Shown here: positions 1-64,000 of the stretch, one piece after another
Position numbering within the stretch: the first letter of the stretch is position 1
Layout: every line of letters begins with the position of its first letter
DNA from: Bryobacterales bacterium
GTDB lineage: Bacteria; Acidobacteriota; Terriglobia; Bryobacterales; UBA6623
Direction of reading: 5' to 3'
DNA: 64,000 nt
Assembly (NCBI GenBank): GCA_965208945.1
Contig: OZ242366.1
Location: 2,040,483-2,104,482, forward strand
Translations under genes and position numbers: made by a program
The notes under the pieces: model-generated
Database searches by the model: none
What the model was told of the DNA's origin: nothing
The model's input: the letters and a program-made list of their open reading frames with translations, nothing else

Positions 1-1612
1 AGCCGCCGCTGCGCACCTCGTCGATCTGCTGCCGGCCGTCGGCGGTTGCTTGAATGCGTGCGCCGATCGCGTCACGCCCCTCGGGGGTGAGGGCTTGCAC
101 CAGTAACGCGCCGCCCCGCTCTCCATCGTTCTTCAACAGAGACGGCGCCTCGTGCATGTTGACGATGACGATTTCCAGGCTCCCGTCGTTGTCGAGGTCG
201 CCGATGGCCGTTCCGCGCGAAGAGTGCGCCGCGCCGATCGCCGGACCGGCCTCGCCTGACGCATCGTGGAATCCCCCATCTCTGCGATTCCAGTACAGAA
301 GTCTTTGTTGCAGGAAGGTTTCGGAGAGATGAGTGTCGTCGATACCCGGATAGACGTGTCCGTTCGCGACGAAGATGTCCTTCCAGCCGTCGTGATCGAC
401 ATCAACGAAGGCCGTTCCCCATCCCAGGTACTGGGTGTTCACCGCCAAGCCGGTGCGGATGGTCTCGTCGCTGAAAAACATCTCGCCTTCGTTGCGATAC
501 AGGGTATGGGTGTCACTGGAGAAGTTCGTCTTGAAGAGATCGAGGTCGCCGTCCCCGTCGTAGTCGCCGGCGGTGACTCCCATGCCCGCTTGTTCCATGC
601 CGTCGAGGTTGTAGGCCGTGCCCGAAATCACGCCCACTTCTTCGAATGTCCCGTCTTTCTGGTTGTGATAGAGAAGTGAGGCCGTCGAATCGCACGCGAC
701 ATAGACGTCCGTCCACCCGTCGTTGTCAAAATCGGTCGTGAGCGGGGTGAAGCCGTAGTACTCCTTCGGCACGCTGATGCCCGCCGAGTCGGACATGTCC
801 GCAAACACTCCCTTGCCGTCGTTCTCGTAGAGCGACATCGTCTCGGGAGGCAGGCCTCTCGGCCCGCAGAGCACGGGTACGCCTCTCCAGCGGCATTCCG
901 CCCGCTCACCCGGTTTCGGCGTCTTCTCGGGATCGAACCGAAGGTAATTCGCGACGAATAGATCCAGATCGCCGTCCCGGTCGTGGTCTAGGAAGGCGCA
1001 ACCCGTGCTCCAGCGCCGCTCCGGGCTCAGTAGACCTCGGCTCTTGGTTTCGTCTTGAAAAGTTCCGTCTCCCTGGTTGCGGAACAGCACGTGGGAACCC
1101 CAATGTGTTACCAGGATGTCGGTGTGCGCGTCGTTGTCGACATCGCCGGTGCAGACGCCCTGGCCCCAGCCGGTGTGCCCGATGCCGGCTTCTTCGGTGA
1201 CATCATCGAATGCGAGTCCGCCGCGGTTGCGATAGAGATGATGTCGGGATTGCCCGGCCTTGTCGCCGAACCGGTCTCCGTTCACGAAGAACAGGTCCAT
1301 CAGACCGTCGTTGTCGTAATCGAATATCGCCACACCCGTCCCGGTCGTCTCGACGATATACTCCTTGCCCTTTTCCGCCCCTGAGATGTTGACGCCGGTC
1401 AGGCCTGCCTGCCGTGCGATGTCGCTATAGGCGATCCGGGGCAGCTTCGTTCCCTCGGGTAACGGCCTGCGCGGCTGCGCCCGGCGGCCGGACACCGCCA
1501 CGCCCTGAGCGGACACCAAAGGTTGCAGCACGGCGGCAAGAGCGAAGACCGCGATGACAGCGACAAAACGGCTTGACCTGCGGAAGAGGCTGGTCATCGC
1601 GGATCTCTTCAT
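1..1612 (-). CDS. CRTAC1 / ASPIC-UnbV family FG-GAP (VCBS) repeat protein, secreted; partial (C-terminus lies beyond the left window edge)
   Basis: Own minus-strand translation from ATG at 1612 gives a signal peptide (MKRSAMTSLFRRSSRFVAVIAVFALAAVLQPLVSAQ). Seven FG-GAP type Ca-binding motifs follow (FDYDNDGLMDLFF, GDVDNDAHTDILV, DHDRDGDLDLFV, DFDNDGWTDVYV, GDYDGDGDLDLFK, DVDHDGWKDIFV, GDLDNDGSLEIVI). The frame stays open to base 1, so it is absent from the ORF track. Confidence 0.85.
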   Translation of the reverse strand, partial: MKRSAMTSLFRRSSRFVAVIAVFALAAVLQPLVSAQGVAVSGRRAQPRRPLPEGTKLPRIAYSDIARQAGLTGVNISGAEKGKEYIVETTGTGVAIFDYDNDGLMDLFFVNGDRFGDKAGQSRHHLYRNRGGLAFDDVTEEAGIGHTGWGQGVCTGDVDNDAHTDILVTHWGSHVLFRNQGDGTFQDETKSRGLLSPERRWSTGCAFLDHDRDGDLDLFVANYLRFDPEKTPKPGERAECRWRGVPVLCGPRGLPPETMSLYENDGKGVFADMSDSAGISVPKEYYGFTPLTTDFDNDGWTDVYVACDSTASLLYHNQKDGTFEEVGVISGTAYNLDGMEQAGMGVTAGDYDGDGDLDLFKTNFSSDTHTLYRNEGEMFFSDETIRTGLAVNTQYLGWGTAFVDVDHDGWKDIFVANGHVYPGIDDTHLSETFLQQRLLYWNRRDGGFHDASGEAGPAIGAAHSSRGTAIGDLDNDGSLEIVIVNMHEAPSLLKNDGERGGALLVQALTPEGRDAIGARIQATADGRQQIDEVRSGG

Positions 1613-1934
1613 CGGCAGACACACCTGGGTGAGCCGCAAAGGCTTAGTCTACTGGGAATAGGCGGAGGAAGGATGCGAGTTGTTCTCAGGCATTCATTCC
1701 TGCCGGGAATGCCGACGCACTGGGGGAAGTTCCCCTGGCGAGCCAACGAGAAGGCAAAGGAAAAAATTCCACTCCGGCTGACCTGAAACATCCTCCTATC
1801 CAGGCGAGGTGGACATCTGTTCCGATGTTGCCCACTTGAACGATCCGCACGCGGGCGGAGGAAAAACTGGCCTGCATATCTCGCAGCATGGCGAGACGAA
1901 GTGCCTGCCTGCTGCAAGGCAGGCCTGACAGGGC

Positions 1935-3115
1935 TGGCGGAACAAGGTGCGAACCGCCCGCGCCGGCCTCACGGCCTTTCAGGGTTTTCACGAATCACGA
2001 GACACGAAACACGGCTTTTTTCGAAACACGGGGTTTTTGGTACTGAAGCCCTTCTGTCTTTTTTTCCCGCCCCGGCCTGTTTAGCATCAGGGCAGGATGT
2101 CGGGACTCACCCGGATCGACTTGCCCTCGGCGCGGCGCTCGCTGGGGCGGCAATCGTCCCCCGCGCCGGCAGCACGGCCTTTAAGGTTTTCACGAGACAC
2201 GAAACACGAATCACGGCTTTTTTCAGACCCGAAACACGGCTTTTCTGTGGCTCGTATGGTGCTCGTTGGTACTGAAGCCCTTCAGTCTTGTTTTTTCGGC
2301 CGGAATCTGCTCTAGGTTGACAGTGATGACGCCGTTGCTGGGACCGAAAACCTCATCCACGCCCGTCGGGGACGCGCCGGCTGGAGACAACAAAGCCGCC
2401 CAAGGCACTTCTTTTCAGGTATTTACGAGACCCGAGACCCGAGACACGGCGTTAGCTGGGCGCGAGGCGCAAGCCGGCGCGAATTCCGAGGTTTTCACGA
2501 ATCACGAGACACGAAACACGAAACACGGCTTTTCGAGCCACGGTTTTGTCGAATCGTTGCCTCTTGGTACTGAAGCCCTTCAGTCTTTTTTTCGGCCGGG
2601 GGACGGTTTAGGTTGAGAGTGATGACGCCGTTGTTGGGAACGAAAACCCCATCCGCGCTCGTCGGGGCCAAGTCGGGTGGGGGCAGAAGAGCCGCCCGAT
2701 CGCTGCTTTCCTGCGCGTTGTGGAGCGGCATGGCGCGGCTATGGCGCGGCATGGGCGGCCGCCGTCCCCCGCACCGGCAACACGGCCTGCTGGGTTTTCA
2801 CCAGCCACGGGACACGCAACATGGTTTTCCCCTGCCCTCCGGCGACTCCAAGGAGAGCAACCCCAAGCCCGAACAACGGGTTTTCACGAAACACGAAAGA
2901 CGGCTTTTTTCACCGTGCATGCGCAAGGGACACACAGTCAGAAACCACCGTCCGGACCGCCGCGCACGCCGCCCGGTCACTGCTTTCCTGCGCGTTGTGG
3001 CGCGGCATGGGGCGGCTATGGCGCGGCATGGGCGGCCGCCGTCCCCCGCTCCGGCAACACGGCCTGTAAGGTTTTCACGAAACACGAATCACGAAACACG
3101 GACTTTATTGCCGCG
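1935..3115. repeat. Mosaic non-coding repeat cluster (heptad CACGA arrays, terminator-like hairpins, about 300-bp tandem units)
   Basis: Module GGTTTTCACGA + 3-5 tandem heptads ((A/T)CACGA(A/G)) recurs near 1984, 2184, 2489, 2793, 2877 and 3067. Hairpin ACTGAAG-CCC-CTTCAGT plus T-run occurs near 2040, 2271 and 2568. Blocks such as GCTGCTTTCCTGCGCGTTGTGG..GGCATGG.GCGGCTATGGCGCGGCATGGGCGG occur twice (about 2700 and 2985). Only R/P/A-rich ORFs on both strands. Confidence 0.8.
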
Positions 3116-3592
3116 TGATAACGTGGTTTTGCCTCCTGGTTACGATTTTTTCGAATCATTACGGTTCTTCTGCCCCACAATTCCCCGGAATTCTTCGGAT
3201 GCCGCCCGAGCCGCTGTCCGCGTGCCGTCCGGCGTTCTCGCTCGACCCTGCCGGGAATGGATGGGGATTGAACTGGCTCAGAAGATACGAGCGGGTGAAC
3301 GGATGAGCCTCCTTGCCAGGATGGCTCGTTTCCTCCGGCAGAGCGTCCCGCTCTGTGCCGAGTTGTTCCTGTCGTCGGCCGCCGGCTAGGTTCCGGATCG
3401 CGGCGAACACTTCGGACGCCGAATCCGCCCCATCATCCTGGAACCATGCGGCGAGCGCCACGGCGAAAAGGCGCAGATGGCCGGTCTGAAGCTGACGACG
3501 GCGCGAGGCTTTGGACTTGGCCGCTATGGACTCTCTCGGCCCCCTTGTGTAATATGAACCTGGAGACGGAAATCAGGCAAGGCGGCATCTCA

Positions 3593-6349
3593 ATGAATGC
3601 GCGTGTTCCGGTTGTTTGCTTTCTTCTGACCGTCTTTGCGGGTCTTTGCGGAGATGCGGCCCGGGCTGAGGCCGCACAGGAACACGAAGAGTTCTTCGAG
3701 ACCCGTATTCGGCCCTTGCTCGCCGAGCATTGCCAAAGCTGTCATGGCGAGTTGGCGACCTCTGGACTGCGTGTCGATTCACGCGACGGTTTGTTGAAGG
3801 GCGGCAGCAGAGGACCGGCCATCCTGCCGGGGAATCCCGGGTCCAGCCTGCTCTTGCAAGCCGTCAGCCATTCTCACCCCAACTTGAAAATGCCGCCGTC
3901 CGGCCGGCTGGGTCAACGCGCTGTCGATGATCTCGCCACTTGGGTCCGCGCCGGTGCGGTGTGGCCGCGGAAAACGGAGCAAGTCAGTCAGGAAAAAGCG
4001 AAGGGAATCAGTGAGGAAGACCGATCCTTCTGGTCGTTCCAGCCGCTCAGAAAACCGGCCGTCGTCGGCGACTCGCCCATCGACGAACTCGTTCGGGCGT
4101 CCCTGCAGGAGAATGGCTTGACGCCGAACACGCCGGCCGACAGAAGAACATGGCTCCGCCGCATCAGCTTCGATCTGATGGGCCTGCCTCCGACTCCCGA
4201 GGAGGTTTCCGCATTCCTCGCTGACGACTCGCCACTGACGTTTTCAACAGTTGTGGACCGCTTGCTGAGCTCGCCGCACTTCGGCGAGCGCTGGGGACGT
4301 TATTGGCTCGATGTCGCTCGCTATGGCGAAAACGACTTCCACGGCGTCGGCATCGCAGAGTATCCGCAAGCCTGGCGCTATCGCGACTGGGTGATCGAAG
4401 CCTTCAACTTTGATATGCCCTATGACGTTTTCGTGAAGGCGCAGATCGCCGCTGACCTGATGCCGGGAGACAACCGGAAGCTGCTCGGCGGCCTGGGCCT
4501 GTTCGGCTTGGGGCCATGGTATTACGGGATTTCACATCCTCCCCAAGCCCGCTCCGACGAACGCAATGAGCGAGTGGACATGGTTTCGCGCGGCTTGTTG
4601 GGGCTGACGGTCGCTTGCGCCAGATGCCACGATCACAAGTACGACCCCATCTCGATGCGGGACTACTATGGGCTGGCCGGGGTCTTCGCCAGCGTGCACT
4701 ATAAGAGCTATCCTCTCGCCTCGGAACAGACCATCCAGGACTACAAGCGGCAGGAGAAAGAGATCAAGGACCTCGAGAAGGAGATTGCCGATTTCCTGAA
4801 GCGGCAGAGTGAAGACCTCGCGCGCATCTTCACACGGCGTACCGCCGACTATGTGATCGCCTCTTGGCGGGTTCTGTCGCCGGGTGAGATGGACGAGGAG
4901 GAGCTTGCCTGCAAGGTCGACGAGGTCGCACGCCGGAGCAAGCTTGACTGGAAGATCCTGGAGCGCTGGGTCAACTACCTGCGAAAGCCTCACGAGGATC
5001 ATCCCTACTTGGACGCCTGGAAGCGGTTGCTTGAGGATGGAAACGCCGCCGAGGAGCAAGTCCGGCAAGTTGCCGACGACTATCAAGCGCTGGTCGTTTC
5101 GCTCGCGGATGAACGAGAGAAGATCGAGGAAGAGACGCGGACTCTCGTAGCCCGTCTGGATAAGAAGAAACGAGAGCGGACGCAGCTTCCCAACAATTAC
5201 ATCTCGGGCGACAGCTTCAAGTTCAATGATGTGGATACGACACCGATGTCGCGACACCGGTACCTGGCTTGGAAGCCGGTTCTCGGGGTAGGCAATGATG
5301 CGGTCCTGCGTTATCAAGGGGAAGAACTGGAGCGCTTCCTTCAGGGTGAGTGGAAACAGCACCTGCAGTCGCTTCGAGCTGAACTCGAGGAGAAAAAAGA
5401 AAAACTGCCGCCTCACTACCCTTACCTGCCGGGGATCGAGGACTGGAAGGAGCCGCGGAACGCCAAGCTCAACCCTCGCGGCAACCCGTTCCAGGAGGGA
5501 GAGGAGATTCCTCGGCGATTTCCTGCGGTGTTGAGCCACGGCGAGCCCGCTCCGTTCCGCAATGGAAGTGGCAGATTGGAATTGGCCGAAGCGATCGTCA
5601 AACAGCCGCTGGCAGCGCGGGTCATGGCAAATCGTGTTTGGCATCACCTTTTTGGCAGTGGCATCGTGCGAACAACGAGTAATTTTGGACGGACCGGAGC
5701 CAAACCCTCAAATCCGAAGCTGCTCGAATACCTGGCGTGGCGTCTCGTCCATCAGCAGTGGTCGATCAAGAAACTCATTCGCGAGATTGTGCTCTCCGAA
5801 ACCTATCGGGCAAGCAGCGACAGATTGAATCCCAACGAAGCGAAGGATCCCGACAATCGCTTCTTCCGGCGTGCCAACCGGCGCCGTCTCGACATCGAGG
5901 CCTTGCGAGACGCGATGTTGTTCGTTGCCGGACAACTCGACCCTGAACAGGGCGGCGAGTCCAAGGCACTCTCCGCCGAAAACCGCAGGCGAACCGTTTA
6001 CGCAAGAGTCCAGCGCTTCCGGCCGGATGAAACATTGGCCTTGTTCGACTTCCCGAATCCGAGCGCGAGCAGCGCGCAACGGGTTGTCACCAATGTGCCG
6101 TTGCAGCGCCTCTTTTTTCTCAACAGCGGCTTCGTTCTACAACAGTCTGAAGCCTTGGCGGCGCGGGTCCGGTCCGCCGGAAGCGATGACGATCGGATCC
6201 GGGAGGCGTATCGGCTTTCGTTTACACGCGAGGCGGACGACTCGGACGTTCGGGACGCCCTCGACTTTCTCGCCGCCGCTGGAGAAGACGGCTGGACCCA
6301 GTATGCACAGGTGTTGCTCGGTTCTAACGAATTTGCCTTCATTGATTAG
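3593..6349 (+). CDS. PSCyt1 / DUF1549 / DUF1553 domain protein (Planctomycete-type cytochrome-c-like, secreted)
   Basis: ORF 3446..6349. Preferred start is M50 (3593), which gives a signal peptide (MNARVPVVCFLLTVFAGLCGDAARAEA). CxxCH motif (CQSCHG), DUF1549-like FDLMGLPPTPEEV..SPHFGERWGRYWLDVARYGE, DUF1553-like CARCHDHKYDPISMRDYY. Confidence 0.9.
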   Translation: MNARVPVVCFLLTVFAGLCGDAARAEAAQEHEEFFETRIRPLLAEHCQSCHGELATSGLRVDSRDGLLKGGSRGPAILPGNPGSSLLLQAVSHSHPNLKMPPSGRLGQRAVDDLATWVRAGAVWPRKTEQVSQEKAKGISEEDRSFWSFQPLRKPAVVGDSPIDELVRASLQENGLTPNTPADRRTWLRRISFDLMGLPPTPEEVSAFLADDSPLTFSTVVDRLLSSPHFGERWGRYWLDVARYGENDFHGVGIAEYPQAWRYRDWVIEAFNFDMPYDVFVKAQIAADLMPGDNRKLLGGLGLFGLGPWYYGISHPPQARSDERNERVDMVSRGLLGLTVACARCHDHKYDPISMRDYYGLAGVFASVHYKSYPLASEQTIQDYKRQEKEIKDLEKEIADFLKRQSEDLARIFTRRTADYVIASWRVLSPGEMDEEELACKVDEVARRSKLDWKILERWVNYLRKPHEDHPYLDAWKRLLEDGNAAEEQVRQVADDYQALVVSLADEREKIEEETRTLVARLDKKKRERTQLPNNYISGDSFKFNDVDTTPMSRHRYLAWKPVLGVGNDAVLRYQGEELERFLQGEWKQHLQSLRAELEEKKEKLPPHYPYLPGIEDWKEPRNAKLNPRGNPFQEGEEIPRRFPAVLSHGEPAPFRNGSGRLELAEAIVKQPLAARVMANRVWHHLFGSGIVRTTSNFGRTGAKPSNPKLLEYLAWRLVHQQWSIKKLIREIVLSETYRASSDRLNPNEAKDPDNRFFRRANRRRLDIEALRDAMLFVAGQLDPEQGGESKALSAENRRRTVYARVQRFRPDETLALFDFPNPSASSAQRVVTNVPLQRLFFLNSGFVLQQSEALAARVRSAGSDDDRIREAYRLSFTREADDSDVRDALDFLAAAGEDGWTQYAQVLLGSNEFAFID

Positions 6350-6352
6350 CAT

Positions 6353-7762
6353 ATGTCCGTTCACTTTCCCTCCATACCGCCTGCAGTGAGCCGCCGCAGT
6401 CTGTTGGCGCAACTCGGCAGCGGCTTCGGCCTGCTGGGCCTCGCGAAGCTGAAGGCCGCCACGTCGGGCCCCTTTGATCCGAAACCGCCCCACTACGAGC
6501 CCCGTGTGAAGAACGTCATCTTCCTGATGATGAATGGCGGCTGGTCGCAAGTGGATACCTTCGACCCCAAGCCGTCCCTCACCAGGTACGACGGTAAGCC
6601 GATGCCCGGCGGCACACCGAAGACCGACGCCGATGACGGCCGAGTCGGGTCTTTGATGCAGTCGCCGTTTCGCTTCCACAAACACGGGCAAAGCGGTATC
6701 GAGGTGAGCGAGCTGTTCCCTCAGGTGGGCGAGGTCATCGATGACTTCTGCGTCATCCGTTCGATGCACACGAATGTGCCCAACCACGAGCCGGGGCTCT
6801 TCATGATCAACTGCGGGGCGCTCCAGCCGGGTCGACCTTCCATCGGCTCATGGATTACCTATGGGCTTGGCACCGAAAACCGCAACCTGCCCGGATTTGT
6901 CGTCCTGTGTCCTGGTGTGCCGACGGTCGGCCCTCCTCTGTGGAACTCCGCTTTTCTGCCTGCCGTCTACCAGGGAACCCATATTCACACCGAGGAGACA
7001 GATCCCAGGAAGTTGATCCGGTACATTCGGAACGAGCGCTTCACCTACGACGTACAGCGTCGGCAGCTCAACCTGCTCGAGCGCCTGAATCGCCGCCATC
7101 TTGCGACCCGCGAAGGGGACTCACAACTCGAAGCGGCGATCGAGACCATGGAAACGGCCTTCCGCATGCAGATGCAAGCGCCCGAGGTCTTTGACATTGC
7201 TCAGGAGACGGAAACGCTGCGCGATAGTTACGGCAACAGCGACTTCGGCCGGGCTTGTCTCATGGCGCGGCGCATGGTGGAGCACGGCGTTCGCATCGTG
7301 CAAGTCTATTTCGGCAAGGTCCAGCCTTGGGACAGCCATGGGGACATCATGGCCCACAAGCGTCTGTCGGCAGAGGCGGACCCGGCCATCGCGACTCTCA
7401 TCAGGGATCTCAAAGCCCGCGGCCTCTTCGAAGAGACTTTGGTCATTGTGGGAAGTGAGTTCGGGCGAACCCCAGCGGTCCAGTTGCAGCGAAACTCCCA
7501 ACTGACCAACGGCCGTGACCATAACTCGCTTGGCTTTACGGTCCTTCTCGCCGGAGGTGGAGTCAGGGGAGGTATGACCTATGGCGCAACCGATGAGTTC
7601 GGATACACCGCTGTAGAAAAGCCGGTCCATGTTCACGACCTGCACGCGACCGTCCTTCACCTGCTCGGCCTCGACCACACGAAGCTCACCTACCACTACA
7701 GCGGTCGGGATTTCCGCCTGACTGACGTCCACGGGAACGTTCTCAGCGAAATCCTTGTGTGA
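6353..7762 (+). CDS. DUF1501 domain protein (sulfatase/phosphatase-fold, Tat signal)
   Basis: 469-aa ORF starting 3 nt after the upstream gene. Twin-arginine leader (SRRSLLAQLGSGFGLLGLA). Typical partner of PSCyt/DUF1553 proteins. Confidence 0.9.
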   Translation: MSVHFPSIPPAVSRRSLLAQLGSGFGLLGLAKLKAATSGPFDPKPPHYEPRVKNVIFLMMNGGWSQVDTFDPKPSLTRYDGKPMPGGTPKTDADDGRVGSLMQSPFRFHKHGQSGIEVSELFPQVGEVIDDFCVIRSMHTNVPNHEPGLFMINCGALQPGRPSIGSWITYGLGTENRNLPGFVVLCPGVPTVGPPLWNSAFLPAVYQGTHIHTEETDPRKLIRYIRNERFTYDVQRRQLNLLERLNRRHLATREGDSQLEAAIETMETAFRMQMQAPEVFDIAQETETLRDSYGNSDFGRACLMARRMVEHGVRIVQVYFGKVQPWDSHGDIMAHKRLSAEADPAIATLIRDLKARGLFEETLVIVGSEFGRTPAVQLQRNSQLTNGRDHNSLGFTVLLAGGGVRGGMTYGATDEFGYTAVEKPVHVHDLHATVLHLLGLDHTKLTYHYSGRDFRLTDVHGNVLSEILV

Positions 7763-7852
7763 AGGCTCCGCTCGCAACAACAATCCTTTTCCACACGGAG
7801 TGGTCCTCGCCGGATTCGGCAGCCGAGGCTGTCAATGCCGGGTCGACGCCCG

Positions 7853-9304
7853 TCAGGTAAGAATCTCTTTGATCACGCGGGCCGGGTATTGGTCGATGAG
7901 GCGCTCGTCGAGTCCGTGGCGCTTGTAGGTCAGCTCGCGGGCATCCATGCCGAGTTGATGGAGGAACGTGGCATGCAGATCGTGCACGCTGACTCGATCT
8001 TCGGCGGCGTGGTAGCCGATCTCGTCAGTGGAGCCGTGCGTGTAGCCGCGCTTGATGCCTCCGCCGGCCATCCAGATGCTGAAGCCCATGGGACCGTGGT
8101 CGCGGCCGGAGCTGTAGCCCGCCCTTTCTTGCGAGACGGGCATGCGGCCGAATTCACCGCCCCATAGCACAAGCGTTTTGTCGAGCAGCCCGCGCTGCTT
8201 GAGGTCCGTGAGCAGCGCCGCCACCGGCTTGTCGGTCTTGCCGCAACTGTAGTCGAGGCTCTTTTGGAGATCCGAGTGACTGTCCCAGATTTGGTATTCG
8301 ATGAAGAGTTGAACGAACCGCACGCCGCGCTCGACAAGACGCCGGGCCATTAGGCAGCGGGTGCCGTAGGACCTTGTCTGCTCGTCGTCGAGTCCGTACA
8401 TCTCCTTGGTCTTCTCGCTCTCTTGGGAAAGGTCGAGAGCGTCCGTCGCTTCGACCTGCATCCTCGCAGCCAGCTCATAGCTGGCAATGCGAGCGTCGAG
8501 CTCGGGATATCGCGGTCGTTGTCCTCGATGGCTTTCGTCCAGCCGGCGGAGAAGGTCTCGCTCGGCCTGCACCAGCGGGGAGGGGAGGTCCTGTTCCGGC
8601 TTGAGGTTCAACAACGGCGGGCCTTCGGAGCGAAAGCGCGTTCCTTGGAATTCCGGCGGGAGCCAACCGGCCTGCCAATTCTGGATGCCATTGACGGGCA
8701 GCTTCTTGGGATCGTCGAGCACGACATAGCCGGGCAGGTTCTGATTCTCGCTGCCCAATCCGTAGGTTACCCAGGAACCGAGCGCCGGCCGTCCGGGCAA
8801 TGTCCGTCCGGAGTGCATCAAATACAGCGACGGCTCGTGGTTGAAGTGCTCGCCATGCATCGAGCGAATCAGTGTGATGTCATCGACGCGCTTCGCCAAG
8901 TGGGGCAGCGCCTCGGAGACATCCATTCCGCACTCGCCATGCTTGGCGAACTTGTACGGCGACGGCAGAAAGTTGCCGGCCTGTTGGGGGTTCTCAAGCC
9001 GATTGAGGATGTCGCGCGGCGCTTTCTTCCCGGCGTACTTCTCGAGGGTCGGTTTCGGATCGAACAGATCGACTTGGCTCGGGCCGCCGTTCATGAACAG
9101 ATGAATCACCGAAGTGGCCTGCGGCTCGAAGTGCGGTTTGCGCGGCTGAAAACCATGAATCCGCGTCGCCGCGGCTGCAGTGGAAGGTCTCGAATAGAGG
9201 TCGGTTCCCAGCAGCGTTGCGAGGGCGGCGCCGTGTACTCCGTCGCTGATCCGCGAGAAGAAGTCTCGGCGGCTTACCTTTCGGGGTGTCGGTTTCATAT
9301 CCAT
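7853..9304 (-). CDS. DUF1501 domain protein (Tat signal)
   Basis: 483-aa ORF with SRRDFFSRISDG twin-arginine leader. Clearly paralogous to 6353..7762 (e.g. GSEFGRTP vs GGEFGRMP, HDLHAT shared). 22 nt downstream of its DUF1553 partner. Confidence 0.9.
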   Translation of the reverse strand: MDMKPTPRKVSRRDFFSRISDGVHGAALATLLGTDLYSRPSTAAAATRIHGFQPRKPHFEPQATSVIHLFMNGGPSQVDLFDPKPTLEKYAGKKAPRDILNRLENPQQAGNFLPSPYKFAKHGECGMDVSEALPHLAKRVDDITLIRSMHGEHFNHEPSLYLMHSGRTLPGRPALGSWVTYGLGSENQNLPGYVVLDDPKKLPVNGIQNWQAGWLPPEFQGTRFRSEGPPLLNLKPEQDLPSPLVQAERDLLRRLDESHRGQRPRYPELDARIASYELAARMQVEATDALDLSQESEKTKEMYGLDDEQTRSYGTRCLMARRLVERGVRFVQLFIEYQIWDSHSDLQKSLDYSCGKTDKPVAALLTDLKQRGLLDKTLVLWGGEFGRMPVSQERAGYSSGRDHGPMGFSIWMAGGGIKRGYTHGSTDEIGYHAAEDRVSVHDLHATFLHQLGMDARELTYKRHGLDERLIDQYPARVIKEILT

Positions 9305-9326
9305 CGCTCGACTCCTCTCTGCGTGC

Positions 9327-12227
9327 TCAATCCACGTATAGAAACTCGGCCGAGATCAACAGCGCGTGGGCCAGCGAGCCCAGCGCCGACCAGCGGGCCG
9401 TGTATCCCCGCGGAGCATCGTGGTTCTCGTTTTCCAGATGGCTGCGCCACTTGCCCGACAAATCGCCGATGGTGGCGAGCCCGGCATCGACTTCGTCCGC
9501 GGTAGGCAGCCGAGTCAGTGTTTGCAGATAGAGTTGCTGAATCTGTTTCTCGCGATCATCCGGGAACTCGTCGATCAATCGAGCGGCCAGGAAACGCGCG
9601 TGTCCTCGAACCGTATCACCGTTCATCATCTGCAAGGCCTGCGTCGCGACGGTCGACTGTATCCGCTCGGTACAGTTCGGAGTCAGTTGCGGCAGGTCGA
9701 AGACATCCATTATGGTCGCGGGGGTCTTGCGCCGTTTCAGCACGTAAACCGCTCGACGCCATCCCTTCTTCGTGCCGTCGACAACGATCTCGCCGCTGTC
9801 TTTCGTCGTCACTTGGTCGGGCGGTCCGAACGGCGTGGTGTCGAGTCGCCCCGTCGTCCACAAGATGGAGTCGTAAAGCGCCTCGGCGCTCATGCGACGC
9901 AACGGCATCCGTGAAAGCAGCTTGTTCTCTGGATCCTCGGCCGCCGCATGGTCGCCCAATTGCGAACTCTGCCGGTATGCGGTGGCCGTCATCATCAGGC
10001 GGTGCATCGATTTGATGCTCCAGCCTGAGCGCACGAACTCGGTTGCCAGCCAGTCCAACAACTCCGGATGGCTCGGCCGCGCTCCAGTACGTCCGAAGTT
10101 TGACGGAGTCTCGACGAGGCCGCGGCCGAAGTGATGCAGCCAGATGCGGTTAACCATCACGCGCGCCGTCAGCGGATGATCGGGCTGAGTAAGCCAGCGA
10201 GCCAACGCGATCCTGTTTCCACTGCTGCCGTCGTGTTCCCAGGGCCGCTCGACCTGGAGCGGCTCGAGACCGGCTCGGAGCACCGACGGTACGGCCGGGG
10301 TAACCCTCTCGAGCAGCGACTGCGCCTCGCCGCGGCCCAGCAGATAGACCGCTGACGGCTCACCGCCCATGTCGTAGAGAGCGCGAATCCGGGGCTCGGG
10401 CTTGAGCTTCTGCTTTGCCTCATTGAGAGATTTCTGGGTCGTCTCCCTAAAGGCTTTGAACTCTGGCGAGAGATCGTCTAATTCATCATTTTCGACCTTC
10501 AGTACATCGGAGAACTTCTTGGCCAGGTACTTCTGAATCTCGGTACGCCGCTCGATCGGAGTCTCTTCCAGACGAAGCAGATCCTGTCGCACGGGCTCGG
10601 GCAGTTTGGCCAGCCGCTCCCGAATCAGTTGCTTGCGGTAGGGCTCTGCTTTCTTCTTCAGAGTTGCTTCAAGGCGTTTGATTTCAGCTTCGATCGGCTC
10701 GTTGTTTTGCAGTACTTCCTTCCATTCCGAGGCAAGCCCGACCTTCAGGAGTCGTTCGGTCGGCGGAACCCAATCGTAGGGATCGAAGGAGGTTTGCAGG
10801 ATCGCGCTCAGCCGATAATAGTCGCGCTGCGGAAGAGGGTCGTACTTATGGCTGTGGCAGCGGGCGCAACCGATCGTCAATCCCATCACCGAGGAACCCA
10901 GCACGTGAATCTCATCGGCGATGACGGTCATCCGTTCGGCCAAAGAGCCGTTCGCGGGCGAATAAGTACCGTCGGGAGTCATCCGTAAGAATCCGGTCGA
11001 CGCCAGGATGTCGATGGTCTCCTGGGTAGCTTCTTTGAGATCTTGGTGGTCGACCAACTCATCGCCGGCGATCTGCTCGGTGATGAAGCGGTCGTAAGGC
11101 TTGTCCTGGTTCAGCGCTCGGATCACGGCATCCCGATAGCGCCAGGAGTGCGGCCGCACCTTGTCCGCGTCGATGATGCCTTCCGAATCGGAATAGCCGG
11201 CCAAATCAAGCCAGTGCTGCGCCCACCGCTCTCCGTAATGTCGGGACTCGAGCAGCCTGTCGATCATGCGCTCATAGGCGTCGGGACGGTTGTCGCTCAA
11301 GTAGGCTTTCGCCTCCGACACGGTAGGCGGCATTCCGACCAGGTCGATGTAGGCCCGGCGCAACAGATCAAGCGGGTCGGCCTCGTCAGAGTAAGCCAAT
11401 TGCTTCTCTTCCAGCTTGCGCAACAGGAAGGCGTCAATCGGATTGCGAACCAGGCGAGCGTGCTCGACTGTGGGGACATTCGGTCGCTCAGGAGGTTGAA
11501 AGGACCAGAACTGCCGATCCTCATCGCTGACCAGCGATTCGCTCTCCCTAACTTCCACTACCTCTTTCGGAGCTGGCTGAGCACCGGAAGCGATCCACTT
11601 TCGAAGCGTTTCCACCTCGGCGTCCGTTGGAGACTTGACGTTGTTTGCGAACAGCATGTCCGGCGGGGGCATTTCGCCTGCGGCGACACGTTGGAACATC
11701 AAGCTGCTCTCGGGATCACCCGGCGCCAGCGCGGGTCCCGAGCGGCCGCCTTTCAAACGGCTCGCAATGGTTCGCAGGTCCAGGTTACCTTCACGCCTGC
11801 GCTTGCCGTGGCAAGTGACACAGCGCATCTGGAGAATCGGCAGAACTTCTTTGTCGGTGATCAGCGGACCCAACCCGGAGGTTCCCGGCGCTCCTTGGTG
11901 GATCCAATCGCGGAGGAGCTGCAATTCGTCGTCGGTGAGTTTCTCGCCGACTGGTGGCATAGCGCCGGAAACAACCTTCTGCAAGAGCAGGCTCGTTTCC
12001 GGTGAGCCGGGGAAAATAGCGGGGCCTGATTTGCCGCCCTTGAGGAGCATCTGATGAGATTCGAGATTCAGTTCCGCCTGCGGCGCCTCGGCACCATGGC
12101 AGGACACACACTTTGCTTTCAGAAGAGGTTGTACGGCGCCTTCGAAGCCTATCGAAGGGGCACTCCACCCCGGCAGGCAAAGCATGGCCGCCGCCACAAA
12201 TGGAATCGTCTGTCGAGACCAACTCAT
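9327..12227 (-). CDS. PSCyt1(x2) / DUF1549 / DUF1553 domain protein
   Basis: 966-aa ORF with signal peptide, two CxxCH motifs (CVSCHG, CVTCHG), DLVGMPPTVSE..SRHYGERWAQHWLDLAGYSDS, and CARCHSHKYDPLPQRDYY. Confidence 0.9.
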   Translation of the reverse strand: MSWSRQTIPFVAAAMLCLPGWSAPSIGFEGAVQPLLKAKCVSCHGAEAPQAELNLESHQMLLKGGKSGPAIFPGSPETSLLLQKVVSGAMPPVGEKLTDDELQLLRDWIHQGAPGTSGLGPLITDKEVLPILQMRCVTCHGKRRREGNLDLRTIASRLKGGRSGPALAPGDPESSLMFQRVAAGEMPPPDMLFANNVKSPTDAEVETLRKWIASGAQPAPKEVVEVRESESLVSDEDRQFWSFQPPERPNVPTVEHARLVRNPIDAFLLRKLEEKQLAYSDEADPLDLLRRAYIDLVGMPPTVSEAKAYLSDNRPDAYERMIDRLLESRHYGERWAQHWLDLAGYSDSEGIIDADKVRPHSWRYRDAVIRALNQDKPYDRFITEQIAGDELVDHQDLKEATQETIDILASTGFLRMTPDGTYSPANGSLAERMTVIADEIHVLGSSVMGLTIGCARCHSHKYDPLPQRDYYRLSAILQTSFDPYDWVPPTERLLKVGLASEWKEVLQNNEPIEAEIKRLEATLKKKAEPYRKQLIRERLAKLPEPVRQDLLRLEETPIERRTEIQKYLAKKFSDVLKVENDELDDLSPEFKAFRETTQKSLNEAKQKLKPEPRIRALYDMGGEPSAVYLLGRGEAQSLLERVTPAVPSVLRAGLEPLQVERPWEHDGSSGNRIALARWLTQPDHPLTARVMVNRIWLHHFGRGLVETPSNFGRTGARPSHPELLDWLATEFVRSGWSIKSMHRLMMTATAYRQSSQLGDHAAAEDPENKLLSRMPLRRMSAEALYDSILWTTGRLDTTPFGPPDQVTTKDSGEIVVDGTKKGWRRAVYVLKRRKTPATIMDVFDLPQLTPNCTERIQSTVATQALQMMNGDTVRGHARFLAARLIDEFPDDREKQIQQLYLQTLTRLPTADEVDAGLATIGDLSGKWRSHLENENHDAPRGYTARWSALGSLAHALLISAEFLYVD

Positions 12228-12294
12228 CGTCCCGAGCCCTATCCTTTTTCGGCCACTACCTCAGGACCGTCGCGGGCGCGTTGAACACCGGAAT

Positions 12295-13617
12295 CTACGT
12301 AAGTCCTCCAAGCGGCCGCGAGATGTCGGCCAGGCTCTCGAGCGGCGCTCCCATGCGCTCGGCGATCGAGAGATAAAGCCCCGCCAGCGACGTGTCCTGA
12401 GGATAGGCGATTGTGCGTCCAGTGCGAATCGTCCCGTTTCCGCCACCGGCAAAAATCAGAGGCAGGTCGTGACAGGTGTGCTTGTTGCCGTCCTTGAGGC
12501 CGGATCCCATCACGATCATCGAGTGATCGAGCAGGGTCCCCTCACCTTCGTGAATCGAGTCCATGCGCTCCAGGAAATAGGCCAACTGCTCGACGTGCCA
12601 GCGATTGATCGCCTCGTATTGCACCATGATTTCGGGCTTTTCCTGATGATGCGAGGTAGCGTGCCACTGCTCCGTTACGCCGGGCAGGAAACTGAAATTG
12701 CCGCTGCAGCCGCCGTTCTCGAACATGAACGTGGCGATCCGGGTCTGATTCATCTGGAATGCCAGCACAATCAGATCCAACATCAGCCGCACATGCTCCT
12801 GGCGGTCCTCGGGCATGCGCTCCGGCCGGGCCGGTTGCGGGACGCCCTCTGCTGGCGTCCAACGCTCAGCACCCGCTCGGTCGGCTTGATCGATGCGATC
12901 TTCGACTTCACGGACCGACGTGAGAAACTCGTCGAGTTTTTCACGATCGGGTCGGCTGACGTGCCGCTGCAGGTCTTTCGCCTGGTCATGCACCGCGTCC
13001 AGAATGCTCTTGTTGCGCTGCTGTTTCTCCTTGTCTGCGAACAGCAGATCGAATGCGAAGCGCGGGTCGATCTCCTTGCCGGCGGGCTGCGATGGCGACT
13101 TCCAGGAGATATAGGAACGATAGACCGAAGAATAATCGGTCTGAATCTTTGAATCCGGTTTGATGCCGAGGCACAGCGAGGGCAACGGTGTCTCGTTGCC
13201 GATCTTCTTCACCATGAGCTGATCGAGAGAAGTGCCGACTCTGAGGCGATTCCCTTCGATTTTGTAGTTCTCGACACCCGACAGGAACCCTGAGGTCTTG
13301 CCGGAGTGCGCGGATCGGCTATCCAGCCGCTCGTGCCACAGACCCGATGGAATGATGACCTTGCGCTTGATCGCTTCGAGTGGTTGCAGGATTCGGCTCA
13401 ACTGGAAGTTGTCGCCTTCACCGGTCGCTCCCCACTGCTCGGTCTCCACGCCATTCGGAAAGTAAAACGCCGCGAAGCGGGTTGGCGGTTGCGATGACGG
13501 CTTGAGCCGAGCGGACGCTCCGAAGGCGGGAATCGATTCGAGCCAGGGAAGAAACAGCGTGGTGCCGACGCCCTTGAGGAAGGCCCGGCGTCCGACGAAG
13601 CTTTGAGCCATTTTCAT
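12295..13617 (-). CDS. DUF1552 domain protein
   Basis: 440-aa ORF. N-terminus GRRAFLKGVGTTLFLPWLESI is the typical DUF1552 Tat-like leader. 4-nt overlap with the upstream DUF1592-type gene. Confidence 0.85.
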   Translation of the reverse strand: MKMAQSFVGRRAFLKGVGTTLFLPWLESIPAFGASARLKPSSQPPTRFAAFYFPNGVETEQWGATGEGDNFQLSRILQPLEAIKRKVIIPSGLWHERLDSRSAHSGKTSGFLSGVENYKIEGNRLRVGTSLDQLMVKKIGNETPLPSLCLGIKPDSKIQTDYSSVYRSYISWKSPSQPAGKEIDPRFAFDLLFADKEKQQRNKSILDAVHDQAKDLQRHVSRPDREKLDEFLTSVREVEDRIDQADRAGAERWTPAEGVPQPARPERMPEDRQEHVRLMLDLIVLAFQMNQTRIATFMFENGGCSGNFSFLPGVTEQWHATSHHQEKPEIMVQYEAINRWHVEQLAYFLERMDSIHEGEGTLLDHSMIVMGSGLKDGNKHTCHDLPLIFAGGGNGTIRTGRTIAYPQDTSLAGLYLSIAERMGAPLESLADISRPLGGLT

Positions 13618-16600
13618 CTTTCAGTCCTCCCCTGCACTGCCTGAGTGCTCGTGCTCTCGACTCTTGCTGTTGGCGCCACCTGCCGATAGCGGAATTGGCG
13701 GCTTTCTACAATCGACTGGACAGCCGCCGAAAACCGATATCCGTTAGTCTTCAGGTTCGTCTCCATTGTACGCAAGATTCCGAGGTCTTGAAAGGTCAAA
13801 CTGCGCGCAAGTGCGTAGGCCAGCAGTCGCCGGCAAAATGTCCGGATAAACTTCTTCTTCTCGCGGCCAGACAGCAGAGCTTGCTTGACATCTCTTAGCG
13901 AACCGACCGCCGTACCGTTGGGCAGCTCGGCCCGTGTGTCGACTGCCTGACCGGTCCGCTCGTCCGTCACGCGGAAACGGCCGATCGCGTCGAAATTTTC
14001 CAAGGCGAAGCCCAGCGGATCAAGCCGTCGATGGCACGCCGCGCAGCTTGGAGCCCGCCGATGTGCTTCGAGTTGATCCCGGAACGACACGGGCATGGCC
14101 TCGTCCTCTGTCTCCTGCAATTGGCCGGAAGCGTCAGGCGGCGGAGGGGGAGGAGGGCTGTCGAGCAGGTTCTTCAGGATGTAAAGGCCTCGATCGACCG
14201 GGCTTGTCCGAGCCGGATGCGACGTCAGCGTCAACACGCTCGCCATGCCCAGAATGCCTCCCCGATCGACGTCCCGAAGCTCGACGCGCCGCATCTCGGG
14301 ACCTTCGATCCCCGAGATTCCGTAATGCGCCGCCAACTCCTCATTCACGTACGTGAAATCACAATCGATGAGTTCCAGGATGCTACGGTCTTCTCGGATC
14401 ACCTCTTGCATGAACAGCAGGGCTTCCTGATACATCGCTTCCCTCAGCGATTCCGTATACGCCGGGAAGAGTTCTTGATTGGTCTCCTGATGCTCGCGAA
14501 TATCCCGGAACTCGAGCCAGTGGCCGGCAAATTGATCGGCCAGCGCAACCGAACGCCGGTCACGCAGCATCCGCTCGGTCTGCTCGCGCAACGACGATAC
14601 CTCGCCGAGTTGTCCCTCAGCAGCCAGACGGCGCAATTCCTCGTCCGGCATCGTAGACCAAAGGAAGTAAGACAGTCGGGACGCCAACTCGAATGGATCG
14701 ACTTCTCGAACCGCGCCCCCCTCTCGCTCCCGCTCCGACACGTAAAGGAATTGGGGTGAAACCAATACGCTCTCCGCTACGAACCGGGCGGCATCGTAGC
14801 TGTAAGCCTTGTCGTCCTGGATGTACTTGTCGTAGAGGTCCATCAGTCTTCTGCTCTCGTCGGACCGCAAGGGCCGCCGAAATGCCTTTGTGGCCAGGGC
14901 CTTCAACTGAAATTCGTATGCCTGACGCAAGCGGCTTTCCCCCTCGACCAGCAGTTGGTCGAGAAACTCGACCTGCGCTTTTGCCTCATCACCCGCGAGT
15001 TCTCGAACATCCTGAAGCGTCAGCACCCGCTCGGCGTAGTCTTTGGCGATCATTCTGCGCTCCCAGTTCAGCGCTTGTTCAGTCATTTCGCGGACGTAGC
15101 GGGGCTCTGCACTGGCAAGCAAATACTCTTCCCACCGGCGCAACAACTCGCTCTTTGCCTCGGCCTCGCCGGAGAGCAACATTTCCGCGGCGATGGCAGG
15201 GTGAAGATGAAAGACGCCGCGTTCCGGCGGTTGTCCCGGTTTCTCGGTTGCAATCTGCACCCAGCGATCAGCGCTTGGAAAGTAGTCGCTGACGAAATCT
15301 TCCAGGTAGCGCCGGAATTGCCGGAACTGAGTGCGGTTCGAGAAAGTAAGGCGGGATCCCGGGATGAAGTCAAGACTCTCCGGCCGTGTGGTGGAGACCT
15401 GAAACTGCACCATGCCGTCGTCAAACCATTTGCGGCGCTCCTGATCGGGATGCGTCCGAGATATATCCTGCATGACCCCCCTGACGGTGAATATCGCAGC
15501 ACCATCAGGAACCTGGAACGCCAACAGCGAAGGTGCCCGTACCGCCAAGGCGTGGTCCCACGAGATCGTATTCTCTCGGTAAAGCGGGTTCTCCAAGTTC
15601 ATTCGGGATGGTTCTTCGTAGAGGCGGTTGCGGACCGTCCTCAGATAAGACGCCTGCGTGAAGATGTGCAGGGGGCCGCCCCGACTATTGATCCCGCGGG
15701 CCAGGCGGCCGTCTCCCGATATTGCCTCAACCGGGTCTGATTCGGCCAAAGATCGCACCGACCCATCACGAAATCGAAAGGCTCCATCGAGCCAGGCGGC
15801 GTAGTCAGAGCCGCTTTCTTCCCCGCCGTCGGTTACCAACAGATAAATCATCGATTGACCGGTGGTGTCTATTTCGAAGGGATGACTGTGGTCGCCCCCG
15901 GGTAGCGAGTAGGTGTAGTCGACATCCTCGCGAAAGGTATCGAGCACTGCCTGGAAACGCTTCGCCGCTTGCTCGACCTGGGGCCGGAGTCGAACCGCTT
16001 CCTCCGGATCGCCGCCAGGCGGCAGGTTCTGGAACGGTTCGAAGAGTGCGTCGAAATGTGCTCGAAACTCCCCGAACTGCTCGAAATCCACGCCTTTCCC
16101 ATCAGCGTGAAAATTCTTGTAATCCAGACCCAGGAATCGAGAGAGACGTTGCAGCACTTCGGCGTCGACCCCGTGCCGCCGTGCCGCCTCGTTCCATTGA
16201 GCATCGTCTTTGACATCACCGAGACTCTTGGCTTCCCAAGCTGCGACAAAATACCGCGGAAGGGCGTTCCCCCTCATTTCCAGGTGTTGCCTGACGACGG
16301 CGTCGTAATATTCGCCCAACTCGACCGCAGCGCGGTGAACCCGCTCCGAATGGCGGATCGGCTGCGGCGGCTCCTCGTGAAAGACGAAGCCCCTCGTCGG
16401 CGAAACCTCGGCATGGGAAAGTACGAGCTGCGATGCGCTGACCAGCTTCTCAAGATCCGACGAAGAGAGGAACAGGCTATTGCCGTTGTTCGGCAAGCCG
16501 TCTTCACTCATCCCGTCGGCCGGCAGTAAGCGCGTGACGTCAATCGCGGCGCCCGTCAGGTCACGGAGGGTGTTTCGGAATTCGGCGCGATTCAAGCGGC

Positions 16601-17036
16601 GCACCAGTGGAGCGCTTGGCTCGTCGAGCCCTCTCAGATCCGCTGTTTCAAGTTGATGGTCAATCCAATCGGTCAAAAACCTCCGCCGTTCGTCGCTGGG
16701 ATGAACGGCATGTCCCGTCGGCGGCATGCTGCGTGTAATAACTTGCTCCGCCACCGTTTCCCAGCGCCGGAAGTCCCTGACGAGCGAATCGGGATACTCG
16801 GCCAGTAGTCGTTCAAGGTCGAAGCCTGCAACCTTGACAGTGCTGGCGTGGCAGACATAACAATTCGTCTCGAACAGCGGGCGGACGTGCTGCTCGAACC
16901 GCGCTTTTTCGATCGATGGTATTTCCGGAGGTTGATCCGCTTGCAAAATCTGTGCGCCGAGGAACAGCACCAGCGCCCCGGCCGCCGTGAACGGGAGCAG
17001 TCGGCGGAAGTGCACGTTTGGGACGATCTGCTTCAT
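13614..17036 (-). CDS. DUF1592/DUF1595/DUF1587/DUF1588/DUF1585-type (PSCyt3-like) large secreted protein
   Basis: ORF 13614..17099. Preferred start is M22 (17036), which gives MKQIVPNVHFRRLLPFTAAGALVLFLGAQIL. N-terminal CYVCHA and C-terminal SCAACHRRLDPLGFALENFD motifs. It is the usual partner of DUF1552. Confidence 0.85.
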   Translation of the reverse strand: MKQIVPNVHFRRLLPFTAAGALVLFLGAQILQADQPPEIPSIEKARFEQHVRPLFETNCYVCHASTVKVAGFDLERLLAEYPDSLVRDFRRWETVAEQVITRSMPPTGHAVHPSDERRRFLTDWIDHQLETADLRGLDEPSAPLVRRLNRAEFRNTLRDLTGAAIDVTRLLPADGMSEDGLPNNGNSLFLSSSDLEKLVSASQLVLSHAEVSPTRGFVFHEEPPQPIRHSERVHRAAVELGEYYDAVVRQHLEMRGNALPRYFVAAWEAKSLGDVKDDAQWNEAARRHGVDAEVLQRLSRFLGLDYKNFHADGKGVDFEQFGEFRAHFDALFEPFQNLPPGGDPEEAVRLRPQVEQAAKRFQAVLDTFREDVDYTYSLPGGDHSHPFEIDTTGQSMIYLLVTDGGEESGSDYAAWLDGAFRFRDGSVRSLAESDPVEAISGDGRLARGINSRGGPLHIFTQASYLRTVRNRLYEEPSRMNLENPLYRENTISWDHALAVRAPSLLAFQVPDGAAIFTVRGVMQDISRTHPDQERRKWFDDGMVQFQVSTTRPESLDFIPGSRLTFSNRTQFRQFRRYLEDFVSDYFPSADRWVQIATEKPGQPPERGVFHLHPAIAAEMLLSGEAEAKSELLRRWEEYLLASAEPRYVREMTEQALNWERRMIAKDYAERVLTLQDVRELAGDEAKAQVEFLDQLLVEGESRLRQAYEFQLKALATKAFRRPLRSDESRRLMDLYDKYIQDDKAYSYDAARFVAESVLVSPQFLYVSEREREGGAVREVDPFELASRLSYFLWSTMPDEELRRLAAEGQLGEVSSLREQTERMLRDRRSVALADQFAGHWLEFRDIREHQETNQELFPAYTESLREAMYQEALLFMQEVIREDRSILELIDCDFTYVNEELAAHYGISGIEGPEMRRVELRDVDRGGILGMASVLTLTSHPARTSPVDRGLYILKNLLDSPPPPPPPDASGQLQETEDEAMPVSFRDQLEAHRRAPSCAACHRRLDPLGFALENFDAIGRFRVTDERTGQAVDTRAELPNGTAVGSLRDVKQALLSGREKKKFIRTFCRRLLAYALARSLTFQDLGILRTMETNLKTNGYRFSAAVQSIVESRQFRYRQVAPTARVESTSTQAVQGRTER

Positions 17037-17353
17037 ATCGGAACCGCGTCTCCCCGCTTCCTCGCGCCTCCTCGGCGCTGGGCCTACTACAAGATACATC
17101 TATTGGAACTCGCCTGCTCTCGACGGAAGGGCCTATGGACGAGAACCGGGAAGCGGGCGTTGCGGGTCCGATGTTCAGCCTCTCCGATCTGGATCGAACT
17201 GCTCGAACTGGTGAGCCCCCCTGAGTGTAGTGCCAGAGAGGAGAGTGCACACGAGCTGAATCAGGAAAAACGGGTCGCCTCGTACAATTGGAAAGGAGAG
17301 GAACGGCACACAGAGCATCAGGAAGGAGCCCGCAGCATGGCTCGCAAAACAAG

Positions 17354-17962
17354 ATGGCACACTACCAATTCTTGGTTGACACCTACGAAACCGAGCGCTT
17401 GAAAGTGCTCAGTGTTTGGAGCATGTTCAAAGACGAACACCTTCCCTTTCGACCGCACCCGACAGATCCCCGTGGACGCAGCGTTCATGAACAGATGGTG
17501 CACCAATGCGTGAGTGAGAACCTATGGTTCATGAGCATCCTGGGCATCGACGTGGGCGCTCCCCCTCTGCCGGAAAACGAAACCAGGCTTGCGTTCATCG
17601 AGCGCTACGCAGAGGACTCCGGTAAGCGGCTTGATGCGTTACGTGACAAAGACGACCCCTGGTGGGAGGAGAGGGTAACATTCTTCGAAGAGCTTCGCTC
17701 ACGCGCGTGGGTGATGGTGCGTCGTATCGCTCACACCGCCCATCACCGCGGCCAGCAGACGGCGTTGCTGCGTATGCTCGATTGCCGCCTGCACAGCACC
17801 TACGGCCCCACGGCCGACACCGACGGGCTGATGCAGAACAAGGCCCCGGTCATCTACGCCTATCCGGACCTCGACACTCTGCTCGAGGGCGAGGCCTCCA
17901 GTGGGGCCAAGGCGCCCCTTCCTGGTCCGGGTGACAAACCGCCGACAGAACGGCCCTGCTGA
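17354..17962 (+). CDS. DinB-family (four-helix-bundle metalloenzyme-like) protein
   Basis: ORF 17288..17962; likely start M23 (MAHYQFLVDTYETERLKVL). C-terminal HTAHHRGQQTALLRML is the DinB-superfamily histidine motif. Confidence 0.75.
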   Translation: MAHYQFLVDTYETERLKVLSVWSMFKDEHLPFRPHPTDPRGRSVHEQMVHQCVSENLWFMSILGIDVGAPPLPENETRLAFIERYAEDSGKRLDALRDKDDPWWEERVTFFEELRSRAWVMVRRIAHTAHHRGQQTALLRMLDCRLHSTYGPTADTDGLMQNKAPVIYAYPDLDTLLEGEASSGAKAPLPGPGDKPPTERPC

Positions 17963-18048
17963 GCTCTGTCCCGATCGTCCGCCCAAGGATACGGCCTTTC
18001 CCATCTTGCACCTGTTGAGGCGTAGTAACATGTAAGCTGTGAGGCGCA

Positions 18049-18070
18049 TTCTGTTCGCTTTCTGTTCGCT
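18049..18070 (+). promoter_or_regulatory. Perfect tandem 11-bp direct repeat (TTCTGTTCGCT x2) 19 nt upstream of the macrodomain gene; candidate operator
   Basis: Read directly: TTCTGTTCGCT at 18049-18059 and again at 18060-18070. The gene's ATG is at 18089. Confidence 0.4.
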
Positions 18071-18088
18071 GATGAGCTGGAGAGTCGC

Positions 18089-19015
18089 ATGATCACGTAT
18101 GTGAATGGAGACCTTCTCAAGTCACCTGCACATGTCTTGGTGAACACGGTCAACACCGTGGGGGTGATGGGTAAGGGCGTCGCCAAGGAGTTTAAGCGGC
18201 TATTCCCAAACATGTTTCGACAGTACCGCAACATCTGTGAAGACAAGAAGTTCGATATCGGCAACCTGTTCCTCTACAAGACCGCCAACAAATGGGTGCT
18301 CAACTTCCCGACCAAGAAACACTGGAGGAATCCATCCCGCCCTGAATACATTGAGAAAGGATTGCAGAAGCTTGTGTCGATCTACCTTGATGCTGGGATT
18401 TACGACCTGGCCATGCCCTTGCTCGGATGCGGACACGGAGAACTAGATTGGCCGACTCAGGTAAGGCCGATCGTCGAGAAGCACATGAAAAACCTTCCAA
18501 TAAATGTCTTCGTGCACTTTTACCCTCCTGGCCGGATACCAACTCCTGAGCATCGCAATATTGCAGAGATGGAGACTTGGCTCCGGTCAGAACCCGCACA
18601 TCTCCCTTTCGCCGAAGTGTGGTTGGATCTCTTACGGGTCCTTGAACGGAAGACGGAGTTCCAGACCTTGGCTGGAAAGAACAACAAGTTCAAGGCTATT
18701 GCTTCCGAGGATCCGCAAGGAATCTGGATCGAGGCCGACAAAAAAAAGGCTTTTGTGGATGCCTCGGGTCTTCTCGATTTCTGGCAGCAGCTAAGGTCCT
18801 ACGGCTTTACCTCGCGTCAGATCGCGCCGTCCGGCTTGTCTCGTAACTCCTACTACCTGATGCCCATTTTCGCCGAACTTAACTACGTGGCGGCGGCGAG
18901 TATCTCCGAATCGTACGAACGTTTGCGAAACGGCTCTGAGACCATCGGCCTTCAGTACGTGCCTCAGCCGCTAACCAGCCAGATGGGTCTGTTTAATGCC
19001 AGTGTGACTCTTTAG
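18089..19015 (+). CDS. TARG1/DarG-type macrodomain protein with a C-terminal domain of about 150 aa (putative antitoxin / ADP-ribosyl hydrolase)
   Basis: 308 aa. N-terminus ITYVNGDLLKSPAHVLVNTVNTVGVMGKGVAKEFKRLFP, then NFPTKKHWRNPSRPEYIEKGLQKL and DLAMPLLGCGHGELDW. These parallel TARG1 as recalled (ITYVKGDLF.., ITKKRASHKPTYENLQKSL, DLSMPRIGCGLDRLQW), including the catalytic Lys and Asp positions. Local G+C about 47%. Confidence 0.8.
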   Translation: MITYVNGDLLKSPAHVLVNTVNTVGVMGKGVAKEFKRLFPNMFRQYRNICEDKKFDIGNLFLYKTANKWVLNFPTKKHWRNPSRPEYIEKGLQKLVSIYLDAGIYDLAMPLLGCGHGELDWPTQVRPIVEKHMKNLPINVFVHFYPPGRIPTPEHRNIAEMETWLRSEPAHLPFAEVWLDLLRVLERKTEFQTLAGKNNKFKAIASEDPQGIWIEADKKKAFVDASGLLDFWQQLRSYGFTSRQIAPSGLSRNSYYLMPIFAELNYVAAASISESYERLRNGSETIGLQYVPQPLTSQMGLFNASVTL

Positions 19016-19024
19016 GATGACAAG

Positions 19025-20014
19025 TTGTCTCATGAGCGCAAGCAGGACCGTCATCGGATAATTGGTAAGCTGGACGATCTTGTTCGGAGGTACAGATACG
19101 ACGCACGTTCGTGGTGGCCGGACTTTTTATTTCACTACACCGAGCTGGAGAACACCATCTCGATCCTGAATAGTGGAGCCCTGTATAGCCGAGAGAAGGC
19201 GATAAGCCGAGGCCTGCTCAGTACGGATAGCGCCAGCGCCAGTGTACTGGTCAATACTTCACAGACTTACAAGAGCCACGCGCGACTTTATTTCCGTCCC
19301 AAGACACCTACTCAGTACTCGAACGAGGGGATTCGACCTCGCGACACTATCGTTTACGACGCTCACTGTGCTGTTCCAGTTTTTCTGCTCTTCGATTCCA
19401 GGGATGTGTTGACCCGTGAGAGCACACAATTTTCCAACGGCACTTTAGCAGGATTCAATCCAGGACGTATCGGATCGACAGCCTCCTTTTTCGAGAAAAT
19501 GCCTTTCAACAAGATCTATCACAACTCTTGGTTGCAAGACGACGAGAAGCAGGAGATCATAGCCAGCAGGCATGCTGAAGTGATTGTGCCGGGCCAGCTT
19601 GATCTGGGGCCACTTCGGTTTATTTGGTGCCGATCCGAAGCGGAGAAGGAAACTTTGATGTCACTTCTCAGCGAAACGCAGCGGAATGAATGGGCCAACA
19701 AGGTCTTTCATGGGAAGAAGTACGATCTATTCTTTTCGCGATGGTCATATGTGGATCGGGTCGCACTTGATGAAACCAGCGCCCGGTTTAGCTTCAACCG
19801 TAACTCGAAGACTCCTGAGCCTTTCGAATTAGAAGTGAGTATAGAAGACCATGACACTAGCCAAAGGTTGCGATGCCGAAAGGAAAACTTTAAGGCAGAT
19901 CAAGAGGTAAAGATTAGATTCCGAAACCCCATATCAAACTACACGATCGAACTGCACCTTGACGGCTGTCTTGCATACCATTGCGAGTACGAAGAAACCC
20001 CCGACTTATTTTAG
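19025..20014 (+). CDS. DarT-like (DUF4433-type) ADP-ribosyltransferase with an extra C-terminal domain of about 110 aa (putative toxin/effector)
   Basis: 329 aa. TTG start 7 nt after AGGA and 9 nt after the macro gene stop. Three DarT-like motifs with DarT-like spacing: LFHYTELENTISILNSGAL, ARLYFRPKTPTQY, SRHAEVIVPGQLDLGPLRFIWC (candidate catalytic Glu). Residues from about 215 to 329 lie beyond the ART core as judged from motif positions in DarT as I recall it. G+C about 45%. Confidence 0.65.
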   Translation: MSHERKQDRHRIIGKLDDLVRRYRYDARSWWPDFLFHYTELENTISILNSGALYSREKAISRGLLSTDSASASVLVNTSQTYKSHARLYFRPKTPTQYSNEGIRPRDTIVYDAHCAVPVFLLFDSRDVLTRESTQFSNGTLAGFNPGRIGSTASFFEKMPFNKIYHNSWLQDDEKQEIIASRHAEVIVPGQLDLGPLRFIWCRSEAEKETLMSLLSETQRNEWANKVFHGKKYDLFFSRWSYVDRVALDETSARFSFNRNSKTPEPFELEVSIEDHDTSQRLRCRKENFKADQEVKIRFRNPISNYTIELHLDGCLAYHCEYEETPDLF

Positions 20015-20272
20015 TTAAACTAATCTTTTAGTATAGGTTTGAATTGACCCATATCCCAGTATTTTTAAAGGAAAACGGTGTCAGCGGGCATAGTCGACTT
20101 CGCGAGCCGGCCCTTCCGGAGGGCCTGTGCAGCCAAACAGCGGAACTCCGGTGACATGCAGCGAAAAGAGGGATGGGCAGAGAACCTGCGTCAAAGTCGT
20201 TCTCTCCCGAGTGCTTCTCAGAGTCTCCTCTGGGACGCTGACCGTTGCAGAGACAGTAGCTGGTTCACTTCG

Positions 20273-21577
20273 TTACGGACGCACCACCGATCCGTCCATG
20301 CCGCGGACGGTCGTCCAATCCGCGTTGCGGTGATCGTCCACCAGTGGGTACTTTGCGGCGATCTGTTCTTTGAGGTCGATTCCCAATCCCGGCTTGTCGC
20401 TGCCGTAGAGGTAGCCGCCGCGAATCCGAGCGACGCCGGGCATCATTTCGTGGACCTCCTCTGGGAAGTCGTTTTCTTCCTGAATGCCGAAGCTTGGGAT
20501 CGTCAGGTCGACGTGGTAGGCAATGAGCTGATTGATCGGGTCGTTCTCGCCACCCTCCTGGAATGCCGTCCGCACGCCGAACTGCTCGCATAGCGCGGCG
20601 ATCTTCTTCGCCTGGGTGATCCCCCCGATCATCCCCACCCGGCCCCGGAAGAAATCGATCAGCCGATTCGCGATCAGCGGCCGCCATTCATGAGGATGCG
20701 TGAACAGCTCACCCATCGCCATGGGGGTCGTCGTCAGACCGCGAATCTGCTTGTAGTAGTCGATTTGTTCGGGCGGAAGGATATCCTCGACAAAAAACAT
20801 GCGAACCGGCTCGAAACGCTTCGCCAATTCGAGCGCCCCCCAGCCGGTAAGATGCTCGTGGACATCGTGCAGAAGCTTGACTTGCCCCCCGAGCTTGTCC
20901 CTCAGGTGCCTGAAGAGTTTCGGGATTGTGTCGATGTACGTCTCCTCATCGAACGCTTTGCCGCTGAAACCCGTTTCCGGGCGGCTGCCTTCCCCCGGCG
21001 GGATAAAACCGCCGCCGCCATACCCGCCCATCTGGACACGGACGTGCCGGAATCCCTTCTCCATCCAACTCCGCGCACTCTCGACGCAGGCGTCGAACGT
21101 CGGTCCCCCGGCATGCGCGTATAGAGGTACGGCTTCGCGGGCCTTGCCGCCGAGCAGTTGATAGACCGGCATGTTGGCGCGCTTGCCCTTGATGTCCCAT
21201 AGCGCGGAATCGAGCGCTGCCTGAATCACATTCGTGATCGGCCCGTTTCGCCAGTACGAACGGACATGGTTCGACTGCCAGAGATCCTCGATGCGATCCG
21301 GGTCTTTGCCGATCCAGAACGGCCGCATGTGCTTTTCAAGCGCAGCCTTCGCTGCCCAGGCCAGATAGCGGTTGTTGGCTGAACCGAGCCCGTAGAGCCC
21401 CGGCTCGTTCGTCAGCACCTTGATGAACACCCAGGAATAATACGGACGGGGGCTGACGCCGATGACCTTGACGTCCGTGATCTTCAACGGTGGCAGGCCG
21501 CGCGTCGCCTGCGAATACAGTTCCGACGCCCACCAGGGAGCTGCGAGCAACCCTCCCAGCAAATCTCTCCGTCGCAT
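20273..21577 (-). CDS. Enolase-superfamily enzyme (mandelate racemase / D-mannonate-galactonate dehydratase-like) with N-terminal Tat-like signal
   Basis: 434 aa. MRRRDLLGGLLAAPWWASELYSQ leader, then KITDVKVIGVSP..VFIKVLTNEPGLYGLGSA, typical of the ManD/RspA subgroup. Confidence 0.8.
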   Translation of the reverse strand: MRRRDLLGGLLAAPWWASELYSQATRGLPPLKITDVKVIGVSPRPYYSWVFIKVLTNEPGLYGLGSANNRYLAWAAKAALEKHMRPFWIGKDPDRIEDLWQSNHVRSYWRNGPITNVIQAALDSALWDIKGKRANMPVYQLLGGKAREAVPLYAHAGGPTFDACVESARSWMEKGFRHVRVQMGGYGGGGFIPPGEGSRPETGFSGKAFDEETYIDTIPKLFRHLRDKLGGQVKLLHDVHEHLTGWGALELAKRFEPVRMFFVEDILPPEQIDYYKQIRGLTTTPMAMGELFTHPHEWRPLIANRLIDFFRGRVGMIGGITQAKKIAALCEQFGVRTAFQEGGENDPINQLIAYHVDLTIPSFGIQEENDFPEEVHEMMPGVARIRGGYLYGSDKPGLGIDLKEQIAAKYPLVDDHRNADWTTVRGMDGSVVRP

Positions 21578-21662
21578 TGCGGTCCCTCCGAACAGGCTGA
21601 GCGGAATAAGGGCATCCTACCAGCTTGCCTATAATGGGTGGTTACTCGGGCCAAGAGGCGGC

Positions 21663-21929
21663 ATGCCCATCAGCGAAGATCTGCTAAGCATTCTGTGTTG
21701 CCCTCGCACGAAGGTGCCCGTGCAGATGCTGTCTGCGGATCGACTTGCGGCGTTGAATGCCAGGATCGATCAGGGCGGCGTGACCTGCCAAGGCGGCGAA
21801 CCCGTCGAGAAGCCGCTGCAGGAAGGGCTGATCACCGAGGACGGTGAAACCGTCTACCGCATCGATGACAGCATCCCGGTCATGCTTGTCGACCAGGCCA
21901 TCCCCGGCCACTTTGCGAGTTTGCCGTAG
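21663..21929 (+). CDS. Trm112 family (UPF0434) small protein
   Basis: ORF 21462..21929; true start likely M68 (21663): MPISEDLLSILCCPRTKVPV..YRIDDSIPVMLVDQAI, the Trm112/YcaR signature. Confidence 0.75.
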   Translation: MPISEDLLSILCCPRTKVPVQMLSADRLAALNARIDQGGVTCQGGEPVEKPLQEGLITEDGETVYRIDDSIPVMLVDQAIPGHFASLP

Positions 21930-22023
21930 CGCCGAAGGACGCTGGGACGCGTTCCGAAGCTATGCCGGTCTCAAGACCAGGCACCCCCTCACTGGCCAAG
22001 GACAACCTGTTGAGGTTCCACAG

Positions 22024-22208
22024 CTAGCCTGCATTGCTCACCACGTGGCGAGGCGAAGTGCGTGAGAGGGCCGTCAGGACGAGGCGCGAGCCGCTTGGCG
22101 CGCGCAGGCGTACTTGAACAGTACGTTGAGCACGGCAAGCAAGCGCAACGAAATCCTGGCGGCCGTATGGCGTGCTTCGGCCGTCGGGTGGTGAGAAATG
22201 CAGGCTAG
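22024..22208. repeat. MITE-like palindromic element, copy A (185 bp)
   Basis: Termini are CTAGCCTGCATTGCTCACCAC ... GTGGTGAGAAATGCAGGCTAG (about 21-bp TIR). The interior matches the other copies in reverse orientation (GCGTACTTGAACAGTACGTTGAGCACGGCAAGCAAGCGCAACGAA). Confidence 0.85.
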
Positions 22209-22224
22209 ACCCCCGACGTTTCAT

Positions 22225-22546
22225 TCAGGAAGTTAGCTCCGTTTGGAGCTCTCGACGTTGCTCGTACATCTCCTCCCTCTTGTCACGCATCGGCAGCAAC
22301 TCGACCTCCTGCTCGCAGAGCTGCGACGCCATGGTTCTGTACCTGCTGTTGTTGCCCTCTCAAGGACCGCAGACTGGAAATATTCCGGCGCAGCCGATCC
22401 TTGTCTACGACCAACTCCTTGATCTGTTGAAGCAGCGTTGCGACCTCTCGATCAATGTCCGCAATCTTCCGTTTCAGATCAGCGATCGGTCTGAGCTTTT
22501 TGCAGCCGACGGCGATTGGCTACTTATTGCGGAAAAAACTGGTCAT
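22225..22546 (-). pseudogene. Decayed small coiled-coil gene (in-frame TAG after codon 8 plus one frameshift)
   Basis: Own minus-strand translation: MTSFFRNK*PIAVGCKKLRPIADLKRKIADIDREVATLLQQIKELVVDKDRLRRNISSLRSLRGQQQQ. After a frame change it continues RTMASQLCEQEVELLPMRDKREEMYEQRRELQTELTS*. G+C about 50%. Confidence 0.3.
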
Positions 22547-22704
22547 AGGTTTGGTTCGCGATGCTCAGCGTGCGAGAGCATTCTTTCTCTTCCGAAACCA
22601 GGAACTTGACAGTCTTCTCCCGTCGCCGGCCCGCTACGCAGCTATCTGGGCGAGACTACAGCCTTCTCGGAGTGCTTGGCGGCGCTGCAACTGAACCGAC
22701 GGCG

Positions 22705-23307
22705 TTACTGAATCGTGCTCGCTCCCTGAATGCCTTGATCGGCAGGTATCAGGTTGCGGTTGATATGGCGGTCCAGGTTAATCACGTAGGTCTCCGCCGC
22801 CCCGATCAAGACCGGAGAATGCGTGGCCGCAACGATCCGGAAACCCTTCTGGTCAACCAGTTCCTTCAGCATCTTGAGAGTGCGCCGCTGATTCGACGCC
22901 GACAAGGCCATTTCCGGCTCGTCGAGCAGGAGAACCGTGCCATTCGGCAATGTCGGAAACAAGTCCTTGAACATCGAGAGCATTACCTGCCCGTGACTGG
23001 CGGTGTCGATGAATTCCCGCATGGCCGTGTCATCTTTGAACATTTCGGACTGCATGCGGGGATTATGCAGTTCAGCATCAAACAGCAAGACCTTGGGCCA
23101 GTCCAACCCCTTCGGCTTGTCCAGCCGATAGGAGAACCCTTCTACGTTCTCTGCCCTGAGCGCGCGGTAGATCGAGTGCAGCAGCGTCGATTTGCCGGAA
23201 CCATTCTCGCCTTCCAGCATGATCAATGGATGGCTCAGGTCGACGATCATCGGCATATGAAAATCGAGACCCATGAAAACGGGGTGGCTGAGAATCTTGA
23301 GGAACAT
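22705..23307 (-). CDS. Small stand-alone ABC/AAA_21-type ATPase
   Basis: ORF 22705..23436; M44 (23307) preferred because it avoids overlap with the upstream gene. Walker A GENGSGKST, signature-like ASHGQ, Walker B LLLDEPE, H-loop ATHSP. About 200 aa with no fused effector domain. Confidence 0.75.
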   Translation of the reverse strand: MFLKILSHPVFMGLDFHMPMIVDLSHPLIMLEGENGSGKSTLLHSIYRALRAENVEGFSYRLDKPKGLDWPKVLLFDAELHNPRMQSEMFKDDTAMREFIDTASHGQVMLSMFKDLFPTLPNGTVLLLDEPEMALSASNQRRTLKMLKELVDQKGFRIVAATHSPVLIGAAETYVINLDRHINRNLIPADQGIQGASTIQ

Positions 23308-23393
23308 GGCTTCCGAATCCGGTGATCGTCTGTCTCTGACCCAAGCATAGCAAGCAGGAACTTCCAAAGGTTCCGTTTTCGCCTTGGAGAGCC

Positions 23394-24785
23394 TTACTTC
23401 GCCGCCCGCACCCTGAGCCGCACTCTGGACTCCCAATCAATCTCCGTACTACCTACCTGCGGACGGTTATCGATCACCAGGATGCCTCCCTTGCCGGCCT
23501 GTTGGTAGCCGGCTCGCGATCTGTTCACACGAACCTCGTAGGAGCGGCCTTCCTCGAGACCCACGACATAGATGGCCTTTCCCTCGGGGACCACTCGATC
23601 GAACGAAAGCGGCGGCTTACCGAAAAGCATCGCCCCGCCCGGAAACACCAGAGGAGCCTGCTTGTCTGTCGGCTCGATCACGTGTTCCTCGCCATCGGCC
23701 ACGATCAGTAGTCGGCCGTCGAAGTATCCGGCCCACAGGTCTTCTTCCTGCCAACCCATGCGGGCGTAGACACGGCCTTCAAACTCGTCATGAAACACCA
23801 GCGGCGCGGAGAAGTAACTCAGTCCCGGCAGGTACGGGTTCACCCACAGAAACTCGTATACGGCTCCGAGAGGCGTGTACAACGTGTATGCGTCATGCCG
23901 CACCCAGCCTTGTAGAAACTGATAATGCGAGAGCGTGTTCTCGTAGGCGACGAAGACCATCGCGGCAACCCGATTCAATGTTCCTTCAATGACCGCTGCG
24001 GACCTGTCGGTCTCCACAGGTAAACGGAATATGCCTTCCTCGGTGCGATGGGGGCGAGGCAACACACTCAGCATCAACCGCAATGGAAGAGCTCGAAAGA
24101 TATCTGATGCTTGGCCCCAGATCTCGATCTCGAAGTTGCGGCGCGCCACGTGGGAAAGCTCCGCCAACGCTACCAGTTCCGCGCTTGCTTGGAGCAACTC
24201 GCCTTTTTGCAGCAGCGGCAGCAGACGTGCTTCCCAATGATCTTTCATCAATGTCTGGAGAACGCGTTCATAGCCAACGTGGTCTTCCCCGACCGCAACA
24301 AGCGCCATGACGCCGCTCCGCACCCGCTCAAGACCGATTTCGTTCTTTCGGGAAAGACCTTCTGCGGCTGTGAAGAGCGCCTGGGCCACGCTCCGCTTTT
24401 GCTCGTCCGACAGCAGTTCGTGGCACCAATCAAAGACCACCGCTCCAAGACGCAGATGGTCAGGCTTCTCGAACCCTCCCGAATCCGCATCGCCGACAGC
24501 CCAGACAATCGCTTTCCGGCCTGATTCCGCATCGCCCGTAACTTGAAACAGCAACGCTTGTAGCAGGGGCTCCTCGGGGAATACGACATCCGCCTGTACG
24601 AGTCTTTGGAGATTCCGCCAACGCTCGGATTGCCGCTCGACGTCCTTGCGCAGCCGATTCAGCCGCCGCCCTTCCAGCCAGAGCCGCGGATGCGACGTGT
24701 AGACCTTGTAGTCCGCCTGCGCGATGAGCAGAGAAGAGAAGAGCAGGCTAAGTGTCGCAATACAGAGGAGCCGCTTCATTCTCAA
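23394..24785 (-). CDS. Secreted hypothetical protein (possibly heparinase II/III-like alpha/alpha-toroid fold)
   Basis: 463 aa with signal peptide MRMKRLLCIATLSLLFSSLLIAQA. The HPRLWL motif near the N-terminus resembles polysaccharide-lyase family N-termini. Function is uncertain. Confidence 0.7.
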   Translation of the reverse strand: MRMKRLLCIATLSLLFSSLLIAQADYKVYTSHPRLWLEGRRLNRLRKDVERQSERWRNLQRLVQADVVFPEEPLLQALLFQVTGDAESGRKAIVWAVGDADSGGFEKPDHLRLGAVVFDWCHELLSDEQKRSVAQALFTAAEGLSRKNEIGLERVRSGVMALVAVGEDHVGYERVLQTLMKDHWEARLLPLLQKGELLQASAELVALAELSHVARRNFEIEIWGQASDIFRALPLRLMLSVLPRPHRTEEGIFRLPVETDRSAAVIEGTLNRVAAMVFVAYENTLSHYQFLQGWVRHDAYTLYTPLGAVYEFLWVNPYLPGLSYFSAPLVFHDEFEGRVYARMGWQEEDLWAGYFDGRLLIVADGEEHVIEPTDKQAPLVFPGGAMLFGKPPLSFDRVVPEGKAIYVVGLEEGRSYEVRVNRSRAGYQQAGKGGILVIDNRPQVGSTEIDWESRVRLRVRAAK

Positions 24786-24815
24786 GATATTGTACGAATG
24801 GTTCTCCCAGGCCGA

Positions 24816-25736
24816 CTAAATACGATCCGCTGCTTCGGACACCTCTGCGGCGCTCTCCGTTGCCGAGACATGCTCGGCCCCATCGTCCGTCGCGGGATGG
24901 GGCGAGTCGTCTTCGTCGAGCACGCCCCACTTATGACCGAGTACGCTCCGGGCGCCATGCGAGAGGTATGTGAGATCCATCCATGGCGGGTCCTCTTCAT
25001 AGTCGTATCCGCCCATGACCCACACCGGCGTGCCCTGCTTTTCGACCTTCCAACCGCGCGGACCGAGTTCCCATTGGTCGCCCCACCCATGCAGCCACTG
25101 CGCGTCGCGGCCCAACAAACGGACGCAACCATGACTCGCTGGATACCCCGGCAACTCGTACTGATGGAACGAGATGCCATCGCGATTCATGAAGTTGAAG
25201 ACCCATGGTAGGAACCAGTCACGGTTCACTGTGCTGCGTCGGCCTTTCGATTTCCAATTGAGGTGAAAGTATCCCGAGGGGGTCGGCCGCTGCTGGCCGC
25301 CTGAGCTTACCGGGCCCCAATGAACAAGCTTGCCTCTCTCGTAGGCTCCAAAGGCTTGCACCTGCTGATGAATGACCAGCGATTTCTCGTGCAGACCGGC
25401 CCACTTCGATACGCTCGGCATGGGACTGTAGTCCAGTTCACGTAGGTCCCAGCGGTCCGGAACCACGATAGACCCCATCTTCACCAGGTTCTTCACGTCG
25501 GCTCGATTGAGTTTTTCCAGAATCGCGAGTTGCGCCGGCGTGAATTGACAGTGCAACTGCTCTGAATCATCCGAAACAGCTTGCAACTGAAAACGCACCG
25601 GCGGTTCCAAATCTTCGCCGAGAACCAAGGGCGCCGTAGCCAGGGTGGATGTCATCCAGAGCCTGCAGAATAATCCCGCCACGCTCAGCTCGGGCGTTTT
25701 TCTGAGGTGACGGGCCAGTTCACTCCGAAGGCGCAT
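24816..25736 (-). CDS. L,D-transpeptidase (YkuD domain)
   Basis: ORF 24816..25817. Start M28 (25736) is preceded by GGAGGAAAATC. Catalytic motif ISFHQYELPGYPASHGCVRL. Confidence 0.85.
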   Translation of the reverse strand: MRLRSELARHLRKTPELSVAGLFCRLWMTSTLATAPLVLGEDLEPPVRFQLQAVSDDSEQLHCQFTPAQLAILEKLNRADVKNLVKMGSIVVPDRWDLRELDYSPMPSVSKWAGLHEKSLVIHQQVQAFGAYERGKLVHWGPVSSGGQQRPTPSGYFHLNWKSKGRRSTVNRDWFLPWVFNFMNRDGISFHQYELPGYPASHGCVRLLGRDAQWLHGWGDQWELGPRGWKVEKQGTPVWVMGGYDYEEDPPWMDLTYLSHGARSVLGHKWGVLDEDDSPHPATDDGAEHVSATESAAEVSEAADRI

Positions 25737-26002
25737 GATTTTCCTCCTCGGGTCTAATCGTGCAACCCCAGGTCCAAAGTCATTCCAGCAGTGCTCTGTG
25801 CCTGCCCACCTCCACACTCCCTCTTTGGAAGTAATTCATTTACTTGGACTTCCCGCCCCGTAAAAAGATTTCAAGGCAGGCGCGTCCGAAAGTGCTTTAG
25901 CCCGCGGAAACGTGTAGATTCTTCGTGGCGTAGCAGTTTCTACGCGTCGGCCGGCAACTCGGAGTGATGTAGAATGGGGTGCAATTCTCTGGGAGTGAAA
26001 AC

Positions 26003-27025
26003 ATGACAAACGATGGATCTCGGCGCGATTTCTTCCGCGGTCTCTTTGGAACGGCCGTCACGGCAGCCATGGCTCAGGGTGTGCTGGCGCAGCGCTCCAG
26101 TGGCGACGGCATCCCGACCGCTCGGCTCGGGCGCACCAACGAGCAGGTTTCGATCATCTGCCTCGGTGGTTGGCACATCGGAGCCGTAGAGGACAACAAC
26201 GAAGCTCACCGCATCATGCATCGCGCGATCGATGAAGGCGTCAACTTCTTCGACAACGCCTGGGACTACCACGACGGCGGCTCCGAGGAATTGATGGGCG
26301 ACGCCCTAGCCTCCGGCGGACTCCGCAAGAAGGTCTTTGTGATGACCAAGAATTGCGAGCGCGACTACGAAGGCAGCAAGCGCAACCTCGAAGATAGTCT
26401 CCGCCGTTTGAGAACCGACTATATCGACCTTTGGCAGTTCCACGAAATCAACTACGACAATGATCCCGATTGGGTCTTCGACAAAGGGGGTCTCAAAGCG
26501 GCCCTGGAGGCGAAAAAGGAAGGCAAAGTCCGATACATTGGTTTCACCGGACATAAGGATCCGCGCATCCACCTCAAGATGCTCGCGAAGCCCTATGACT
26601 GGGATACTGCGCAGATGCCCATCAACATCATGGACGCCCACTTCCGCAGCTTCCAAAAGGAAGTGGTGCCTGTCTGCCTGAACAAGAATGTAGGCGTCAT
26701 CGGCATGAAGAGCTTGGCGGGCTCGCCGACTTCACCTCAAGGCCGCATACCCAGCCAGACGAAGATCAGCGCTGAGCAGTGCATCCGCTACGCGCTCAGC
26801 TTGCCGATAGCGAGCCTCTGCGTGGGCATCCGGTCCATGAAAGACCTTGAACAGGATGTGGGCATCGCGCGGGGTTTCCAGGCGCTCTCCGACAGCGACA
26901 AAGAGCAACTCATTCAGATGGCGGCCGCCGAGGGAGGGGACGGACGTCACGAGATGTTCAAGTCAACCAACCACTTCGATGGTCCGCATCATCGATTGCA
27001 GCACGGCTTCGCCCTCGACGTTTGA
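26003..27025 (+). CDS. Aldo/keto reductase with twin-arginine signal
   Basis: ORF 25979..27025; start M9: MTNDGSRRDFFRGLFGTAVTAAMAQG. AKR core motifs FFDNAWDYHDGGSEE, YIDLWQFHE, IGFTGH. Confidence 0.85.
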   Translation: MTNDGSRRDFFRGLFGTAVTAAMAQGVLAQRSSGDGIPTARLGRTNEQVSIICLGGWHIGAVEDNNEAHRIMHRAIDEGVNFFDNAWDYHDGGSEELMGDALASGGLRKKVFVMTKNCERDYEGSKRNLEDSLRRLRTDYIDLWQFHEINYDNDPDWVFDKGGLKAALEAKKEGKVRYIGFTGHKDPRIHLKMLAKPYDWDTAQMPINIMDAHFRSFQKEVVPVCLNKNVGVIGMKSLAGSPTSPQGRIPSQTKISAEQCIRYALSLPIASLCVGIRSMKDLEQDVGIARGFQALSDSDKEQLIQMAAAEGGDGRHEMFKSTNHFDGPHHRLQHGFALDV

Positions 27026-27045
27026 TACCCGGACGCGAGCGGCGA

Positions 27046-27312
27046 TCACTTGGGCTGGCGAATGTGAGTCCGGCATTTGCCCAGGCCCTGTTTCGGCTCC
27101 ATCTCGCCCACCCACAGCAGGAACCGCCACAGCTCGCGCTGTCGGGTCCACATGAAGTTCCAAAACCGGCCAAAGTCCACTGCATCCGCCTGCATACCCC
27201 AATACGTCTCAATTCGCCAGCGGAGATAAGGGCTGGTCCAAGGACGAAAGCGATGTCCTCGTGTCGCTTTCCAGAGGAATCGGACAATCGCCGCTGCTTC
27301 GTTGAAACGCAA
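27046..27312 (-). CDS. Small Trp-rich hypothetical protein
   Basis: 88-aa ORF (..RPWTSPYLRWRIETYWG..FWNFMWTRQRELWRFLLWV..) starting 4 nt after the stop of the upstream VWA gene on the same strand. Tight operon-like spacing supports it; no function recognised. Confidence 0.45.
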   Translation of the reverse strand: MRFNEAAAIVRFLWKATRGHRFRPWTSPYLRWRIETYWGMQADAVDFGRFWNFMWTRQRELWRFLLWVGEMEPKQGLGKCRTHIRQPK

Positions 27313-27316
27313 GGAG

Positions 27317-28255
27317 CTACTGGCTGTAGTAACCGGGTCGGTGCCGGACTTTGTACCGCTTGGCCTTGCCGGTCAACTCGACTCGCACACGCCGGAATCC
27401 TGGTTGAGTGGAGGTCTGCGGCGTGTAGGCAAGGATGTATTGGCTTCGAATATCCCGCGCGACCTGCTGCGTGATGGCGTGGACTTCGTCGACGCTGGCC
27501 GGGAAGTACGCCGCGCCTCCTGTTGCGCGTACGATGTGGCGAATAGCACGGTTGGCCCGCTTCGCCTCTCGGCGATCTTCTTCGCTCAGCAGGCCGACGG
27601 CGTAAATTACGGTCTCGGTTTCCTGCAATCGCCGCACGAGCCGCTCCAAGGTGGCGCGGCTGGCATTGTCCGCGCCGTCGGTGACGATCAGTAGGACTTG
27701 CTTGTCCCGCTCGGCCTCTTGTTCGAGATAGTCCAGCGACATGCTCACCGAGTCGTAGAGCGCCGTTCCGCCGCGGGAATCGATTCGCTGCAAGCCATCC
27801 TGCAAGCGGGGCAAATCGGAAGTGAAAGGAGTATCGAGGAAAGCTTCGTCATTGAAGTTGACGATGAACACCTCGTCTTGAGGGTTCGACGCCTTCACGA
27901 AGTCCAAGGCGGACGCGTTCACTTGGCGGCGTTTGTCGCGCATGCTGCCGCTGTTGTCGACCAGAATACCTAGCGAAACCGGGACATCTTCGCGCCGGAA
28001 AATTCGCAGTCTTTGCGGAACGTCCTCCTCGAAAACTCGGAAGCTGTCCTCTTTGAGATCGGTGATCAGCCGGTTATCCCTATCGAGCACGGTCGTGTGG
28101 AGAACAACGAGCCTCGTCTCTGCACGAATAATGAGACCGGTATCGGAATCGTTGCGGATCGCCTTGGAGTCCGTCTGCGAACTCAGCGGCGCGCCCGTAG
28201 CACTGAGACAAACCACAACGGCGAGCGAACGTACCGCCCTAAACCGGAGATTCAT
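27317..28255 (-). CDS. VWA domain protein (acidobacterial VWFA-related, TIGR03436-like)
   Basis: ORF 27317..28408; start M52 (28255) gives signal peptide MNLRFRAVRSLAVVVCLSATGAPLSSQ. MIDAS-type LVDNSGSM; C-terminal GYYS. Confidence 0.85.
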   Translation of the reverse strand: MNLRFRAVRSLAVVVCLSATGAPLSSQTDSKAIRNDSDTGLIIRAETRLVVLHTTVLDRDNRLITDLKEDSFRVFEEDVPQRLRIFRREDVPVSLGILVDNSGSMRDKRRQVNASALDFVKASNPQDEVFIVNFNDEAFLDTPFTSDLPRLQDGLQRIDSRGGTALYDSVSMSLDYLEQEAERDKQVLLIVTDGADNASRATLERLVRRLQETETVIYAVGLLSEEDRREAKRANRAIRHIVRATGGAAYFPASVDEVHAITQQVARDIRSQYILAYTPQTSTQPGFRRVRVELTGKAKRYKVRHRPGYYSQ

Positions 28256-28314
28256 TCTTGACGGGTGCCTTTCTTGCCGGCTGAATACCGTGTTGGGCCC
28301 CTGCCAAGGGGCGT

Positions 28315-29316
28315 TCATCGGGTGGGGGCGTAGTAGCCCTGGCGGTAGTGGGTGCGCAGACGAGGCATCCCTCGAATCTTCTTGATCTCCACCCTCATAC
28401 GCCGCCACCGGCCGTCCTTCTCCTGATTGATGGGGACGTAACCCAATACATACTGGTTCCTCAACTCGACGCCGATCTTGGCGGCCACGTCGGGCAATTC
28501 ATTGAGATTTTCAACCGGAAACTGCCGTCCGCCGGTTTGCTCCGCGATCTCGGTTAACAGGCTCGGGCCGTTCAGTTCTTCCGGGGTTCGCCCTCGCGAC
28601 GATATCGGTTCGAAGATGCCGATCGCATAGATCTGGACATCTGCCTCGCGCACCAGCCGCTTGATCTCGCGTTCCGTGTAGCGGCTGCTGTTATCGCCTC
28701 CGTCGGAAATCACCAACAGTGCCTTCTTCGTATGCCGCGCTTCCTTCATCCTCGTGATTGAGAGATAGACCGCGTCCAGCAGCGCCGTGCGGCCCTTGGA
28801 CTGCGTGAAGGTCAGGCGGTTCTGAATATCCTCGATCCTGTCCGTGAAGTCCGTGATGAGTTCCGGGCGATTGTTGAACTGCACGAGCAGGAATTCATCC
28901 TCCGGATTTGACGTCTTGAGAAACTGCGCGACCGCCTCTCGCGCTTTGCTCATCTTGTGGCCCATGCTGCTGCTGGCGTCAAAGACCAAGCCCAGTGACA
29001 GTGGAGCGTCCTCCATACCGAACTGAGTAATATCCTGCTCGATCTTGTCTTCAAAAATCTTGAAGTACTCTTTCTCAAGACCCGTGACGAGTCGGTTCAT
29101 CGGGTCAGTCACCGTAACGCTGACCAACACCAACTCAACATCAACCTTGATGTTCGCGCCGGGCGGCAACGGTTCGAGATTGGGATCTGGAATGCGCGGC
29201 TTGACGCCGACGTTGGCATCAGCGGCAAAGATCGGAGCGGTTACGAGGAGAGCAACAATCAAGCAGACGGGCAATGCATGGTGCGAGCATGCGTTGCGGT
29301 GAGGCAGGATTGCCAA
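28315..29316 (-). CDS. VWA domain protein (TIGR03436-like)
   Basis: 333 aa, paralogous to the downstream gene (VFDASSSM, LLVISDGGDNSS, YAIGI, C-terminal GYYAPTR). Confidence 0.85.
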   Translation of the reverse strand: MAILPHRNACSHHALPVCLIVALLVTAPIFAADANVGVKPRIPDPNLEPLPPGANIKVDVELVLVSVTVTDPMNRLVTGLEKEYFKIFEDKIEQDITQFGMEDAPLSLGLVFDASSSMGHKMSKAREAVAQFLKTSNPEDEFLLVQFNNRPELITDFTDRIEDIQNRLTFTQSKGRTALLDAVYLSITRMKEARHTKKALLVISDGGDNSSRYTEREIKRLVREADVQIYAIGIFEPISSRGRTPEELNGPSLLTEIAEQTGGRQFPVENLNELPDVAAKIGVELRNQYVLGYVPINQEKDGRWRRMRVEIKKIRGMPRLRTHYRQGYYAPTR

Positions 29317-29635
29317 GACCTTGTCCTTACCCGCTTCAATGAATGGCGTTTTCCCGTTGCAGGCGCCTAGATTTTAACACAGGTATCGAGGGCGTGCTAG
29401 ACTTGTGCAAAGGTGTGTGTGGCAAGGAAGCGCCGGCTTGATGCAGCGCTCCCCGAGTCTCCGAAAACCCCTTCCCGCATGGCCGGCTCTCGAGGCGACC
29501 AGTCCGTCTGCAAACGATACCATCCCCGCCGCCTCGATTCCCTGATGCACTCGGCCCCGCCGCTCCTGAACCTCATCTTGCGGCTTTGTCGATCCGTGCT
29601 CCACGGTTATGCTTTCGTTCCTGTTGGAGAGGTCC

Positions 29636-31306
29636 ATGGGCTCCGTTAAAAAGTGCATCTTCGTGACCGGCGGAGTTGTTTCTTCCTTGGGCAAAGGCAT
29701 CGCTGCTGCATCACTGGGCTGTCTGCTGGAAAGTCGTGGACTGCGTGTCACCCTGCAAAAATTCGATCCCTACTTGAACATCGATCCGGGCACAATGAGC
29801 CCGTTTCAGCACGGAGAAGTGTTCGTCACCGACGATGGAGCGGAGACCGACCTTGACCTCGGCCACTATGAGCGCTTCACGCACGCACGCCTGACCCAGG
29901 CCAACAACGTCACCAGCGGCCGCATCTACGAGCGCATCCTCGCGAAAGAGCGCCGCGGAGACTACCTCGGGAAGACCGTTCAGGTGATCCCGCACGTCAC
30001 GAACGAAATCAAAGCCAGCGTCCGCAAGATCGCCACCAACGACGTTGACGTCATCATCGCCGAGATCGGTGGTACCGTTGGCGACATCGAGTCCCTGCCC
30101 TTTCTCGAAGCCATTCGACAAATGCGCCACGAGCTGGGCCGCAACAACTGCGTGTTCGTCCACGTAACCCTTGTCCCCTGGATCGCCGCCGCTGGAGAGT
30201 TGAAGACCAAGCCCACACAGCACAGCGTCAAGGAGTTGCGCGCAATCGGGATCCAGCCCGACATCCTGCTGTGCCGCACCGAGACCGACCTTTCCCGGGA
30301 GCTCCGCGAGAAGATCGCGCTCTTCTGCGATGTCGACAAAGATGCCGTGATCGCCGCGCGCGATGTCGATTCTGTGTATCGAGTGCCGATTCACCTCGCG
30401 CAACAGGGAGTCGACGACATCGTCTTGCGCCACTTCGACATGAGCGACCTTCCCAAACGGGAACTGAGCGGCTGGGAAGACATGCTCGACCGCATGCGCC
30501 ATCCCGTCGACGAGGTCACGATCGGCATCATCGGCAAGTACGTCGACTATGAAGACTCCTACAAGAGCCTCAAGGAAGCGTTGCTCCACGCCGGACTCGC
30601 TCATCAGCTCCGCGTGCAACTCCGCTGGGTTGAGGCCGAAGGCATTACCCAAGAAACCGCCCATCATCAACTCAGCGATCTCGATGGTATTCTCGTCCCT
30701 GGCGGTTTCGGCATACGCGGCATCGACGGTATGCTCGAAGCGATCCGCTACGCCCGCGAGCAGAAAGTACCGTACTTCGGCATCTGTCTCGGCATGCAGA
30801 CCATGGTCATCGAATACGGACGTAACGTCTGTGGGCTGGAGCGTGCGCACTCGACCGAATTCGATCCCGGCACGCCGGTCCGGCTATTTTTCAAGTTGCG
30901 TGAGCTGAAAGGCATCGAAGACTTGGGCGGCAACATGCGGCTGGGCAGTTGGCCCTGCAAGCTGGAGCCGAACAGCTTGGCGACCAAAGCCTATGGCTCA
31001 CCTCAGATTCATGAGCGCCATCGCCATCGCTACGAATTCAATCGCGATTACGAAGAAGTCATCACATCCCACGGCATGAGAGTAACGGGGGAAACTCCGG
31101 ACGCGATGTACGTGGAAATCTGTGAGCTTCCCGACCATCCTTGGTACCTCGGATGCCAGTTCCACCCCGAGTTCAAGTCGAAGCCGTTGGAGTCGCATCC
31201 TCTGTTCTCGTCGTTCGTCGGAGCGGCTTTTCGCCATCGCGGAACGCGCGTTCGTAACGAGCAGCTCCGCGAAGCCGAGCAATTCCTGCGCGTCCGCGTA
31301 TCATGA
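29636..31306 (+). CDS. pyrG: CTP synthase
   Basis: ORF 29609..31306; start M10: [62 protein letters not shown]-terminal glutaminase domain [15 protein letters not shown]. Confidence 0.97.
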
Positions 31307-31383
31307 GTCGGTCCACCCGCGCCGGGCCGCTCTGAGTGCGACCCCATCTCCGCCGAAGGCGCATACTACAGACTCGAAACCGA

Positions 31384-32205
31384 ATGCCTTCCGTTGACAT
31401 CGGCGCCTTTTCGATCGGAGACCATGCACCTCTCGCTCTTATCGCCGGCCCTTGCGTCATCGAGTCGTCCGAGCACACTCTGGCCATGGCGCGAGCCGTC
31501 AGACAGGCTGCTGCCGACGCGGCGCTCCCCGCAATCTTCAAAGCTTCGTACGACAAGGCCAACCGTACCAGTGTCGATTCCTTCCGCGGGCCGGGTCTCG
31601 AGGATGGGCTGGCGATCCTCTCCGAAGTGACGAGGCTAACCGGTTTGCCACTCCTGACCGACGTCCACGAAGTGGCGCAGGTGGAGCCTGTCGCGGAAGT
31701 CTGCGATGTCCTCCAAATCCCCGCTTTCCTCTGCCGCCAGACCGACCTGCTCATCGAAGCAGGACGTTCGGGCCGTGTCGTCAACATCAAGAAGGGCCAG
31801 TTTCTCGCTCCCTGGGACATGCGCTTTGCCGCCGACAAGGTTGCTTCCACCGGCAACAATCGTATCCTTCTTACCGAGCGTGGATCGAGCTTCGGCTATA
31901 GGAACCTCGTTGTTGACTTCCGATCACTTCCGGCGATGAGGAATCTTGACTATCCCGTCGTCCTCGACGTCACGCACGGTCTGCAGCTTCCCGGCGCACA
32001 GAAAGGTGCAAGTGGGGGTCAACCCGAGTTCATCGAAACGCTGGCTTGCGCCGGTGTCGCGGCCGGCTCCGATGCGCTCTTTTTAGAGGTTCACGACTCT
32101 CCGGAAAAGGCGAAGTCCGACGGGACCAACGCCTTGCATCTCGATCTGCTGCAGACGCTGGTCGAAAAGGTCAGCGCTTTGGGCAAGCTCGTTCGAAGTT
32201 GGTAG
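31384..32205 (+). CDS. kdsA: 3-deoxy-8-phosphooctulonate (KDO8P) synthase
   Basis: ORF 31336..32205; start M17. Motifs LIAGPCVIES, FKASYDKANRTS, LQIPAFLCRQTDL, NIKKGQFLAPWDM. Confidence 0.93.
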   Translation: MPSVDIGAFSIGDHAPLALIAGPCVIESSEHTLAMARAVRQAAADAALPAIFKASYDKANRTSVDSFRGPGLEDGLAILSEVTRLTGLPLLTDVHEVAQVEPVAEVCDVLQIPAFLCRQTDLLIEAGRSGRVVNIKKGQFLAPWDMRFAADKVASTGNNRILLTERGSSFGYRNLVVDFRSLPAMRNLDYPVVLDVTHGLQLPGAQKGASGGQPEFIETLACAGVAAGSDALFLEVHDSPEKAKSDGTNALHLDLLQTLVEKVSALGKLVRSW

Positions 32206-32300
32206 TGGCTCGACGATCAAGCGAACCCATCAAGGTTGCTCCTGTTCTTGACGCAGTGCCTTCGGTAGACCGCCGCTGTCAGCGAGCACGGCAACTCATG

Positions 32301-33560
32301 GCTAACCTGCATTTCTCACCACGAGGTGAGGTGAAGTGCGTGAGAGGGCCGTCAGGACGAGCTGCAAGCCGCTTGGCGCCGGCAACACGGCCTTTCAGGG
32401 TTTTCACGAATCACGAGGCACGAAACACGTGGCTCGAACGGTGCATGGGGTACTGAAGCCCTTCAGTCTTGTTTTTCCCGCCCCGGTCTGCTAGGCGTGA
32501 GGACAGGGAGGCGGCGAGGAGCAGTCCGTGCGGGTCGCGAATCAAGGCGTTCACTAGCCGCAAGCCACTGATTTTAAGGTTTTTACAAGATACGAAGCAC
32601 GGTTTTTATTCTCGAGTCACGAAACACGAAGCACGGCTTTTATGTTTTCACGAAACACGAATCACGTGGCTCGAACGATACACGTGGGTACTGAAGCCCT
32701 TCAGTCTTTTTTTATCGCCCCGGACGGCGTAGCATGAGGACAGCGAGTCGGGAATCCTGGCCCTCGCGAAGAAAAAAGCGGAAAAAATCGAGGAGGTGAG
32801 ACTAAGCGCATGCGTCCGCGGCGAAGTTTGTTCTTCGTGGCGCCGGCAACCCCGGCCGGCAGTACAAGCTGCAAGCCGCCCGCGCCTGCAACACGGCCTT
32901 TCAGGTTTTTCACGAATCACGAATCACGAGTCACGAGACACGAAACACGGCCTTTATGCTTTTCTCGCTGCTTTCCTGCGCGTTGCGGCGCGGCATGGGG
33001 CGGCTATGGCGCGGCATCGGCGGGCCCCCGTTCCCCCGCACCGGCAACACGGCCTGTTGGTTTTCACGAATCATGCATCACCGCATTTATCGCCGTTCGG
33101 TTCGTCTTGGATGCGAAAGGGTCGCACAACCGAAAACCGCCGTCCGGACCGCCGTGCCCGCCGCCAGGTCACGGCTTCCCTGTTCAAGATTGTTCGCCAT
33201 TGTTCACTATTAATTTAAATGGAGGGGGGGCTGAACAAGTGTCCGCGCATCGTCCGCCGTTCTCGGTCGGCCTCCCGGCGAGTGCCGTTCTCCGCAGCTC
33301 CCGCCGCTCTCCCTTGATTGCACAGACATGGGAATGTTTTCTGTTGCGTTGGCAGCTAGCCTGCATTTCTCACCACGCGGCGAGGCGAAGTGCGTGAGAG
33401 GGCCGTCAGGACGAGGCGCGAGTCGGGCGGAGGAAGAAGGCGCGCGCAGGAGTACTTGAACAGTACGTAGAGCCCGGCAAGCAAGCGTTGCGAAGGAAAA
33501 GCGAAGTCCTGGCGGTCGTATCGTGTGTTTCGGACGTCGGGTGGTGAGAAATCTAGGCTA
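32301..33560 (+). repeat. 1.26-kb mosaic repeat, left arm of a large inverted repeat (half-MITE + heptad/hairpin modules + full MITE copy B at 33356-33560)
   Basis: Starts CTAACCTGCATTTCTCACCAC and ends GTGGTGAGAAATCTAGGCTA. The reverse complement of 38684-39933 aligns along the whole length with a few indels (compared by eye). The ORF track shows mirrored junk ORFs (32810..33397 + versus 38886..39437 -, both starting MRPRRSL.FVAPATPA). Confidence 0.85.
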
Positions 33561-33684
33561 ACTACTTGGACTTGGATGTGCTGAAGTCCTTGGGCAAAGG
33601 ACTCCGCGGTATCGGATGGGATATCAAAGGCTCTGTCTATTGCACGTTGGCGGACACTTATTCGCGTTGCTACACTCCCGCGTC

Positions 33685-36627
33685 TCAGAACTGGAAACGG
33701 ACACCCAGCTTCATCGCGATCGGATCGAGAGCGGCGATCACGCGTTCGGCGTCTCCGGTTCGCAGCGAGAAGTTCGTGACCGCGTTCGAGTTGAAGACGT
33801 TGTAGAGGTCCAGCATCAGAGTGAGCCTGTTCTTGCTCTCGGTTCCGACGGCGAACGCCTTGTCCAGACGGATGTCGGCAATCGTCACGTTTTCGGAGCG
33901 GTTCTCGGACAAGTCGGTCAGGAAGATCGGCTGGTTGGTGCCGGTGCCCGGGATGTCCACCCGCTGGATCAGGGCGTACGGCCAGCCACTCTGATGCCGC
34001 AGATTTGTTGACAGGCCGATATCATGCGGCAGGATGTAGCGTGCGAGCAGGCGGCCGCCCCAGTTGGTCGTCTTCTGCCTGGCATCCACGTCGAGGCTGT
34101 GGTTCTGCCAGATCCGCCCATGTCCCCCGGAGCCGACGACGAGCGGGTCGGCAAAAAGCGGGCTGCGCGATTCACCCGCCGCTGAGCGGAACTCGTTACG
34201 CCACTGGTAGTCGAAGCTGGCTTGCAGCAGTAAGCCTCCGGTGAAGCGACGGTTTACCGCAACCTGGACCGTGTCATAGGCGGCCTCCATGCCGGGAAAG
34301 GTGGCGATCCGGTTGTCGACGAGTCCCGCCACATCGTCCGGCACGCGCTGGACGTTCAGTGGTGTGCCGGTGAGTGCTTTGAGCGGACAATCCCAGTCGG
34401 GATCGTCCGTGCACGAGATGCCGCGTCCTTCGAGCAGTGCGGTCTGCTGCGGCCCGTTCCAAATGCCGCTGTCGCCGTTCAGGTCCTTGCGTACGTAAGA
34501 GAACCGGACGGAGGTGTCAGCGGCCAGCTCGTGCTCCAGCGAGACGTTGATCTCGTCGACATATTCCGTTGCCAGTGTGGGGTCTACCGGCGTCCCTTCG
34601 GAGCCGAGTTCCATACCGGTGGCGCCCTGCTCGTCCAGCTTGTCACCCAACTCGTCCGGGCCGTCGTAGATCCCGTTGGCGTTCGGATCAAGGAAGGTGT
34701 ACCGGACCCACGCCGTGCTCGCCGGATTGGCACCCTCGTGCGAGTCGGCCAGATTCAGGTAGTAGCGGCCGAAGTGTCCCTTGATCACGGTGCCCTGGGA
34801 CGGCGAGAGTGACACACCCAACCGTGGTGCCCAGGTATTCCAGACGACGTTTGTCCGACCCGTGGCGGTGCCGGTGGGGAAGAAGTCGGCGAGGAAGGGG
34901 CTGGAAACCGCGTCGATGAAGTAGGTGCGCTGCTGCTCGAAGCGAACGCCCAAGTTCAGCGACAACCAGTTCACCGGCCGCCATGTGTCCTGGAAGAACG
35001 CCGCATGGTGCCGGTTGCGGTTGTCAGATGCGATTTCCCCCTCGGCCGGCATGTTGAAGAGCATGATCCTGTCAACGTTGAAGGTGCGATCGTTCGCACT
35101 GTCGTCCAGATAGCGGACGTGCCCGGAATTGGCGTTTGAACCGAAGCGGCTACTGTCGATCTGGAACTCGTAACCCACCTTGAAATCGTGACTGCCACCG
35201 AAGTCGGGCACGTAATGATTCATGCTCATAGTGGCCTGCGGCTTCCAGCGGACGAACGTGAACGGCGGCGGACCGTTGGCCCCCGGGAACCAGCCGGCGC
35301 CGCTCAGGCGGCCGGTCGCCGTGTCCAGACGAGGCGGTTGCTGTATCGGATCGACCTGCGGCACCATGGGCCAGCCGAACCCGAAGTGCTTGAAGGCGGT
35401 GGTCATGAACGTGCGGTTGTTCCAGACTCGCTGCCACTCCGCCTTGTGTGCCCAGCTCCAGCTTGCCTGTGCCAGCACGGAGTCCGGACCGACGTCCGTG
35501 GACAGCCCGCGCTTCGGTTTCTCCTTCAGTCCCCACTGTGTGTAGCCTATCAACTGGTCCCGGTCGGTTAGCCGAAGCGTCACCTTGCCCCCGAACCCAT
35601 CGAAATCACCCAGGTCGGTTGCCACGGAGCGGTCCACCCCTGACACCGCCTTGTCAATGCGAAAGTGGTTGTAGAAGACGTAGAACCAGGCTCTGTCGCG
35701 CACGATAGGCCCACCGATGTCGGCGTGAGTCTCGAAGAACAGCAGGTTCGGGTTGCCCGTGTAGCCGCGTGCCTCCAGGTAGGCGTCGGTGTTGTCGCCG
35801 ACGAAGCTCTCGTGCTCGTAGTCGCCGTGGAGCATGCCGTGGAAGTCGTTGCCGCCGCTTTTCATAGTCATCATGACGAGCGAGCCCGGAGCGGTCATCT
35901 CCACGTCGGCGCCGGCCGCCGTGGTCGTGAACTCCTCGATGGAGTAGTAGTCGAAGTAGAACCCGGTGCCGCCATTGCCCTCAGTCGTGTCCACGCCGTC
36001 GGCAAGAATCCGGTTCTGGTTTCGTACGCCGAAGCTCTCGTAACCGGACTGCTGGCTCTTGTGCGAGCCCCCAACGTCGAATCCGCGCATGCGAACTCCC
36101 GCCGTCTGGCTGAGCACCGCCCAAACATCGGTGGCGGATGGTACTTCCTGCAACTCCACCACGCCGAAGTCGTTGACCAGAGCGGTCGTTTTGATGTCCA
36201 CCACAGGTGCTTCGCCAGAGACGGTGATCGTCTCCTCCACGGCGGCCAACTCGAGCACCGCGTCGATCCGGATCACCCGGTTGCCTTCGACGATGACGCC
36301 CTCACGAACGAACCTCCGGAATCCTTGCAACTCGAAGGTAAGGTCATAGGATCCGCGTCTGAGTGCCCGGAACCGGTACGACCCGTCGACGAGGGTAACC
36401 GCGGTGAGGGGGGCGATGAGCGTCTCCCCGGCGATCGTGACCGTTGTGCCCGGCACGGCATAACCTTGGCCGTCGACAACAGCGCCCTCGATGGCGCCCG
36501 ACGTTTGAGCGGCCGCCGGTCCGGCGGCGGCTGCCAGTACCAGCGCGGCGCACCAGAGGCTAGACTGCATCGTTCCGCTCGACAATGAGGTCCTCATCGG
36601 TCCACGGGATCGTTCGTCAACCATCAT
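33685..36627 (-). CDS. TonB-dependent-receptor-like outer-membrane protein with CarboxypepD_reg-like N-terminal domain
   Basis: 980 aa (start may be M11 at 36597). Signal peptide, then AIEGAVVDGQGYAVPGTTVTI (carboxypeptidase-regulatory-like fold). Long beta-barrel region ending in the OMP signature ..KLGVRFQF. Confidence 0.85.
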   Translation of the reverse strand: MMVDERSRGPMRTSLSSGTMQSSLWCAALVLAAAAGPAAAQTSGAIEGAVVDGQGYAVPGTTVTIAGETLIAPLTAVTLVDGSYRFRALRRGSYDLTFELQGFRRFVREGVIVEGNRVIRIDAVLELAAVEETITVSGEAPVVDIKTTALVNDFGVVELQEVPSATDVWAVLSQTAGVRMRGFDVGGSHKSQQSGYESFGVRNQNRILADGVDTTEGNGGTGFYFDYYSIEEFTTTAAGADVEMTAPGSLVMMTMKSGGNDFHGMLHGDYEHESFVGDNTDAYLEARGYTGNPNLLFFETHADIGGPIVRDRAWFYVFYNHFRIDKAVSGVDRSVATDLGDFDGFGGKVTLRLTDRDQLIGYTQWGLKEKPKRGLSTDVGPDSVLAQASWSWAHKAEWQRVWNNRTFMTTAFKHFGFGWPMVPQVDPIQQPPRLDTATGRLSGAGWFPGANGPPPFTFVRWKPQATMSMNHYVPDFGGSHDFKVGYEFQIDSSRFGSNANSGHVRYLDDSANDRTFNVDRIMLFNMPAEGEIASDNRNRHHAAFFQDTWRPVNWLSLNLGVRFEQQRTYFIDAVSSPFLADFFPTGTATGRTNVVWNTWAPRLGVSLSPSQGTVIKGHFGRYYLNLADSHEGANPASTAWVRYTFLDPNANGIYDGPDELGDKLDEQGATGMELGSEGTPVDPTLATEYVDEINVSLEHELAADTSVRFSYVRKDLNGDSGIWNGPQQTALLEGRGISCTDDPDWDCPLKALTGTPLNVQRVPDDVAGLVDNRIATFPGMEAAYDTVQVAVNRRFTGGLLLQASFDYQWRNEFRSAAGESRSPLFADPLVVGSGGHGRIWQNHSLDVDARQKTTNWGGRLLARYILPHDIGLSTNLRHQSGWPYALIQRVDIPGTGTNQPIFLTDLSENRSENVTIADIRLDKAFAVGTESKNRLTLMLDLYNVFNSNAVTNFSLRTGDAERVIAALDPIAMKLGVRFQF

Positions 36628-36915
36628 TATTCACACTGAAGTCGACACGTCCGCATGACGAATTTTCCCTTAGTCTGAGTCATTGCCTTCGAGGCAGCGG
36701 AAGTGGTGCATTGGTGCGGGATGCGGTATCGACGAGCAGGGCGAGGTCGGAGCTTCCGTCCAGCGCCACGGGGGTCTGGGCGATGATCGAGGCGAGCAGT
36801 TGGCGGGCCTGCGGCACGGAGATTTCGCTGGTCTTGTACTCGATGTCAGCGTAACAGTCGCCGCGTTCGGCCTCTATGAATGATAGAAAACAGCAGTTCA
36901 ACCTTGGCAGCGCCT

Positions 36916-37100
36916 CTAGCCCGCATTTCTCACCACCCGACGGCCGAAGCACGCCATACGGCCACCAGTACTTCGTTGCGCTTGCTTGCCGTGCTCAACG
37001 TACTGTTCAAGTACGCCTGCGCGCGCCAAGCAGCTCGCGCCTCGTCCTGACGGCCCTCTCACGCACTTCGTCTCGCCACGTGGTGAGACATGCAGGCTAG
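36916..37100. repeat. MITE-like palindromic element, copy C (185 bp)
   Basis: CTAGCCCGCATTTCTCACCACCCGACGG ... CACGTGGTGAGACATGCAGGCTAG. The interior contains CAACGTACTGTTCAAGTACGCCTGCGCGCGCC. Confidence 0.85.
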
Positions 37101-37159
37101 TGGACTTCCGAGATTGTGCGCACGAGACCTGCTCAATAGCTCGGGCGCCGATCCATGAT

Positions 37160-38047
37160 TCACCGTTGCTCTTCTTCGAGCTGCTTGAGATACAGCCCTT
37201 CGAGCCGCTCGACCTCGGAAAAGAATCCTTCCGGGTCCACGAAAGTGTCCGGGCTATAGGGCTGTCCGGGCCTGTATTTGGAGTGCAAGCCGTATTGCGA
37301 GCCGTGCGCAGCAACCCAGATGTCGATCTCCATGGCTTTCTGCCTCCGGAAGGTCTTCGCAAAGTCCTCGGCAAGGCCGTGATAGGTCGGGTCCACGATC
37401 AGGCGCTTGCCCGGGTTGATCGTCCCCATGTTTGCGATCACGACACGGTAGTCTCTGCCGTTTTCCCGGACAGTCATGGTGTAGCTGACACTGCCGGCCG
37501 TGTGACCCGGCGACTCGACCACTTTGAGCCTGATGCTGCCCAGCTCGATTTCCTCTCCGTCGGTGATGATCTTGTCGACCTCGACCGGCTCGAACGACAC
37601 TTTTCCTCCGAAATGAGGGTCACTGAATCCGCCGTCTTCAAGCACGGGCGCGTCGCCTGCCGTGGCCCACATCTCGGCTACTGTTGACCTCTTGATCTCG
37701 GCCAGTGCCGCGGTGTGATCCCAGTGTGCCTGCATGGTCAACAGGATCTTGATGTCGTCCATGCGAAATCCGACCGATTCAATGTTCCGGCGGATCAGCG
37801 GCGTGGATTCCTTGAGTGCGGTGTTGATCAGAATGTGACCCTCGTCGGAAGTGACCAGGAAGACGCCAAGGTCATAGGTTCCAACCGCGTACAGGTTTCC
37901 GATCACACGGTGGCCCGTGAACGGGCGTGTCCATCCCGTTGGCTGAGCCTCGAGGGGCGATGTGGAGAGTGCCAGAAGACAGGGAATGGCGAAACGGAAC
38001 ATGCCGCATAGTATTACGGTTTCGGACCCCATCATTCGGGAGGCCAT
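37160..38047 (-). CDS. Subclass-B3-like metallo-beta-lactamase fold hydrolase (Gln at motif position 116)
   Basis: 295 aa; probable signal-peptide start at M16 (38002). Motif TMQAHWDHT (Q-x-H-x-D-H instead of H-x-H-x-D-H), then SPGHTAGSVSY and VAAHGSQYG. Confidence 0.8.
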   Translation of the reverse strand: MASRMMGSETVILCGMFRFAIPCLLALSTSPLEAQPTGWTRPFTGHRVIGNLYAVGTYDLGVFLVTSDEGHILINTALKESTPLIRRNIESVGFRMDDIKILLTMQAHWDHTAALAEIKRSTVAEMWATAGDAPVLEDGGFSDPHFGGKVSFEPVEVDKIITDGEEIELGSIRLKVVESPGHTAGSVSYTMTVRENGRDYRVVIANMGTINPGKRLIVDPTYHGLAEDFAKTFRRQKAMEIDIWVAAHGSQYGLHSKYRPGQPYSPDTFVDPEGFFSEVERLEGLYLKQLEEEQR

Positions 38048-38098
38048 TGAATTCTTAGAGCGATGCTCACTGTTTTTCGGGCGGCGAACAGGATCGGA

Positions 38099-38503
38099 TC
38101 AGTCGAGGTTCTCGGGGCCGAATGCTGCCGGCAGTAACTCAGCAAGTGAGAATGTTTTTCGGTAACCTTCCGGACTCGCTATGTGAATCGAAGCCGTCAG
38201 TTTGGCAAATTCACGGATGCGCTGTCGGCAACCACCGCATGGAGTACAGAGCTGCGAGCCGCCGCCGACAATGGCGATCTCTTTGATTTCGCGGCCGCCG
38301 CTGGCGATCATGACCCCGATCGCGCTGGCTTCGGCGCACTGGCACATCGAGTAGGATGCATTCTCGACATTCGCTCCGGTATGCACGGCGCCGGTCTCGT
38401 CCCGGATCGCCGCGCCAACCTTGAATCGGGAGTAGGGAGCGTGGGCTCGTTCCCGAACGGACATAGCTGCCTGGATCAGCGATTCAATGGAACGGCTTCT
38501 CAT
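38099..38503 (-). CDS. cdd: Cytidine deaminase
   Basis: 134 aa. Motifs APYSRFKVGAA, CAEASAIG, and PCGGCRQRIREF (zinc-binding CAE / PCGxC). Confidence 0.92.
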   Translation of the reverse strand: MRSRSIESLIQAAMSVRERAHAPYSRFKVGAAIRDETGAVHTGANVENASYSMCQCAEASAIGVMIASGGREIKEIAIVGGGSQLCTPCGGCRQRIREFAKLTASIHIASPEGYRKTFSLAELLPAAFGPENLD

Positions 38504-38683
38504 GGCGTTTCCTGATTATCTTATGGCGAGTCTGGTGCCCGAAGGAAGCGCCTCCGGGAGTTGCTCCCTGACACGGCGAGCATCATCCCGAATGGAGTGG
38601 TTGACTCAGTGAGGCTCATGGGCCGAACTTTGCGCGGGGCGATAACGTAGTCAGACAGCCCGGCTTGAACGATCGCGAATCCA

Positions 38684-39933
38684 CTAGCCTGCATTTCTCA
38701 CCACCCGACGTCCGAAGCACGCGATAAGACCGCCAGGACTTCGCTTTTCCTTCGCAACGCTTGCTTGCCGTGCTCAACGTACTGTTCAAGTACGCCTGCG
38801 CGCGCCTTCTTCCTCCGCCCGGCTTGCGCCTCGTCCTGACGGCCCTCTCATGCACTTCGCCTCGCCATGTTGTGAGAAATGCAGGCTAGCTGTCAACGCA
38901 ACAGAAAACGTTCCCATGTTTGCGCAATCGAGGGAGAGCGGCGGGAGCTGCGGAGAACGGCATTCGCCGGGAGGCCGACCAAGAACGGCGGACGGTGCGC
39001 GGACACTTGTTCAGGACCCCCTCCATAAAAAAAATAGTGAACAATAGCGAACAATGGCGAACAATCGTGAACAGGGAAGCCGTGACCTGGCGGCGGGCAC
39101 GGCGGTCCGGACGGCGGTTTTCGGTTGTGCGACCCCTTCGCACCCACGGTGAACCGAACGGCGATAAATGCGGTGTTGCATGATTCGTGAAAACCAACAG
39201 GCCGTGTTGCCGGTGCGGGGGACGGCGGCCCCGCCCATGCCGCGCCATAGACGCCCCATGCCGCGCCGCAACGCGCAGGAAAGCAGCGAGAAAAGCATAA
39301 AGGCCGTGATTCGTGTTGCGTGACTCGTGATTCGTGAAAAACCTGAAAGGCCGTGTTGCCGGCGCGGGCGGCTTGCAGCTTGTGCTGTCGGCCGGGGTGG
39401 CCGGCGCCACGAAGGACAAACTTCGCCGCGGACGCATGCGCGTACTCTCACCTCCTCGATTTTGCCCGCTTTTTTCTTCGCGAGGGCCAGGATTCCCGAC
39501 TCGCTGTCCTCATGCTACGCCGTCCGGGGCGGCAAAAAAAGACTGAAGGGCTTCAGTACCCACGTGCACTTTTCGAGCCACGTGATTCGTGTTTCTTGAA
39601 AAACATAACAGCCTTGCTTCGTGTTTCGTGACTCGTGAATAAAAGCCGTGCTTCGTATCTTGTAAAAACCTTAAAATCAGTGACTTGCGGCTAGTGAACG
39701 CCTTGATTCGCGACCCGCACGGACTGCGCCTCGCCGCCTCCCTGTCCTCATGCCTAGCAGGCCGGGGCGGCAAAAACAAGACTGAAGGGCTTCAGTACCC
39801 ACATGCACCATTCGCGCCACGTGATTCGTGAAAACCCTGAAAGGCAGTGTTGCCGGCGCCAAGCGGCTTGCAGCTCGTCCTGACGGCCCTCTCACGCACT
39901 TCACCTCACCTCGTGGTGAGAAATGCAGGCTAG
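38684..39933 (-). repeat. 1.25-kb mosaic repeat, right arm of the large inverted repeat (full MITE copy D at 38684-38889 + modules + half-MITE)
   Basis: Reverse complement of the 32301-33560 arm. Starts CTAGCCTGCATTTCTCACCAC and ends GTGGTGAGAAATGCAGGCTAG. Confidence 0.85.
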
Positions 39934-39962
39934 CGGCAAGCTCCTACGCTACGATCGGATCG

Positions 39963-40199
39963 ATGGCGCGTCCTGTAGAAACCTATTCCGGATTCCGGGC
40001 TGATGAACGTCCTAGACGGTTCCTTTGGGAAGGGCGGTCGGTCGAAGTCAAGCAAATCCTGAGTCAATGGCGCGAACCCGACGAGGACTGTTTCCGGCTG
40101 ATCGGCGATGACGGCAATCCTTACATGCTTCGTCGAGGACGGAACGGGGACTGGACCGTCACAAAAACTCCAGACGCAACAAACGACGCGGCAAAGTAG
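39963..40199 (+). CDS. Small hypothetical protein (78 aa)
   Basis: ORF 39828..40199 begins inside the repeat. The sensible start is M46 (39963): MARPVETYSGFRADERPRRFLWEGRSVEVKQILSQWREPDEDCFRLIGDDGNPYMLRRGRNGDWTV. Normal composition, no recognised family. Confidence 0.45.
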   Translation: MARPVETYSGFRADERPRRFLWEGRSVEVKQILSQWREPDEDCFRLIGDDGNPYMLRRGRNGDWTVTKTPDATNDAAK

Positions 40200-40401
40200 C
40201 CCGAATCAGTCACCAACAAGTCCGCGACTCCGCTCACTCGTTCACCCTCCCTTAAATTGGCGACGTGACCTGAGCAGGAACCGCTACCAAGGCTTCATTC
40301 CTAAACTGCTCTGTCGTATCCGGATCAGTCGTTGGAAAGGATCTCCCCATGACACAGGATCTGCTGCGGTTACCAGGCTCACAGTCGCGTACTCGGGCCC
40401 G

Positions 40402-42465
40402 TTAGTAAACCCGCTCCGTACGCCTTGGGCGGCGGTAAGGCTGTTCAAGATACTTCTGTGCCTCGTCAAGGGCGCCTTGGGTGTTGTCCCGAGTACGCAG
40501 GGCGAGTTGGTATTCGTTCACGGCTCGATCACGCTGGTCAGTGATATCGAAGATATTGCCGAGGCTGATGTGCGCCCAGACTTCTGTCCACTCCGGCTCC
40601 CCATCGCCGTTCAGCGCCTCTCTAAACTGGTTGGCGGCCGACTGGTAGTTGTTCTGTCTAAAGAAGATCTCTCCGATGCGGTAGTGAGCCAGCGAACTGT
40701 AGCGGTTGATGTCCAGCGCTTGCTGATAAGTATCAAGCGCCTCGTCGTAATAGCCGAGTTCCATGAGCTGCTCGCCCTTGCGAATCGCCACCTTTACGTG
40801 AATCGACTCGTCGTAGCGCAGGATGCGGCTTTTCGGGTCGAGGACTACCCTGCGCGGCTTGCCAAAGGTTTCGATCACATAGTCCGATGATCGGCCCCGC
40901 ACTTCGATCATTTCGTACTCGGGCTCGCCTTCGGTTTGGACTTCCACCTCGACGGGCATGCTGAAAGTGTCCATGTCTTGCGAGATCTTGCCCATCACGC
41001 GGAATCCCTTGCCCCCCCCCAGTCGATAGATGGTGTACTCCTGTGAGAACTCCGGGGTGCCGGTGTTCTCCGTCCATTGAATAAAAAACGATTGCAGGCT
41101 CTTGCCACTGACAGATTCGGCTGTTTCCAGCAAATCCTCGGTGATCACGGAACTCCAGGCGTGCTTCTCGGCGAACTGCTTGAGCGTCGCAAAAAAGGCT
41201 TCGTCGCCCATGGTGAAGCGGAGCATATTCAGAACCATGGCGCCCTTGGAACCCGCGAGCGCATAGATTTCAGGCGAGAAATCCGGCAAGCGGCCGGCTT
41301 GCAATACGGGAATCTCGTCGTAGGTCAGCGCGTCAATCTGCGTATCCCGCAGAAAAACGATGAATTCGGTCTCGCCTTCGTTTTCTTCGATCTCGAGCAT
41401 CGCAGCATACTTGGCCAAACCCAGATCGAGCCAGGAATGATTGCGGTTCCCCGGAGAGATCAATGTCCGCCACCACTGGTGGGCGACTTCTGTCCCCAGT
41501 AGCAGACGATTTACGTCCTCGCCGATTCCGAAAGGACTGAGGAAAACGATGCCCGGCGCCGTATAGGCGTTCGGGGCATAATCGCCCGTCTCGATGACCG
41601 TCAGCGTCGTCGAATAGGGAGGGCCGAACTTTCCCGTGAAGAAGCCCATCATGCGGCCGACCTCGGCACCATAATTTTCAGCCAGATCCGCCGAGGCTGT
41701 CTTGAAATAGAGCAGCGTGTTGATGCCCTCGTAGTCCACGCGGACCGGCTCTTCCTGAACTACGGCGATGCTGCCGGGAAACGATGGCTGCGTGAAATTA
41801 AAGCTGTACTGAACCTTGTCGTCTGACTCGGAGCTCGTACCGATGCCGCTTGCGACGACTTGATAGCCTGCCGGCACGGTGATATGCATCTCGGCGGAAA
41901 AGCGATCGGCCGCATAGCCGTTCACTGGGAACCAACGCCCCGGGTAAAGCAAATAGGCACGGTCAGGGTCAATGGAAGCCAAGCTCACGCCCTGCACGGG
42001 CGAGTTCTCTACACCCGTCAGTTGCCCTTCGTACTGGAAGGTGACCGCGACAGGATTACCGACGACCAGAGCACCTGGGAAAGTGAGACGAACCTGATTG
42101 TCTTCGCGCACGCGGTCAACGGCAACATCGTCACCGTCGACGGTCACCACCCCGTTCACATTGAGGCTTGTATGCAGTTCGAAAACAACAAGATTCATAG
42201 CCTCCCGCGGCACGAAACGCACCTCTGTCAGCGCTTCGATCGAGCGGCCGAGCGGATCGATCTCGGCGTGTATGCGATAGAACTCGACGTCAATGAGCGG
42301 GACCTGCGTTTGGGCCCGACCCTGAGGAAGGATCGCCAACGCGCTCAACAAAAGCGCCGCGAGCATAACCCGAGGGCCTAGGGCGGGTGTCTTCGCCGCC
42401 ACCGGCATGACGCCGGAATCGGCCATGGTCCTAATCGTTCGCCTGCAAATCAAATGTTGTCGCAT
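40402..42465 (-). CDS. M1-aminopeptidase-like protein with C-terminal TPR repeats; zinc-ligand motif degenerate
   Basis: 687 aa (alternative start M14 at 42426 removes the overlap with lpxB). M1 core aligns, but HExxH-X18-E reads TEVAH-X18-L (LLGTEVAHQWWRTLISPGNRNHSWLDLGLAKY). The C-terminus has TPR-like repeats (YYDEALDTYQQAL, AHYRIGEIFFRQNNYQSAANQFREAL). Confidence 0.8.
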   Translation of the reverse strand: MRQHLICRRTIRTMADSGVMPVAAKTPALGPRVMLAALLLSALAILPQGRAQTQVPLIDVEFYRIHAEIDPLGRSIEALTEVRFVPREAMNLVVFELHTSLNVNGVVTVDGDDVAVDRVREDNQVRLTFPGALVVGNPVAVTFQYEGQLTGVENSPVQGVSLASIDPDRAYLLYPGRWFPVNGYAADRFSAEMHITVPAGYQVVASGIGTSSESDDKVQYSFNFTQPSFPGSIAVVQEEPVRVDYEGINTLLYFKTASADLAENYGAEVGRMMGFFTGKFGPPYSTTLTVIETGDYAPNAYTAPGIVFLSPFGIGEDVNRLLLGTEVAHQWWRTLISPGNRNHSWLDLGLAKYAAMLEIEENEGETEFIVFLRDTQIDALTYDEIPVLQAGRLPDFSPEIYALAGSKGAMVLNMLRFTMGDEAFFATLKQFAEKHAWSSVITEDLLETAESVSGKSLQSFFIQWTENTGTPEFSQEYTIYRLGGGKGFRVMGKISQDMDTFSMPVEVEVQTEGEPEYEMIEVRGRSSDYVIETFGKPRRVVLDPKSRILRYDESIHVKVAIRKGEQLMELGYYDEALDTYQQALDINRYSSLAHYRIGEIFFRQNNYQSAANQFREALNGDGEPEWTEVWAHISLGNIFDITDQRDRAVNEYQLALRTRDNTQGALDEAQKYLEQPYRRPRRTERVY

Positions 42466-43571
42466 ATTACCTCCGCCGCCCGTTCTGCCGCCGGCCGGTC
42501 CCCGCTGAGGACTTCTGCTATGACCGACAGTTCCCGGCGCATCTGTTGTCTCTCATCTTCGTTCTCCAACAAGCGCCGCGCTTCACCGGCGATCTTGTCG
42601 GCCGTGCAGTCCCATTGGATCAATTCCGGAACGATGAGGCGGTCAGCCAGCAGGTTGACCATGCTGTAAAAAGGCACATCCACTAGCATCTTCGCTATGA
42701 GCCAGGTTCCAAAACTGATCCTATAGAAGACAACCATCGGCGTCCCAAGCAGCGCAGTTTCGAGCGCCGCCGTGCCGCTCGCGACAAGCGCCAAATCGGC
42801 ATGTCCGACTGCGTTGTGCAGATCATCTTCAACTACATGGACGGACGACCCGCCAATGCGTTGCAAAAAAAATGCTTTCCCCGTGGTGCGGGAGGCCGCC
42901 AGGACAAAGTCGGCTGGTATGAAGGTACTGATCTGACGCACCGCTCCGAGCAGGTGTGGGAGGTGACGGGCGGCTTCGTTGCGGCGGCTTCCAGGCAGCA
43001 GAGCAATCACAGGCCGTTCCCCGCTGAGCCCGAGTTCGCGCAAGAACTCGTCTCGCGATTTCGTTGTCTTCGTAACACGGCTGAACGGATGTCCAACGTA
43101 CGTTGTCGGCACGCCGCGGTCTCGAAAGAACTTTTGCTCGAACGGAAAAATACACAGCAGGTGCGCCACCAAACGCCGGATCGCCCGGATCCTCCCCTTG
43201 CGCCAAGCCCATACCTGAGGCGCCACATACCAGAAGACCGGTATTCCCTGCCTCTTGAGGAAGCGGCACAGATCGATGTGGAACCCGGGCGCGTCCGTCA
43301 CGATCGCAATATCCGGCCGCTCCCTGTGCACGGCGCCGGCCATACGAAACAAGAGTCGATAGACGCGCGGCGCGTGCAGAAGAACTTCGAAGATGCCCAC
43401 GATAGACAGGCTCTCGGTCCGTACTACAGGCCGCACGCCGGCCGCACGCATCCGCGGACCGGCGCAACCGAAGAATTCCGCCTCAGGAAAACAATCGCGC
43501 AGCCGCTCGACAAGCTCAGCGGCATGTCGATCCGCTGAAGCCTCTGCCGCGGAAACCAGAATCTTCATCAC
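42450..43571 (-). CDS. lpxB: Lipid-A-disaccharide synthase
   Basis: 373 aa. N-terminus MKILVSAAEASADRHAAELVERL. GT19-family length and layout. Confidence 0.88.
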   Translation of the reverse strand: MMKILVSAAEASADRHAAELVERLRDCFPEAEFFGCAGPRMRAAGVRPVVRTESLSIVGIFEVLLHAPRVYRLLFRMAGAVHRERPDIAIVTDAPGFHIDLCRFLKRQGIPVFWYVAPQVWAWRKGRIRAIRRLVAHLLCIFPFEQKFFRDRGVPTTYVGHPFSRVTKTTKSRDEFLRELGLSGERPVIALLPGSRRNEAARHLPHLLGAVRQISTFIPADFVLAASRTTGKAFFLQRIGGSSVHVVEDDLHNAVGHADLALVASGTAALETALLGTPMVVFYRISFGTWLIAKMLVDVPFYSMVNLLADRLIVPELIQWDCTADKIAGEARRLLENEDERQQMRRELSVIAEVLSGDRPAAERAAEVICDNI

Positions 43572-43654
43572 GAATTATCAGGGAGCCGAGCATCGGGAAA
43601 CCCACAGCGCGGGAACTCGGTACTGCGTTCCACGGCTTTCCTCCTGTGCCGGAC

Positions 43655-48788
<5,134 letters not shown>

Positions 48789-49901
48789 TTAAATCCTCAT
48801 TGGCATTACGACGTAGCGGTAGTCGTAGCGGTCCGCGCCAGGTAAACGCAGCTCGCCGGCGCCGTTCTCACCCCGCAGCCCGAATTCAACCGTTTCCGAT
48901 TCGACAGCGCCCAGGAAATCGAGCAAGTACTGCGCATTGAAACCGACCTTGAACTTCTCGCCATCGTACTCAACCGGTATCGACTCCTCACTATCTCCAG
49001 CCTCCGATCCACTTGAGACCAGCTTGAGGTTGTTGGAGTCGAGTTCGAGGCGGATCGCGTGGGAACGATCATCGGCGAACTGCGAGACCCTCCGAACTGC
49101 GGCCAGCGATTCTTCTCGCCCAAGAACGAGAATACTGCCACGATCTTTCGGCAGCACTCGCTCATAGTCCGGGAACTGGCCGGTTAGCTTGCGCGAGATC
49201 AGGAGCCGCTCGCCACACCGGAAATAGAGATGATTCTCGTCCGTGGCGAAGTCAAGCAACAGAGAGTCACCGGCCTCAGAGGCAAGCTTTAGAACCTCAG
49301 CCAGGCCCTTCTTGGGAATAAGTGATTTGAGATGACCGCTGATGCCCTCAAAGGCCTGCGAAGCCTCGATGTACGAGAGTCGATGGCCATCGGTCGCGAC
49401 CATCACCAGCCCGTCTTCCCTGAGCAACATCAGCCCACCGGTAAGGGTGTAGCGTGACTCTTCATTTGCAACCGAGAAGATCGTCTTTGAGACGACATCT
49501 GCCATTAGAACAGCGGGGATTTTAGTAACGGGCGCTGGCATCGCGGGCAGATCCGGGAAATTCTCCGGAGACATCCCTGCAACACGCGTTCGTGATCGAC
49601 CGCATACCAACGAAGCCGAGTGCTTCTCCGAGACCTTGATCGACAGTTCCGCATCCGGTAGCAGGCGGACATAGTCCAGCAGCTTTCGGGCGGGAAGCGT
49701 TGTCGACCCCGCCCTCTTAACACTTGCCCGGCACGAGCTACGGATTCCCAACTCAAGGTCCGTTACCGTCAGCACCAGAGTGTTGTCTTGAGCCTGCAAT
49801 AGGACATTTGACAGCACGGGTATGGTAGTTTTCTTCTCGACCACCCCCTGGCCCAGGCTCAGTTCCTTGACCAAGTCCGCCTTCCTGACCGTGAGTTCCA
49901 T
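48789..49901 (-). CDS. dnaN: DNA polymerase III beta sliding clamp
   Basis: 370 aa, three-domain clamp layout. N-terminus ..VVEKKTTIPVLSNVLLQA and C-terminus ..YRYVVMPMRI. Confidence 0.95.
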   Translation of the reverse strand: MELTVRKADLVKELSLGQGVVEKKTTIPVLSNVLLQAQDNTLVLTVTDLELGIRSSCRASVKRAGSTTLPARKLLDYVRLLPDAELSIKVSEKHSASLVCGRSRTRVAGMSPENFPDLPAMPAPVTKIPAVLMADVVSKTIFSVANEESRYTLTGGLMLLREDGLVMVATDGHRLSYIEASQAFEGISGHLKSLIPKKGLAEVLKLASEAGDSLLLDFATDENHLYFRCGERLLISRKLTGQFPDYERVLPKDRGSILVLGREESLAAVRRVSQFADDRSHAIRLELDSNNLKLVSSGSEAGDSEESIPVEYDGEKFKVGFNAQYLLDFLGAVESETVEFGLRGENGAGELRLPGADRYDYRYVVMPMRI

Positions 49902-50165
49902 GTGATCTGCTTCCAGCCCGCAAGCATGCAGGCCTGTGCGCTCAAGGGTATGACTCTTGTTAAAGAGAACTTCCTAGTTACATCAGATTCGTAGTAGCTG
50001 TGAACCTGTGGAAAAGTCGTTCAAACGACTTTTATTCAGTACTTTACAGTGTACCAGACTCTGTGGACGGATGTCCTCCTCTTGTGTGTTTCCGTTGGGT
50101 TGCAAAATCCTCGAGCCGAGCTCCTGCGGGAGTGTGAGCCCGGATTGTGGATAAAGTATCGATCT
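49902..50165. promoter_or_regulatory. Candidate oriC / DnaA-box cluster in the dnaA-dnaN spacer
   Basis: Perfect DnaA box TGTGGATAA (reverse complement TTATCCACA) at 50146-50154. One-mismatch box TGTGGAAAA at 50007-50015. Weaker TGTGGACGG at 50062-50070. All three share one orientation and sit next to an AT-richer stretch (49960-50045). Confidence 0.6.
50012..50033. terminator. Symmetric hairpin AAAAGTCG-TTCAAA-CGACTTTT downstream of dnaA (bidirectional terminator-like)
   Basis: 8-bp stem flanked by an A-run and a T-run, read directly. It overlaps the 50007-50015 DnaA-box-like site. Confidence 0.35.
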
Positions 50166-51488
50166 CTAGTTGATTCTATCAGTTAGCCGCTGGAGGAGAG
50201 TGTCAATTTCCTGATCACCTCGCCGCTGCGATTCGATCTTGCGGACGGCATGCAAGACGGTCGTGTGATGCTTGCCGGCGAAGGCTTTCCCGATGTCGGG
50301 CAGCGAGAGCCCTAGCAGTTCCTTCGCGAGGTACATGGCGATCTGTCGGGGGTAGGCGATCGACCTTGTGTTGGTTCTCTCTTTGAGTTGAGTCAGTTCG
50401 AGCCCGAAGTGTTCAGCGACGACTCTGAGCACTTTATCAAGGGTCGCTCTTGAGCCCCTGGATGAAGTTACGGACTCCAGGGTTTGCTTAGCCATTTCAA
50501 GAGTGACCTCGGAGCGTGTCAGTGAGGCAATGGCCATGAGGCGTGTGAGCACTCCTTCAAGCTCACGGATATTCGACTTCAAGTGCGTGGCCAAGTAGAT
50601 ACGGACCTTGTGGCTTAACGAAAGAGACAGCTCTTCTGCCTTGTGGTCGAGGATCGCCAACTTGGTTTCGAGGTCGGGTGCTTGTATGTCAGCCATGAGG
50701 CCCCACTCGAACCGTGACCGGAGCCGGTCGACTAGCCCCGAGATCTTGTTCGGCGGTCGGTCGCTCGAGATGACAATCTGTTTCTGAAGGTTGTGTAGCG
50801 TGTTGAAGGTGTGGAAAAACTCCTCTTGCGTGCGCTCTTTCGAGCCAAGCGTTTGGATGTCGTCAACGAGAAGCACATCAGCCGACCGGAAGCGCCGGTG
50901 GAAGGAACCCATGCGGTCGTAGCGGAGCGAGTTGATCATCTCGTTCATGAACTCTTCGCTTGAGACGTAGACGACCTGGAGCCGCGGGAAGTGTAACTGT
51001 GCCTGCTGGCCGATCGCGTGCATGAGATGGGTCTTGCCCATACCTACCCCGCCATAGATGTAGAGGGGGTTGTATGCACGAGCCGGGTTCGTTGCAACCG
51101 CGCGTGCTGCTGCATGAGCCAGTTCGTTGCATGAGCCGACGACAAAGTGGTCGAAGGTGTATCGGTCGTTGAAAACGCCGGTCGTGCTGGAGAAGTCGAG
51201 CACTGTTTGTGTAGCAGAATCCTCGTAATGTGGTGGTCGCGGCGATAGTTGAGGGGCTACGGCAAAACGGAGTGCTGCGACACCGAGACCGAGATGTCTC
51301 CCGGCGGAGAGGATACTTTCGGTGAACTCGTCCTCGATCCAGCGCTTGGCACTGAGACTGGGCACGATGAGGTGGAGCGCTTTCGAATCATCAAGATGGC
51401 TGAAGCGAACAGGCTCAAGCCAGTTCTCAAAGCTCTCAGGACTGGTCTGGGGCTGGAGGCTCTTGACGATTTGCTCCCACGGATTCAT
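50166..51488 (-). CDS. dnaA: Chromosomal replication initiator DnaA
   Basis: ORF 50166..51518; likely start M11 (MNPWEQIVKSL). AAA+ motifs YIYGGVGMGKTHLMHAIG and LLVDDIQ. C-terminal DNA-binding domain IAMYLAKELLGLSLPDIGKAFAGKHHTTVLHAVRKI. Confidence 0.97.
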   Translation of the reverse strand: MNPWEQIVKSLQPQTSPESFENWLEPVRFSHLDDSKALHLIVPSLSAKRWIEDEFTESILSAGRHLGLGVAALRFAVAPQLSPRPPHYEDSATQTVLDFSSTTGVFNDRYTFDHFVVGSCNELAHAAARAVATNPARAYNPLYIYGGVGMGKTHLMHAIGQQAQLHFPRLQVVYVSSEEFMNEMINSLRYDRMGSFHRRFRSADVLLVDDIQTLGSKERTQEEFFHTFNTLHNLQKQIVISSDRPPNKISGLVDRLRSRFEWGLMADIQAPDLETKLAILDHKAEELSLSLSHKVRIYLATHLKSNIRELEGVLTRLMAIASLTRSEVTLEMAKQTLESVTSSRGSRATLDKVLRVVAEHFGLELTQLKERTNTRSIAYPRQIAMYLAKELLGLSLPDIGKAFAGKHHTTVLHAVRKIESQRRGDQEIDTLLQRLTDRIN

Positions 51489-51736
51489 GCGTCTACGTCT
51501 GGTACCCAGCAAGCACAAGAGCGAGGGTATTCCTGCTCATGACTTACGGTTGTCTCGAGGGGTGGCAAGCGGCGATACAAGTCTCAACCGCGCCGAAGGA
51601 GACAGTAGTGTAACATGGCGATCTTTGCACTCGACAAAGTTAGTGGCGGAAAATTCTACATGCCGCGAAACCCAATGGGCAGTTGGAGATGAGCGGTTTA
51701 CACGGCCGCTGAGGAGAACAGAAACCGGGCCGTCTG

Positions 51737-52597
51737 TTACGACAGTACCGGAAGGATTTGTTTGGTCTGAGCCGAAGGCAGCACTTCGTTCAGCGAACCC
51801 TGGCGGTAGCCCTCGAGATCAAGCGTGACGTAGCGGAACCCGATGGCCCGGAAGTCCTCGGTGAGACGCGCGGCCATCGTGGGGTCGAGCGCGCGCGCGA
51901 GTTCGTCCTTGCCGACTTCAATGCGCACCAGTTCGCCGTGATAGCGTACACGATAGACCCGAAAGCCGAGTTGCTTCAGCGCTTCCTCGCCCTGTTCGAC
52001 GAGCCGGACGTTCTCGCGTGTGACCTTGGTGCCATAGGGAATGCGCGAACTGAGACAGGCGGCGGCCGGCCGGTCCCAGGTAGGGAGACCTGCGTTCTTA
52101 GAGAGCTCACGGATCTCCGCTTTTGTGAGCCGCGCTTCGAGTAGCGGGGCGCGGACACCGTGGTCCTTGGCGGCTCGATGACCAGGGCGGAAGTCCGACG
52201 TGTCATCAACATTCACGCCATAGACGATGTTCTCGTAGCCGAGCTTGTCGCCGATCTCCTTGAGGCGAGTGAAGAGCTCATCCTTGCAATGGAAGCAGCG
52301 GTTGGAGTCGTTCTTCACGTACTCCTCATTCTCGAACTCGTACGTGTTGATGTACTGGTGCCGCAGCATAAAGCGCTTGACGAAGTCTTCGGCGTCGCGC
52401 TTGTGCGATTCTGGAATGGATGCCGAGTCGGCCGTGATGGCGAGAGCATCACCACCCAGTACCTTTCCTGCGGCCCAGGCGAGATAGGCCGAGTCCGTTC
52501 CGCCGGAGTAGGCTACCATTACACGCCCCATCGTCCGCAAGATGGCGAAAAGCTGATCCTGCTTGGCGTTGAGTGACCTAGAATTCACGTAAGACAT
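51737..52597 (-). CDS. larE: PP-loop ATPase, LarE-like ATP-dependent sacrificial sulfur transferase (TIGR00268 family)
   Basis: ORF 51737..52780; likely start M62 (MSYVNSRSLNAKQDQL). PP-loop VAYSGGTDS, CFHCK, and AAACLSSRIPYG (LarE-type Cys). The symbol is tentative. Confidence 0.8.
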   Translation of the reverse strand: MSYVNSRSLNAKQDQLFAILRTMGRVMVAYSGGTDSAYLAWAAGKVLGGDALAITADSASIPESHKRDAEDFVKRFMLRHQYINTYEFENEEYVKNDSNRCFHCKDELFTRLKEIGDKLGYENIVYGVNVDDTSDFRPGHRAAKDHGVRAPLLEARLTKAEIRELSKNAGLPTWDRPAAACLSSRIPYGTKVTRENVRLVEQGEEALKQLGFRVYRVRYHGELVRIEVGKDELARALDPTMAARLTEDFRAIGFRYVTLDLEGYRQGSLNEVLPSAQTKQILPVLS

Positions 52598-52865
52598 TAT
52601 ACAGCCCGTGTTAAAAGTCACGCGGGCGGCGTTACGCGCCCCGAAACTGATGGCGTAACGCCTAACCGTTCCAGGAACGTGGCGGCTCGCTCTCCGCGCG
52701 ACCGAGCGGAAGCGGCGCGTAACCCTTTGGGCGACGGACATTTGCAGTCGTCGGCTGTGTCGTTCGTCGGAGGAGATCACCCGGATCGGAGGTCCTCCTC
52801 ACTCCGCGCCGAGGATGAGCAGGAGCCCGTCGCGCCTTCCACGGGACTTTTGATACGGGCTGTAT
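52597..52865. other. About 268-bp GC-rich segment bounded by a 22-nt inverted repeat (20/22), abutting the larE-like start codon
   Basis: TATACAGCCCGTGTTAAAAGTC (about 52597-52618) pairs with GACTTTTGATACGGGCTGTATA (about 52843-52864). There is an internal 10-bp hairpin, GGCGTTACGC..GCGTAACGCC. Coordinates are +/-2; my reading of the printed sequence and the ORF track disagreed by 1 nt here. Confidence 0.3.
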
Positions 52866-52918
52866 AGCTATAGAGCCCTGAAAAGTTGACTCTCATGCAT
52901 GTCGGCATAGACTAGGCA

Positions 52919-54052
52919 GTGAGGGAAAGCCGGATGAACGCTCTTACTCGACCTGGGATGCTCTCTATCGCTTCATTAATCCTTGCTGCCTGTGCCGCCC
53001 CGCCATCGCTCGTCCAGACCGAGCTGTTCATCGCCGGACAGGGCGGCTACCACACCTACCGCATCCCATCGATCATTACGACCCTCAGAGGAACCCTGCT
53101 TTCTTTCTGTGAAGGCCGCAAGAACAGCCGTAGCGATTCCGGCGATATCGACCTGCTCCTTCGCCGTAGCTACGACGGAGGGCAGACATGGGGTGAAGTT
53201 CAAGTCGTCGCTGATCACGGCGAAGATACGATCGGCAATCCTACCCCCGTCATCGATCGAGACACGGGAACGGTTTGGCTGCTACTGACCAAGAACCCCG
53301 GTTACGCAACTGGCGAACAACTCATGAGCGGTTACGAAGCCGGAACACGCACCGTTTGGGTCACCCATAGCAATGATGACGGCGAAACGTGGGCGGAAAC
53401 GGAGGAGATCACCGACACGACGAAGAAGACGGATTGGACTTGGTATGCCACGGGGCCGGGTGTTGGCATTCAATTACAGTCCGGTCGTCTCGTGATCCCG
53501 TGTGATCACCGCAAGCAAGGTTCGCAGCGCTCCTACTCGCATGTCATCTACAGCGACGACCATGGAGCGACTTGGCAGATCGGCGGCGAGACTTCCTTGA
53601 AAAACAACGAATGCCAAGTGATCGAACGTCGGGACGGATCGCTTCTGTTGAACATGCGCAGCAACCACGGCCGCAACCGCCGCTCGATCGCGACCAGCAA
53701 TGACGGTGGACTTACTTGGTCCAACATTTCCTTCGACGAAGCGCTGATCGAGCCCCGCTGCCAAGCCAGTCTGCTTCGCTACACTTCCATTATGCAATCG
53801 AGTGCATCGCTCGTACTATTCTCGAATCCCGCCTCCAGCGAGCGAGAGCGGATGACCATCAGGCTCAGCCGTGACGACGGAGCAACTTGGGCGCATTCCC
53901 GCATACTACACGCTGGGCCTGCCGCCTACTCCTGTCTCACGGTTCTCTCCGACGGCTCGATTGCCTGCCTCTACGAACGCGGCGACGCTGACCGCTACGA
54001 GAAGATTACCTTCGCTCGTTTCAGCCTCGACTGGCTCACCGGCGAGAGCTAA
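52919..54052 (+). CDS. Exo-alpha-sialidase (GH33, BNR/Asp-box repeats), lipoprotein
   Basis: 377 aa with lipobox-like LILAACA. YRIPSI (RIP motif) and five Asp-boxes (SYDGGQTW, SNDDGETW, SDDHGATW, SNDGGLTW, SRDDGATW). The stop codon lies inside the MITE terminus. Confidence 0.9.
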   Translation: MRESRMNALTRPGMLSIASLILAACAAPPSLVQTELFIAGQGGYHTYRIPSIITTLRGTLLSFCEGRKNSRSDSGDIDLLLRRSYDGGQTWGEVQVVADHGEDTIGNPTPVIDRDTGTVWLLLTKNPGYATGEQLMSGYEAGTRTVWVTHSNDDGETWAETEEITDTTKKTDWTWYATGPGVGIQLQSGRLVIPCDHRKQGSQRSYSHVIYSDDHGATWQIGGETSLKNNECQVIERRDGSLLLNMRSNHGRNRRSIATSNDGGLTWSNISFDEALIEPRCQASLLRYTSIMQSSASLVLFSNPASSERERMTIRLSRDDGATWAHSRILHAGPAAYSCLTVLSDGSIACLYERGDADRYEKITFARFSLDWLTGES

Positions 54053-54143
54053 CCTGCATGTCTCACCACCCGGCGGTCGAAGCACGCGATACGACCGCCA
54101 GGACTTCGTTGCGCTTGCTTGCCGTGCTCAACGTACTGTTCAA
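54049..54143. repeat. MITE-like element copy G, left half (interrupted by IS110-family insertion)
   Basis: CTAACCTGCATGTCTCACCACCCGGCGGTCGAAGCACGCGATACGACCGCCAGGACTTCGTTGCGCTTGCTTGCCGTGCTCAACGTACTGTTCAA, then the IS begins. Confidence 0.85.
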
Positions 54144-54407
54144 TATATGGTTCGCTCCCGGGATGTCCACCTATTCCTTCTTGCTGAACGTTGGTCTGCG
54201 CCAATATATCCGACCTCTAGGTGGAACCGCGCTGGTTCCGGGCCATGATGGGGTCCGCACGTCCCGCTCCTCATAAGTACGCCGACCTGTGAGGGCCATG
54301 AACAGTAACAGGATTCGGTGACGCCGGTACGACCGTTTTGTCCATCAATCGGGAGTAAGCAGACAAACTGTGAGCTCCTGGTAGTGCTACGGCGGACCGC
54401 AGGGCGG
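54144..54407 (-). ncRNA. Candidate bridge (guide) RNA region in the 3' non-coding arm of the IS110-family element
   Basis: 264-nt non-coding arm. It holds a 12-nt copy of the right junction (CATAAGTACGCC, 54272-54283 = 55580-55591). It holds the reverse complement of the left target flank (TGAACAGTA, 54299-54307 vs TACTGTTCA, 54134-54142). It holds an 8-nt copy of the left junction (CAATATAT, 54202-54209 = 54141-54148). RNA ends are not defined. Confidence 0.35.
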
Positions 54408-55481
54408 TTAACCCGCCGGGGCTGGTTGCCGCTGTTGAGAGAAGCGCTGGCCGCTGCTCAGCAAGGCCCATGCGATGCGCGCCAGCCGTGCCGCCAGCGC
54501 CACGATCACGACCCGCCGATCTTTGTTCAGGAGCATCCGCCGCAGCCACTGGCCGAGTTGGTCGCTGCGCTTCGCGAGCACGTCGAGGCTCGAGCGGGCA
54601 CAGTGCACCAGCAGCGTCCGGACGTAGCGGTTGCCGCGCTTGCTGATGCCTCCCAAGCGCTGCTTGCCTCCGCTGGAGTACTCTCTCGGCACCAGACCCA
54701 ACCAAGCAGCGACGTCGCGCCCCTTCTCGAAGGCCTCGGCGTTGCCGATCGTCGCCACCAAGGCCGTCGCTGTCTGCACGCCGATGCCGGGGATCTCTCT
54801 GAGCCGCCGGCAGGCCTCGCTCGCCTGCGCTTTCCTCAGCAGATAGGTGTTGACTTGCTGAATCTTCTCTGCCAGCACTTGCCATTCGGCAAACATGCCC
54901 GCCAGCAGCGCCCGCATTTCGTCGGACAGGCCGTTATCGGCGTCCTCGAGGATCTCCGGCAGACGGACCACAAACCAACGCTTGCCCTGTGGAAGGGTGA
55001 TGCCGCGTTCCAGCAGAAAGGCGCGCGCCTGGTTGATCAACTGCGTCGAGTTGCCCACCAGCCGCGAGCGATAGCGGTGCAGCGACTGCATCGACAGTTG
55101 TTGCTCGCTCTTGACCGCCACGAAGCGCATGCTCGGCCGCAGACAGGCTTCCGCGCAGGCCTCGGCGTCCGTCGAGTCGTTCTTGTCGCGCTTCACAAAG
55201 GGCTTCACATATTTGGGCGGCATCAGCTTCACGTCGTGCCCCTGGGCCAGCAGTTGGCGGCCCAGGTGATGGGCGCCGCAGCAGGCTTCCATGCCGATAC
55301 GGCAGGGCTGCATCTGGGCGGTCACCTCCAGCAGCTTGCCCTTCGAGTAGCGGCGACGGGTGAGCACCCGGCCGGTTGCGTCCAAGCCGACCAAGTCGAC
55401 GTTGTGTTTTGCTAGATCGAGGCCGATCGTGACGACCTCCTTCCATACGCTCTTGCGGGATGATCGCTGGGTCGTTGCCAT
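54408..55481 (-). CDS. IS110-family transposase/recombinase (DEDD RuvC-like N-domain + Tnp C-domain)
   Basis: ORF 54408..55640; start M54 (55481) follows GAGGAAACCATC. Motifs TIGLDLAKHNVDLVGLD, RIGMEACCGAHH, KNDSTDAEA, IPGIGVQTATALVATIGNAEAF, GLVPREYSSGGKQRLGGISKRGNRYVR. Confidence 0.92.
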   Translation of the reverse strand: MATTQRSSRKSVWKEVVTIGLDLAKHNVDLVGLDATGRVLTRRRYSKGKLLEVTAQMQPCRIGMEACCGAHHLGRQLLAQGHDVKLMPPKYVKPFVKRDKNDSTDAEACAEACLRPSMRFVAVKSEQQLSMQSLHRYRSRLVGNSTQLINQARAFLLERGITLPQGKRWFVVRLPEILEDADNGLSDEMRALLAGMFAEWQVLAEKIQQVNTYLLRKAQASEACRRLREIPGIGVQTATALVATIGNAEAFEKGRDVAAWLGLVPREYSSGGKQRLGGISKRGNRYVRTLLVHCARSSLDVLAKRSDQLGQWLRRMLLNKDRRVVIVALAARLARIAWALLSSGQRFSQQRQPAPAG

Positions 55482-55584
55482 GATGGTTTCCTCTCGGTTC
55501 GTGAACTGCGGCCGGGGACGGCCGTTGCTACCAGCATGGCCGAACTCGACGACGCAGCGGAAGTGGGAGCGAACCATCCCATAA

Positions 55585-55674
55585 GTACGCCTGCGCGCGC
55601 CAAGCGGCTCGCGCCTCGTCCTGACGGCCCTCTCACCCACTTCGCCTCGCCACGTGGTGAAAAATGCAGGCTAA
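55585..55674. repeat. MITE-like element copy G, right half
   Basis: GTACGCCTGCGCGCGCCAAGCGGCTCGCGCCTCGTCCTGACGGCCCTCTCACCCACTTCGCCTCGCCACGTGGTGAAAAATGCAGGCTAA continues the repeat exactly where the left half stops. Confidence 0.85.
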
Positions 55675-55711
55675 GAAGGCATCTGAACGTCGTCGCCTGT
55701 CAGGATGAATC

Positions 55712-56926
55712 TCAGCCGGCCAACAGTCCCGCCAGCGAAGCTGTCATGAAATTCGCCATCGTGCCCGCGAGCATCGCACGAAAACCGAGTATTGCGAGGT
55801 CATGCCTGCGACCGGGAATCAGGCTCGCGATGCCCCCCACCTGGATTCCGATCGAACCGAAGTTCGCGAATCCGCAAAGTGCGTACCCCGCGATCAAGAA
55901 CGACTCTGGCTGTAGAGTCTGTTGGGTCTTTCCGAGTTCCGCATAGGCAACGAATTCGTTGAGCACCATTCTTGTGCCCAGCAGGTGGCCGACCGTTCCC
56001 GCATCCGACCACGGCACACCCATCACCCACGCGACGGGGGCGAATAGCAGTGCGAAGACATCCTCAAGCGCTTGCGGCATCCAACCCATATGCGGCAGTT
56101 CATGGATCCATCCCAGCAGGCCGTTCATCACCGCGATGAGTGCGACGAAGGCGATGAGGACCGCTCCGACGTTGAGCGCCAGATAAAGCCCCTCGCTCGC
56201 TCCGCGCGCCGCTGCGTCGATCACGTTCACATCGGCTGCATGGGACTCGCGCGGCACTCTCCCGAAAGTCTCCGGAGTTTCCGTTTCCGGTTCGAGCATC
56301 TTGGCCATCAGCACCGCGCCGGGCGCGGTCACGATGACGGCCGTCAGCATGTGCTCCATTGGGACACCGCCGATCTGGACGTACGCCACCAGCAACGCGC
56401 CCGAGATCGTCGCCATCCCCCCCGTCATCACGGTCATCAGTTCCGAGCGAGTTAGCTTTTCGAGATATGGCCGTATTGTCAACGGGGCTTCCGACTGTCC
56501 CATGAAGATGTTCGCCGCCACGTTCAGCGACTCAGCTCCGCTTGCCCCCATCACTCGTTGCATTACAAGTGCAATGCCGCGTACGGCTTGCTGCATGACG
56601 CCCAGGTAATACAGCACTGCGAACAGCGACGAGATAAAAACGATCAGCGGCAGGATCTGGAACGCGAGGACGGTCCCGATCGGCCCCTGGGAACTGCCCA
56701 AATCGCCGAACACGAACTGTGTTCCTGCCTCTGCTAACAGCATCATGCGGTTAACGGTGGCGCCGATGGCTTGAAAGACCTTCCTGAACGGCGTCTTGAG
56801 CACCAGGATCGCCAGCGTGAGTTGAAGCCCCAGGCCCCAGAGCACCGTCGACAGCCGAATTGCGCCACGGTCTCTCGAAAGCCCGTAGGCTAGTCCAAGA
56901 AGAAGAACGAGACCGATCAGTCCCAT
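55712..56926 (-). CDS. NupC/NupG-family concentrative nucleoside transporter
   Basis: 404 aa, polytopic membrane protein with a CNT-family N-terminus and the conserved MGQSEAPL.. / ..GFANFGSIGIQ motifs. Confidence 0.88.
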   Translation of the reverse strand: MGLIGLVLLLGLAYGLSRDRGAIRLSTVLWGLGLQLTLAILVLKTPFRKVFQAIGATVNRMMLLAEAGTQFVFGDLGSSQGPIGTVLAFQILPLIVFISSLFAVLYYLGVMQQAVRGIALVMQRVMGASGAESLNVAANIFMGQSEAPLTIRPYLEKLTRSELMTVMTGGMATISGALLVAYVQIGGVPMEHMLTAVIVTAPGAVLMAKMLEPETETPETFGRVPRESHAADVNVIDAAARGASEGLYLALNVGAVLIAFVALIAVMNGLLGWIHELPHMGWMPQALEDVFALLFAPVAWVMGVPWSDAGTVGHLLGTRMVLNEFVAYAELGKTQQTLQPESFLIAGYALCGFANFGSIGIQVGGIASLIPGRRHDLAILGFRAMLAGTMANFMTASLAGLLAG

Positions 56927-57050
56927 GGATCGAGCACCTTACACGCTTGCAGTCAAGAACTCTTAGCGCAGCTCTCGCCTTCCTGGGTCCGCAGCCTTCA
57001 TCGCTGCTCACTCCATCTGCTGCAGTTTTCCAGCGATGGTCTTATACGAC

Positions 57051-58358
57051 CTACTGGACCAGGTCGAGAATCAAGTCGCGCGGTTCAGGCGGATTCACCG
57101 ACAGGCGGAACGCATCTTCCACGAGTTGGACCGCCTCGGGCAAGTTTGTTTCGTCGGTATAGTAGAGGGCGCAGAGTTGCTGTCCCGCCACGACCTGATC
57201 GCCCACCTTCGATTGCAGGATGACTCCTACGGCCGGGTCGATCGGATCGTCCATGCTATCCCGGCCCGCGCCCAGCATGACGGCGGCGCGGCCTATGTCG
57301 TCCGCGTTGATGCGGCTGATGTACCCGTCGCGCGGCGAACTGACAATCTGCTCGCCCGAAGCATTCGGCAGCAGGTCGAACCGATACACGACCTCCGGAT
57401 CGCCGCCCTGCGCTGCGATGATGTCCCGAAGCTTCGTAATCGCGCTACCGTCCGCCAGCAATTGTTGCGCTTGATCACGTGCGCTTTCGATCGACCGCGA
57501 GGACTGGCCCAAGTAGATCATCCGAGCCGCTAATTCCGTCGAAAGCCCCGTCAGATCCGGAGGGCCCTGGCCTTGCAGGGTCTGCGACGCTTCCATGACT
57601 TCCAACGCGTTTCCAACGGTGAAACCGAGCGGTTGATCCATGTCGGTCAGCAGCGCCTGGACTGTGAGGTTCATGCGCCGCCCGATCGAGATCATCAATT
57701 GCGCGAGCTTACGAGCTTCGCTGCGGCCCCGGATGAGGGAGCCACGGCCTACCTTCACGTCGAGCAACAATGCGTCGAGTCCCTCGGCAAGCTTCTTCGA
57801 CATGATGGATGCGGCAATCAGCGCCAATGACTCGACGGTTCCCGTCACGTCTCGTAATGCGTAGAGCCGTTTGTCCGCTGGAGAGATCTCGTCGGTCTGA
57901 CCGGTAAACGCCAACCCCAACTCCTTGACTTGCGTTTTGAATTCGCTCATCGAGAGTTGCGTACGAAATCCCGGGATGGACTGGAGTTTGTCCAGCGTGC
58001 CCCCGGTGTGACCGAGGCCCCGGCCGGTGATCATCGGCACGTAGATGCCCGCGGCGGCGGCGGTCGGCGCGGCGATCAGCGTAACCTTGTCGCCGACGCC
58101 CCCCGTCGAGTGTTTATCGACCCGCGGCGTCGGGACATCGCTCATATCCAGCCGCTGGCCGCAGTTCAGCATTGCCGTCGCGAGCGCCGTCGCCTCTGCG
58201 TCGCTGAAGTCGTTGCAATATCCGGCCATCAGGAATGCGGCCATTTGGTAGTCGGGAATTTCGTTGCGCGTGTATCCGTTGACAAGCCGTTCGAAATCTT
58301 CCTGCGTCAGTTCTTCTCCGTCGCGCTTGGCTCGGATCAGATCCACGATTCGGTCCAT
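57051..58358 (-). CDS. Thymidine / pyrimidine-nucleoside phosphorylase
   Basis: ORF 57051..58715; true start M120 (58358): MDRIVDLIRAKRDGEELTQEDFERLVNGY. Motifs VDKHSTGGVGDKVTL, TGRGLGHTGGTLDKL. Confidence 0.92.
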   Translation of the reverse strand: MDRIVDLIRAKRDGEELTQEDFERLVNGYTRNEIPDYQMAAFLMAGYCNDFSDAEATALATAMLNCGQRLDMSDVPTPRVDKHSTGGVGDKVTLIAAPTAAAAGIYVPMITGRGLGHTGGTLDKLQSIPGFRTQLSMSEFKTQVKELGLAFTGQTDEISPADKRLYALRDVTGTVESLALIAASIMSKKLAEGLDALLLDVKVGRGSLIRGRSEARKLAQLMISIGRRMNLTVQALLTDMDQPLGFTVGNALEVMEASQTLQGQGPPDLTGLSTELAARMIYLGQSSRSIESARDQAQQLLADGSAITKLRDIIAAQGGDPEVVYRFDLLPNASGEQIVSSPRDGYISRINADDIGRAAVMLGAGRDSMDDPIDPAVGVILQSKVGDQVVAGQQLCALYYTDETNLPEAVQLVEDAFRLSVNPPEPRDLILDLVQ

Positions 58359-58527
58359 AGAAGTGCACACTTTCCCCGCTGTCCTCCGAAGGAGAAACCC
58401 ATCGGCAACAGCCAAACCCAACAGAGTAGCATCCGCCCAAAAGAGGCGCAAGACGCTAACACGCTGTAAGGAAAGCGTTTTTACCGGGGGTGGCCATACC
58501 CCGAAGTCATTGGCCGCTCGTGCGCCA

Positions 58528-59343
58528 TCAGGATATGGGAATGAGCGGAAAGCGGTACCGCCCCTCGTAGATATCGCAGAAAAGATCGACCATCTCCCCG
58601 TGGACACGGCCGTTCGTGGCCAGCAACTCGACACCGCCCAGCTCGTAGGGGCCGCCGCGCATGTCTCCGTACTTTCCTCCGGCTTCCTCGACGAGCAACA
58701 GCCCGGCGGTGACATCCCAAGAATTCAGGCCGATTTCCCAGAAGCCTTCCAGACGCCCGGCGGCAACCGAGCAAAGGTCGAGCGCCGCTGAGCCCGCCCG
58801 GCGGATTCCGTGGCTGAGCATCGACACCTGGTAGAAGAAGTGGATATTCATCTCCTTGTGACGCCGCCCGCTTGGGAAACCCGTGGCAAACAATCCTTCG
58901 TTCATCCGAGACGCGCCCGATACCTTCAGGCGTTGATGGTTCAAGTAGGCTCCCGCACCCTTTTCCGCACAGAACATCTCGTCCCGAAGAGGATCGTAAA
59001 CCGCCCCCGCAATCGGTACCCCCCGGTATACGAGCCCGATACTCGTCGCGAAGGCGGGGAAACGGTGGGCGAAATTCGTCGTGCCGTCAAGTGGATCGAC
59101 GTGCCATACATAGTCTGGGTCCTGGTCGACTCCGCCGCCTTCCTCGGCCACGATCGAGTGCGTCGGAAACCGGTTGCACAGCCGCTCCACGATCAGAGAC
59201 TCAGCGGCCCGATCGGCCGTCGTTACCAGATTGAATTCGCCCTTGTATTCAACCGCGACGCGCTGCTCGTAGTGTTGCAACAGCAGCGGGCCCACTTCGC
59301 GAGCGATATCGACAGCTACGGATAGGTAGTCCACGTTGTCCAT
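58528..59343 (-). CDS. Inositol monophosphatase family protein (SuhB-like)
   Basis: 271 aa. Motifs VAEEGG, WHVDPLDGTTNFAH, and WDVTAGLLLVEEAGG. Confidence 0.9.
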   Translation of the reverse strand: MDNVDYLSVAVDIAREVGPLLLQHYEQRVAVEYKGEFNLVTTADRAAESLIVERLCNRFPTHSIVAEEGGGVDQDPDYVWHVDPLDGTTNFAHRFPAFATSIGLVYRGVPIAGAVYDPLRDEMFCAEKGAGAYLNHQRLKVSGASRMNEGLFATGFPSGRRHKEMNIHFFYQVSMLSHGIRRAGSAALDLCSVAAGRLEGFWEIGLNSWDVTAGLLLVEEAGGKYGDMRGGPYELGGVELLATNGRVHGEMVDLFCDIYEGRYRFPLIPIS

Positions 59344-59685
59344 CGGCTATCCCCGAGCGCAGACCGGGCACACGCAGGAAGCCTGTTCAGGAAGTCGTCT
59401 TCTTCCGCTCGCTCAGGTACTTGATCTCCTGCATGTAGCTTGGTCCCTGTTTGCTTGCGCATCAGCCGAATGAAGTGAGCGTCGCACAATTCCATACCGC
59501 CCGCGGACTTCTCATTATTGCGCAGGTGCAGACGACGGGTGTTACCTGCTCCACAAGCTGCTTCGGGTAGCCCTCCTCGGCGAACGTTTCTTCCCTGGAA
59601 GCACCCTTCGATGCCCTCACTTTGTTCCGGGGCGGTTGTTAAGGGCCGCCGCCGTAGAGCGGCCGCTTCTTGTGAGAAGGACGGT

Positions 59686-60696
59686 TCACGGCTGGTTTTT
59701 CTCCGGCGGAGTCGACACTCCTTGCGGCGGGCTCGGCTTCCGGCGGATGCTGATGCGAGCGTTCGAGGGCCGCCGAGTCGAGGGCGCCGACAAATAATAT
59801 CCGTTCCGCGACAACACTTGCGCCGCGGGTCGTTTCACCGAAACCTGAATCTTGCGAAACCGCTCCGTATCTGAATCCCTCTCCGGCGGGTAGTAGCCCA
59901 GCAGATACTGCGTCCGCAGGTTATCGAGAATCTGATGGAATGAATCATCAAGGTTCTCATTCGCGTACTGCACGAACGTAGCACCGCCGGTGTTTGCCGC
60001 CAGCGTTTTCAAGGCATTCTCACCGCCCGTGTTGCGCCCTGCGTCGCTGCGAATCGGAATGACGATGATGCCGTAAAGCACTGCATCGATGTTATGTGTC
60101 GCCTCCAACGCCTCGCCAAACGGAGTGTAGCTCGTTGTATCGCCCCCGTCGGTGATCACCACCATCACGCGGCGGCCCTGGCGCCTCTTGAGCTGCCGCG
60201 CGGCCAGGAATACCGCGTCATACATTGAGGTGCCGCCGCCGCGCTTCACCAGGCTCAGTGCTTTCTGAATGCGTTTCTCAGAGCGCGTGAAGCTTGTGAG
60301 GATCTCGACGAAGTCGGAGAACTGCAACACAGCGACCCGGTCGTCCGCATGGGAACCGCCACCGAGCAGGCGCTTGAAGAAACGCTCCGCCGATTCCTGT
60401 TCGAACTGCAGCTCCTTCGCAGTGCTGAGGCTGGTATCGAGCATCAGCACAACCGACAGCGGCCGGTTCGTGCGCTTCTCGAATACCACGATTTCCTGCT
60501 CCTTGCCGCCATCGACAACGGTGAAGTCCTCCACAGCCAGATCGGCGATCGGGCCCCCGGTGGCGTCTTTCACCGTGACCAGCAGGTTGACCAGGTTGAC
60601 GTCGACCGAAAACGTTGTTTCCGGAGCGCTCTCTGCCCGTAGCCCGGCCGTGATCCCGGAACACAAGACCGCTCCGGTGAGGAGAAAAAGTTTCAC
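59686..60696 (-). CDS. VWA domain protein (TIGR03436-like)
   Basis: 336 aa with a GTG start overlapping the moaD-moaE stop (GTGA). Motifs LMLDTSLST, VVITDGGDTTS, YGIIV, C-terminal GYYLSAP. Confidence 0.85.
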   Translation of the reverse strand: MKLFLLTGAVLCSGITAGLRAESAPETTFSVDVNLVNLLVTVKDATGGPIADLAVEDFTVVDGGKEQEIVVFEKRTNRPLSVVLMLDTSLSTAKELQFEQESAERFFKRLLGGGSHADDRVAVLQFSDFVEILTSFTRSEKRIQKALSLVKRGGGTSMYDAVFLAARQLKRRQGRRVMVVITDGGDTTSYTPFGEALEATHNIDAVLYGIIVIPIRSDAGRNTGGENALKTLAANTGGATFVQYANENLDDSFHQILDNLRTQYLLGYYPPERDSDTERFRKIQVSVKRPAAQVLSRNGYYLSAPSTRRPSNARISIRRKPSPPQGVSTPPEKNQP

Positions 60697-61433
60697 GGGG
60701 ACGCCTCAGCTGAGCGCGTCAGCGCCTCTTCCCAGTCGCCCTCGACCCACGCTTCGCCGGTCTCGAAGTATTCCTTCTTCCAAATCGGAACGATCTTCTT
60801 CAGTCGATTGATGGCCTCCAGGCTTGCCTCATAAGCCGCCTGCCGATGTGCCGCCACGACGACGATCGACACGCTCGCCTCGCCAATCGCCAGACGCCCC
60901 AGGCGGTGCACCATTGCAATGCGGTGAATGGCGTGGTGCTCCACAATCTCCTGTCCGAGTTGCTGCATCGTTTTCAGCGCCATCGGGGCATAGCACTCGT
61001 ATTCGAGATACTTCGTCGTTCGTCCGCCGCTGTTGTTCCGGACGACACCCTCGAAGGTGATCACCGCCCCGTCCGCGCCGCTCACAATCCGCCGCACCAA
61101 CGCGGGGCTGTCAATCGGCTTCCTTGTCAGGGCGTAGAAACTGTCATTACCGTCCGATGCCGCGCCAACCCATCCGTCAGGCACGTCCGCACCGCCGCTG
61201 ACGGGCGGCATCAAGGCCACTTCATCGCCGTCGCTCAGAGCAACCTCCGGGGCGGCAAACTCGTGATTCCGAGCCAGGGCGATACTGTCGGCCATCTCGT
61301 GAAGTTTCGGATGTTGAGACGCATAGCTCGCAAATAACGTTCCTATTGTCGCGTCGGCCGGAAGCGACACGGTGTCCTCCGACCGCCCCACCACATCCTT
61401 CAGTAGCCCGAAAAAAAGCACCCGAACCGTCAT
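60693..61433 (-). CDS. Molybdopterin synthase MoaD-MoaE fusion protein
   Basis: 246 aa. The N-terminal MoaD part ends ..DEVALMPPVSGG. The MoaE part carries GAVITFEGVVRN.., ..YECYAPMA.., and ..IVPIWKKEYF. Confidence 0.88.
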   Translation of the reverse strand: MTVRVLFFGLLKDVVGRSEDTVSLPADATIGTLFASYASQHPKLHEMADSIALARNHEFAAPEVALSDGDEVALMPPVSGGADVPDGWVGAASDGNDSFYALTRKPIDSPALVRRIVSGADGAVITFEGVVRNNSGGRTTKYLEYECYAPMALKTMQQLGQEIVEHHAIHRIAMVHRLGRLAIGEASVSIVVVAAHRQAAYEASLEAINRLKKIVPIWKKEYFETGEAWVEGDWEEALTRSAEASP

Positions 61434-61472
61434 TGCCGAGCAGCCCCGATTGTATCGCAGCCGCCTCCCGGC

Positions 61473-62510
61473 TCAGGCTACGGGGTTTAGGATGACCTTT
61501 GTCAGACCCGGCTCGTGGTTGTAGAGGCGGTCGAACATGACCGGACCGTCCTCCAGCGGCTTGGCCGCGCTGATCAAGTCGCTGCAGCGTATCGCGCCAC
61601 CCGCCATCAGGTCGAGGCAGGCCGGGTAGTCGTTTGATGACGCGCATGAACCACGCACCGCGATCTCCCGCGTCACGACGGACTGCAATCCGAAACCGAT
61701 CTTCGGCGTGATGTTGCCGATCAGCGTCACCGACCCGCCCTTGCGGACGCTGTCGATGGCGGTTGCGACGGTGACTTCCACTCCGACGGCTTCCATCGCG
61801 ATATCGACGCCCGCGCCGCCGGATATTTCCTTCGTCGCTTCGACGACGTCGGTCGACTTGGGATTGAGCGTGATATCGGCGCCCATCTTCCTGGCGGCCT
61901 CGAGCCGGCCGTCATCGAGGTCAGCGGCGATGACCGCCCCGCAGCCTGCGGCGCGCAGGGCCTGGACGGTCAGAAGGCCGATCATGCCCGTGCCGACGAC
62001 GAGCGCCGTGGCGCCGAGCCGGACCGGCGTCAGGTTCACGGCGTGGACGGCGACCGAGACCGGCTCGACCATGGCCGCCTCGTTGAAAGGCAGCGAGTCA
62101 GGTACCTTGAAAACGATATGCGCAGGAACGTTCACGTATTCGGCGAAAGCGCCATTTCGGCTGTAGTCTTCGCAAGAAACGCCCAGCACCGTCCGGTCGT
62201 CGCAGAGATTCGGCGCTCCTGAGCGGCAGAAACGGCAACATCCGCAGGAGATCATCGAATCGAAGGTGACCCGATCTCCCTCGGAGAACCCGTTGACGCC
62301 CACGCCCAGCTTGACGACTACGCCGGACGCCTCGTGTCCCATGATGATCGGCGGAATGCGCCGGCCGGAGCTCCCGTCGTAGCCATGCACGTCACTTCCG
62401 CAGATACCACAGGAGTGCACCCGGATCAGAACTTCGCCGGGAGCGACCGCAGGTTCGGGAACGTCGTTGATGACCAGCTTCTTGTATTCTTCGAGGACGA
62501 GCGCCTTCAT
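61473..62510 (-). CDS. Zinc-dependent alcohol/polyol dehydrogenase (MDR family)
   Basis: 345 aa. Motifs CGICGSDVH, GHEASG, structural-Zn CxxCxxCxxxxxxxC (CGCCRFCRSGAPNLC), and Rossmann GTGMIGL. Confidence 0.9.
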   Translation of the reverse strand: MKALVLEEYKKLVINDVPEPAVAPGEVLIRVHSCGICGSDVHGYDGSSGRRIPPIIMGHEASGVVVKLGVGVNGFSEGDRVTFDSMISCGCCRFCRSGAPNLCDDRTVLGVSCEDYSRNGAFAEYVNVPAHIVFKVPDSLPFNEAAMVEPVSVAVHAVNLTPVRLGATALVVGTGMIGLLTVQALRAAGCGAVIAADLDDGRLEAARKMGADITLNPKSTDVVEATKEISGGAGVDIAMEAVGVEVTVATAIDSVRKGGSVTLIGNITPKIGFGLQSVVTREIAVRGSCASSNDYPACLDLMAGGAIRCSDLISAAKPLEDGPVMFDRLYNHEPGLTKVILNPVA

Positions 62511-62773
62511 AGCCGGAGAACCTACTCTAGCGTGACGCGGTTACCCGCGCCTGTGATCGCTTCCAGAGCGAGGGATGCAGCGTTCTCGGAAACCTTTCGT
62601 ACAGCTCCTTCGAACACAGGGACAGAGACCTCGATCGCAGGATAACTACAGATGTCGTGCCCGGCAGCAATTCTTGGGACCGGCCGGCGAGCAACCCGCT
62701 TCGTAGAGTGACCGCTGACCTCACGCCCTCTTGTTCGGCCTGCTCCGCCGGTCATGCATGTCACCATCCTAGC

Positions 62774-62958
62774 CTAGCCTGCATTTCTCACCACCCGACG
62801 GTCGAAGCACGCGATACGACCGCCAGGACTTCGTTGCGCTTGCTTGCCGTGCTCAACGTACTGTTCAAGTACGCCTGCGCGCGCCAAGCGGCGCGCGCCT
62901 CGTCCTGACGGCCCTCTCACGAACTTTACCTCGCCACGTGGTGAGAAATGCAGGCTAG
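62774..62958. repeat. MITE-like palindromic element, copy F (185 bp)
   Basis: CTAGCCTGCATTTCTCACCACCCGACGGTCGAAGCACGCGATACGACC ... CACGTGGTGAGAAATGCAGGCTAG, with an intact CTGTTCAAGTACGCC site. Confidence 0.85.
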
Positions 62959-63086
62959 ACTCGACCGCGGCAGGGACGGCCCTCTTGCGGAGAAAACTGC
63001 AGCGGACGGTAGATTGAGGCGCTTGGGGGTGGGGCGGTTCTCGGCTGCTGCTGCGGGGATGCTAGGCTGTACGGCGTTACTGCTTC

Positions 63087-64000
63087 ATGGCTGCATCTCG
63101 GAAACGTCCACCGCGCATCAGGTTGTGTCTGGCCAACGCCGTGATTTTGCTGGCATTGGTTGCTTGCGTCAATCCGGCGCGTTACGAACTTGACCAGGGG
63201 CAGGCCGCTGGGGTCGAACCGGTCTCGCTGATCATCCTTCGGGACACGGAGGCGGGCGTCGAAGCAGGCATCGCCCCGTCGCGGGGTGGCGAATTAAGCA
63301 GCCTGCGCGTCCGCTACGGAGACGAGATGCTCGAAACGCTCTATCTGGGGCGCGACTATACGCCCCGCGACGGCTGGACAGGCAAGTCCCCGCTGCTCTG
63401 GCCGGCGACCGGCCGCAACTTCCCGGCCGACCTCGAAGAGCGGCGCAAGGCCGGCGAGGTGTTCCACGGCGGTGCTTGGGAGTGGAAGGGGCGGCGCTAT
63501 CCGATGCCCATTCACGGTTTCGCGCGAGACTTCGCATGGAGTGTCCAAAGCAGCGCTGCGGAGCAGGAAGGAGTCCGGGCGCTGCTCGTGTGGGGAGATA
63601 CCCCTGAAACCCGCGACATGTATCCGTTTGGATTTGAACTCGCGGTCGAATACGAGCTTGCCGGGGGGATACTCGCGATCCGCTACGAAATCGCCGCCGA
63701 CACCGAAAACGACGATCCGATGCCGTTCTCCATCGGGAACCACATCACATTTGTGACGCCGCTCGTTCCCGGAGGCGATCCCGGCAAGGTTGTTCTCGTT
63801 GCGCCCTCGCAAGAAGAGATCCTCAAGACCGGCTATGGCATTCCCACCGGTGAGACACGCGCCCGCTCCCACGCCGACGGCATCGAGTTAGGGGATTTCG
63901 AGCGGCGGGTCGCGGTTTCGCTCACCAACTATGCCGCTGAGCCCTACGTTGAACTGCGCGACCCCGCCGGCCTGATGATCCGCATGAGTCACACTGCATC
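63087..64000 (+). CDS. Aldose 1-epimerase (galactose mutarotase-like) family lipoprotein; partial (runs off the right edge)
   Basis: Own translation from ATG 63087: MAASRKRPPRIRLCLANAVILLALVACVNP (lipobox LVAC). It continues ..SRGGELSSLRVRY..LLWPATGRN..PIHGFARDFAW..MYPFGFELAVEYEL..PFSIGNHITF. Open to base 64000, so absent from the ORF track. Confidence 0.75.
   Translation, partial: MAASRKRPPRIRLCLANAVILLALVACVNPARYELDQGQAAGVEPVSLIILRDTEAGVEAGIAPSRGGELSSLRVRYGDEMLETLYLGRDYTPRDGWTGKSPLLWPATGRNFPADLEERRKAGEVFHGGAWEWKGRRYPMPIHGFARDFAWSVQSSAAEQEGVRALLVWGDTPETRDMYPFGFELAVEYELAGGILAIRYEIAADTENDDPMPFSIGNHITFVTPLVPGGDPGKVVLVAPSQEEILKTGYGIPTGETRARSHADGIELGDFERRVAVSLTNYAAEPYVELRDPAGLMIRMSHTA

Follow-up and report, generated by a model that had tools for sequence, protein, structure and literature searches.

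Two co-directional genes lie 9 nt apart in the window, by which we mean the whole 64,000-nt stretch of Bryobacterales DNA that was analysed, and both open reading frames and the junction between them read as the initial annotation had claimed; all features given below are on the (+) strand. Gene 1 (18089..19015) opens with ATG and encodes a 308-aa protein, the antitoxin candidate, in which a predicted macrodomain ADP-ribosyl glycohydrolase precedes a clade-specific C-terminal domain. Gene 2 (19025..20014) opens with TTG and encodes a 329-aa protein, the toxin candidate, predicted to be an extended DarT-family ADP-ribosyltransferase whose family members measure 320-340 aa. The junction reads CTT TAG GAT GAC AAG TTG, with the stop codon at 19013-19015 and the start codon at 19025-19027, and an AGGA at 19014..19017, overlapping the gene 1 stop and placed 7 nt before the TTG, is the candidate ribosome-binding site of gene 2. 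Homologues begin with M-SH(E/K)RKQD, which supports the TTG as start, and the two frames mostly overlap by 4 or 1 nt in homologous loci, which is consistent with translational coupling of gene 2.

A non-coding leader (18011..18085) accompanies the module in a Bryobacterales sub-lineage and is a candidate promoter/operator. It holds a tandem 11-mer, TTCTGTTCGCT, in two copies at 18049-18070, and is kept in loci L016 and L017, the latter with different flanks. Tandem repeats of this kind are not general in the clade to which the pair belongs (8/76 loci vs 7/68 control windows), so that a clade-wide operator was ruled out and the operator idea holds for the Bryobacterales sub-lineage only. Scanning with consensus patterns returned no sigma-70 promoter at the pair, the consensus being uninformative for Acidobacteriota, and no terminator downstream of gene 2. 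From the sequence read and the GC profile, an AT-rich 3' tail (20015..20075) closes the islet, host-like GC resuming at about 20076. The neighbours in the window are housekeeping genes (DinB-like, enolase-superfamily) and not a defence island.

[quoted passage not shown] No other 2-kb stretch of the window has a lower GC, and its value lies over 4 SD under the mean. Thus, the initial annotation was right about a GC dip, and none in the window is deeper, but the values given for it (45-47% vs 65-68%) were wrong, the contrast being ~9-10 points (50% vs 59.5%) rather than ~20, an overstatement of about two-fold. Another drop in GC, at ~49.9 kb, is slight and falls mostly between genes.

Domain composition of the two proteins

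The N-terminal part of gene 1 (18089..18532, aa 1-148) had been read as a DarG/TARG1-type macrodomain, and the motifs quoted for it are present. It matches Pfam Macro at 1.5e-16 and, among solved structures, the DarG proteins of T. aquaticus (5m31, 4.5e-37) and M. tuberculosis (5m3i, 1.4e-34), followed by TARG1 (4.5e-10), while the predicted model superimposes on 5m3e with a Foldseek E of 1.1e-15, a TM of 0.85 and 44% identity. K76 (codon 18314-18316), in FPTKKHW, aligns with the catalytic K80 of T. aquaticus DarG and is conserved in all 66 relatives (66/66). Dedicated antitoxin profiles are matched over their N-terminal halves only, positions 1-155/329 for PADLOC DarG (1.6e-60) and 1-159/338 for NCBIfam antitoxin_DarG (NF048014), where the 191.7 bits fall below the cut-off of 250. 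The macrodomain is of DarG type, all other macrodomain classes being far more distant, and the entire protein belongs to a large conserved family of ~300-315 aa.

The C-terminal domain of gene 1 (18533..19012, aa 149-308) is of mixed alpha/beta composition and presumably binds and neutralises the toxin. As had been noted, these ~150 residues carry no Pfam, NCBIfam or PADLOC assignment. A profile built from 17 family members had no PDB match at E<=10, and hhalign against six canonical DarG C-terminal domains gave a probability of 0.1%; nor did gene 1 match the M. tuberculosis DarG-CTD 7yk3_B, which a canonical DarG C-terminal domain, used as control, matches at 1.3e-24. Homology to the canonical DarG C-terminal domain was rejected on the hhalign probability together with the zero PDB matches. 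The Foldseek list for gene 1 was filled by macrodomain matches and does not cover the C-terminal fold separately. The domain has its own conserved motifs (EH, WLRSEP..LPF.EVW.D and FWQQLR..GF), a mean identity of 46.5% within the family, and family medians of -5 for net charge and 5.25 for pI, the window copy being mildly acidic only (net charge -1, pI 6.18). It is detected in 72 of 77 loci, and at locus L023 the antitoxin consists of the macrodomain only, so that an antitoxin can in some cases do without the C-terminal domain.

The N-terminal helix and transferase (ART) domain of gene 2 (19025..19711, aa 1-229) contain the three motifs on which its earlier assignment to DarT/DUF4433 was based. 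Profile searches support that assignment, with 75.5 bits and 6.3e-21 for Pfam PF14487 (cut-off 22.5, profile positions 1-192/201) and 7.1e-9 for PADLOC DarT; NCBIfam toxin_DarT (NF048013) gives 25.2 bits, under its equivalog cut-off of 150. A single-sequence phmmer search of PDB sequences reached no solved DarT, and the structural link came from the family profile and from structure prediction. The profile aligns aa 34-215 with Thermus DarT2 (7omv, 3.3e-5), E185 falling on the E160A position, and the AlphaFold model (pLDDT 93.4, pTM 0.92) has a DarT-like ART fold, with Thermus DarT 7omy (E 1.1e-11, target TM 0.74) and M. tuberculosis DarT 7yk3 (E 1.7e-9) among its Foldseek matches. By hhalign, the ART domain relates to DarT2 (99.1%, E 1e-18) and hardly to DarT1 (21%, 30 columns), and an affinity with DarT1 was dropped for a DarT2-like one.

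In the alignment with Thermus DarT2, residues H37 (19133-19135), Y89 (19289-19291) and E185 (19577-19579), in the motifs FHYT, LYFRPKTP and HAEVIV, correspond to H13, Y71 and E160. Their conservation is high, as the initial annotation had anticipated for a true family member: Y89 and E185 are kept in 66/66 relatives and H37 in 59/66, the other seven having Arg. Gene 2 is thus a divergent DarT with an H-Y-E triad. With a pI of 8.8 the ART domain is basic, and its mean pairwise identity is 44.9%. Beyond the triad, a methionine is essential in both DarT1 (M71) and DarT2 (M78), where Met78 stabilises the oxocarbenium and Arg51 abstracts a proton (PMC11543638). The position of this methionine is occupied in the clade by an invariant threonine (T96, 66/66), and sequence alignment gives no equivalent of the proton-abstracting R51/R52, the invariant R56 and R87 being candidates for a structural one. 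Considering both features, the chemistry or the target may differ.

The remainder of gene 2 (19712..20011, aa 230-329) is predicted to form a seven-stranded FN3/Ig-like beta-sandwich, confidently modelled, with DSSP strands at 243-323. Its description as beta-rich and family-less holds, given that Pfam, NCBIfam and PADLOC all lack a match, and its Foldseek matches, at E ~6e-4, include FN3 domains as well as 6oe6. The region is mildly acidic (pI 5.4), is present in essentially all clade members and evolves fast (mean pairwise identity 25.5% vs 44.9% for the ART domain), and is a candidate partner-, trigger- or target-recognition module. A mirror-tree/partial-correlation test of the toxin domains against the antitoxin C-terminal domain gave indistinguishable values (partial r 0.19-0.27), singling out no domain pair. 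Both extra regions, at the C-termini of toxin and antitoxin, are clade-specific.

Distribution and neighbourhoods of the antitoxin-first clade

Of 2,459 DarT-like representatives detected by profile, 830 (50%-identity clusters), or about one in three, belong to the clade at E<=1e-30. The clade occurs in 314 of 185,579 species genomes, patchily scattered over many phyla (Acidobacteriota, Chloroflexota, Planctomycetota, Bacillota, Pseudomonadota and others). The macro gene stands immediately upstream of the DarT gene, on the same strand, in 77/77 testable loci, and the same order was seen in the 6/6 loci inspected individually, so that both genes co-occur throughout the survey. The layout reported as atypical does differ from the canonical one; it is not one genome's oddity, however, but the fixed architecture of a large clade. 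No third gene is conserved, the commonest flanking family appearing in at most 8/80 loci.

Some copies reside on conjugative Rhizobium and Agrobacterium plasmids, adjoining SIR2+ATPase and a reverse transcriptase, or TIR and VapBC; others adjoin NERD/Fic, an E2-CBASS gene or transposases. Of these neighbours, SIR2, TIR, NERD and the CBASS E2 gene are contextual hints of phage defence. Phage carriage found no support: a tblastn search with gene 2 across 50,697 phage records gave no match, no PHROG was found for gene 2 and generic macro PHROGs only for gene 1, and Foldseek returned weak, low-TM matches among viral models. In R. binae the toxin gene is IS-disrupted and the macro gene intact, and in the closest relative a nonsense codon interrupts the toxin while the antitoxin is intact. 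Such decay, in which the toxin goes first and the antitoxin is kept, is what one would expect if the two genes are toxin and antitoxin.

A relative at ~91% nucleotide identity carries the pair at the same site with the same neighbours, which indicates that acquisition was not recent; no empty insertion site was found. In line with the initial annotation, the window contains no tRNA and the pair has no flanking direct repeats, apart from chance-level short matches. A recent insertion with recognisable ends was rejected, since tRNA, integrase and meaningful flanking repeats are missing and the site is common to the ~91% relative. Judging by its low GC, its patchy distribution and the copies on plasmids and beside conflict genes, the cassette is horizontally mobile across phyla, and an old resident in this Bryobacterales-like genome.

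Relation to known DarT systems

Adjacent co-directional genes for a DarT-family protein and an ADP-ribose eraser, by which DarTG is recognised, are present here, and both PADLOC models match. DarT2 and DarG carry out reversible thymidine ADP-ribosylation, with neutralisation through a C-terminal DarT-binding domain of the antitoxin (PMC11543638). With DarTG2 the pair shares the DarT ART with its H-Y-E residues, a DarG/TARG1-type macrodomain with a catalytic Lys, the two-gene operon, an antitoxin made of a catalytic N-terminal domain and a C-terminal domain of ~150 aa, and the occurrence on plasmids and in defence contexts. By contrast, the gene order is reversed: the toxin-first order taken as canonical was confirmed, DUF4433 preceding macro in 7/7 plasmid DarTG2 loci, although it is typical of the DarTG family rather than strictly defining. 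[quoted passage not shown] Thus, the view that this is not a textbook DarTG is upheld by order, toxin length and antitoxin domain alike.

With DarTG1 the pair has in common the DarT-family ART and an N-terminal 'LFHFT...G.L.SR' motif that includes an Arg equivalent to DarT1 R35. The eraser here is a macrodomain and no NADAR is present, while the DarTG1 locus L096 (n=1) has DarT1 followed by a true NADAR (PF22397, 2.8e-92), that is, the toxin first; DarT1 profile similarity is weak, and DarT1 structures are absent among the top structural matches to gene 2. DarHTG (Liu-DS3), composed of DarT, an ARH-type DarG3 and the UvrD-like helicase DarH (PMC13069673), resembles the pair in being DarT-based with antitoxin or accessory parts unlike those of the two classical subfamilies, and offers an earlier example of DarT combined with exchanged modules. 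The pair lacks a helicase or other conserved third gene, and its eraser is a macrodomain, whereas that 'DarG3' is an unrelated ARH-type protein. Literature searches beyond the founding defence paper (PMC9250638) found no named DarT3/DarTG3 and no antitoxin-first clade. Classical type II toxin-antitoxin systems offer the antitoxin-first order, tight coupling or overlap, mobility and toxin-first decay; they differ in that the antitoxin here is predicted to be an enzyme reversing the product of the toxin (type IV-like), and in that Pfam and PDB profile searches of gene 1 found no recognisable DNA-binding domain for autoregulation.

Probable function, alternatives and significance

Within the macrodomain-associated (DarTG2-like) DarTG systems the antitoxin-first clade forms a branch of its own, and the pair is probably a self-contained two-gene toxin-antitoxin cassette belonging to it. 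Toxicity, neutralisation, a DNA target and phage defence are what we infer for it. Gene 2 would attach a single ADP-ribose from NAD+ to a base in nucleic acid, to judge from its homology to DarT2 most probably thymidine in ssDNA, and so block replication, and the gene 1 macrodomain, strongly homologous to DarG, would remove the ADP-ribose via K76. Position, co-occurrence and charge suggest that the gene 1 C-terminal domain binds and blocks the toxin in place of the canonical DarG C-terminal domain, and the cassette most likely has a neutralisation interface different from that of DarTG2. The antitoxin would be translated first and the toxin coupled to it, across the 9-nt gap here and the 4- or 1-nt overlaps elsewhere. 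Were the toxin freed, for example because phage infection or cassette loss had depleted the antitoxin or displaced it, the cell would stop growing or undergo abortive infection. The fast-evolving beta-sandwich, held rigidly against the ART domain in the predicted model, may be the likeliest site of antitoxin docking, trigger sensing or target selection, a role that we put forward speculatively.

The same two-enzyme logic might instead serve another substrate, namely a different base, RNA or protein, chosen with the help of the beta-sandwich and cleared by the macrodomain, and this we consider rather unlikely. It draws on (i) T96 standing where DarT1 and DarT2 need Met, and R51/R52 being unaligned (PMC11543638), (ii) the N-terminal LFHFT...LxSR with invariant R56, which resembles DarT1 (R35) and not DarT2, (iii) the base switch already known within the family, from G in DarT1 to T in DarT2 (PMC11543638), (iv) the Pfam DarT scores, which at 75 bits place gene 2 nearer to DarT1 (55) than to canonical DarT2 (224), and (v) the activity of TARG1-type macrodomains on both protein-linked and thymidine-linked ADP-ribose, as described in PMC12945103, so that the macrodomain partner does not fix the target. 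Nonetheless, the ART domain is clearly nearer to DarT2 by profile and structure, the macrodomain is 44% identical to T. aquaticus DarG and stands much nearer to the DarG class than to others, and the base-contact N/S/T in 'FSxGNLA' is similar to 'SDGNAAAS' of the thymidine-specific M. tuberculosis DarT.

It is improbable that the two genes are a housekeeping writer/eraser pair tuning replication, repair or transcription, as proposed for M. tuberculosis DarTG, a system that coordinates growth and transcription there (PMC12170906). The chromosomal position, the metabolic and stress genes on either side, the stable retention at the same site in the ~91% relative, and the antitoxin-first coupling, which would hold activity low, are all compatible with such a role. 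However, the sporadic distribution, the low GC of the pair, neighbourhoods that vary and include plasmids and clusters of defence or toxin-antitoxin genes, and repeated inactivation of the toxin with retention of the antitoxin are better explained by a selfish or defence cassette than by a core regulator. An inactive relic of two intact-looking frames, suggested by the premature stop in the closest relative's toxin and by the consensus scans that gave no promoter or terminator, is very improbable, given that both window frames are full length, keep all catalytic and family-invariant residues and lie within well-conserved families.

Beyond the preferred reading as a DarTG2-like cassette, the clade might be a third functional DarT class, a proposal that we regard as unlikely. 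The T96 active site and the rigid beta-sandwich would then give a target or linkage beyond thymidine-N3 and guanine-N2, perhaps on another base, RNA or a protein-DNA complex, and the antitoxin would dock on the added toxin domain, neutralising it through a structurally new domain and not through the ssDNA mimicry described for DarG.

DarT toxins are the model for the enzymatic ADP-ribosylation of DNA bases, with roles in phage defence and in the growth control of M. tuberculosis, and mechanistic work so far has, to our knowledge, all dealt with the single-domain, toxin-first DarT1 and DarT2. The clade described here, large yet uncharacterised, differs from them where specificity and control are decided, that is, in the catalytic pocket, the added toxin domain, the replaced neutralisation domain and the inverted operon. 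Current equivalog models miss both proteins, whose annotation goes no further than 'DarT family' and 'macro domain-containing'. Work on a single member would tell whether the chemistry of DarT reaches further targets, and would also reveal a second, independent way of caging a DarT. With DarT now used as a genome-editing effector (PMC13368585), tools built on DarT could gain an orthogonal off-switch from this second solution, which could also help to predict phage counter-defences.

Gene pair and catalytic domains

The pair is best read, as inferred here, as a DarTG2-like toxin-antitoxin or defence cassette composed of a candidate antitoxin, gene 1 (18089-19015, + strand, ATG start, 308 aa), and a candidate toxin, gene 2 (19025-20014, + strand, TTG start, 329 aa). 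ORF calls placed both genes at the coordinates claimed by the initial annotation, and the junction sequence, CTT-TAG-GAT-GAC-AAG-TTG, contains the same stop (TAG, 19013-19015), AGGA and TTG (at 19025), with AGGA overlapping the gene 1 stop codon. TTG as the start of gene 2 is supported by its homologues, whose N-termini read M-SH(E/K)RKQD. G+C contents are 52.1% for gene 1, 49.5% for gene 2, 50.1% for the islet at 18005-20075, 60-61% for the flanking genes, and 59.5% for the whole window (mean 59.4%, SD 2.1, over 2-kb windows). The low-GC islet proposed earlier is therefore real, and the deepest dip of the 64-kb window, even though its contrast is smaller than hand counts had indicated. As also reported earlier, there are no tRNA genes in the window and no meaningful direct repeats flanking the pair.

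Profile and structure matches identify residues ~30-229 of gene 2 as a DarT-family ADP-ribosyltransferase (ART), in agreement with the DarT/DUF4433 assignment initially made from motifs. Gene 2 reaches 75.5 bits against Pfam PF14487 (cut-off 22.5), covering nearly the entire model, and 25 bits against NCBIfam toxin_DarT (cut-off 150), while a single-sequence search against PDB sequences found no DarT. At the sequence level, gene 2 is a divergent DarT. A family profile built from 42 sequences matches Thermus DarT2 (7omv) at 3.3e-5 over residues 34-215, and E185, in HAEVIV, falls on the position that is mutated (E160A) in the crystallised form of that enzyme. In Foldseek, the ART domain of the predicted model (pLDDT 93.4, pTM 0.92) matches Thermus DarT with E 1.1e-11 and a target TM of 0.74, and the DarT of M. 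tuberculosis with E 1.7e-9. Profile-profile comparison gave a probability of 99.1% (E 1e-18, 169 columns) with macro-associated DarT2, versus 21% with DarT1, confined to 30 N-terminal columns.

Across 66 genome-derived pairs, Y89, E185, R56, R87 and T96 are each conserved in 66/66 toxins. H37, Y89 and E185 are the counterparts of DarT2 H13, Y71 and E160 (residue roles from PMC11543638). The H37 position is His in 59 of the 66 clade toxins and Arg in the other 7 (among L016-L095), these seven being R-Y-E rather than H-Y-E, with Tyr and Glu unchanged. R56 occupies the position of DarT1 R35, where DarT2 has His (roles from PMC11543638), and the base-contact position (DarT2 H119, DarT1 N104; PMC11543638) corresponds to T140, which is N, S or T across the family and lies inside an 'FSxGNLA' motif resembling 'SDGNAAAS' of M. 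tuberculosis. T96 takes the place of an essential Met of DarT2 (M78) and DarT1 (M71) (PMC11543638), and no residue of gene 2 aligns with the proton-abstracting R51/R52 (PMC11543638). Considering both this active-site conservation and these departures, the enzyme looks active, but chemistry identical to that of DarT2 cannot be assumed. The Thr in place of Met, the missing R51 equivalent and a DarT1-like N-terminal motif motivate the main rival explanation, in which the same two-enzyme logic would act on a different substrate; we regard it as rather improbable. That the pair is an inactive relic is also unlikely.

Residues 1-148 of gene 1 form a DarG/TARG1-type macrodomain, as indicated by profile and structure matches to Pfam Macro (1.5e-16), PADLOC DarG (1.6e-60), T. 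aquaticus DarG 5m31 (4.5e-37), M. tuberculosis DarG 5m3i (1.4e-34) and human TARG1 (4.5e-10), and its AlphaFold model superimposes on 5m3e with a TM of 0.85 and 44% identity. The candidate catalytic Lys proposed previously withstands this comparison: K76, in FPTKKHW, corresponds to the catalytic residue K80 of T. aquaticus DarG, and all 66 independent homologues taken from genomes keep this Lys. The score against NCBIfam antitoxin_DarG, 191.7 bits, stays under the 250-bit cut-off, and both the PADLOC and NCBIfam DarG profiles end on gene 1 at ~residue 158 of their 329-338 positions.

Additional C-terminal domains

The last ~100 residues of gene 2 are predicted to fold as a seven-stranded beta-sandwich, whose best structural neighbours in Foldseek are, weakly (E ~6e-4), FN3/Ig-like domains and which finds no match in Pfam. 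The high pTM of the model suggests that it is packed on the ART domain rather than tethered to it. With a mean pairwise identity of 25.5%, versus 44.9% for the ART domain, the beta-sandwich evolves much faster. Its mildly acidic pI (~5.4) speaks against DNA binding as a general role.

The last ~150 residues of gene 1 are well conserved (46.5% mean identity), display the motifs EH, WLRSEP..LPF.EVW.D and FWQQLR..GF, and are predicted to adopt a mixed alpha/beta fold. At the family level this domain has a median net charge of -5 and a pI of 5.25, the window's own copy being mildly acidic (net charge -1, pI 6.18). A canonical DarG C-terminal domain matches DarG of the M. tuberculosis DarT-DarG complex (chain 7yk3_B, 1.3e-24), whereas neither gene 1 nor its family profile matches that chain, and the C-terminal family profile matches nothing. 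Moreover, hhalign comparison of gene 1-type and canonical DarG C-terminal alignments returned a probability of 0.1%. By these two results, the C-terminal domain of gene 1 is not the canonical DarT-binding domain of DarG.

Distribution and genomic setting

An exhaustive profile search over 1.84 billion representatives retrieved 2,459 DarT-like proteins at E<=1e-3, of which 830 reach E<=1e-30, and almost all of the top 150 are full-length. On the clade profile restricted to the ART domain, no canonical DarT2 protein scores above 64 bits, and from this we infer that the 830 are essentially the antitoxin-first clade. Nearly all gene 2 homologues are 320-340 aa long; P0287 (587 aa) and P0313 (395 aa) are clade members with a ~250-aa extra C-terminal and a ~65-aa extra N-terminal part, respectively. 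When one genome per species was scanned, 314 genomes proved to carry relatives; they belong to Acidobacteriota, Chloroflexota (Dehalococcoidia, Anaerolineae, Caldilineaceae), Planctomycetota, Latescibacterota, Nitrospirota, Bacillota, Verrucomicrobiota, NC10, Elusimicrobiota, Myxococcota and Pseudomonadota.

Eighty clade loci were kept, 77 of them with enough upstream sequence; a macrodomain gene lies directly upstream on the same strand in 77/77, and 72 of these have a recognisable antitoxin C-terminal domain of the window type. In most loci there is an overlap of 4 or 1 nt between the two ORFs. Six individually inspected loci, conjugative Rhizobium and Agrobacterium plasmids included, share the same order, and no third gene recurs beside the pair, the commonest flanking family occurring in 8/80 loci. 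One exception, L033, has an interrupted gene 1. [quoted passage not shown]

The closest match to the window is another Bryobacterales (Acidobacteriota) genome, L016, collinear with window positions 13107-21982 at ~91% nucleotide identity. The pair stands at the corresponding site there, flanked by DinB-like and enolase-superfamily genes, and acquisition thus predates the split of the two genomes. L017, a more remote copy from Bryobacterales (71% protein identity), lies amid transposase and other mobile genes. The window and L017 have in common a leader of ~75 nt (18011-18085), inside which a tandem 11-mer, TTCTGTTCGCT x2 (18049-18070), is repeated one helical turn apart, 19 nt 5' of the gene 1 ATG. 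L016 keeps this candidate operator or promoter element, and so does L017, slightly altered and between other flanks; it is specific to the Bryobacterales copies and not general in the clade.

Near the cassette, the Rhizobium acidisoli plasmid L005 (346-3362, 6727-7779) encodes SIR2 plus an ATP-binding protein (ATPase) and a reverse transcriptase, and the Agrobacterium leguminum plasmid L014 (1129-3259, 6478-7151) encodes TIR, a nucleotide-binding protein and Phd/VapC (VapBC). Both cassettes apparently lie in defence or toxin-antitoxin clusters. Conflict-related genes also adjoin an Alkalibacterium copy (NERD and Fic) and one further clade copy (an E2-CBASS gene). That the pair is a housekeeping regulator is unlikely.

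On Rhizobium binae plasmid p3 (L013, 4013-8244), an intact clade-type macro gene is followed by IS3 and IS66 transposases that replace most of the toxin gene, leaving a fragment (aa 27-141) and an orphaned antitoxin. In L016, gene 1 is intact and codon 285 of gene 2 (6853-6855), within the beta-sandwich, is an in-frame stop, which reflects decay of the toxin or else an error in the MAG assembly. The two cases show loss of the toxin while the antitoxin is kept, that of L016 with this reservation.

Elsewhere in the window, 22705-23436 (- strand) encodes a 243-aa minimal AAA_21/ABC-type ATPase, of which only the C-terminal part matches PADLOC ATPase models (AriA, PtuA, ATPase-Toprim). Next to it (22625-22693), the window lacks ~1.7 kb present in L016 (9481-11217), which holds a 387-aa ORF without family and a DUF4139-like ORF.

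Proposed mode of action and relationship to known systems

In the DarTG2-like reading, the gene 2 transferase would attach ADP-ribose to a nucleic-acid base, with thymidine in ssDNA as the most likely target, and the gene 1 macrodomain would take it off again. The basic transferase (pI 8.8) may be sequestered by the C-terminal domain of gene 1, conserved and generally acidic, which would stand in for the canonical DarT-binding domain, and coupled translation with the antitoxin first would hold the toxin in check. Candidate roles for the toxin beta-sandwich are antitoxin docking, trigger sensing and target selection.

The proposed working mode is like that of DarTG2, and both proteins belong to the macrodomain and DarT superfamilies, but gene 2 and gene 1 score below the equivalog cut-offs for DarT2 and DarG, respectively, and the antitoxin C-terminal domain and gene order of canonical DarTG2 are both absent. 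In 7/7 canonical plasmid loci DUF4433 (201-264 aa) precedes macro (225-363 aa), the reverse of the clade order. The one DarT1-NADAR locus examined is also toxin-first, unlike the antitoxin-first clade, and the locus here has no NADAR partner; it likewise lacks the helicase and ARH-type DarG3 of DarHTG (PMC13069673). In the reviews and primary papers searched, DarTs are described as essentially single-domain (PMC12945103), and NADAR, macrodomain and ARH are the only partner classes recognised. No description of an antitoxin-first, extended DarT clade was found in the literature searched, which did not cover the founding defence paper.

Two plasmid loci were also observed. On the Klebsiella quasipneumoniae 8.6-kb plasmid L009 (884-2357), the pair is toxin-first and of unusual lengths (264 aa for DUF4433, 225 aa for macro), and its DarT, with the top score among canonical-order DarTs on the clade ART profile (63.6 bits), may for that reason be an intermediate form. 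The Hymenobacter sp. NBH84 plasmid L015 (1-4032) encodes a DarT-family-annotated protein of ~1,690 aa (record coordinates 4314-9389) with 26% identity to residues 6-197 of gene 2 and a different, multidomain DarT architecture.

The labels 'DarT family' and 'macro domain-containing' are already attached to the two proteins in public annotation, and the PADLOC models for both of them match. The locus is a variant of the known DarTG kind, not a new system, and would become more notable if its target or its mode of neutralisation turned out to be different.

What the first reader, a model, noticed from the sequence alone, without database searches (positions are those of the whole stretch)
54144..55584. 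IS110-family element inserted at a precise site in a MITE-like repeat, with guide-like copies of both target flanks in its 3' arm (candidate bridge RNA)
Seen directly: MITE copy G is split between ..GTACTGTTCAA and GTACGCCTGCG.., which are contiguous in copies C, D and F. AA is present at both junctions. Sub-terminal inverted repeats are ATGGTTCGCTCCC and GGGAGCGAACCAT.

The 264-nt non-coding arm downstream of the recombinase gene contains three short matches:
- CATAAGTACGCC (54272-54283), identical to the right IS/target junction (55580-55591).
- TGAACAGTA (54299-54307), the reverse complement of the left target flank (54134-54142), 15 nt away from the first match.
- CAATATAT (54202-54209), identical to the left junction.

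Established knowledge: IS110/IS1111 recombinases use an element-encoded bridge RNA whose loops pair with target and donor, and many family members target REP-like repeats. In the IS1111 group the RNA is encoded 3' of the CDS.

Inference: this arm encodes such an RNA, programmed for the MITE core site. Five further intact sites (CTGTTCAAGTAC in either orientation) lie in this window alone.
Basis: partly seen in the sequence, partly recalled or inferred. Interest (0 to 1): 0.7.

Follow-up and report, generated by a model that had tools for sequence, protein, structure and literature searches.

The report
IS1111-type element with its bridge RNA
A 1.44-kb mobile element of the IS110/IS1111 family sits at one exact position in a short repeated element and carries, after its recombinase gene, a roughly 160-200-nt guide RNA whose loops spell out that insertion site. 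It is a well-supported new example of the RNA-guided transposition described in 2024, not a new mechanism.

Summary

- **Element:** window 54144-55584 is an intact IS1111-group element. It has a 357-aa DEDD/SG recombinase, 13-bp sub-terminal inverted repeats, a 2-nt core, a 103-nt 5' end and a 263-nt 3' end. It lies exactly in the central hairpin of a ~190-bp MITE-like repeat.
- **Guide covariation:** across 66 related loci (43 guide classes) the two 3'-arm segments change together with the flanking target. Mean match to the own target is 13.1 nt against 7.5 for permuted targets (0 of 20,000 permutations reach it). Three close relatives with identical ends carry different guides and sit in correspondingly different sites.
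- **Structure:** covariation supports a fold (91.8% of cells paired; 24 of 33 pairs change on both sides) that puts the target guides in an internal loop and the donor guides in a multiloop.
- **Known relative:** a covariance model built here finds the same RNA after the IS4321 transposase gene (70 bits).
- **Expression:** four sponge metatranscriptomes hold contigs covering the 3' arm but almost none of the recombinase gene.
- **Other copies:** three further copies, in different MITE copies, use the same site and orientation.

Verdict: a new member of a known kind. Activity of this copy and RNA-protein binding were not tested.

The parts
54144..55584 (-). Insertion sequence, 1441 bp counting one copy of the 2-nt core (AA on the + strand, TT in transposase orientation). 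The second core copy, at 54142-54143, belongs to the target.
   Evidence: Exact empty sites in 5 MITE copies. Contigs skip 1441 nt with 2 nt ambiguous.
54408..55481 (-). Recombinase/transposase CDS, 357 aa plus stop. Catalytic D22, E65, D102, D105. Motif G262-L-x-P-x4-S270-G271.
   Evidence: Pfam DEDD_Tnp_IS110 and Transposase_20. NCBIfam NF033542, 335 bits. Alignment to ISCro4/IS621 chains. Residue positions.
55565..55577 (.). Sub-terminal inverted repeat of the left end (5' of the CDS), 7 nt inside the element end.
   Evidence: Perfect reverse complement of 54147-54159. Identical in 8 Bryobacterales relatives.
54147..54159 (.). Sub-terminal inverted repeat of the right end (3' of the CDS), 3 nt inside the element end.
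54190..54346 (-). Core of the bridge/seek RNA (157 nt): helices P2-P8, target-binding loop and donor-binding multiloop.
   Evidence: Covariance model R1, 91.6 bits, the only significant hit in the 64-kb window. Structure counts. Part coordinates.
54165..54364 (-). Probable full RNA, closed by outer helix P1 (about 200 nt).
   Evidence: RNAalifold on 9 Bryobacterales sequences, with compensatory changes. P1 is 96% paired in the alphaproteobacterial relatives. Metatranscriptome contigs span 54168-54362, 54165-54392 and 54147-54386.
54299..54307 (-). Target guide T (RTG-like), UACUGUUCA. It is complementary to the top strand of the target: the second core T plus right flank GAACAGTA.
54272..54283 (-). 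Target guide B (LTG-like), GGCGUAC+UU. It equals the top strand of the left flank plus core and so pairs with the bottom strand. It is followed by AUG, the first 3 nt of the left end.
54283..54298 (-). Hairpin P5 (UGGCC / GGUCG, loop CUCACA) separating the two target guides.
   Evidence: 98.7% of cells paired; 4 of 5 pairs change on both sides.
54246..54254 (-). Donor guide for the left end (RDG-like), ACCCCAUCA. CCCAU is complementary to ATGGG at the start of the left end.
   Evidence: table of RD against RDG.
54202..54210 (-). Donor guide for the right end (LDG-like), GAUAUAUUG. AUAUA+UU equals the last 5 nt of the right end plus core.
   Evidence: ATATA, ATACG and ATACA end variants are each matched by their own guide.
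54142..54169 (-). Sigma-70-like promoter at the right end: -35 TGGACA, 16-nt spacer, -10 TATATT (right end plus core). It faces outward, and into the left end in a circular form.
   Evidence: Consensus scan: 10 of 12 matches, 1 site found against 0.1 expected. Function is inferred.
54049..54143 (+). Left half of the interrupted MITE-like repeat.
55585..55677 (+). Right half of the interrupted MITE-like repeat.

Best explanation
This is an intact IS1111-group member of the IS110 family, from a sponge-associated Bryobacterales bacterium.

Its DEDD/Ser recombinase works with an RNA transcribed from the 3' non-coding arm, in the same sense as the recombinase gene.

- **Target loop.** An internal loop of the RNA carries two guides separated by a small hairpin. 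The 5' guide (UACUGUUCA) pairs with the top strand of the right target flank. The 3' guide (GGCGUACUU) pairs with the bottom strand of the left flank. The two overlap at the TT core.
- **Donor multiloop.** A second pair of segments (CCCAU and AUAUAUU) lies in the multiloop and matches the two ends of the element. The RNA can therefore hold the donor, presumably a circular RE-TT-LE junction, against the target.
- **Result.** Recombination at the TT core inserts the element, without duplication beyond the core, into the small central hairpin CGTACT-GTTCA-AGTACG of a MITE-like repeat.

Shown here: the anatomy, the guide-target and guide-end covariation, the RNA structure, homology to the IS4321 RNA, presence of transcripts, and repeated use of the same site.

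Inferred from published work on ISEc11, ISKpn4, ISPa11 and IS621: RNA-protein binding, a circular intermediate, the strand-exchange chemistry, and activity of this particular copy.
For: **Protein**
- Pfam PF01548 and PF02371.
- NCBIfam 'IS110 family RNA-guided transposase', 335 bits against a cut-off of 140.
- D22, E65, D102, D105 and the GL-P----SG motif are present.
- 41-43% identity over 87% of the length to IS4321/IS5075-family transposases.

**Element anatomy**
- 13-bp sub-terminal inverted repeats; 103-nt 5' end against a 263-nt 3' end; 2-nt core; exact empty sites.

**Natural reprogramming**
- Eight Bryobacterales relatives (76-90% aa identity) have identical ends.
- L002/L003 carry guides ACCAGGCAA and GGUUGAAUU and sit in TTGAA-TT-TGCCTG.
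- L005/L006 carry CGUCACCGA and GACAAAGUU and sit in CAAAG-TT-GGTGACG.
- The window, L001, L004 and L010 carry the MITE guides and sit in the MITE.

**Family-wide test**
- 66 loci in 43 guide classes. Longest match to the own target is T 7.05 + B 6.07 nt, against 4.18 + 3.22 for other targets.
- 0 of 20,000 permutations reach the observed value. The own target ranks best of 43 in 28 classes. The window element scores 9+9.

**RNA structure**
- On a MAFFT alignment: 90.3% of cells paired, 19 pairs with changes on both sides; slid controls give 30-39% paired.
- On the model-based alignment of 62 distinct sequences: 91.8% paired, 24 of 33 pairs with changes on both sides.
- Many G-U pairs fix the RNA strand as the transposase sense.

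**Donor guides**
- The LDG matches the right-end variants ATATA, ATACG and ATACA in their respective elements.

**Covariance model R1**
- It hits the IS4321 3' arm, which was not in the training set, at 70.2 bits (E 2e-16). The guide at the model's T position reads TTCCGTTTTA against the flank TT-CCGTTTTC.
- It hits 78 of the 80 related genome loci, always just downstream of the transposase gene.

**Expression**
- In four metatranscriptome runs, contigs cover 54114-54445, 54165-54392, 54147-54386 and 54168-54362. The CDS is uncovered except for 170 nt in one run. The unique flanks are uncovered.

**Site use**
- L001, L004 and L010 share only the IS and MITE with the window, so they are separate insertions in the same site and orientation.
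- IS contigs run 10-30 nt into MITE flanks without branching. IS depth is about 90 times the depth of this locus's flanks in one sample and about 0.02 times in another.

**Literature**
- seekRNA with T 5' of B and overlapping matches (PMC11187229).
- Bridge RNA predicted in the right end of 93% of IS1111 elements, with donor nucleotides in a multiloop (PMC11208160).
Against: - The single-sequence fold of the arm is no more stable than shuffles (z = 0.06). The structure rests on comparison alone.
- Rfam has no matching family.
- One close relative, L007, has guides that do not match its flanks. A few alphaproteobacterial loci match poorly, though some of these abut other IS ends.
- The RDG-left-end match is only 5 nt and covaries only partly.
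- Published work shows that an 82-nt seekRNA suffices for ISEc11. The donor-binding role of the multiloop segments is therefore less secure than the target-binding role.
- The RNA evidence consists of unstranded assembled contigs from environmental samples. They carry two differences from the window (54173, 54273), so they come from a near-identical copy, not demonstrably from this locus.
- No promoter for the RNA was found inside the integrated element.
- No experiment was done on this element.
Confidence: 0.9

Rival explanations
1. The element is an IS1111-type IS and the arm encodes a target-seeking RNA. However, the multiloop segments (CCCAU, AUAUAUU) are not donor guides. Donor ends would be recognised by the protein binding the 13-bp sub-terminal repeats, and only the ~75-80-nt target arm (P3-P5, 54255-54327) would be functional.
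For: - An 82-nt seekRNA supported ISEc11 transposition better than the 154-nt form (PMC11187229).
- The RDG match is only 5 nt. Eight or more alphaproteobacterial elements with ATGGG ends keep a UCCAU guide.
- Long sub-terminal repeats are the feature that distinguishes IS1111 from IS110.
Against: - The LDG follows three different right-end variants (ATATA, ATACG, ATACA), with at least two independent changes.
- P2, P7 and the segments between them are as conserved as the target arm, and are conserved out to IS4321.
- Durrant et al. report donor-matching nucleotides in a multiloop for many IS1111 elements.
Confidence: 0.2
2. The copy in this window is a fixed, no longer mobile relic. The RNA and guides are inherited features without current activity.
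For: - No experiment was done.
- No promoter for the RNA was found in the integrated copy.
- Only one copy lies in the 64-kb window, although it holds five empty sites.
- One relative, L004, is broken by a nested IS.
Against: - The ORF is intact with all catalytic residues, the sub-terminal repeats are perfect, and the guide-target matches are perfect at 9+9.
- The arm is transcribed in four samples.
- Copy depth relative to this locus's flanks varies from about 0.02 to about 90 between samples, which suggests recent gain or loss.
Confidence: 0.12
3. The three short matches are by-products of a partial duplication of the junctions inside the arm, or are chance. They have no guiding role.
For: - In this single sequence each 9-nt match alone is only modestly unlikely: 27 and 41 of 2000 shuffles.
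- The B match extends 3 nt into the element end, as a copied junction would.
Against: - Both matches together occurred in 0 of 2000 shuffles.
- The segments lie at fixed positions of a conserved, covarying structure, and they change with the target in relatives that keep identical ends.
- The T segment is the reverse complement of the flank, not a copy of it.
Confidence: 0.01

Closest known systems
IS4321 / IS5075 (IS1111 group; they target the 38-bp terminal repeats of Tn21-family transposons)
   Same: - The transposase is 41-42% identical over 87% of its length.
- Sub-terminal inverted repeats are of similar sequence (ATGGTCACTCCC against ATGGTTCGCTCCC), and the RNA lies 3' of the CDS.
- The RNA is homologous: model R1 scores 70 bits and places a guide that matches the flank.
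   Different: - Different target: a MITE hairpin rather than a transposon end.
- Different right-end extension and donor guide.
- Different host phylum: Acidobacteriota, not Enterobacterales plasmids.
- The AUG extension after the B guide is not matched in IS4321.
ISEc11, ISKpn4, ISPa11 seekRNAs (Siddiquee et al. 2024, PMC11187229)
   Same: - The RNA comes from the 3' non-coding region.
- Its two short segments are complementary to the top and bottom target strands, with T 5' of B, and they overlap at the insertion point.
- Targets are repeated, hairpin-forming sequences (REP, attC).
- Natural reprogramming occurs between close relatives, as with ISEc11 and ISXne4.
   Different: - Those RNAs were shown to co-purify with the transposase and to be required and programmable. 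Here nothing was tested biochemically.
- The published sizes are 82-96 nt (peak) and about 154 nt (long form). Here the contigs and helix P1 suggest about 200 nt, with a 157-nt conserved core.
IS621 bridge RNA (IS110 group; Durrant et al. 2024, Hiraizumi et al. 2024)
   Same: - Same protein family (DEDD RuvC-like domain plus Ser-containing Tnp domain).
- A bispecific RNA with target and donor guides that each read both strands around a 2-nt core.
   Different: - The RNA lies 3' of the CDS, not 5'.
- The order of the guides is reversed.
- Donor guides lie in a three-way junction from which the target arm branches, rather than in a second internal loop. Durrant et al. noted this for many IS1111 elements.
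- The core is TT, not CT.
- The sub-terminal repeats are 13 bp against 2-3 bp.
- The protein matches IS621 only in the C-terminal domain by sequence (E 4e-13).

Membership tests
IS110 family (DEDD transposases) | Transposase with an N-terminal DEDD RuvC-like domain (PF01548) and a C-terminal PF02371 domain | tested here: met
   PF01548 at 9.4e-18 and PF02371 at 6.2e-27. NF033542 at 335 bits against a cut-off of 140.
IS110 family (DEDD transposases) | Catalytic D-E-D-D residues and the conserved Ser-Gly | tested here: met
   D22, E65, D102, D105 and S270-G271 align with the corresponding residues of the ISCro4/IS621 chains.
IS110 family (DEDD transposases) | Site-specific insertion with no duplication beyond a short core shared by donor and target | tested here: met
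   AA/TT is present once in the empty sites and at both junctions. Contigs skip exactly 1441 nt.
IS1111 group | Sub-terminal inverted repeats of 7-17 bp | tested here: met
   13-bp perfect repeats, set 7 nt and 3 nt inside the two ends.
IS1111 group | Longer non-coding region downstream of the transposase gene | tested here: met
   263-264 nt 3' of the stop codon against 103 nt 5' of the start codon.
IS1111 group | Transposase related over its full length to IS1111-group transposases; GL-P----S(T)G motif | tested here: met
   41-43% identity over residues 9-321 to IS4321/IS5075-family proteins. GLVPREYSSG is present. At 357 aa it is slightly above the 330-350 range quoted in PMC11187229.
Bridge RNA / seekRNA | [quoted passage not shown] | tested here: met
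   43 guide classes, 0 of 20,000 permutations reach the observed match. The window element matches 9+9 nt.
Bridge RNA / seekRNA | Conserved secondary structure supported by compensatory changes | tested here: met
   90.3% of cells paired with 19 covarying pairs on the MAFFT alignment. 91.8% and 24 of 33 pairs on the model alignment. A competing fold was rejected.
Bridge RNA / seekRNA | Segments matching both ends of the element (donor recognition) | tested here: inconclusive
   The LDG (7-8 nt) covaries with three right-end variants. The RDG is only 5 nt with partial covariation. A short seekRNA suffices in ISEc11.
Bridge RNA / seekRNA | The RNA is expressed | tested here: met
   Contigs in 4 metatranscriptome runs cover the arm and almost none of the CDS. 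They are unstranded, assembled, and come from a near-identical copy.
Bridge RNA / seekRNA | The RNA binds the recombinase and is required for, and programs, recombination | not testable with these tools
   This needs co-purification and transposition assays.
Rfam families | Match to a curated RNA family | tested here: not met
   No hit at E<=10 in 53500-56200. This RNA type appears not to be represented in Rfam 15.

The most novel reading that the evidence does not exclude
In this IS1111 lineage the two bottom-strand guides run on past the core into the partner DNA. B reads GGCGUAC-UU-AUG, which equals left flank + core + the first 3 nt of the left end. LDG reads AUAUA-UU-G/U, which equals right end + core + the first base of the right flank; that base changes with the target in the three matched Bryobacterales classes.

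If this is functional, 'handshake'-type pairing lies on the opposite guides from IS621. That would imply a different order of strand exchange, or a guide set tuned to read the integrated junctions for excision.
Probability: 0.12. Interest if true: 0.55.

Novelty: new member of a known kind. Interest (0 to 1): 0.33.

Why it matters
**Annotation.** The finding explains a precise insertion in a repeat, defines the element's true ends, and identifies an unannotated ~160-200-nt RNA gene that Rfam does not cover.

**Biology.**
- It gives a clean natural series. Near-identical elements in Bryobacterales have been retargeted to at least three different sites by changes confined to two short RNA segments.
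- It shows a sponge-symbiont MITE serving as a repeated landing pad.
- It shows that the RNA of this lineage is homologous to that of IS4321/IS5075, elements common on resistance plasmids.

**Tool development.** It adds a high-GC, TT-core orthologue with a perfectly matched guide-target pair.

None of this changes the current understanding of the mechanism.

Tried and rejected
- **Rfam.** A search of the region at E<=10 found nothing.
- **Single-sequence fold.** Folding the arm alone was uninformative (z = 0.06), and its minimum-energy structure differs from the comparative one.
- **Exact-protein look-up.** Not on record.
- **First RNAalifold model.** Built on 9 close relatives, it paired GGUCGU with AUGGCC and GGUC with GACC. 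On 53 sequences those helices are only 67-70% paired, against 87% and 82% for the three-way-junction model (82% is P7 and P8 counted together; one search gives P7 alone 92%). That model was rejected.
- **Anchored, gap-free scoring of guides.** It failed in the alphaproteobacterial group because of register ambiguity in T runs. Longest-common-substring scoring with a permutation control replaced it.
- **General 'handshake' test.** The base after the LDG core was compared with the first base of the right flank. It holds in the Bryobacterales set but shows no general association in the alphaproteobacterial set.
- **Second copy in the window.** None of the IS or the RNA was found. The next model hit scores 12 bits at E 0.17 and is treated as noise.
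- **MITE as a derivative of the IS.** Considered and rejected. Its terminal repeats (CCTGCATTTCTCACCAC) are unrelated to the IS ends.
Full report
**Observation**

The region was read directly. Every string and coordinate in the finding is exact.
- The 12-mer CATAAGTACGCC occurs at 54272-54283 and at the right junction, 55580-55591.
- TGAACAGTA at 54299-54307 is the reverse complement of the left flank, 54134-54142.
- CAATATAT occurs at 54202-54209 and at the left junction, 54141-54148.
- The 13-bp sub-terminal repeats at 54147-54159 and 55565-55577 are perfect reverse complements.

CTGTTCAAGTAC occurs five times exactly in the window, against 0.1 expected. Each occurrence is in the middle of a ~190-bp repeat with terminal inverted repeats. 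Joining 54143 to 55585 restores that repeat, and AA is present at both junctions and once in the empty sites. In 2000 shuffles of the arm, a 9-nt match to the left flank appeared 27 times, to the right flank 41 times, and both together never.

**The element**

The minus strand carries a 357-aa ORF (54408-55481 with its stop codon).
- It has Pfam domains DEDD_Tnp_IS110 and Transposase_20.
- It scores 335 bits against NCBIfam NF033542, 'IS110 family RNA-guided transposase'.
- D22, E65, D102, D105 and the GL-P----SG motif (S270-G271) are present.
- By sequence it matches the solved IS621 and ISCro4 proteins mainly in the C-terminal domain.
- It is 41-43% identical over 87% of its length to IS4321/IS5075-family transposases on plasmids. 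These are founding members of the IS1111 group.

The 13-bp sub-terminal repeats, the short 5' end (103 nt) and the long 3' end (263 nt) are the features that published work uses to separate IS1111 from IS110 (PMC11187229; PMC11208160).

**Relatives and natural retargeting**

A scan of one genome per species gave 80 loci. Eight are from Bryobacterales MAGs (76-90% aa identity). The rest are alphaproteobacterial, at about 50% identity.

The eight Bryobacterales copies have identical ends (TT-ATGGG-ATGGTTCGCTCCC ... GGGAGCGAACCAT-ATA-TT) but different flanks. In transposase orientation:
- The window, L001, L004 and L010 lie in GGCGTAC-TT-GAACAGTA.
- L002/L003 lie in TTGAA-TT-TGCCTG.
- L005/L006 lie in CAAAG-TT-GGTGACG.

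In an alignment of the 3' arms, almost everything is conserved except two short blocks, and these follow the flanks:
- UACUGUUCA and G(G/A)CGUACUU in the MITE group.
- ACCAGGCAA and GGUUGAAUU in L002/L003.
- CGUCACCGA and GACAAAGUU in L005/L006.

The 5' block is complementary to the top strand of the right flank. The 3' block is identical to the top strand of the left flank plus core. The two overlap at the core. This is the arrangement (T 5' of B, overlapping) reported for IS1111 seekRNAs.

L007 is an exception: its guides do not match its flanks.

**Family-wide test**

The alphaproteobacterial relatives share the plan, with different sub-terminal repeats (ATGGCCCGCCCC), a right end of ACG-TT, and many different flanks.

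I scored 66 loci in 43 guide classes by the longest exact match between each guide and a reconstructed target.
- The own target gives T 7.05 + B 6.07 nt. Other targets give 4.18 + 3.22.
- The observed mean of 13.1 was never reached in 20,000 permutations (null 7.53, sd 0.31).
- The own target is the best of 43 for 28 classes.
- The window element has perfect 9+9 matches.
- Some of the poor cases abut other IS ends (L011, L059), so their 'flank' is not a target.

**RNA structure**

The arm alone does not fold better than shuffles. Comparison supports these helices:
- An outer helix, P1.
- A helix, P2, closing a three-way junction.
- A target arm, P3-P4-P5, in which the T and B guides form the two sides of an internal loop around hairpin P5.
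- A second arm, P7-P8.

On a MAFFT alignment of 53 sequences, 90.3% of cells pair and 19 pairs change on both sides. When partners are slid by 1-3 columns, only 30-39% pair. The alternative suggested by the first small alignment has two helices at 67-70% paired and was rejected. On the model-based alignment of 62 distinct sequences the figures are 91.8% and 24 of 33 pairs. That alignment is fitted to the model, so it leans towards it. Frequent G-U pairs fix the RNA strand as the transposase sense.

**Donor segments**

Two segments lie in the multiloop.
- GAUAUAUU(G), just 3' of P7, equals the last bases of the right end plus core. Its counterpart reads AUACGUU where the end is ATACG and AUACAUU where the end is ATACA.
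- CCCAU, just 5' of P7, is complementary to ATGGG at the start of the left end. This match is short, and its covariation is partial.

Durrant et al. state that many IS1111 orthologues have donor-binding nucleotides in a multiloop, so this architecture is not new. Because an 82-nt seekRNA sufficed for ISEc11, I hold the donor-guide assignment with less confidence than the target-guide assignment.

**Link to a known element**

A covariance model (R1) built from the 53 sequences gives one significant hit in the window, at 54190-54346 on the minus strand. It also hits the 3' arm of IS4321 on a Salmonella plasmid at 70.2 bits (E 2e-16) and a Klebsiella relative at 36 bits. Neither was in the training set. 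At the model's T position IS4321 reads TTCCGTTTTA (as top strand), and the flank next to its right end is TT-CCGTTTTC, part of a Tn21-type terminal repeat. [quoted passage not shown] Rfam has no counterpart.

**Expression and copies**

The element occurs in sponge metagenomes and in sequencing runs of several coded host organisms.

In four sponge metatranscriptome runs, assembled contigs cover 54114-54445, 54165-54392, 54147-54386 and 54168-54362. The recombinase gene is uncovered apart from 170 nt in one run, and the unique flanking genes are uncovered. This pattern argues against DNA carry-over, and it matches the P1-closed RNA predicted at 54165-54364. Caveats:
- The contigs are unstranded.
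- Contig depth is not a measure of expression.
- The contigs differ from the window at 54173 and 54273, so they stem from a near-identical copy.

In DNA runs the IS contig continues 10-30 nt into MITE sequence on both sides without branching. IS depth relative to the unique flanks of this locus is about 90-fold in one sample, about 1.3-fold in another and about 0.02-fold in a third. This fits a multicopy, polymorphic element.

L001, L004 and L010 share only IS and MITE sequence with the window. The same site and orientation were therefore used at least four times in different MITE copies.

**Target and surroundings**

As single-stranded DNA the MITE folds into a long hairpin (z = -8.3). The site is a small central hairpin, CGTACT/AGTACG with loop GTTCA, and the core lies at the loop-stem edge. 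Other IS1111 members also use REP or attC hairpins.

The interrupted MITE lies between two convergent genes. One is a BNR/Asp-box (sialidase-like) gene ending at 54052. The other is a membrane transporter-like gene ending at 55712.

A sigma-70-like site (-35 TGGACA, 16 nt, -10 TATATT) spans the right end and core on the minus strand. In a circle it would read into the left end and the recombinase gene. That role is inferred by analogy with junction promoters of this family.

**Verdict**

The element is a new, unnamed member of the IS1111 group with a bridge/seek RNA programmed for a MITE hairpin. The mechanism, the 3' location of the RNA, the guide order and the multiloop donor site are all already described, so novelty is low. 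The data do add a tidy natural reprogramming series and environmental expression evidence. RNA-protein binding, the circular intermediate and activity of this copy remain untested.

Noticed in passing
L007:2398-3822 (flanks 2380-2397 and 3823-3850): This Bryobacterales relative has guides CAAAAGCAA and GAUUUGGUU, which predict the target ATTTGG-TT-(T)GCTTTTG. It actually sits between ..CCTTCAGC and TGTGGAATAG, and the right-hand core reads TG. It may be an off-target insertion, guide drift, or recombination between copies.
   Followed up: partly
L004:509-3691: This IS copy lies in the same MITE site but is split by a nested insertion of about 1.7 kb. The insertion carries a 487-aa ORF on the opposite strand (998-2461) that looks like a DDE transposase. 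The recombinase gene is truncated to residues 51-356.
   Followed up: partly
L011:3495-3530 and L011:1259-1406: The right end of one alphaproteobacterial copy abuts another left end (GGGGCGGGCCAT-ACG-TT-ATGGAATGGTCCGCCCC). This is a tandem or circle-like RE-TT-LE junction. A second, weaker RNA-model hit (40.8 bits) lies upstream in the same contig.
   Followed up: no
window 54342-54346 (RNA model positions 1-5): GAUGG is invariant in all 53 aligned RNAs. It equals the start of the left sub-terminal repeat (GATGG; GATGGCC in the alphaproteobacterial group) and is complementary to CCAT of the right repeat. RNAalifold paired it with that CCAU. Its role is unknown.
   Followed up: no
window 1932-3106 and 32348-33182: Other repeat families are present. 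They are built around CACGAAACACGAATCACG-like units and GC-rich blocks, with several copies clustered at two places. They are unrelated to the MITE targeted by the IS.
   Followed up: no
window 54049-54052: The MITE copy overlaps the TAA stop codon of the upstream 377-aa gene (52919-54052). That gene has five SxDxGxTW Asp-box motifs and looks like a sialidase or BNR-repeat protein.
   Followed up: no
window 32299-32388 and 39851-39936: Partial MITE copies (one half only) lie here, in addition to the five intact copies and the one interrupted copy.
   Followed up: no
window 54028-54155 and 55564-55691 (runs X4, X9): MITE k-mer depth is thousands of times that of the unique flanks in host-associated sequencing runs. 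MITE sequence is also abundant in the metatranscriptomes. This indicates a very high copy number and transcription of the repeat.
   Followed up: no
L005 and L006 (both from CBDBHC010000002.1): Two copies in one genome have flanks identical for more than 25 nt on the left and about 20 nt on the right before diverging. The CAAAG-TT-GGTGACG target therefore also lies in a repeated sequence.
   Followed up: no
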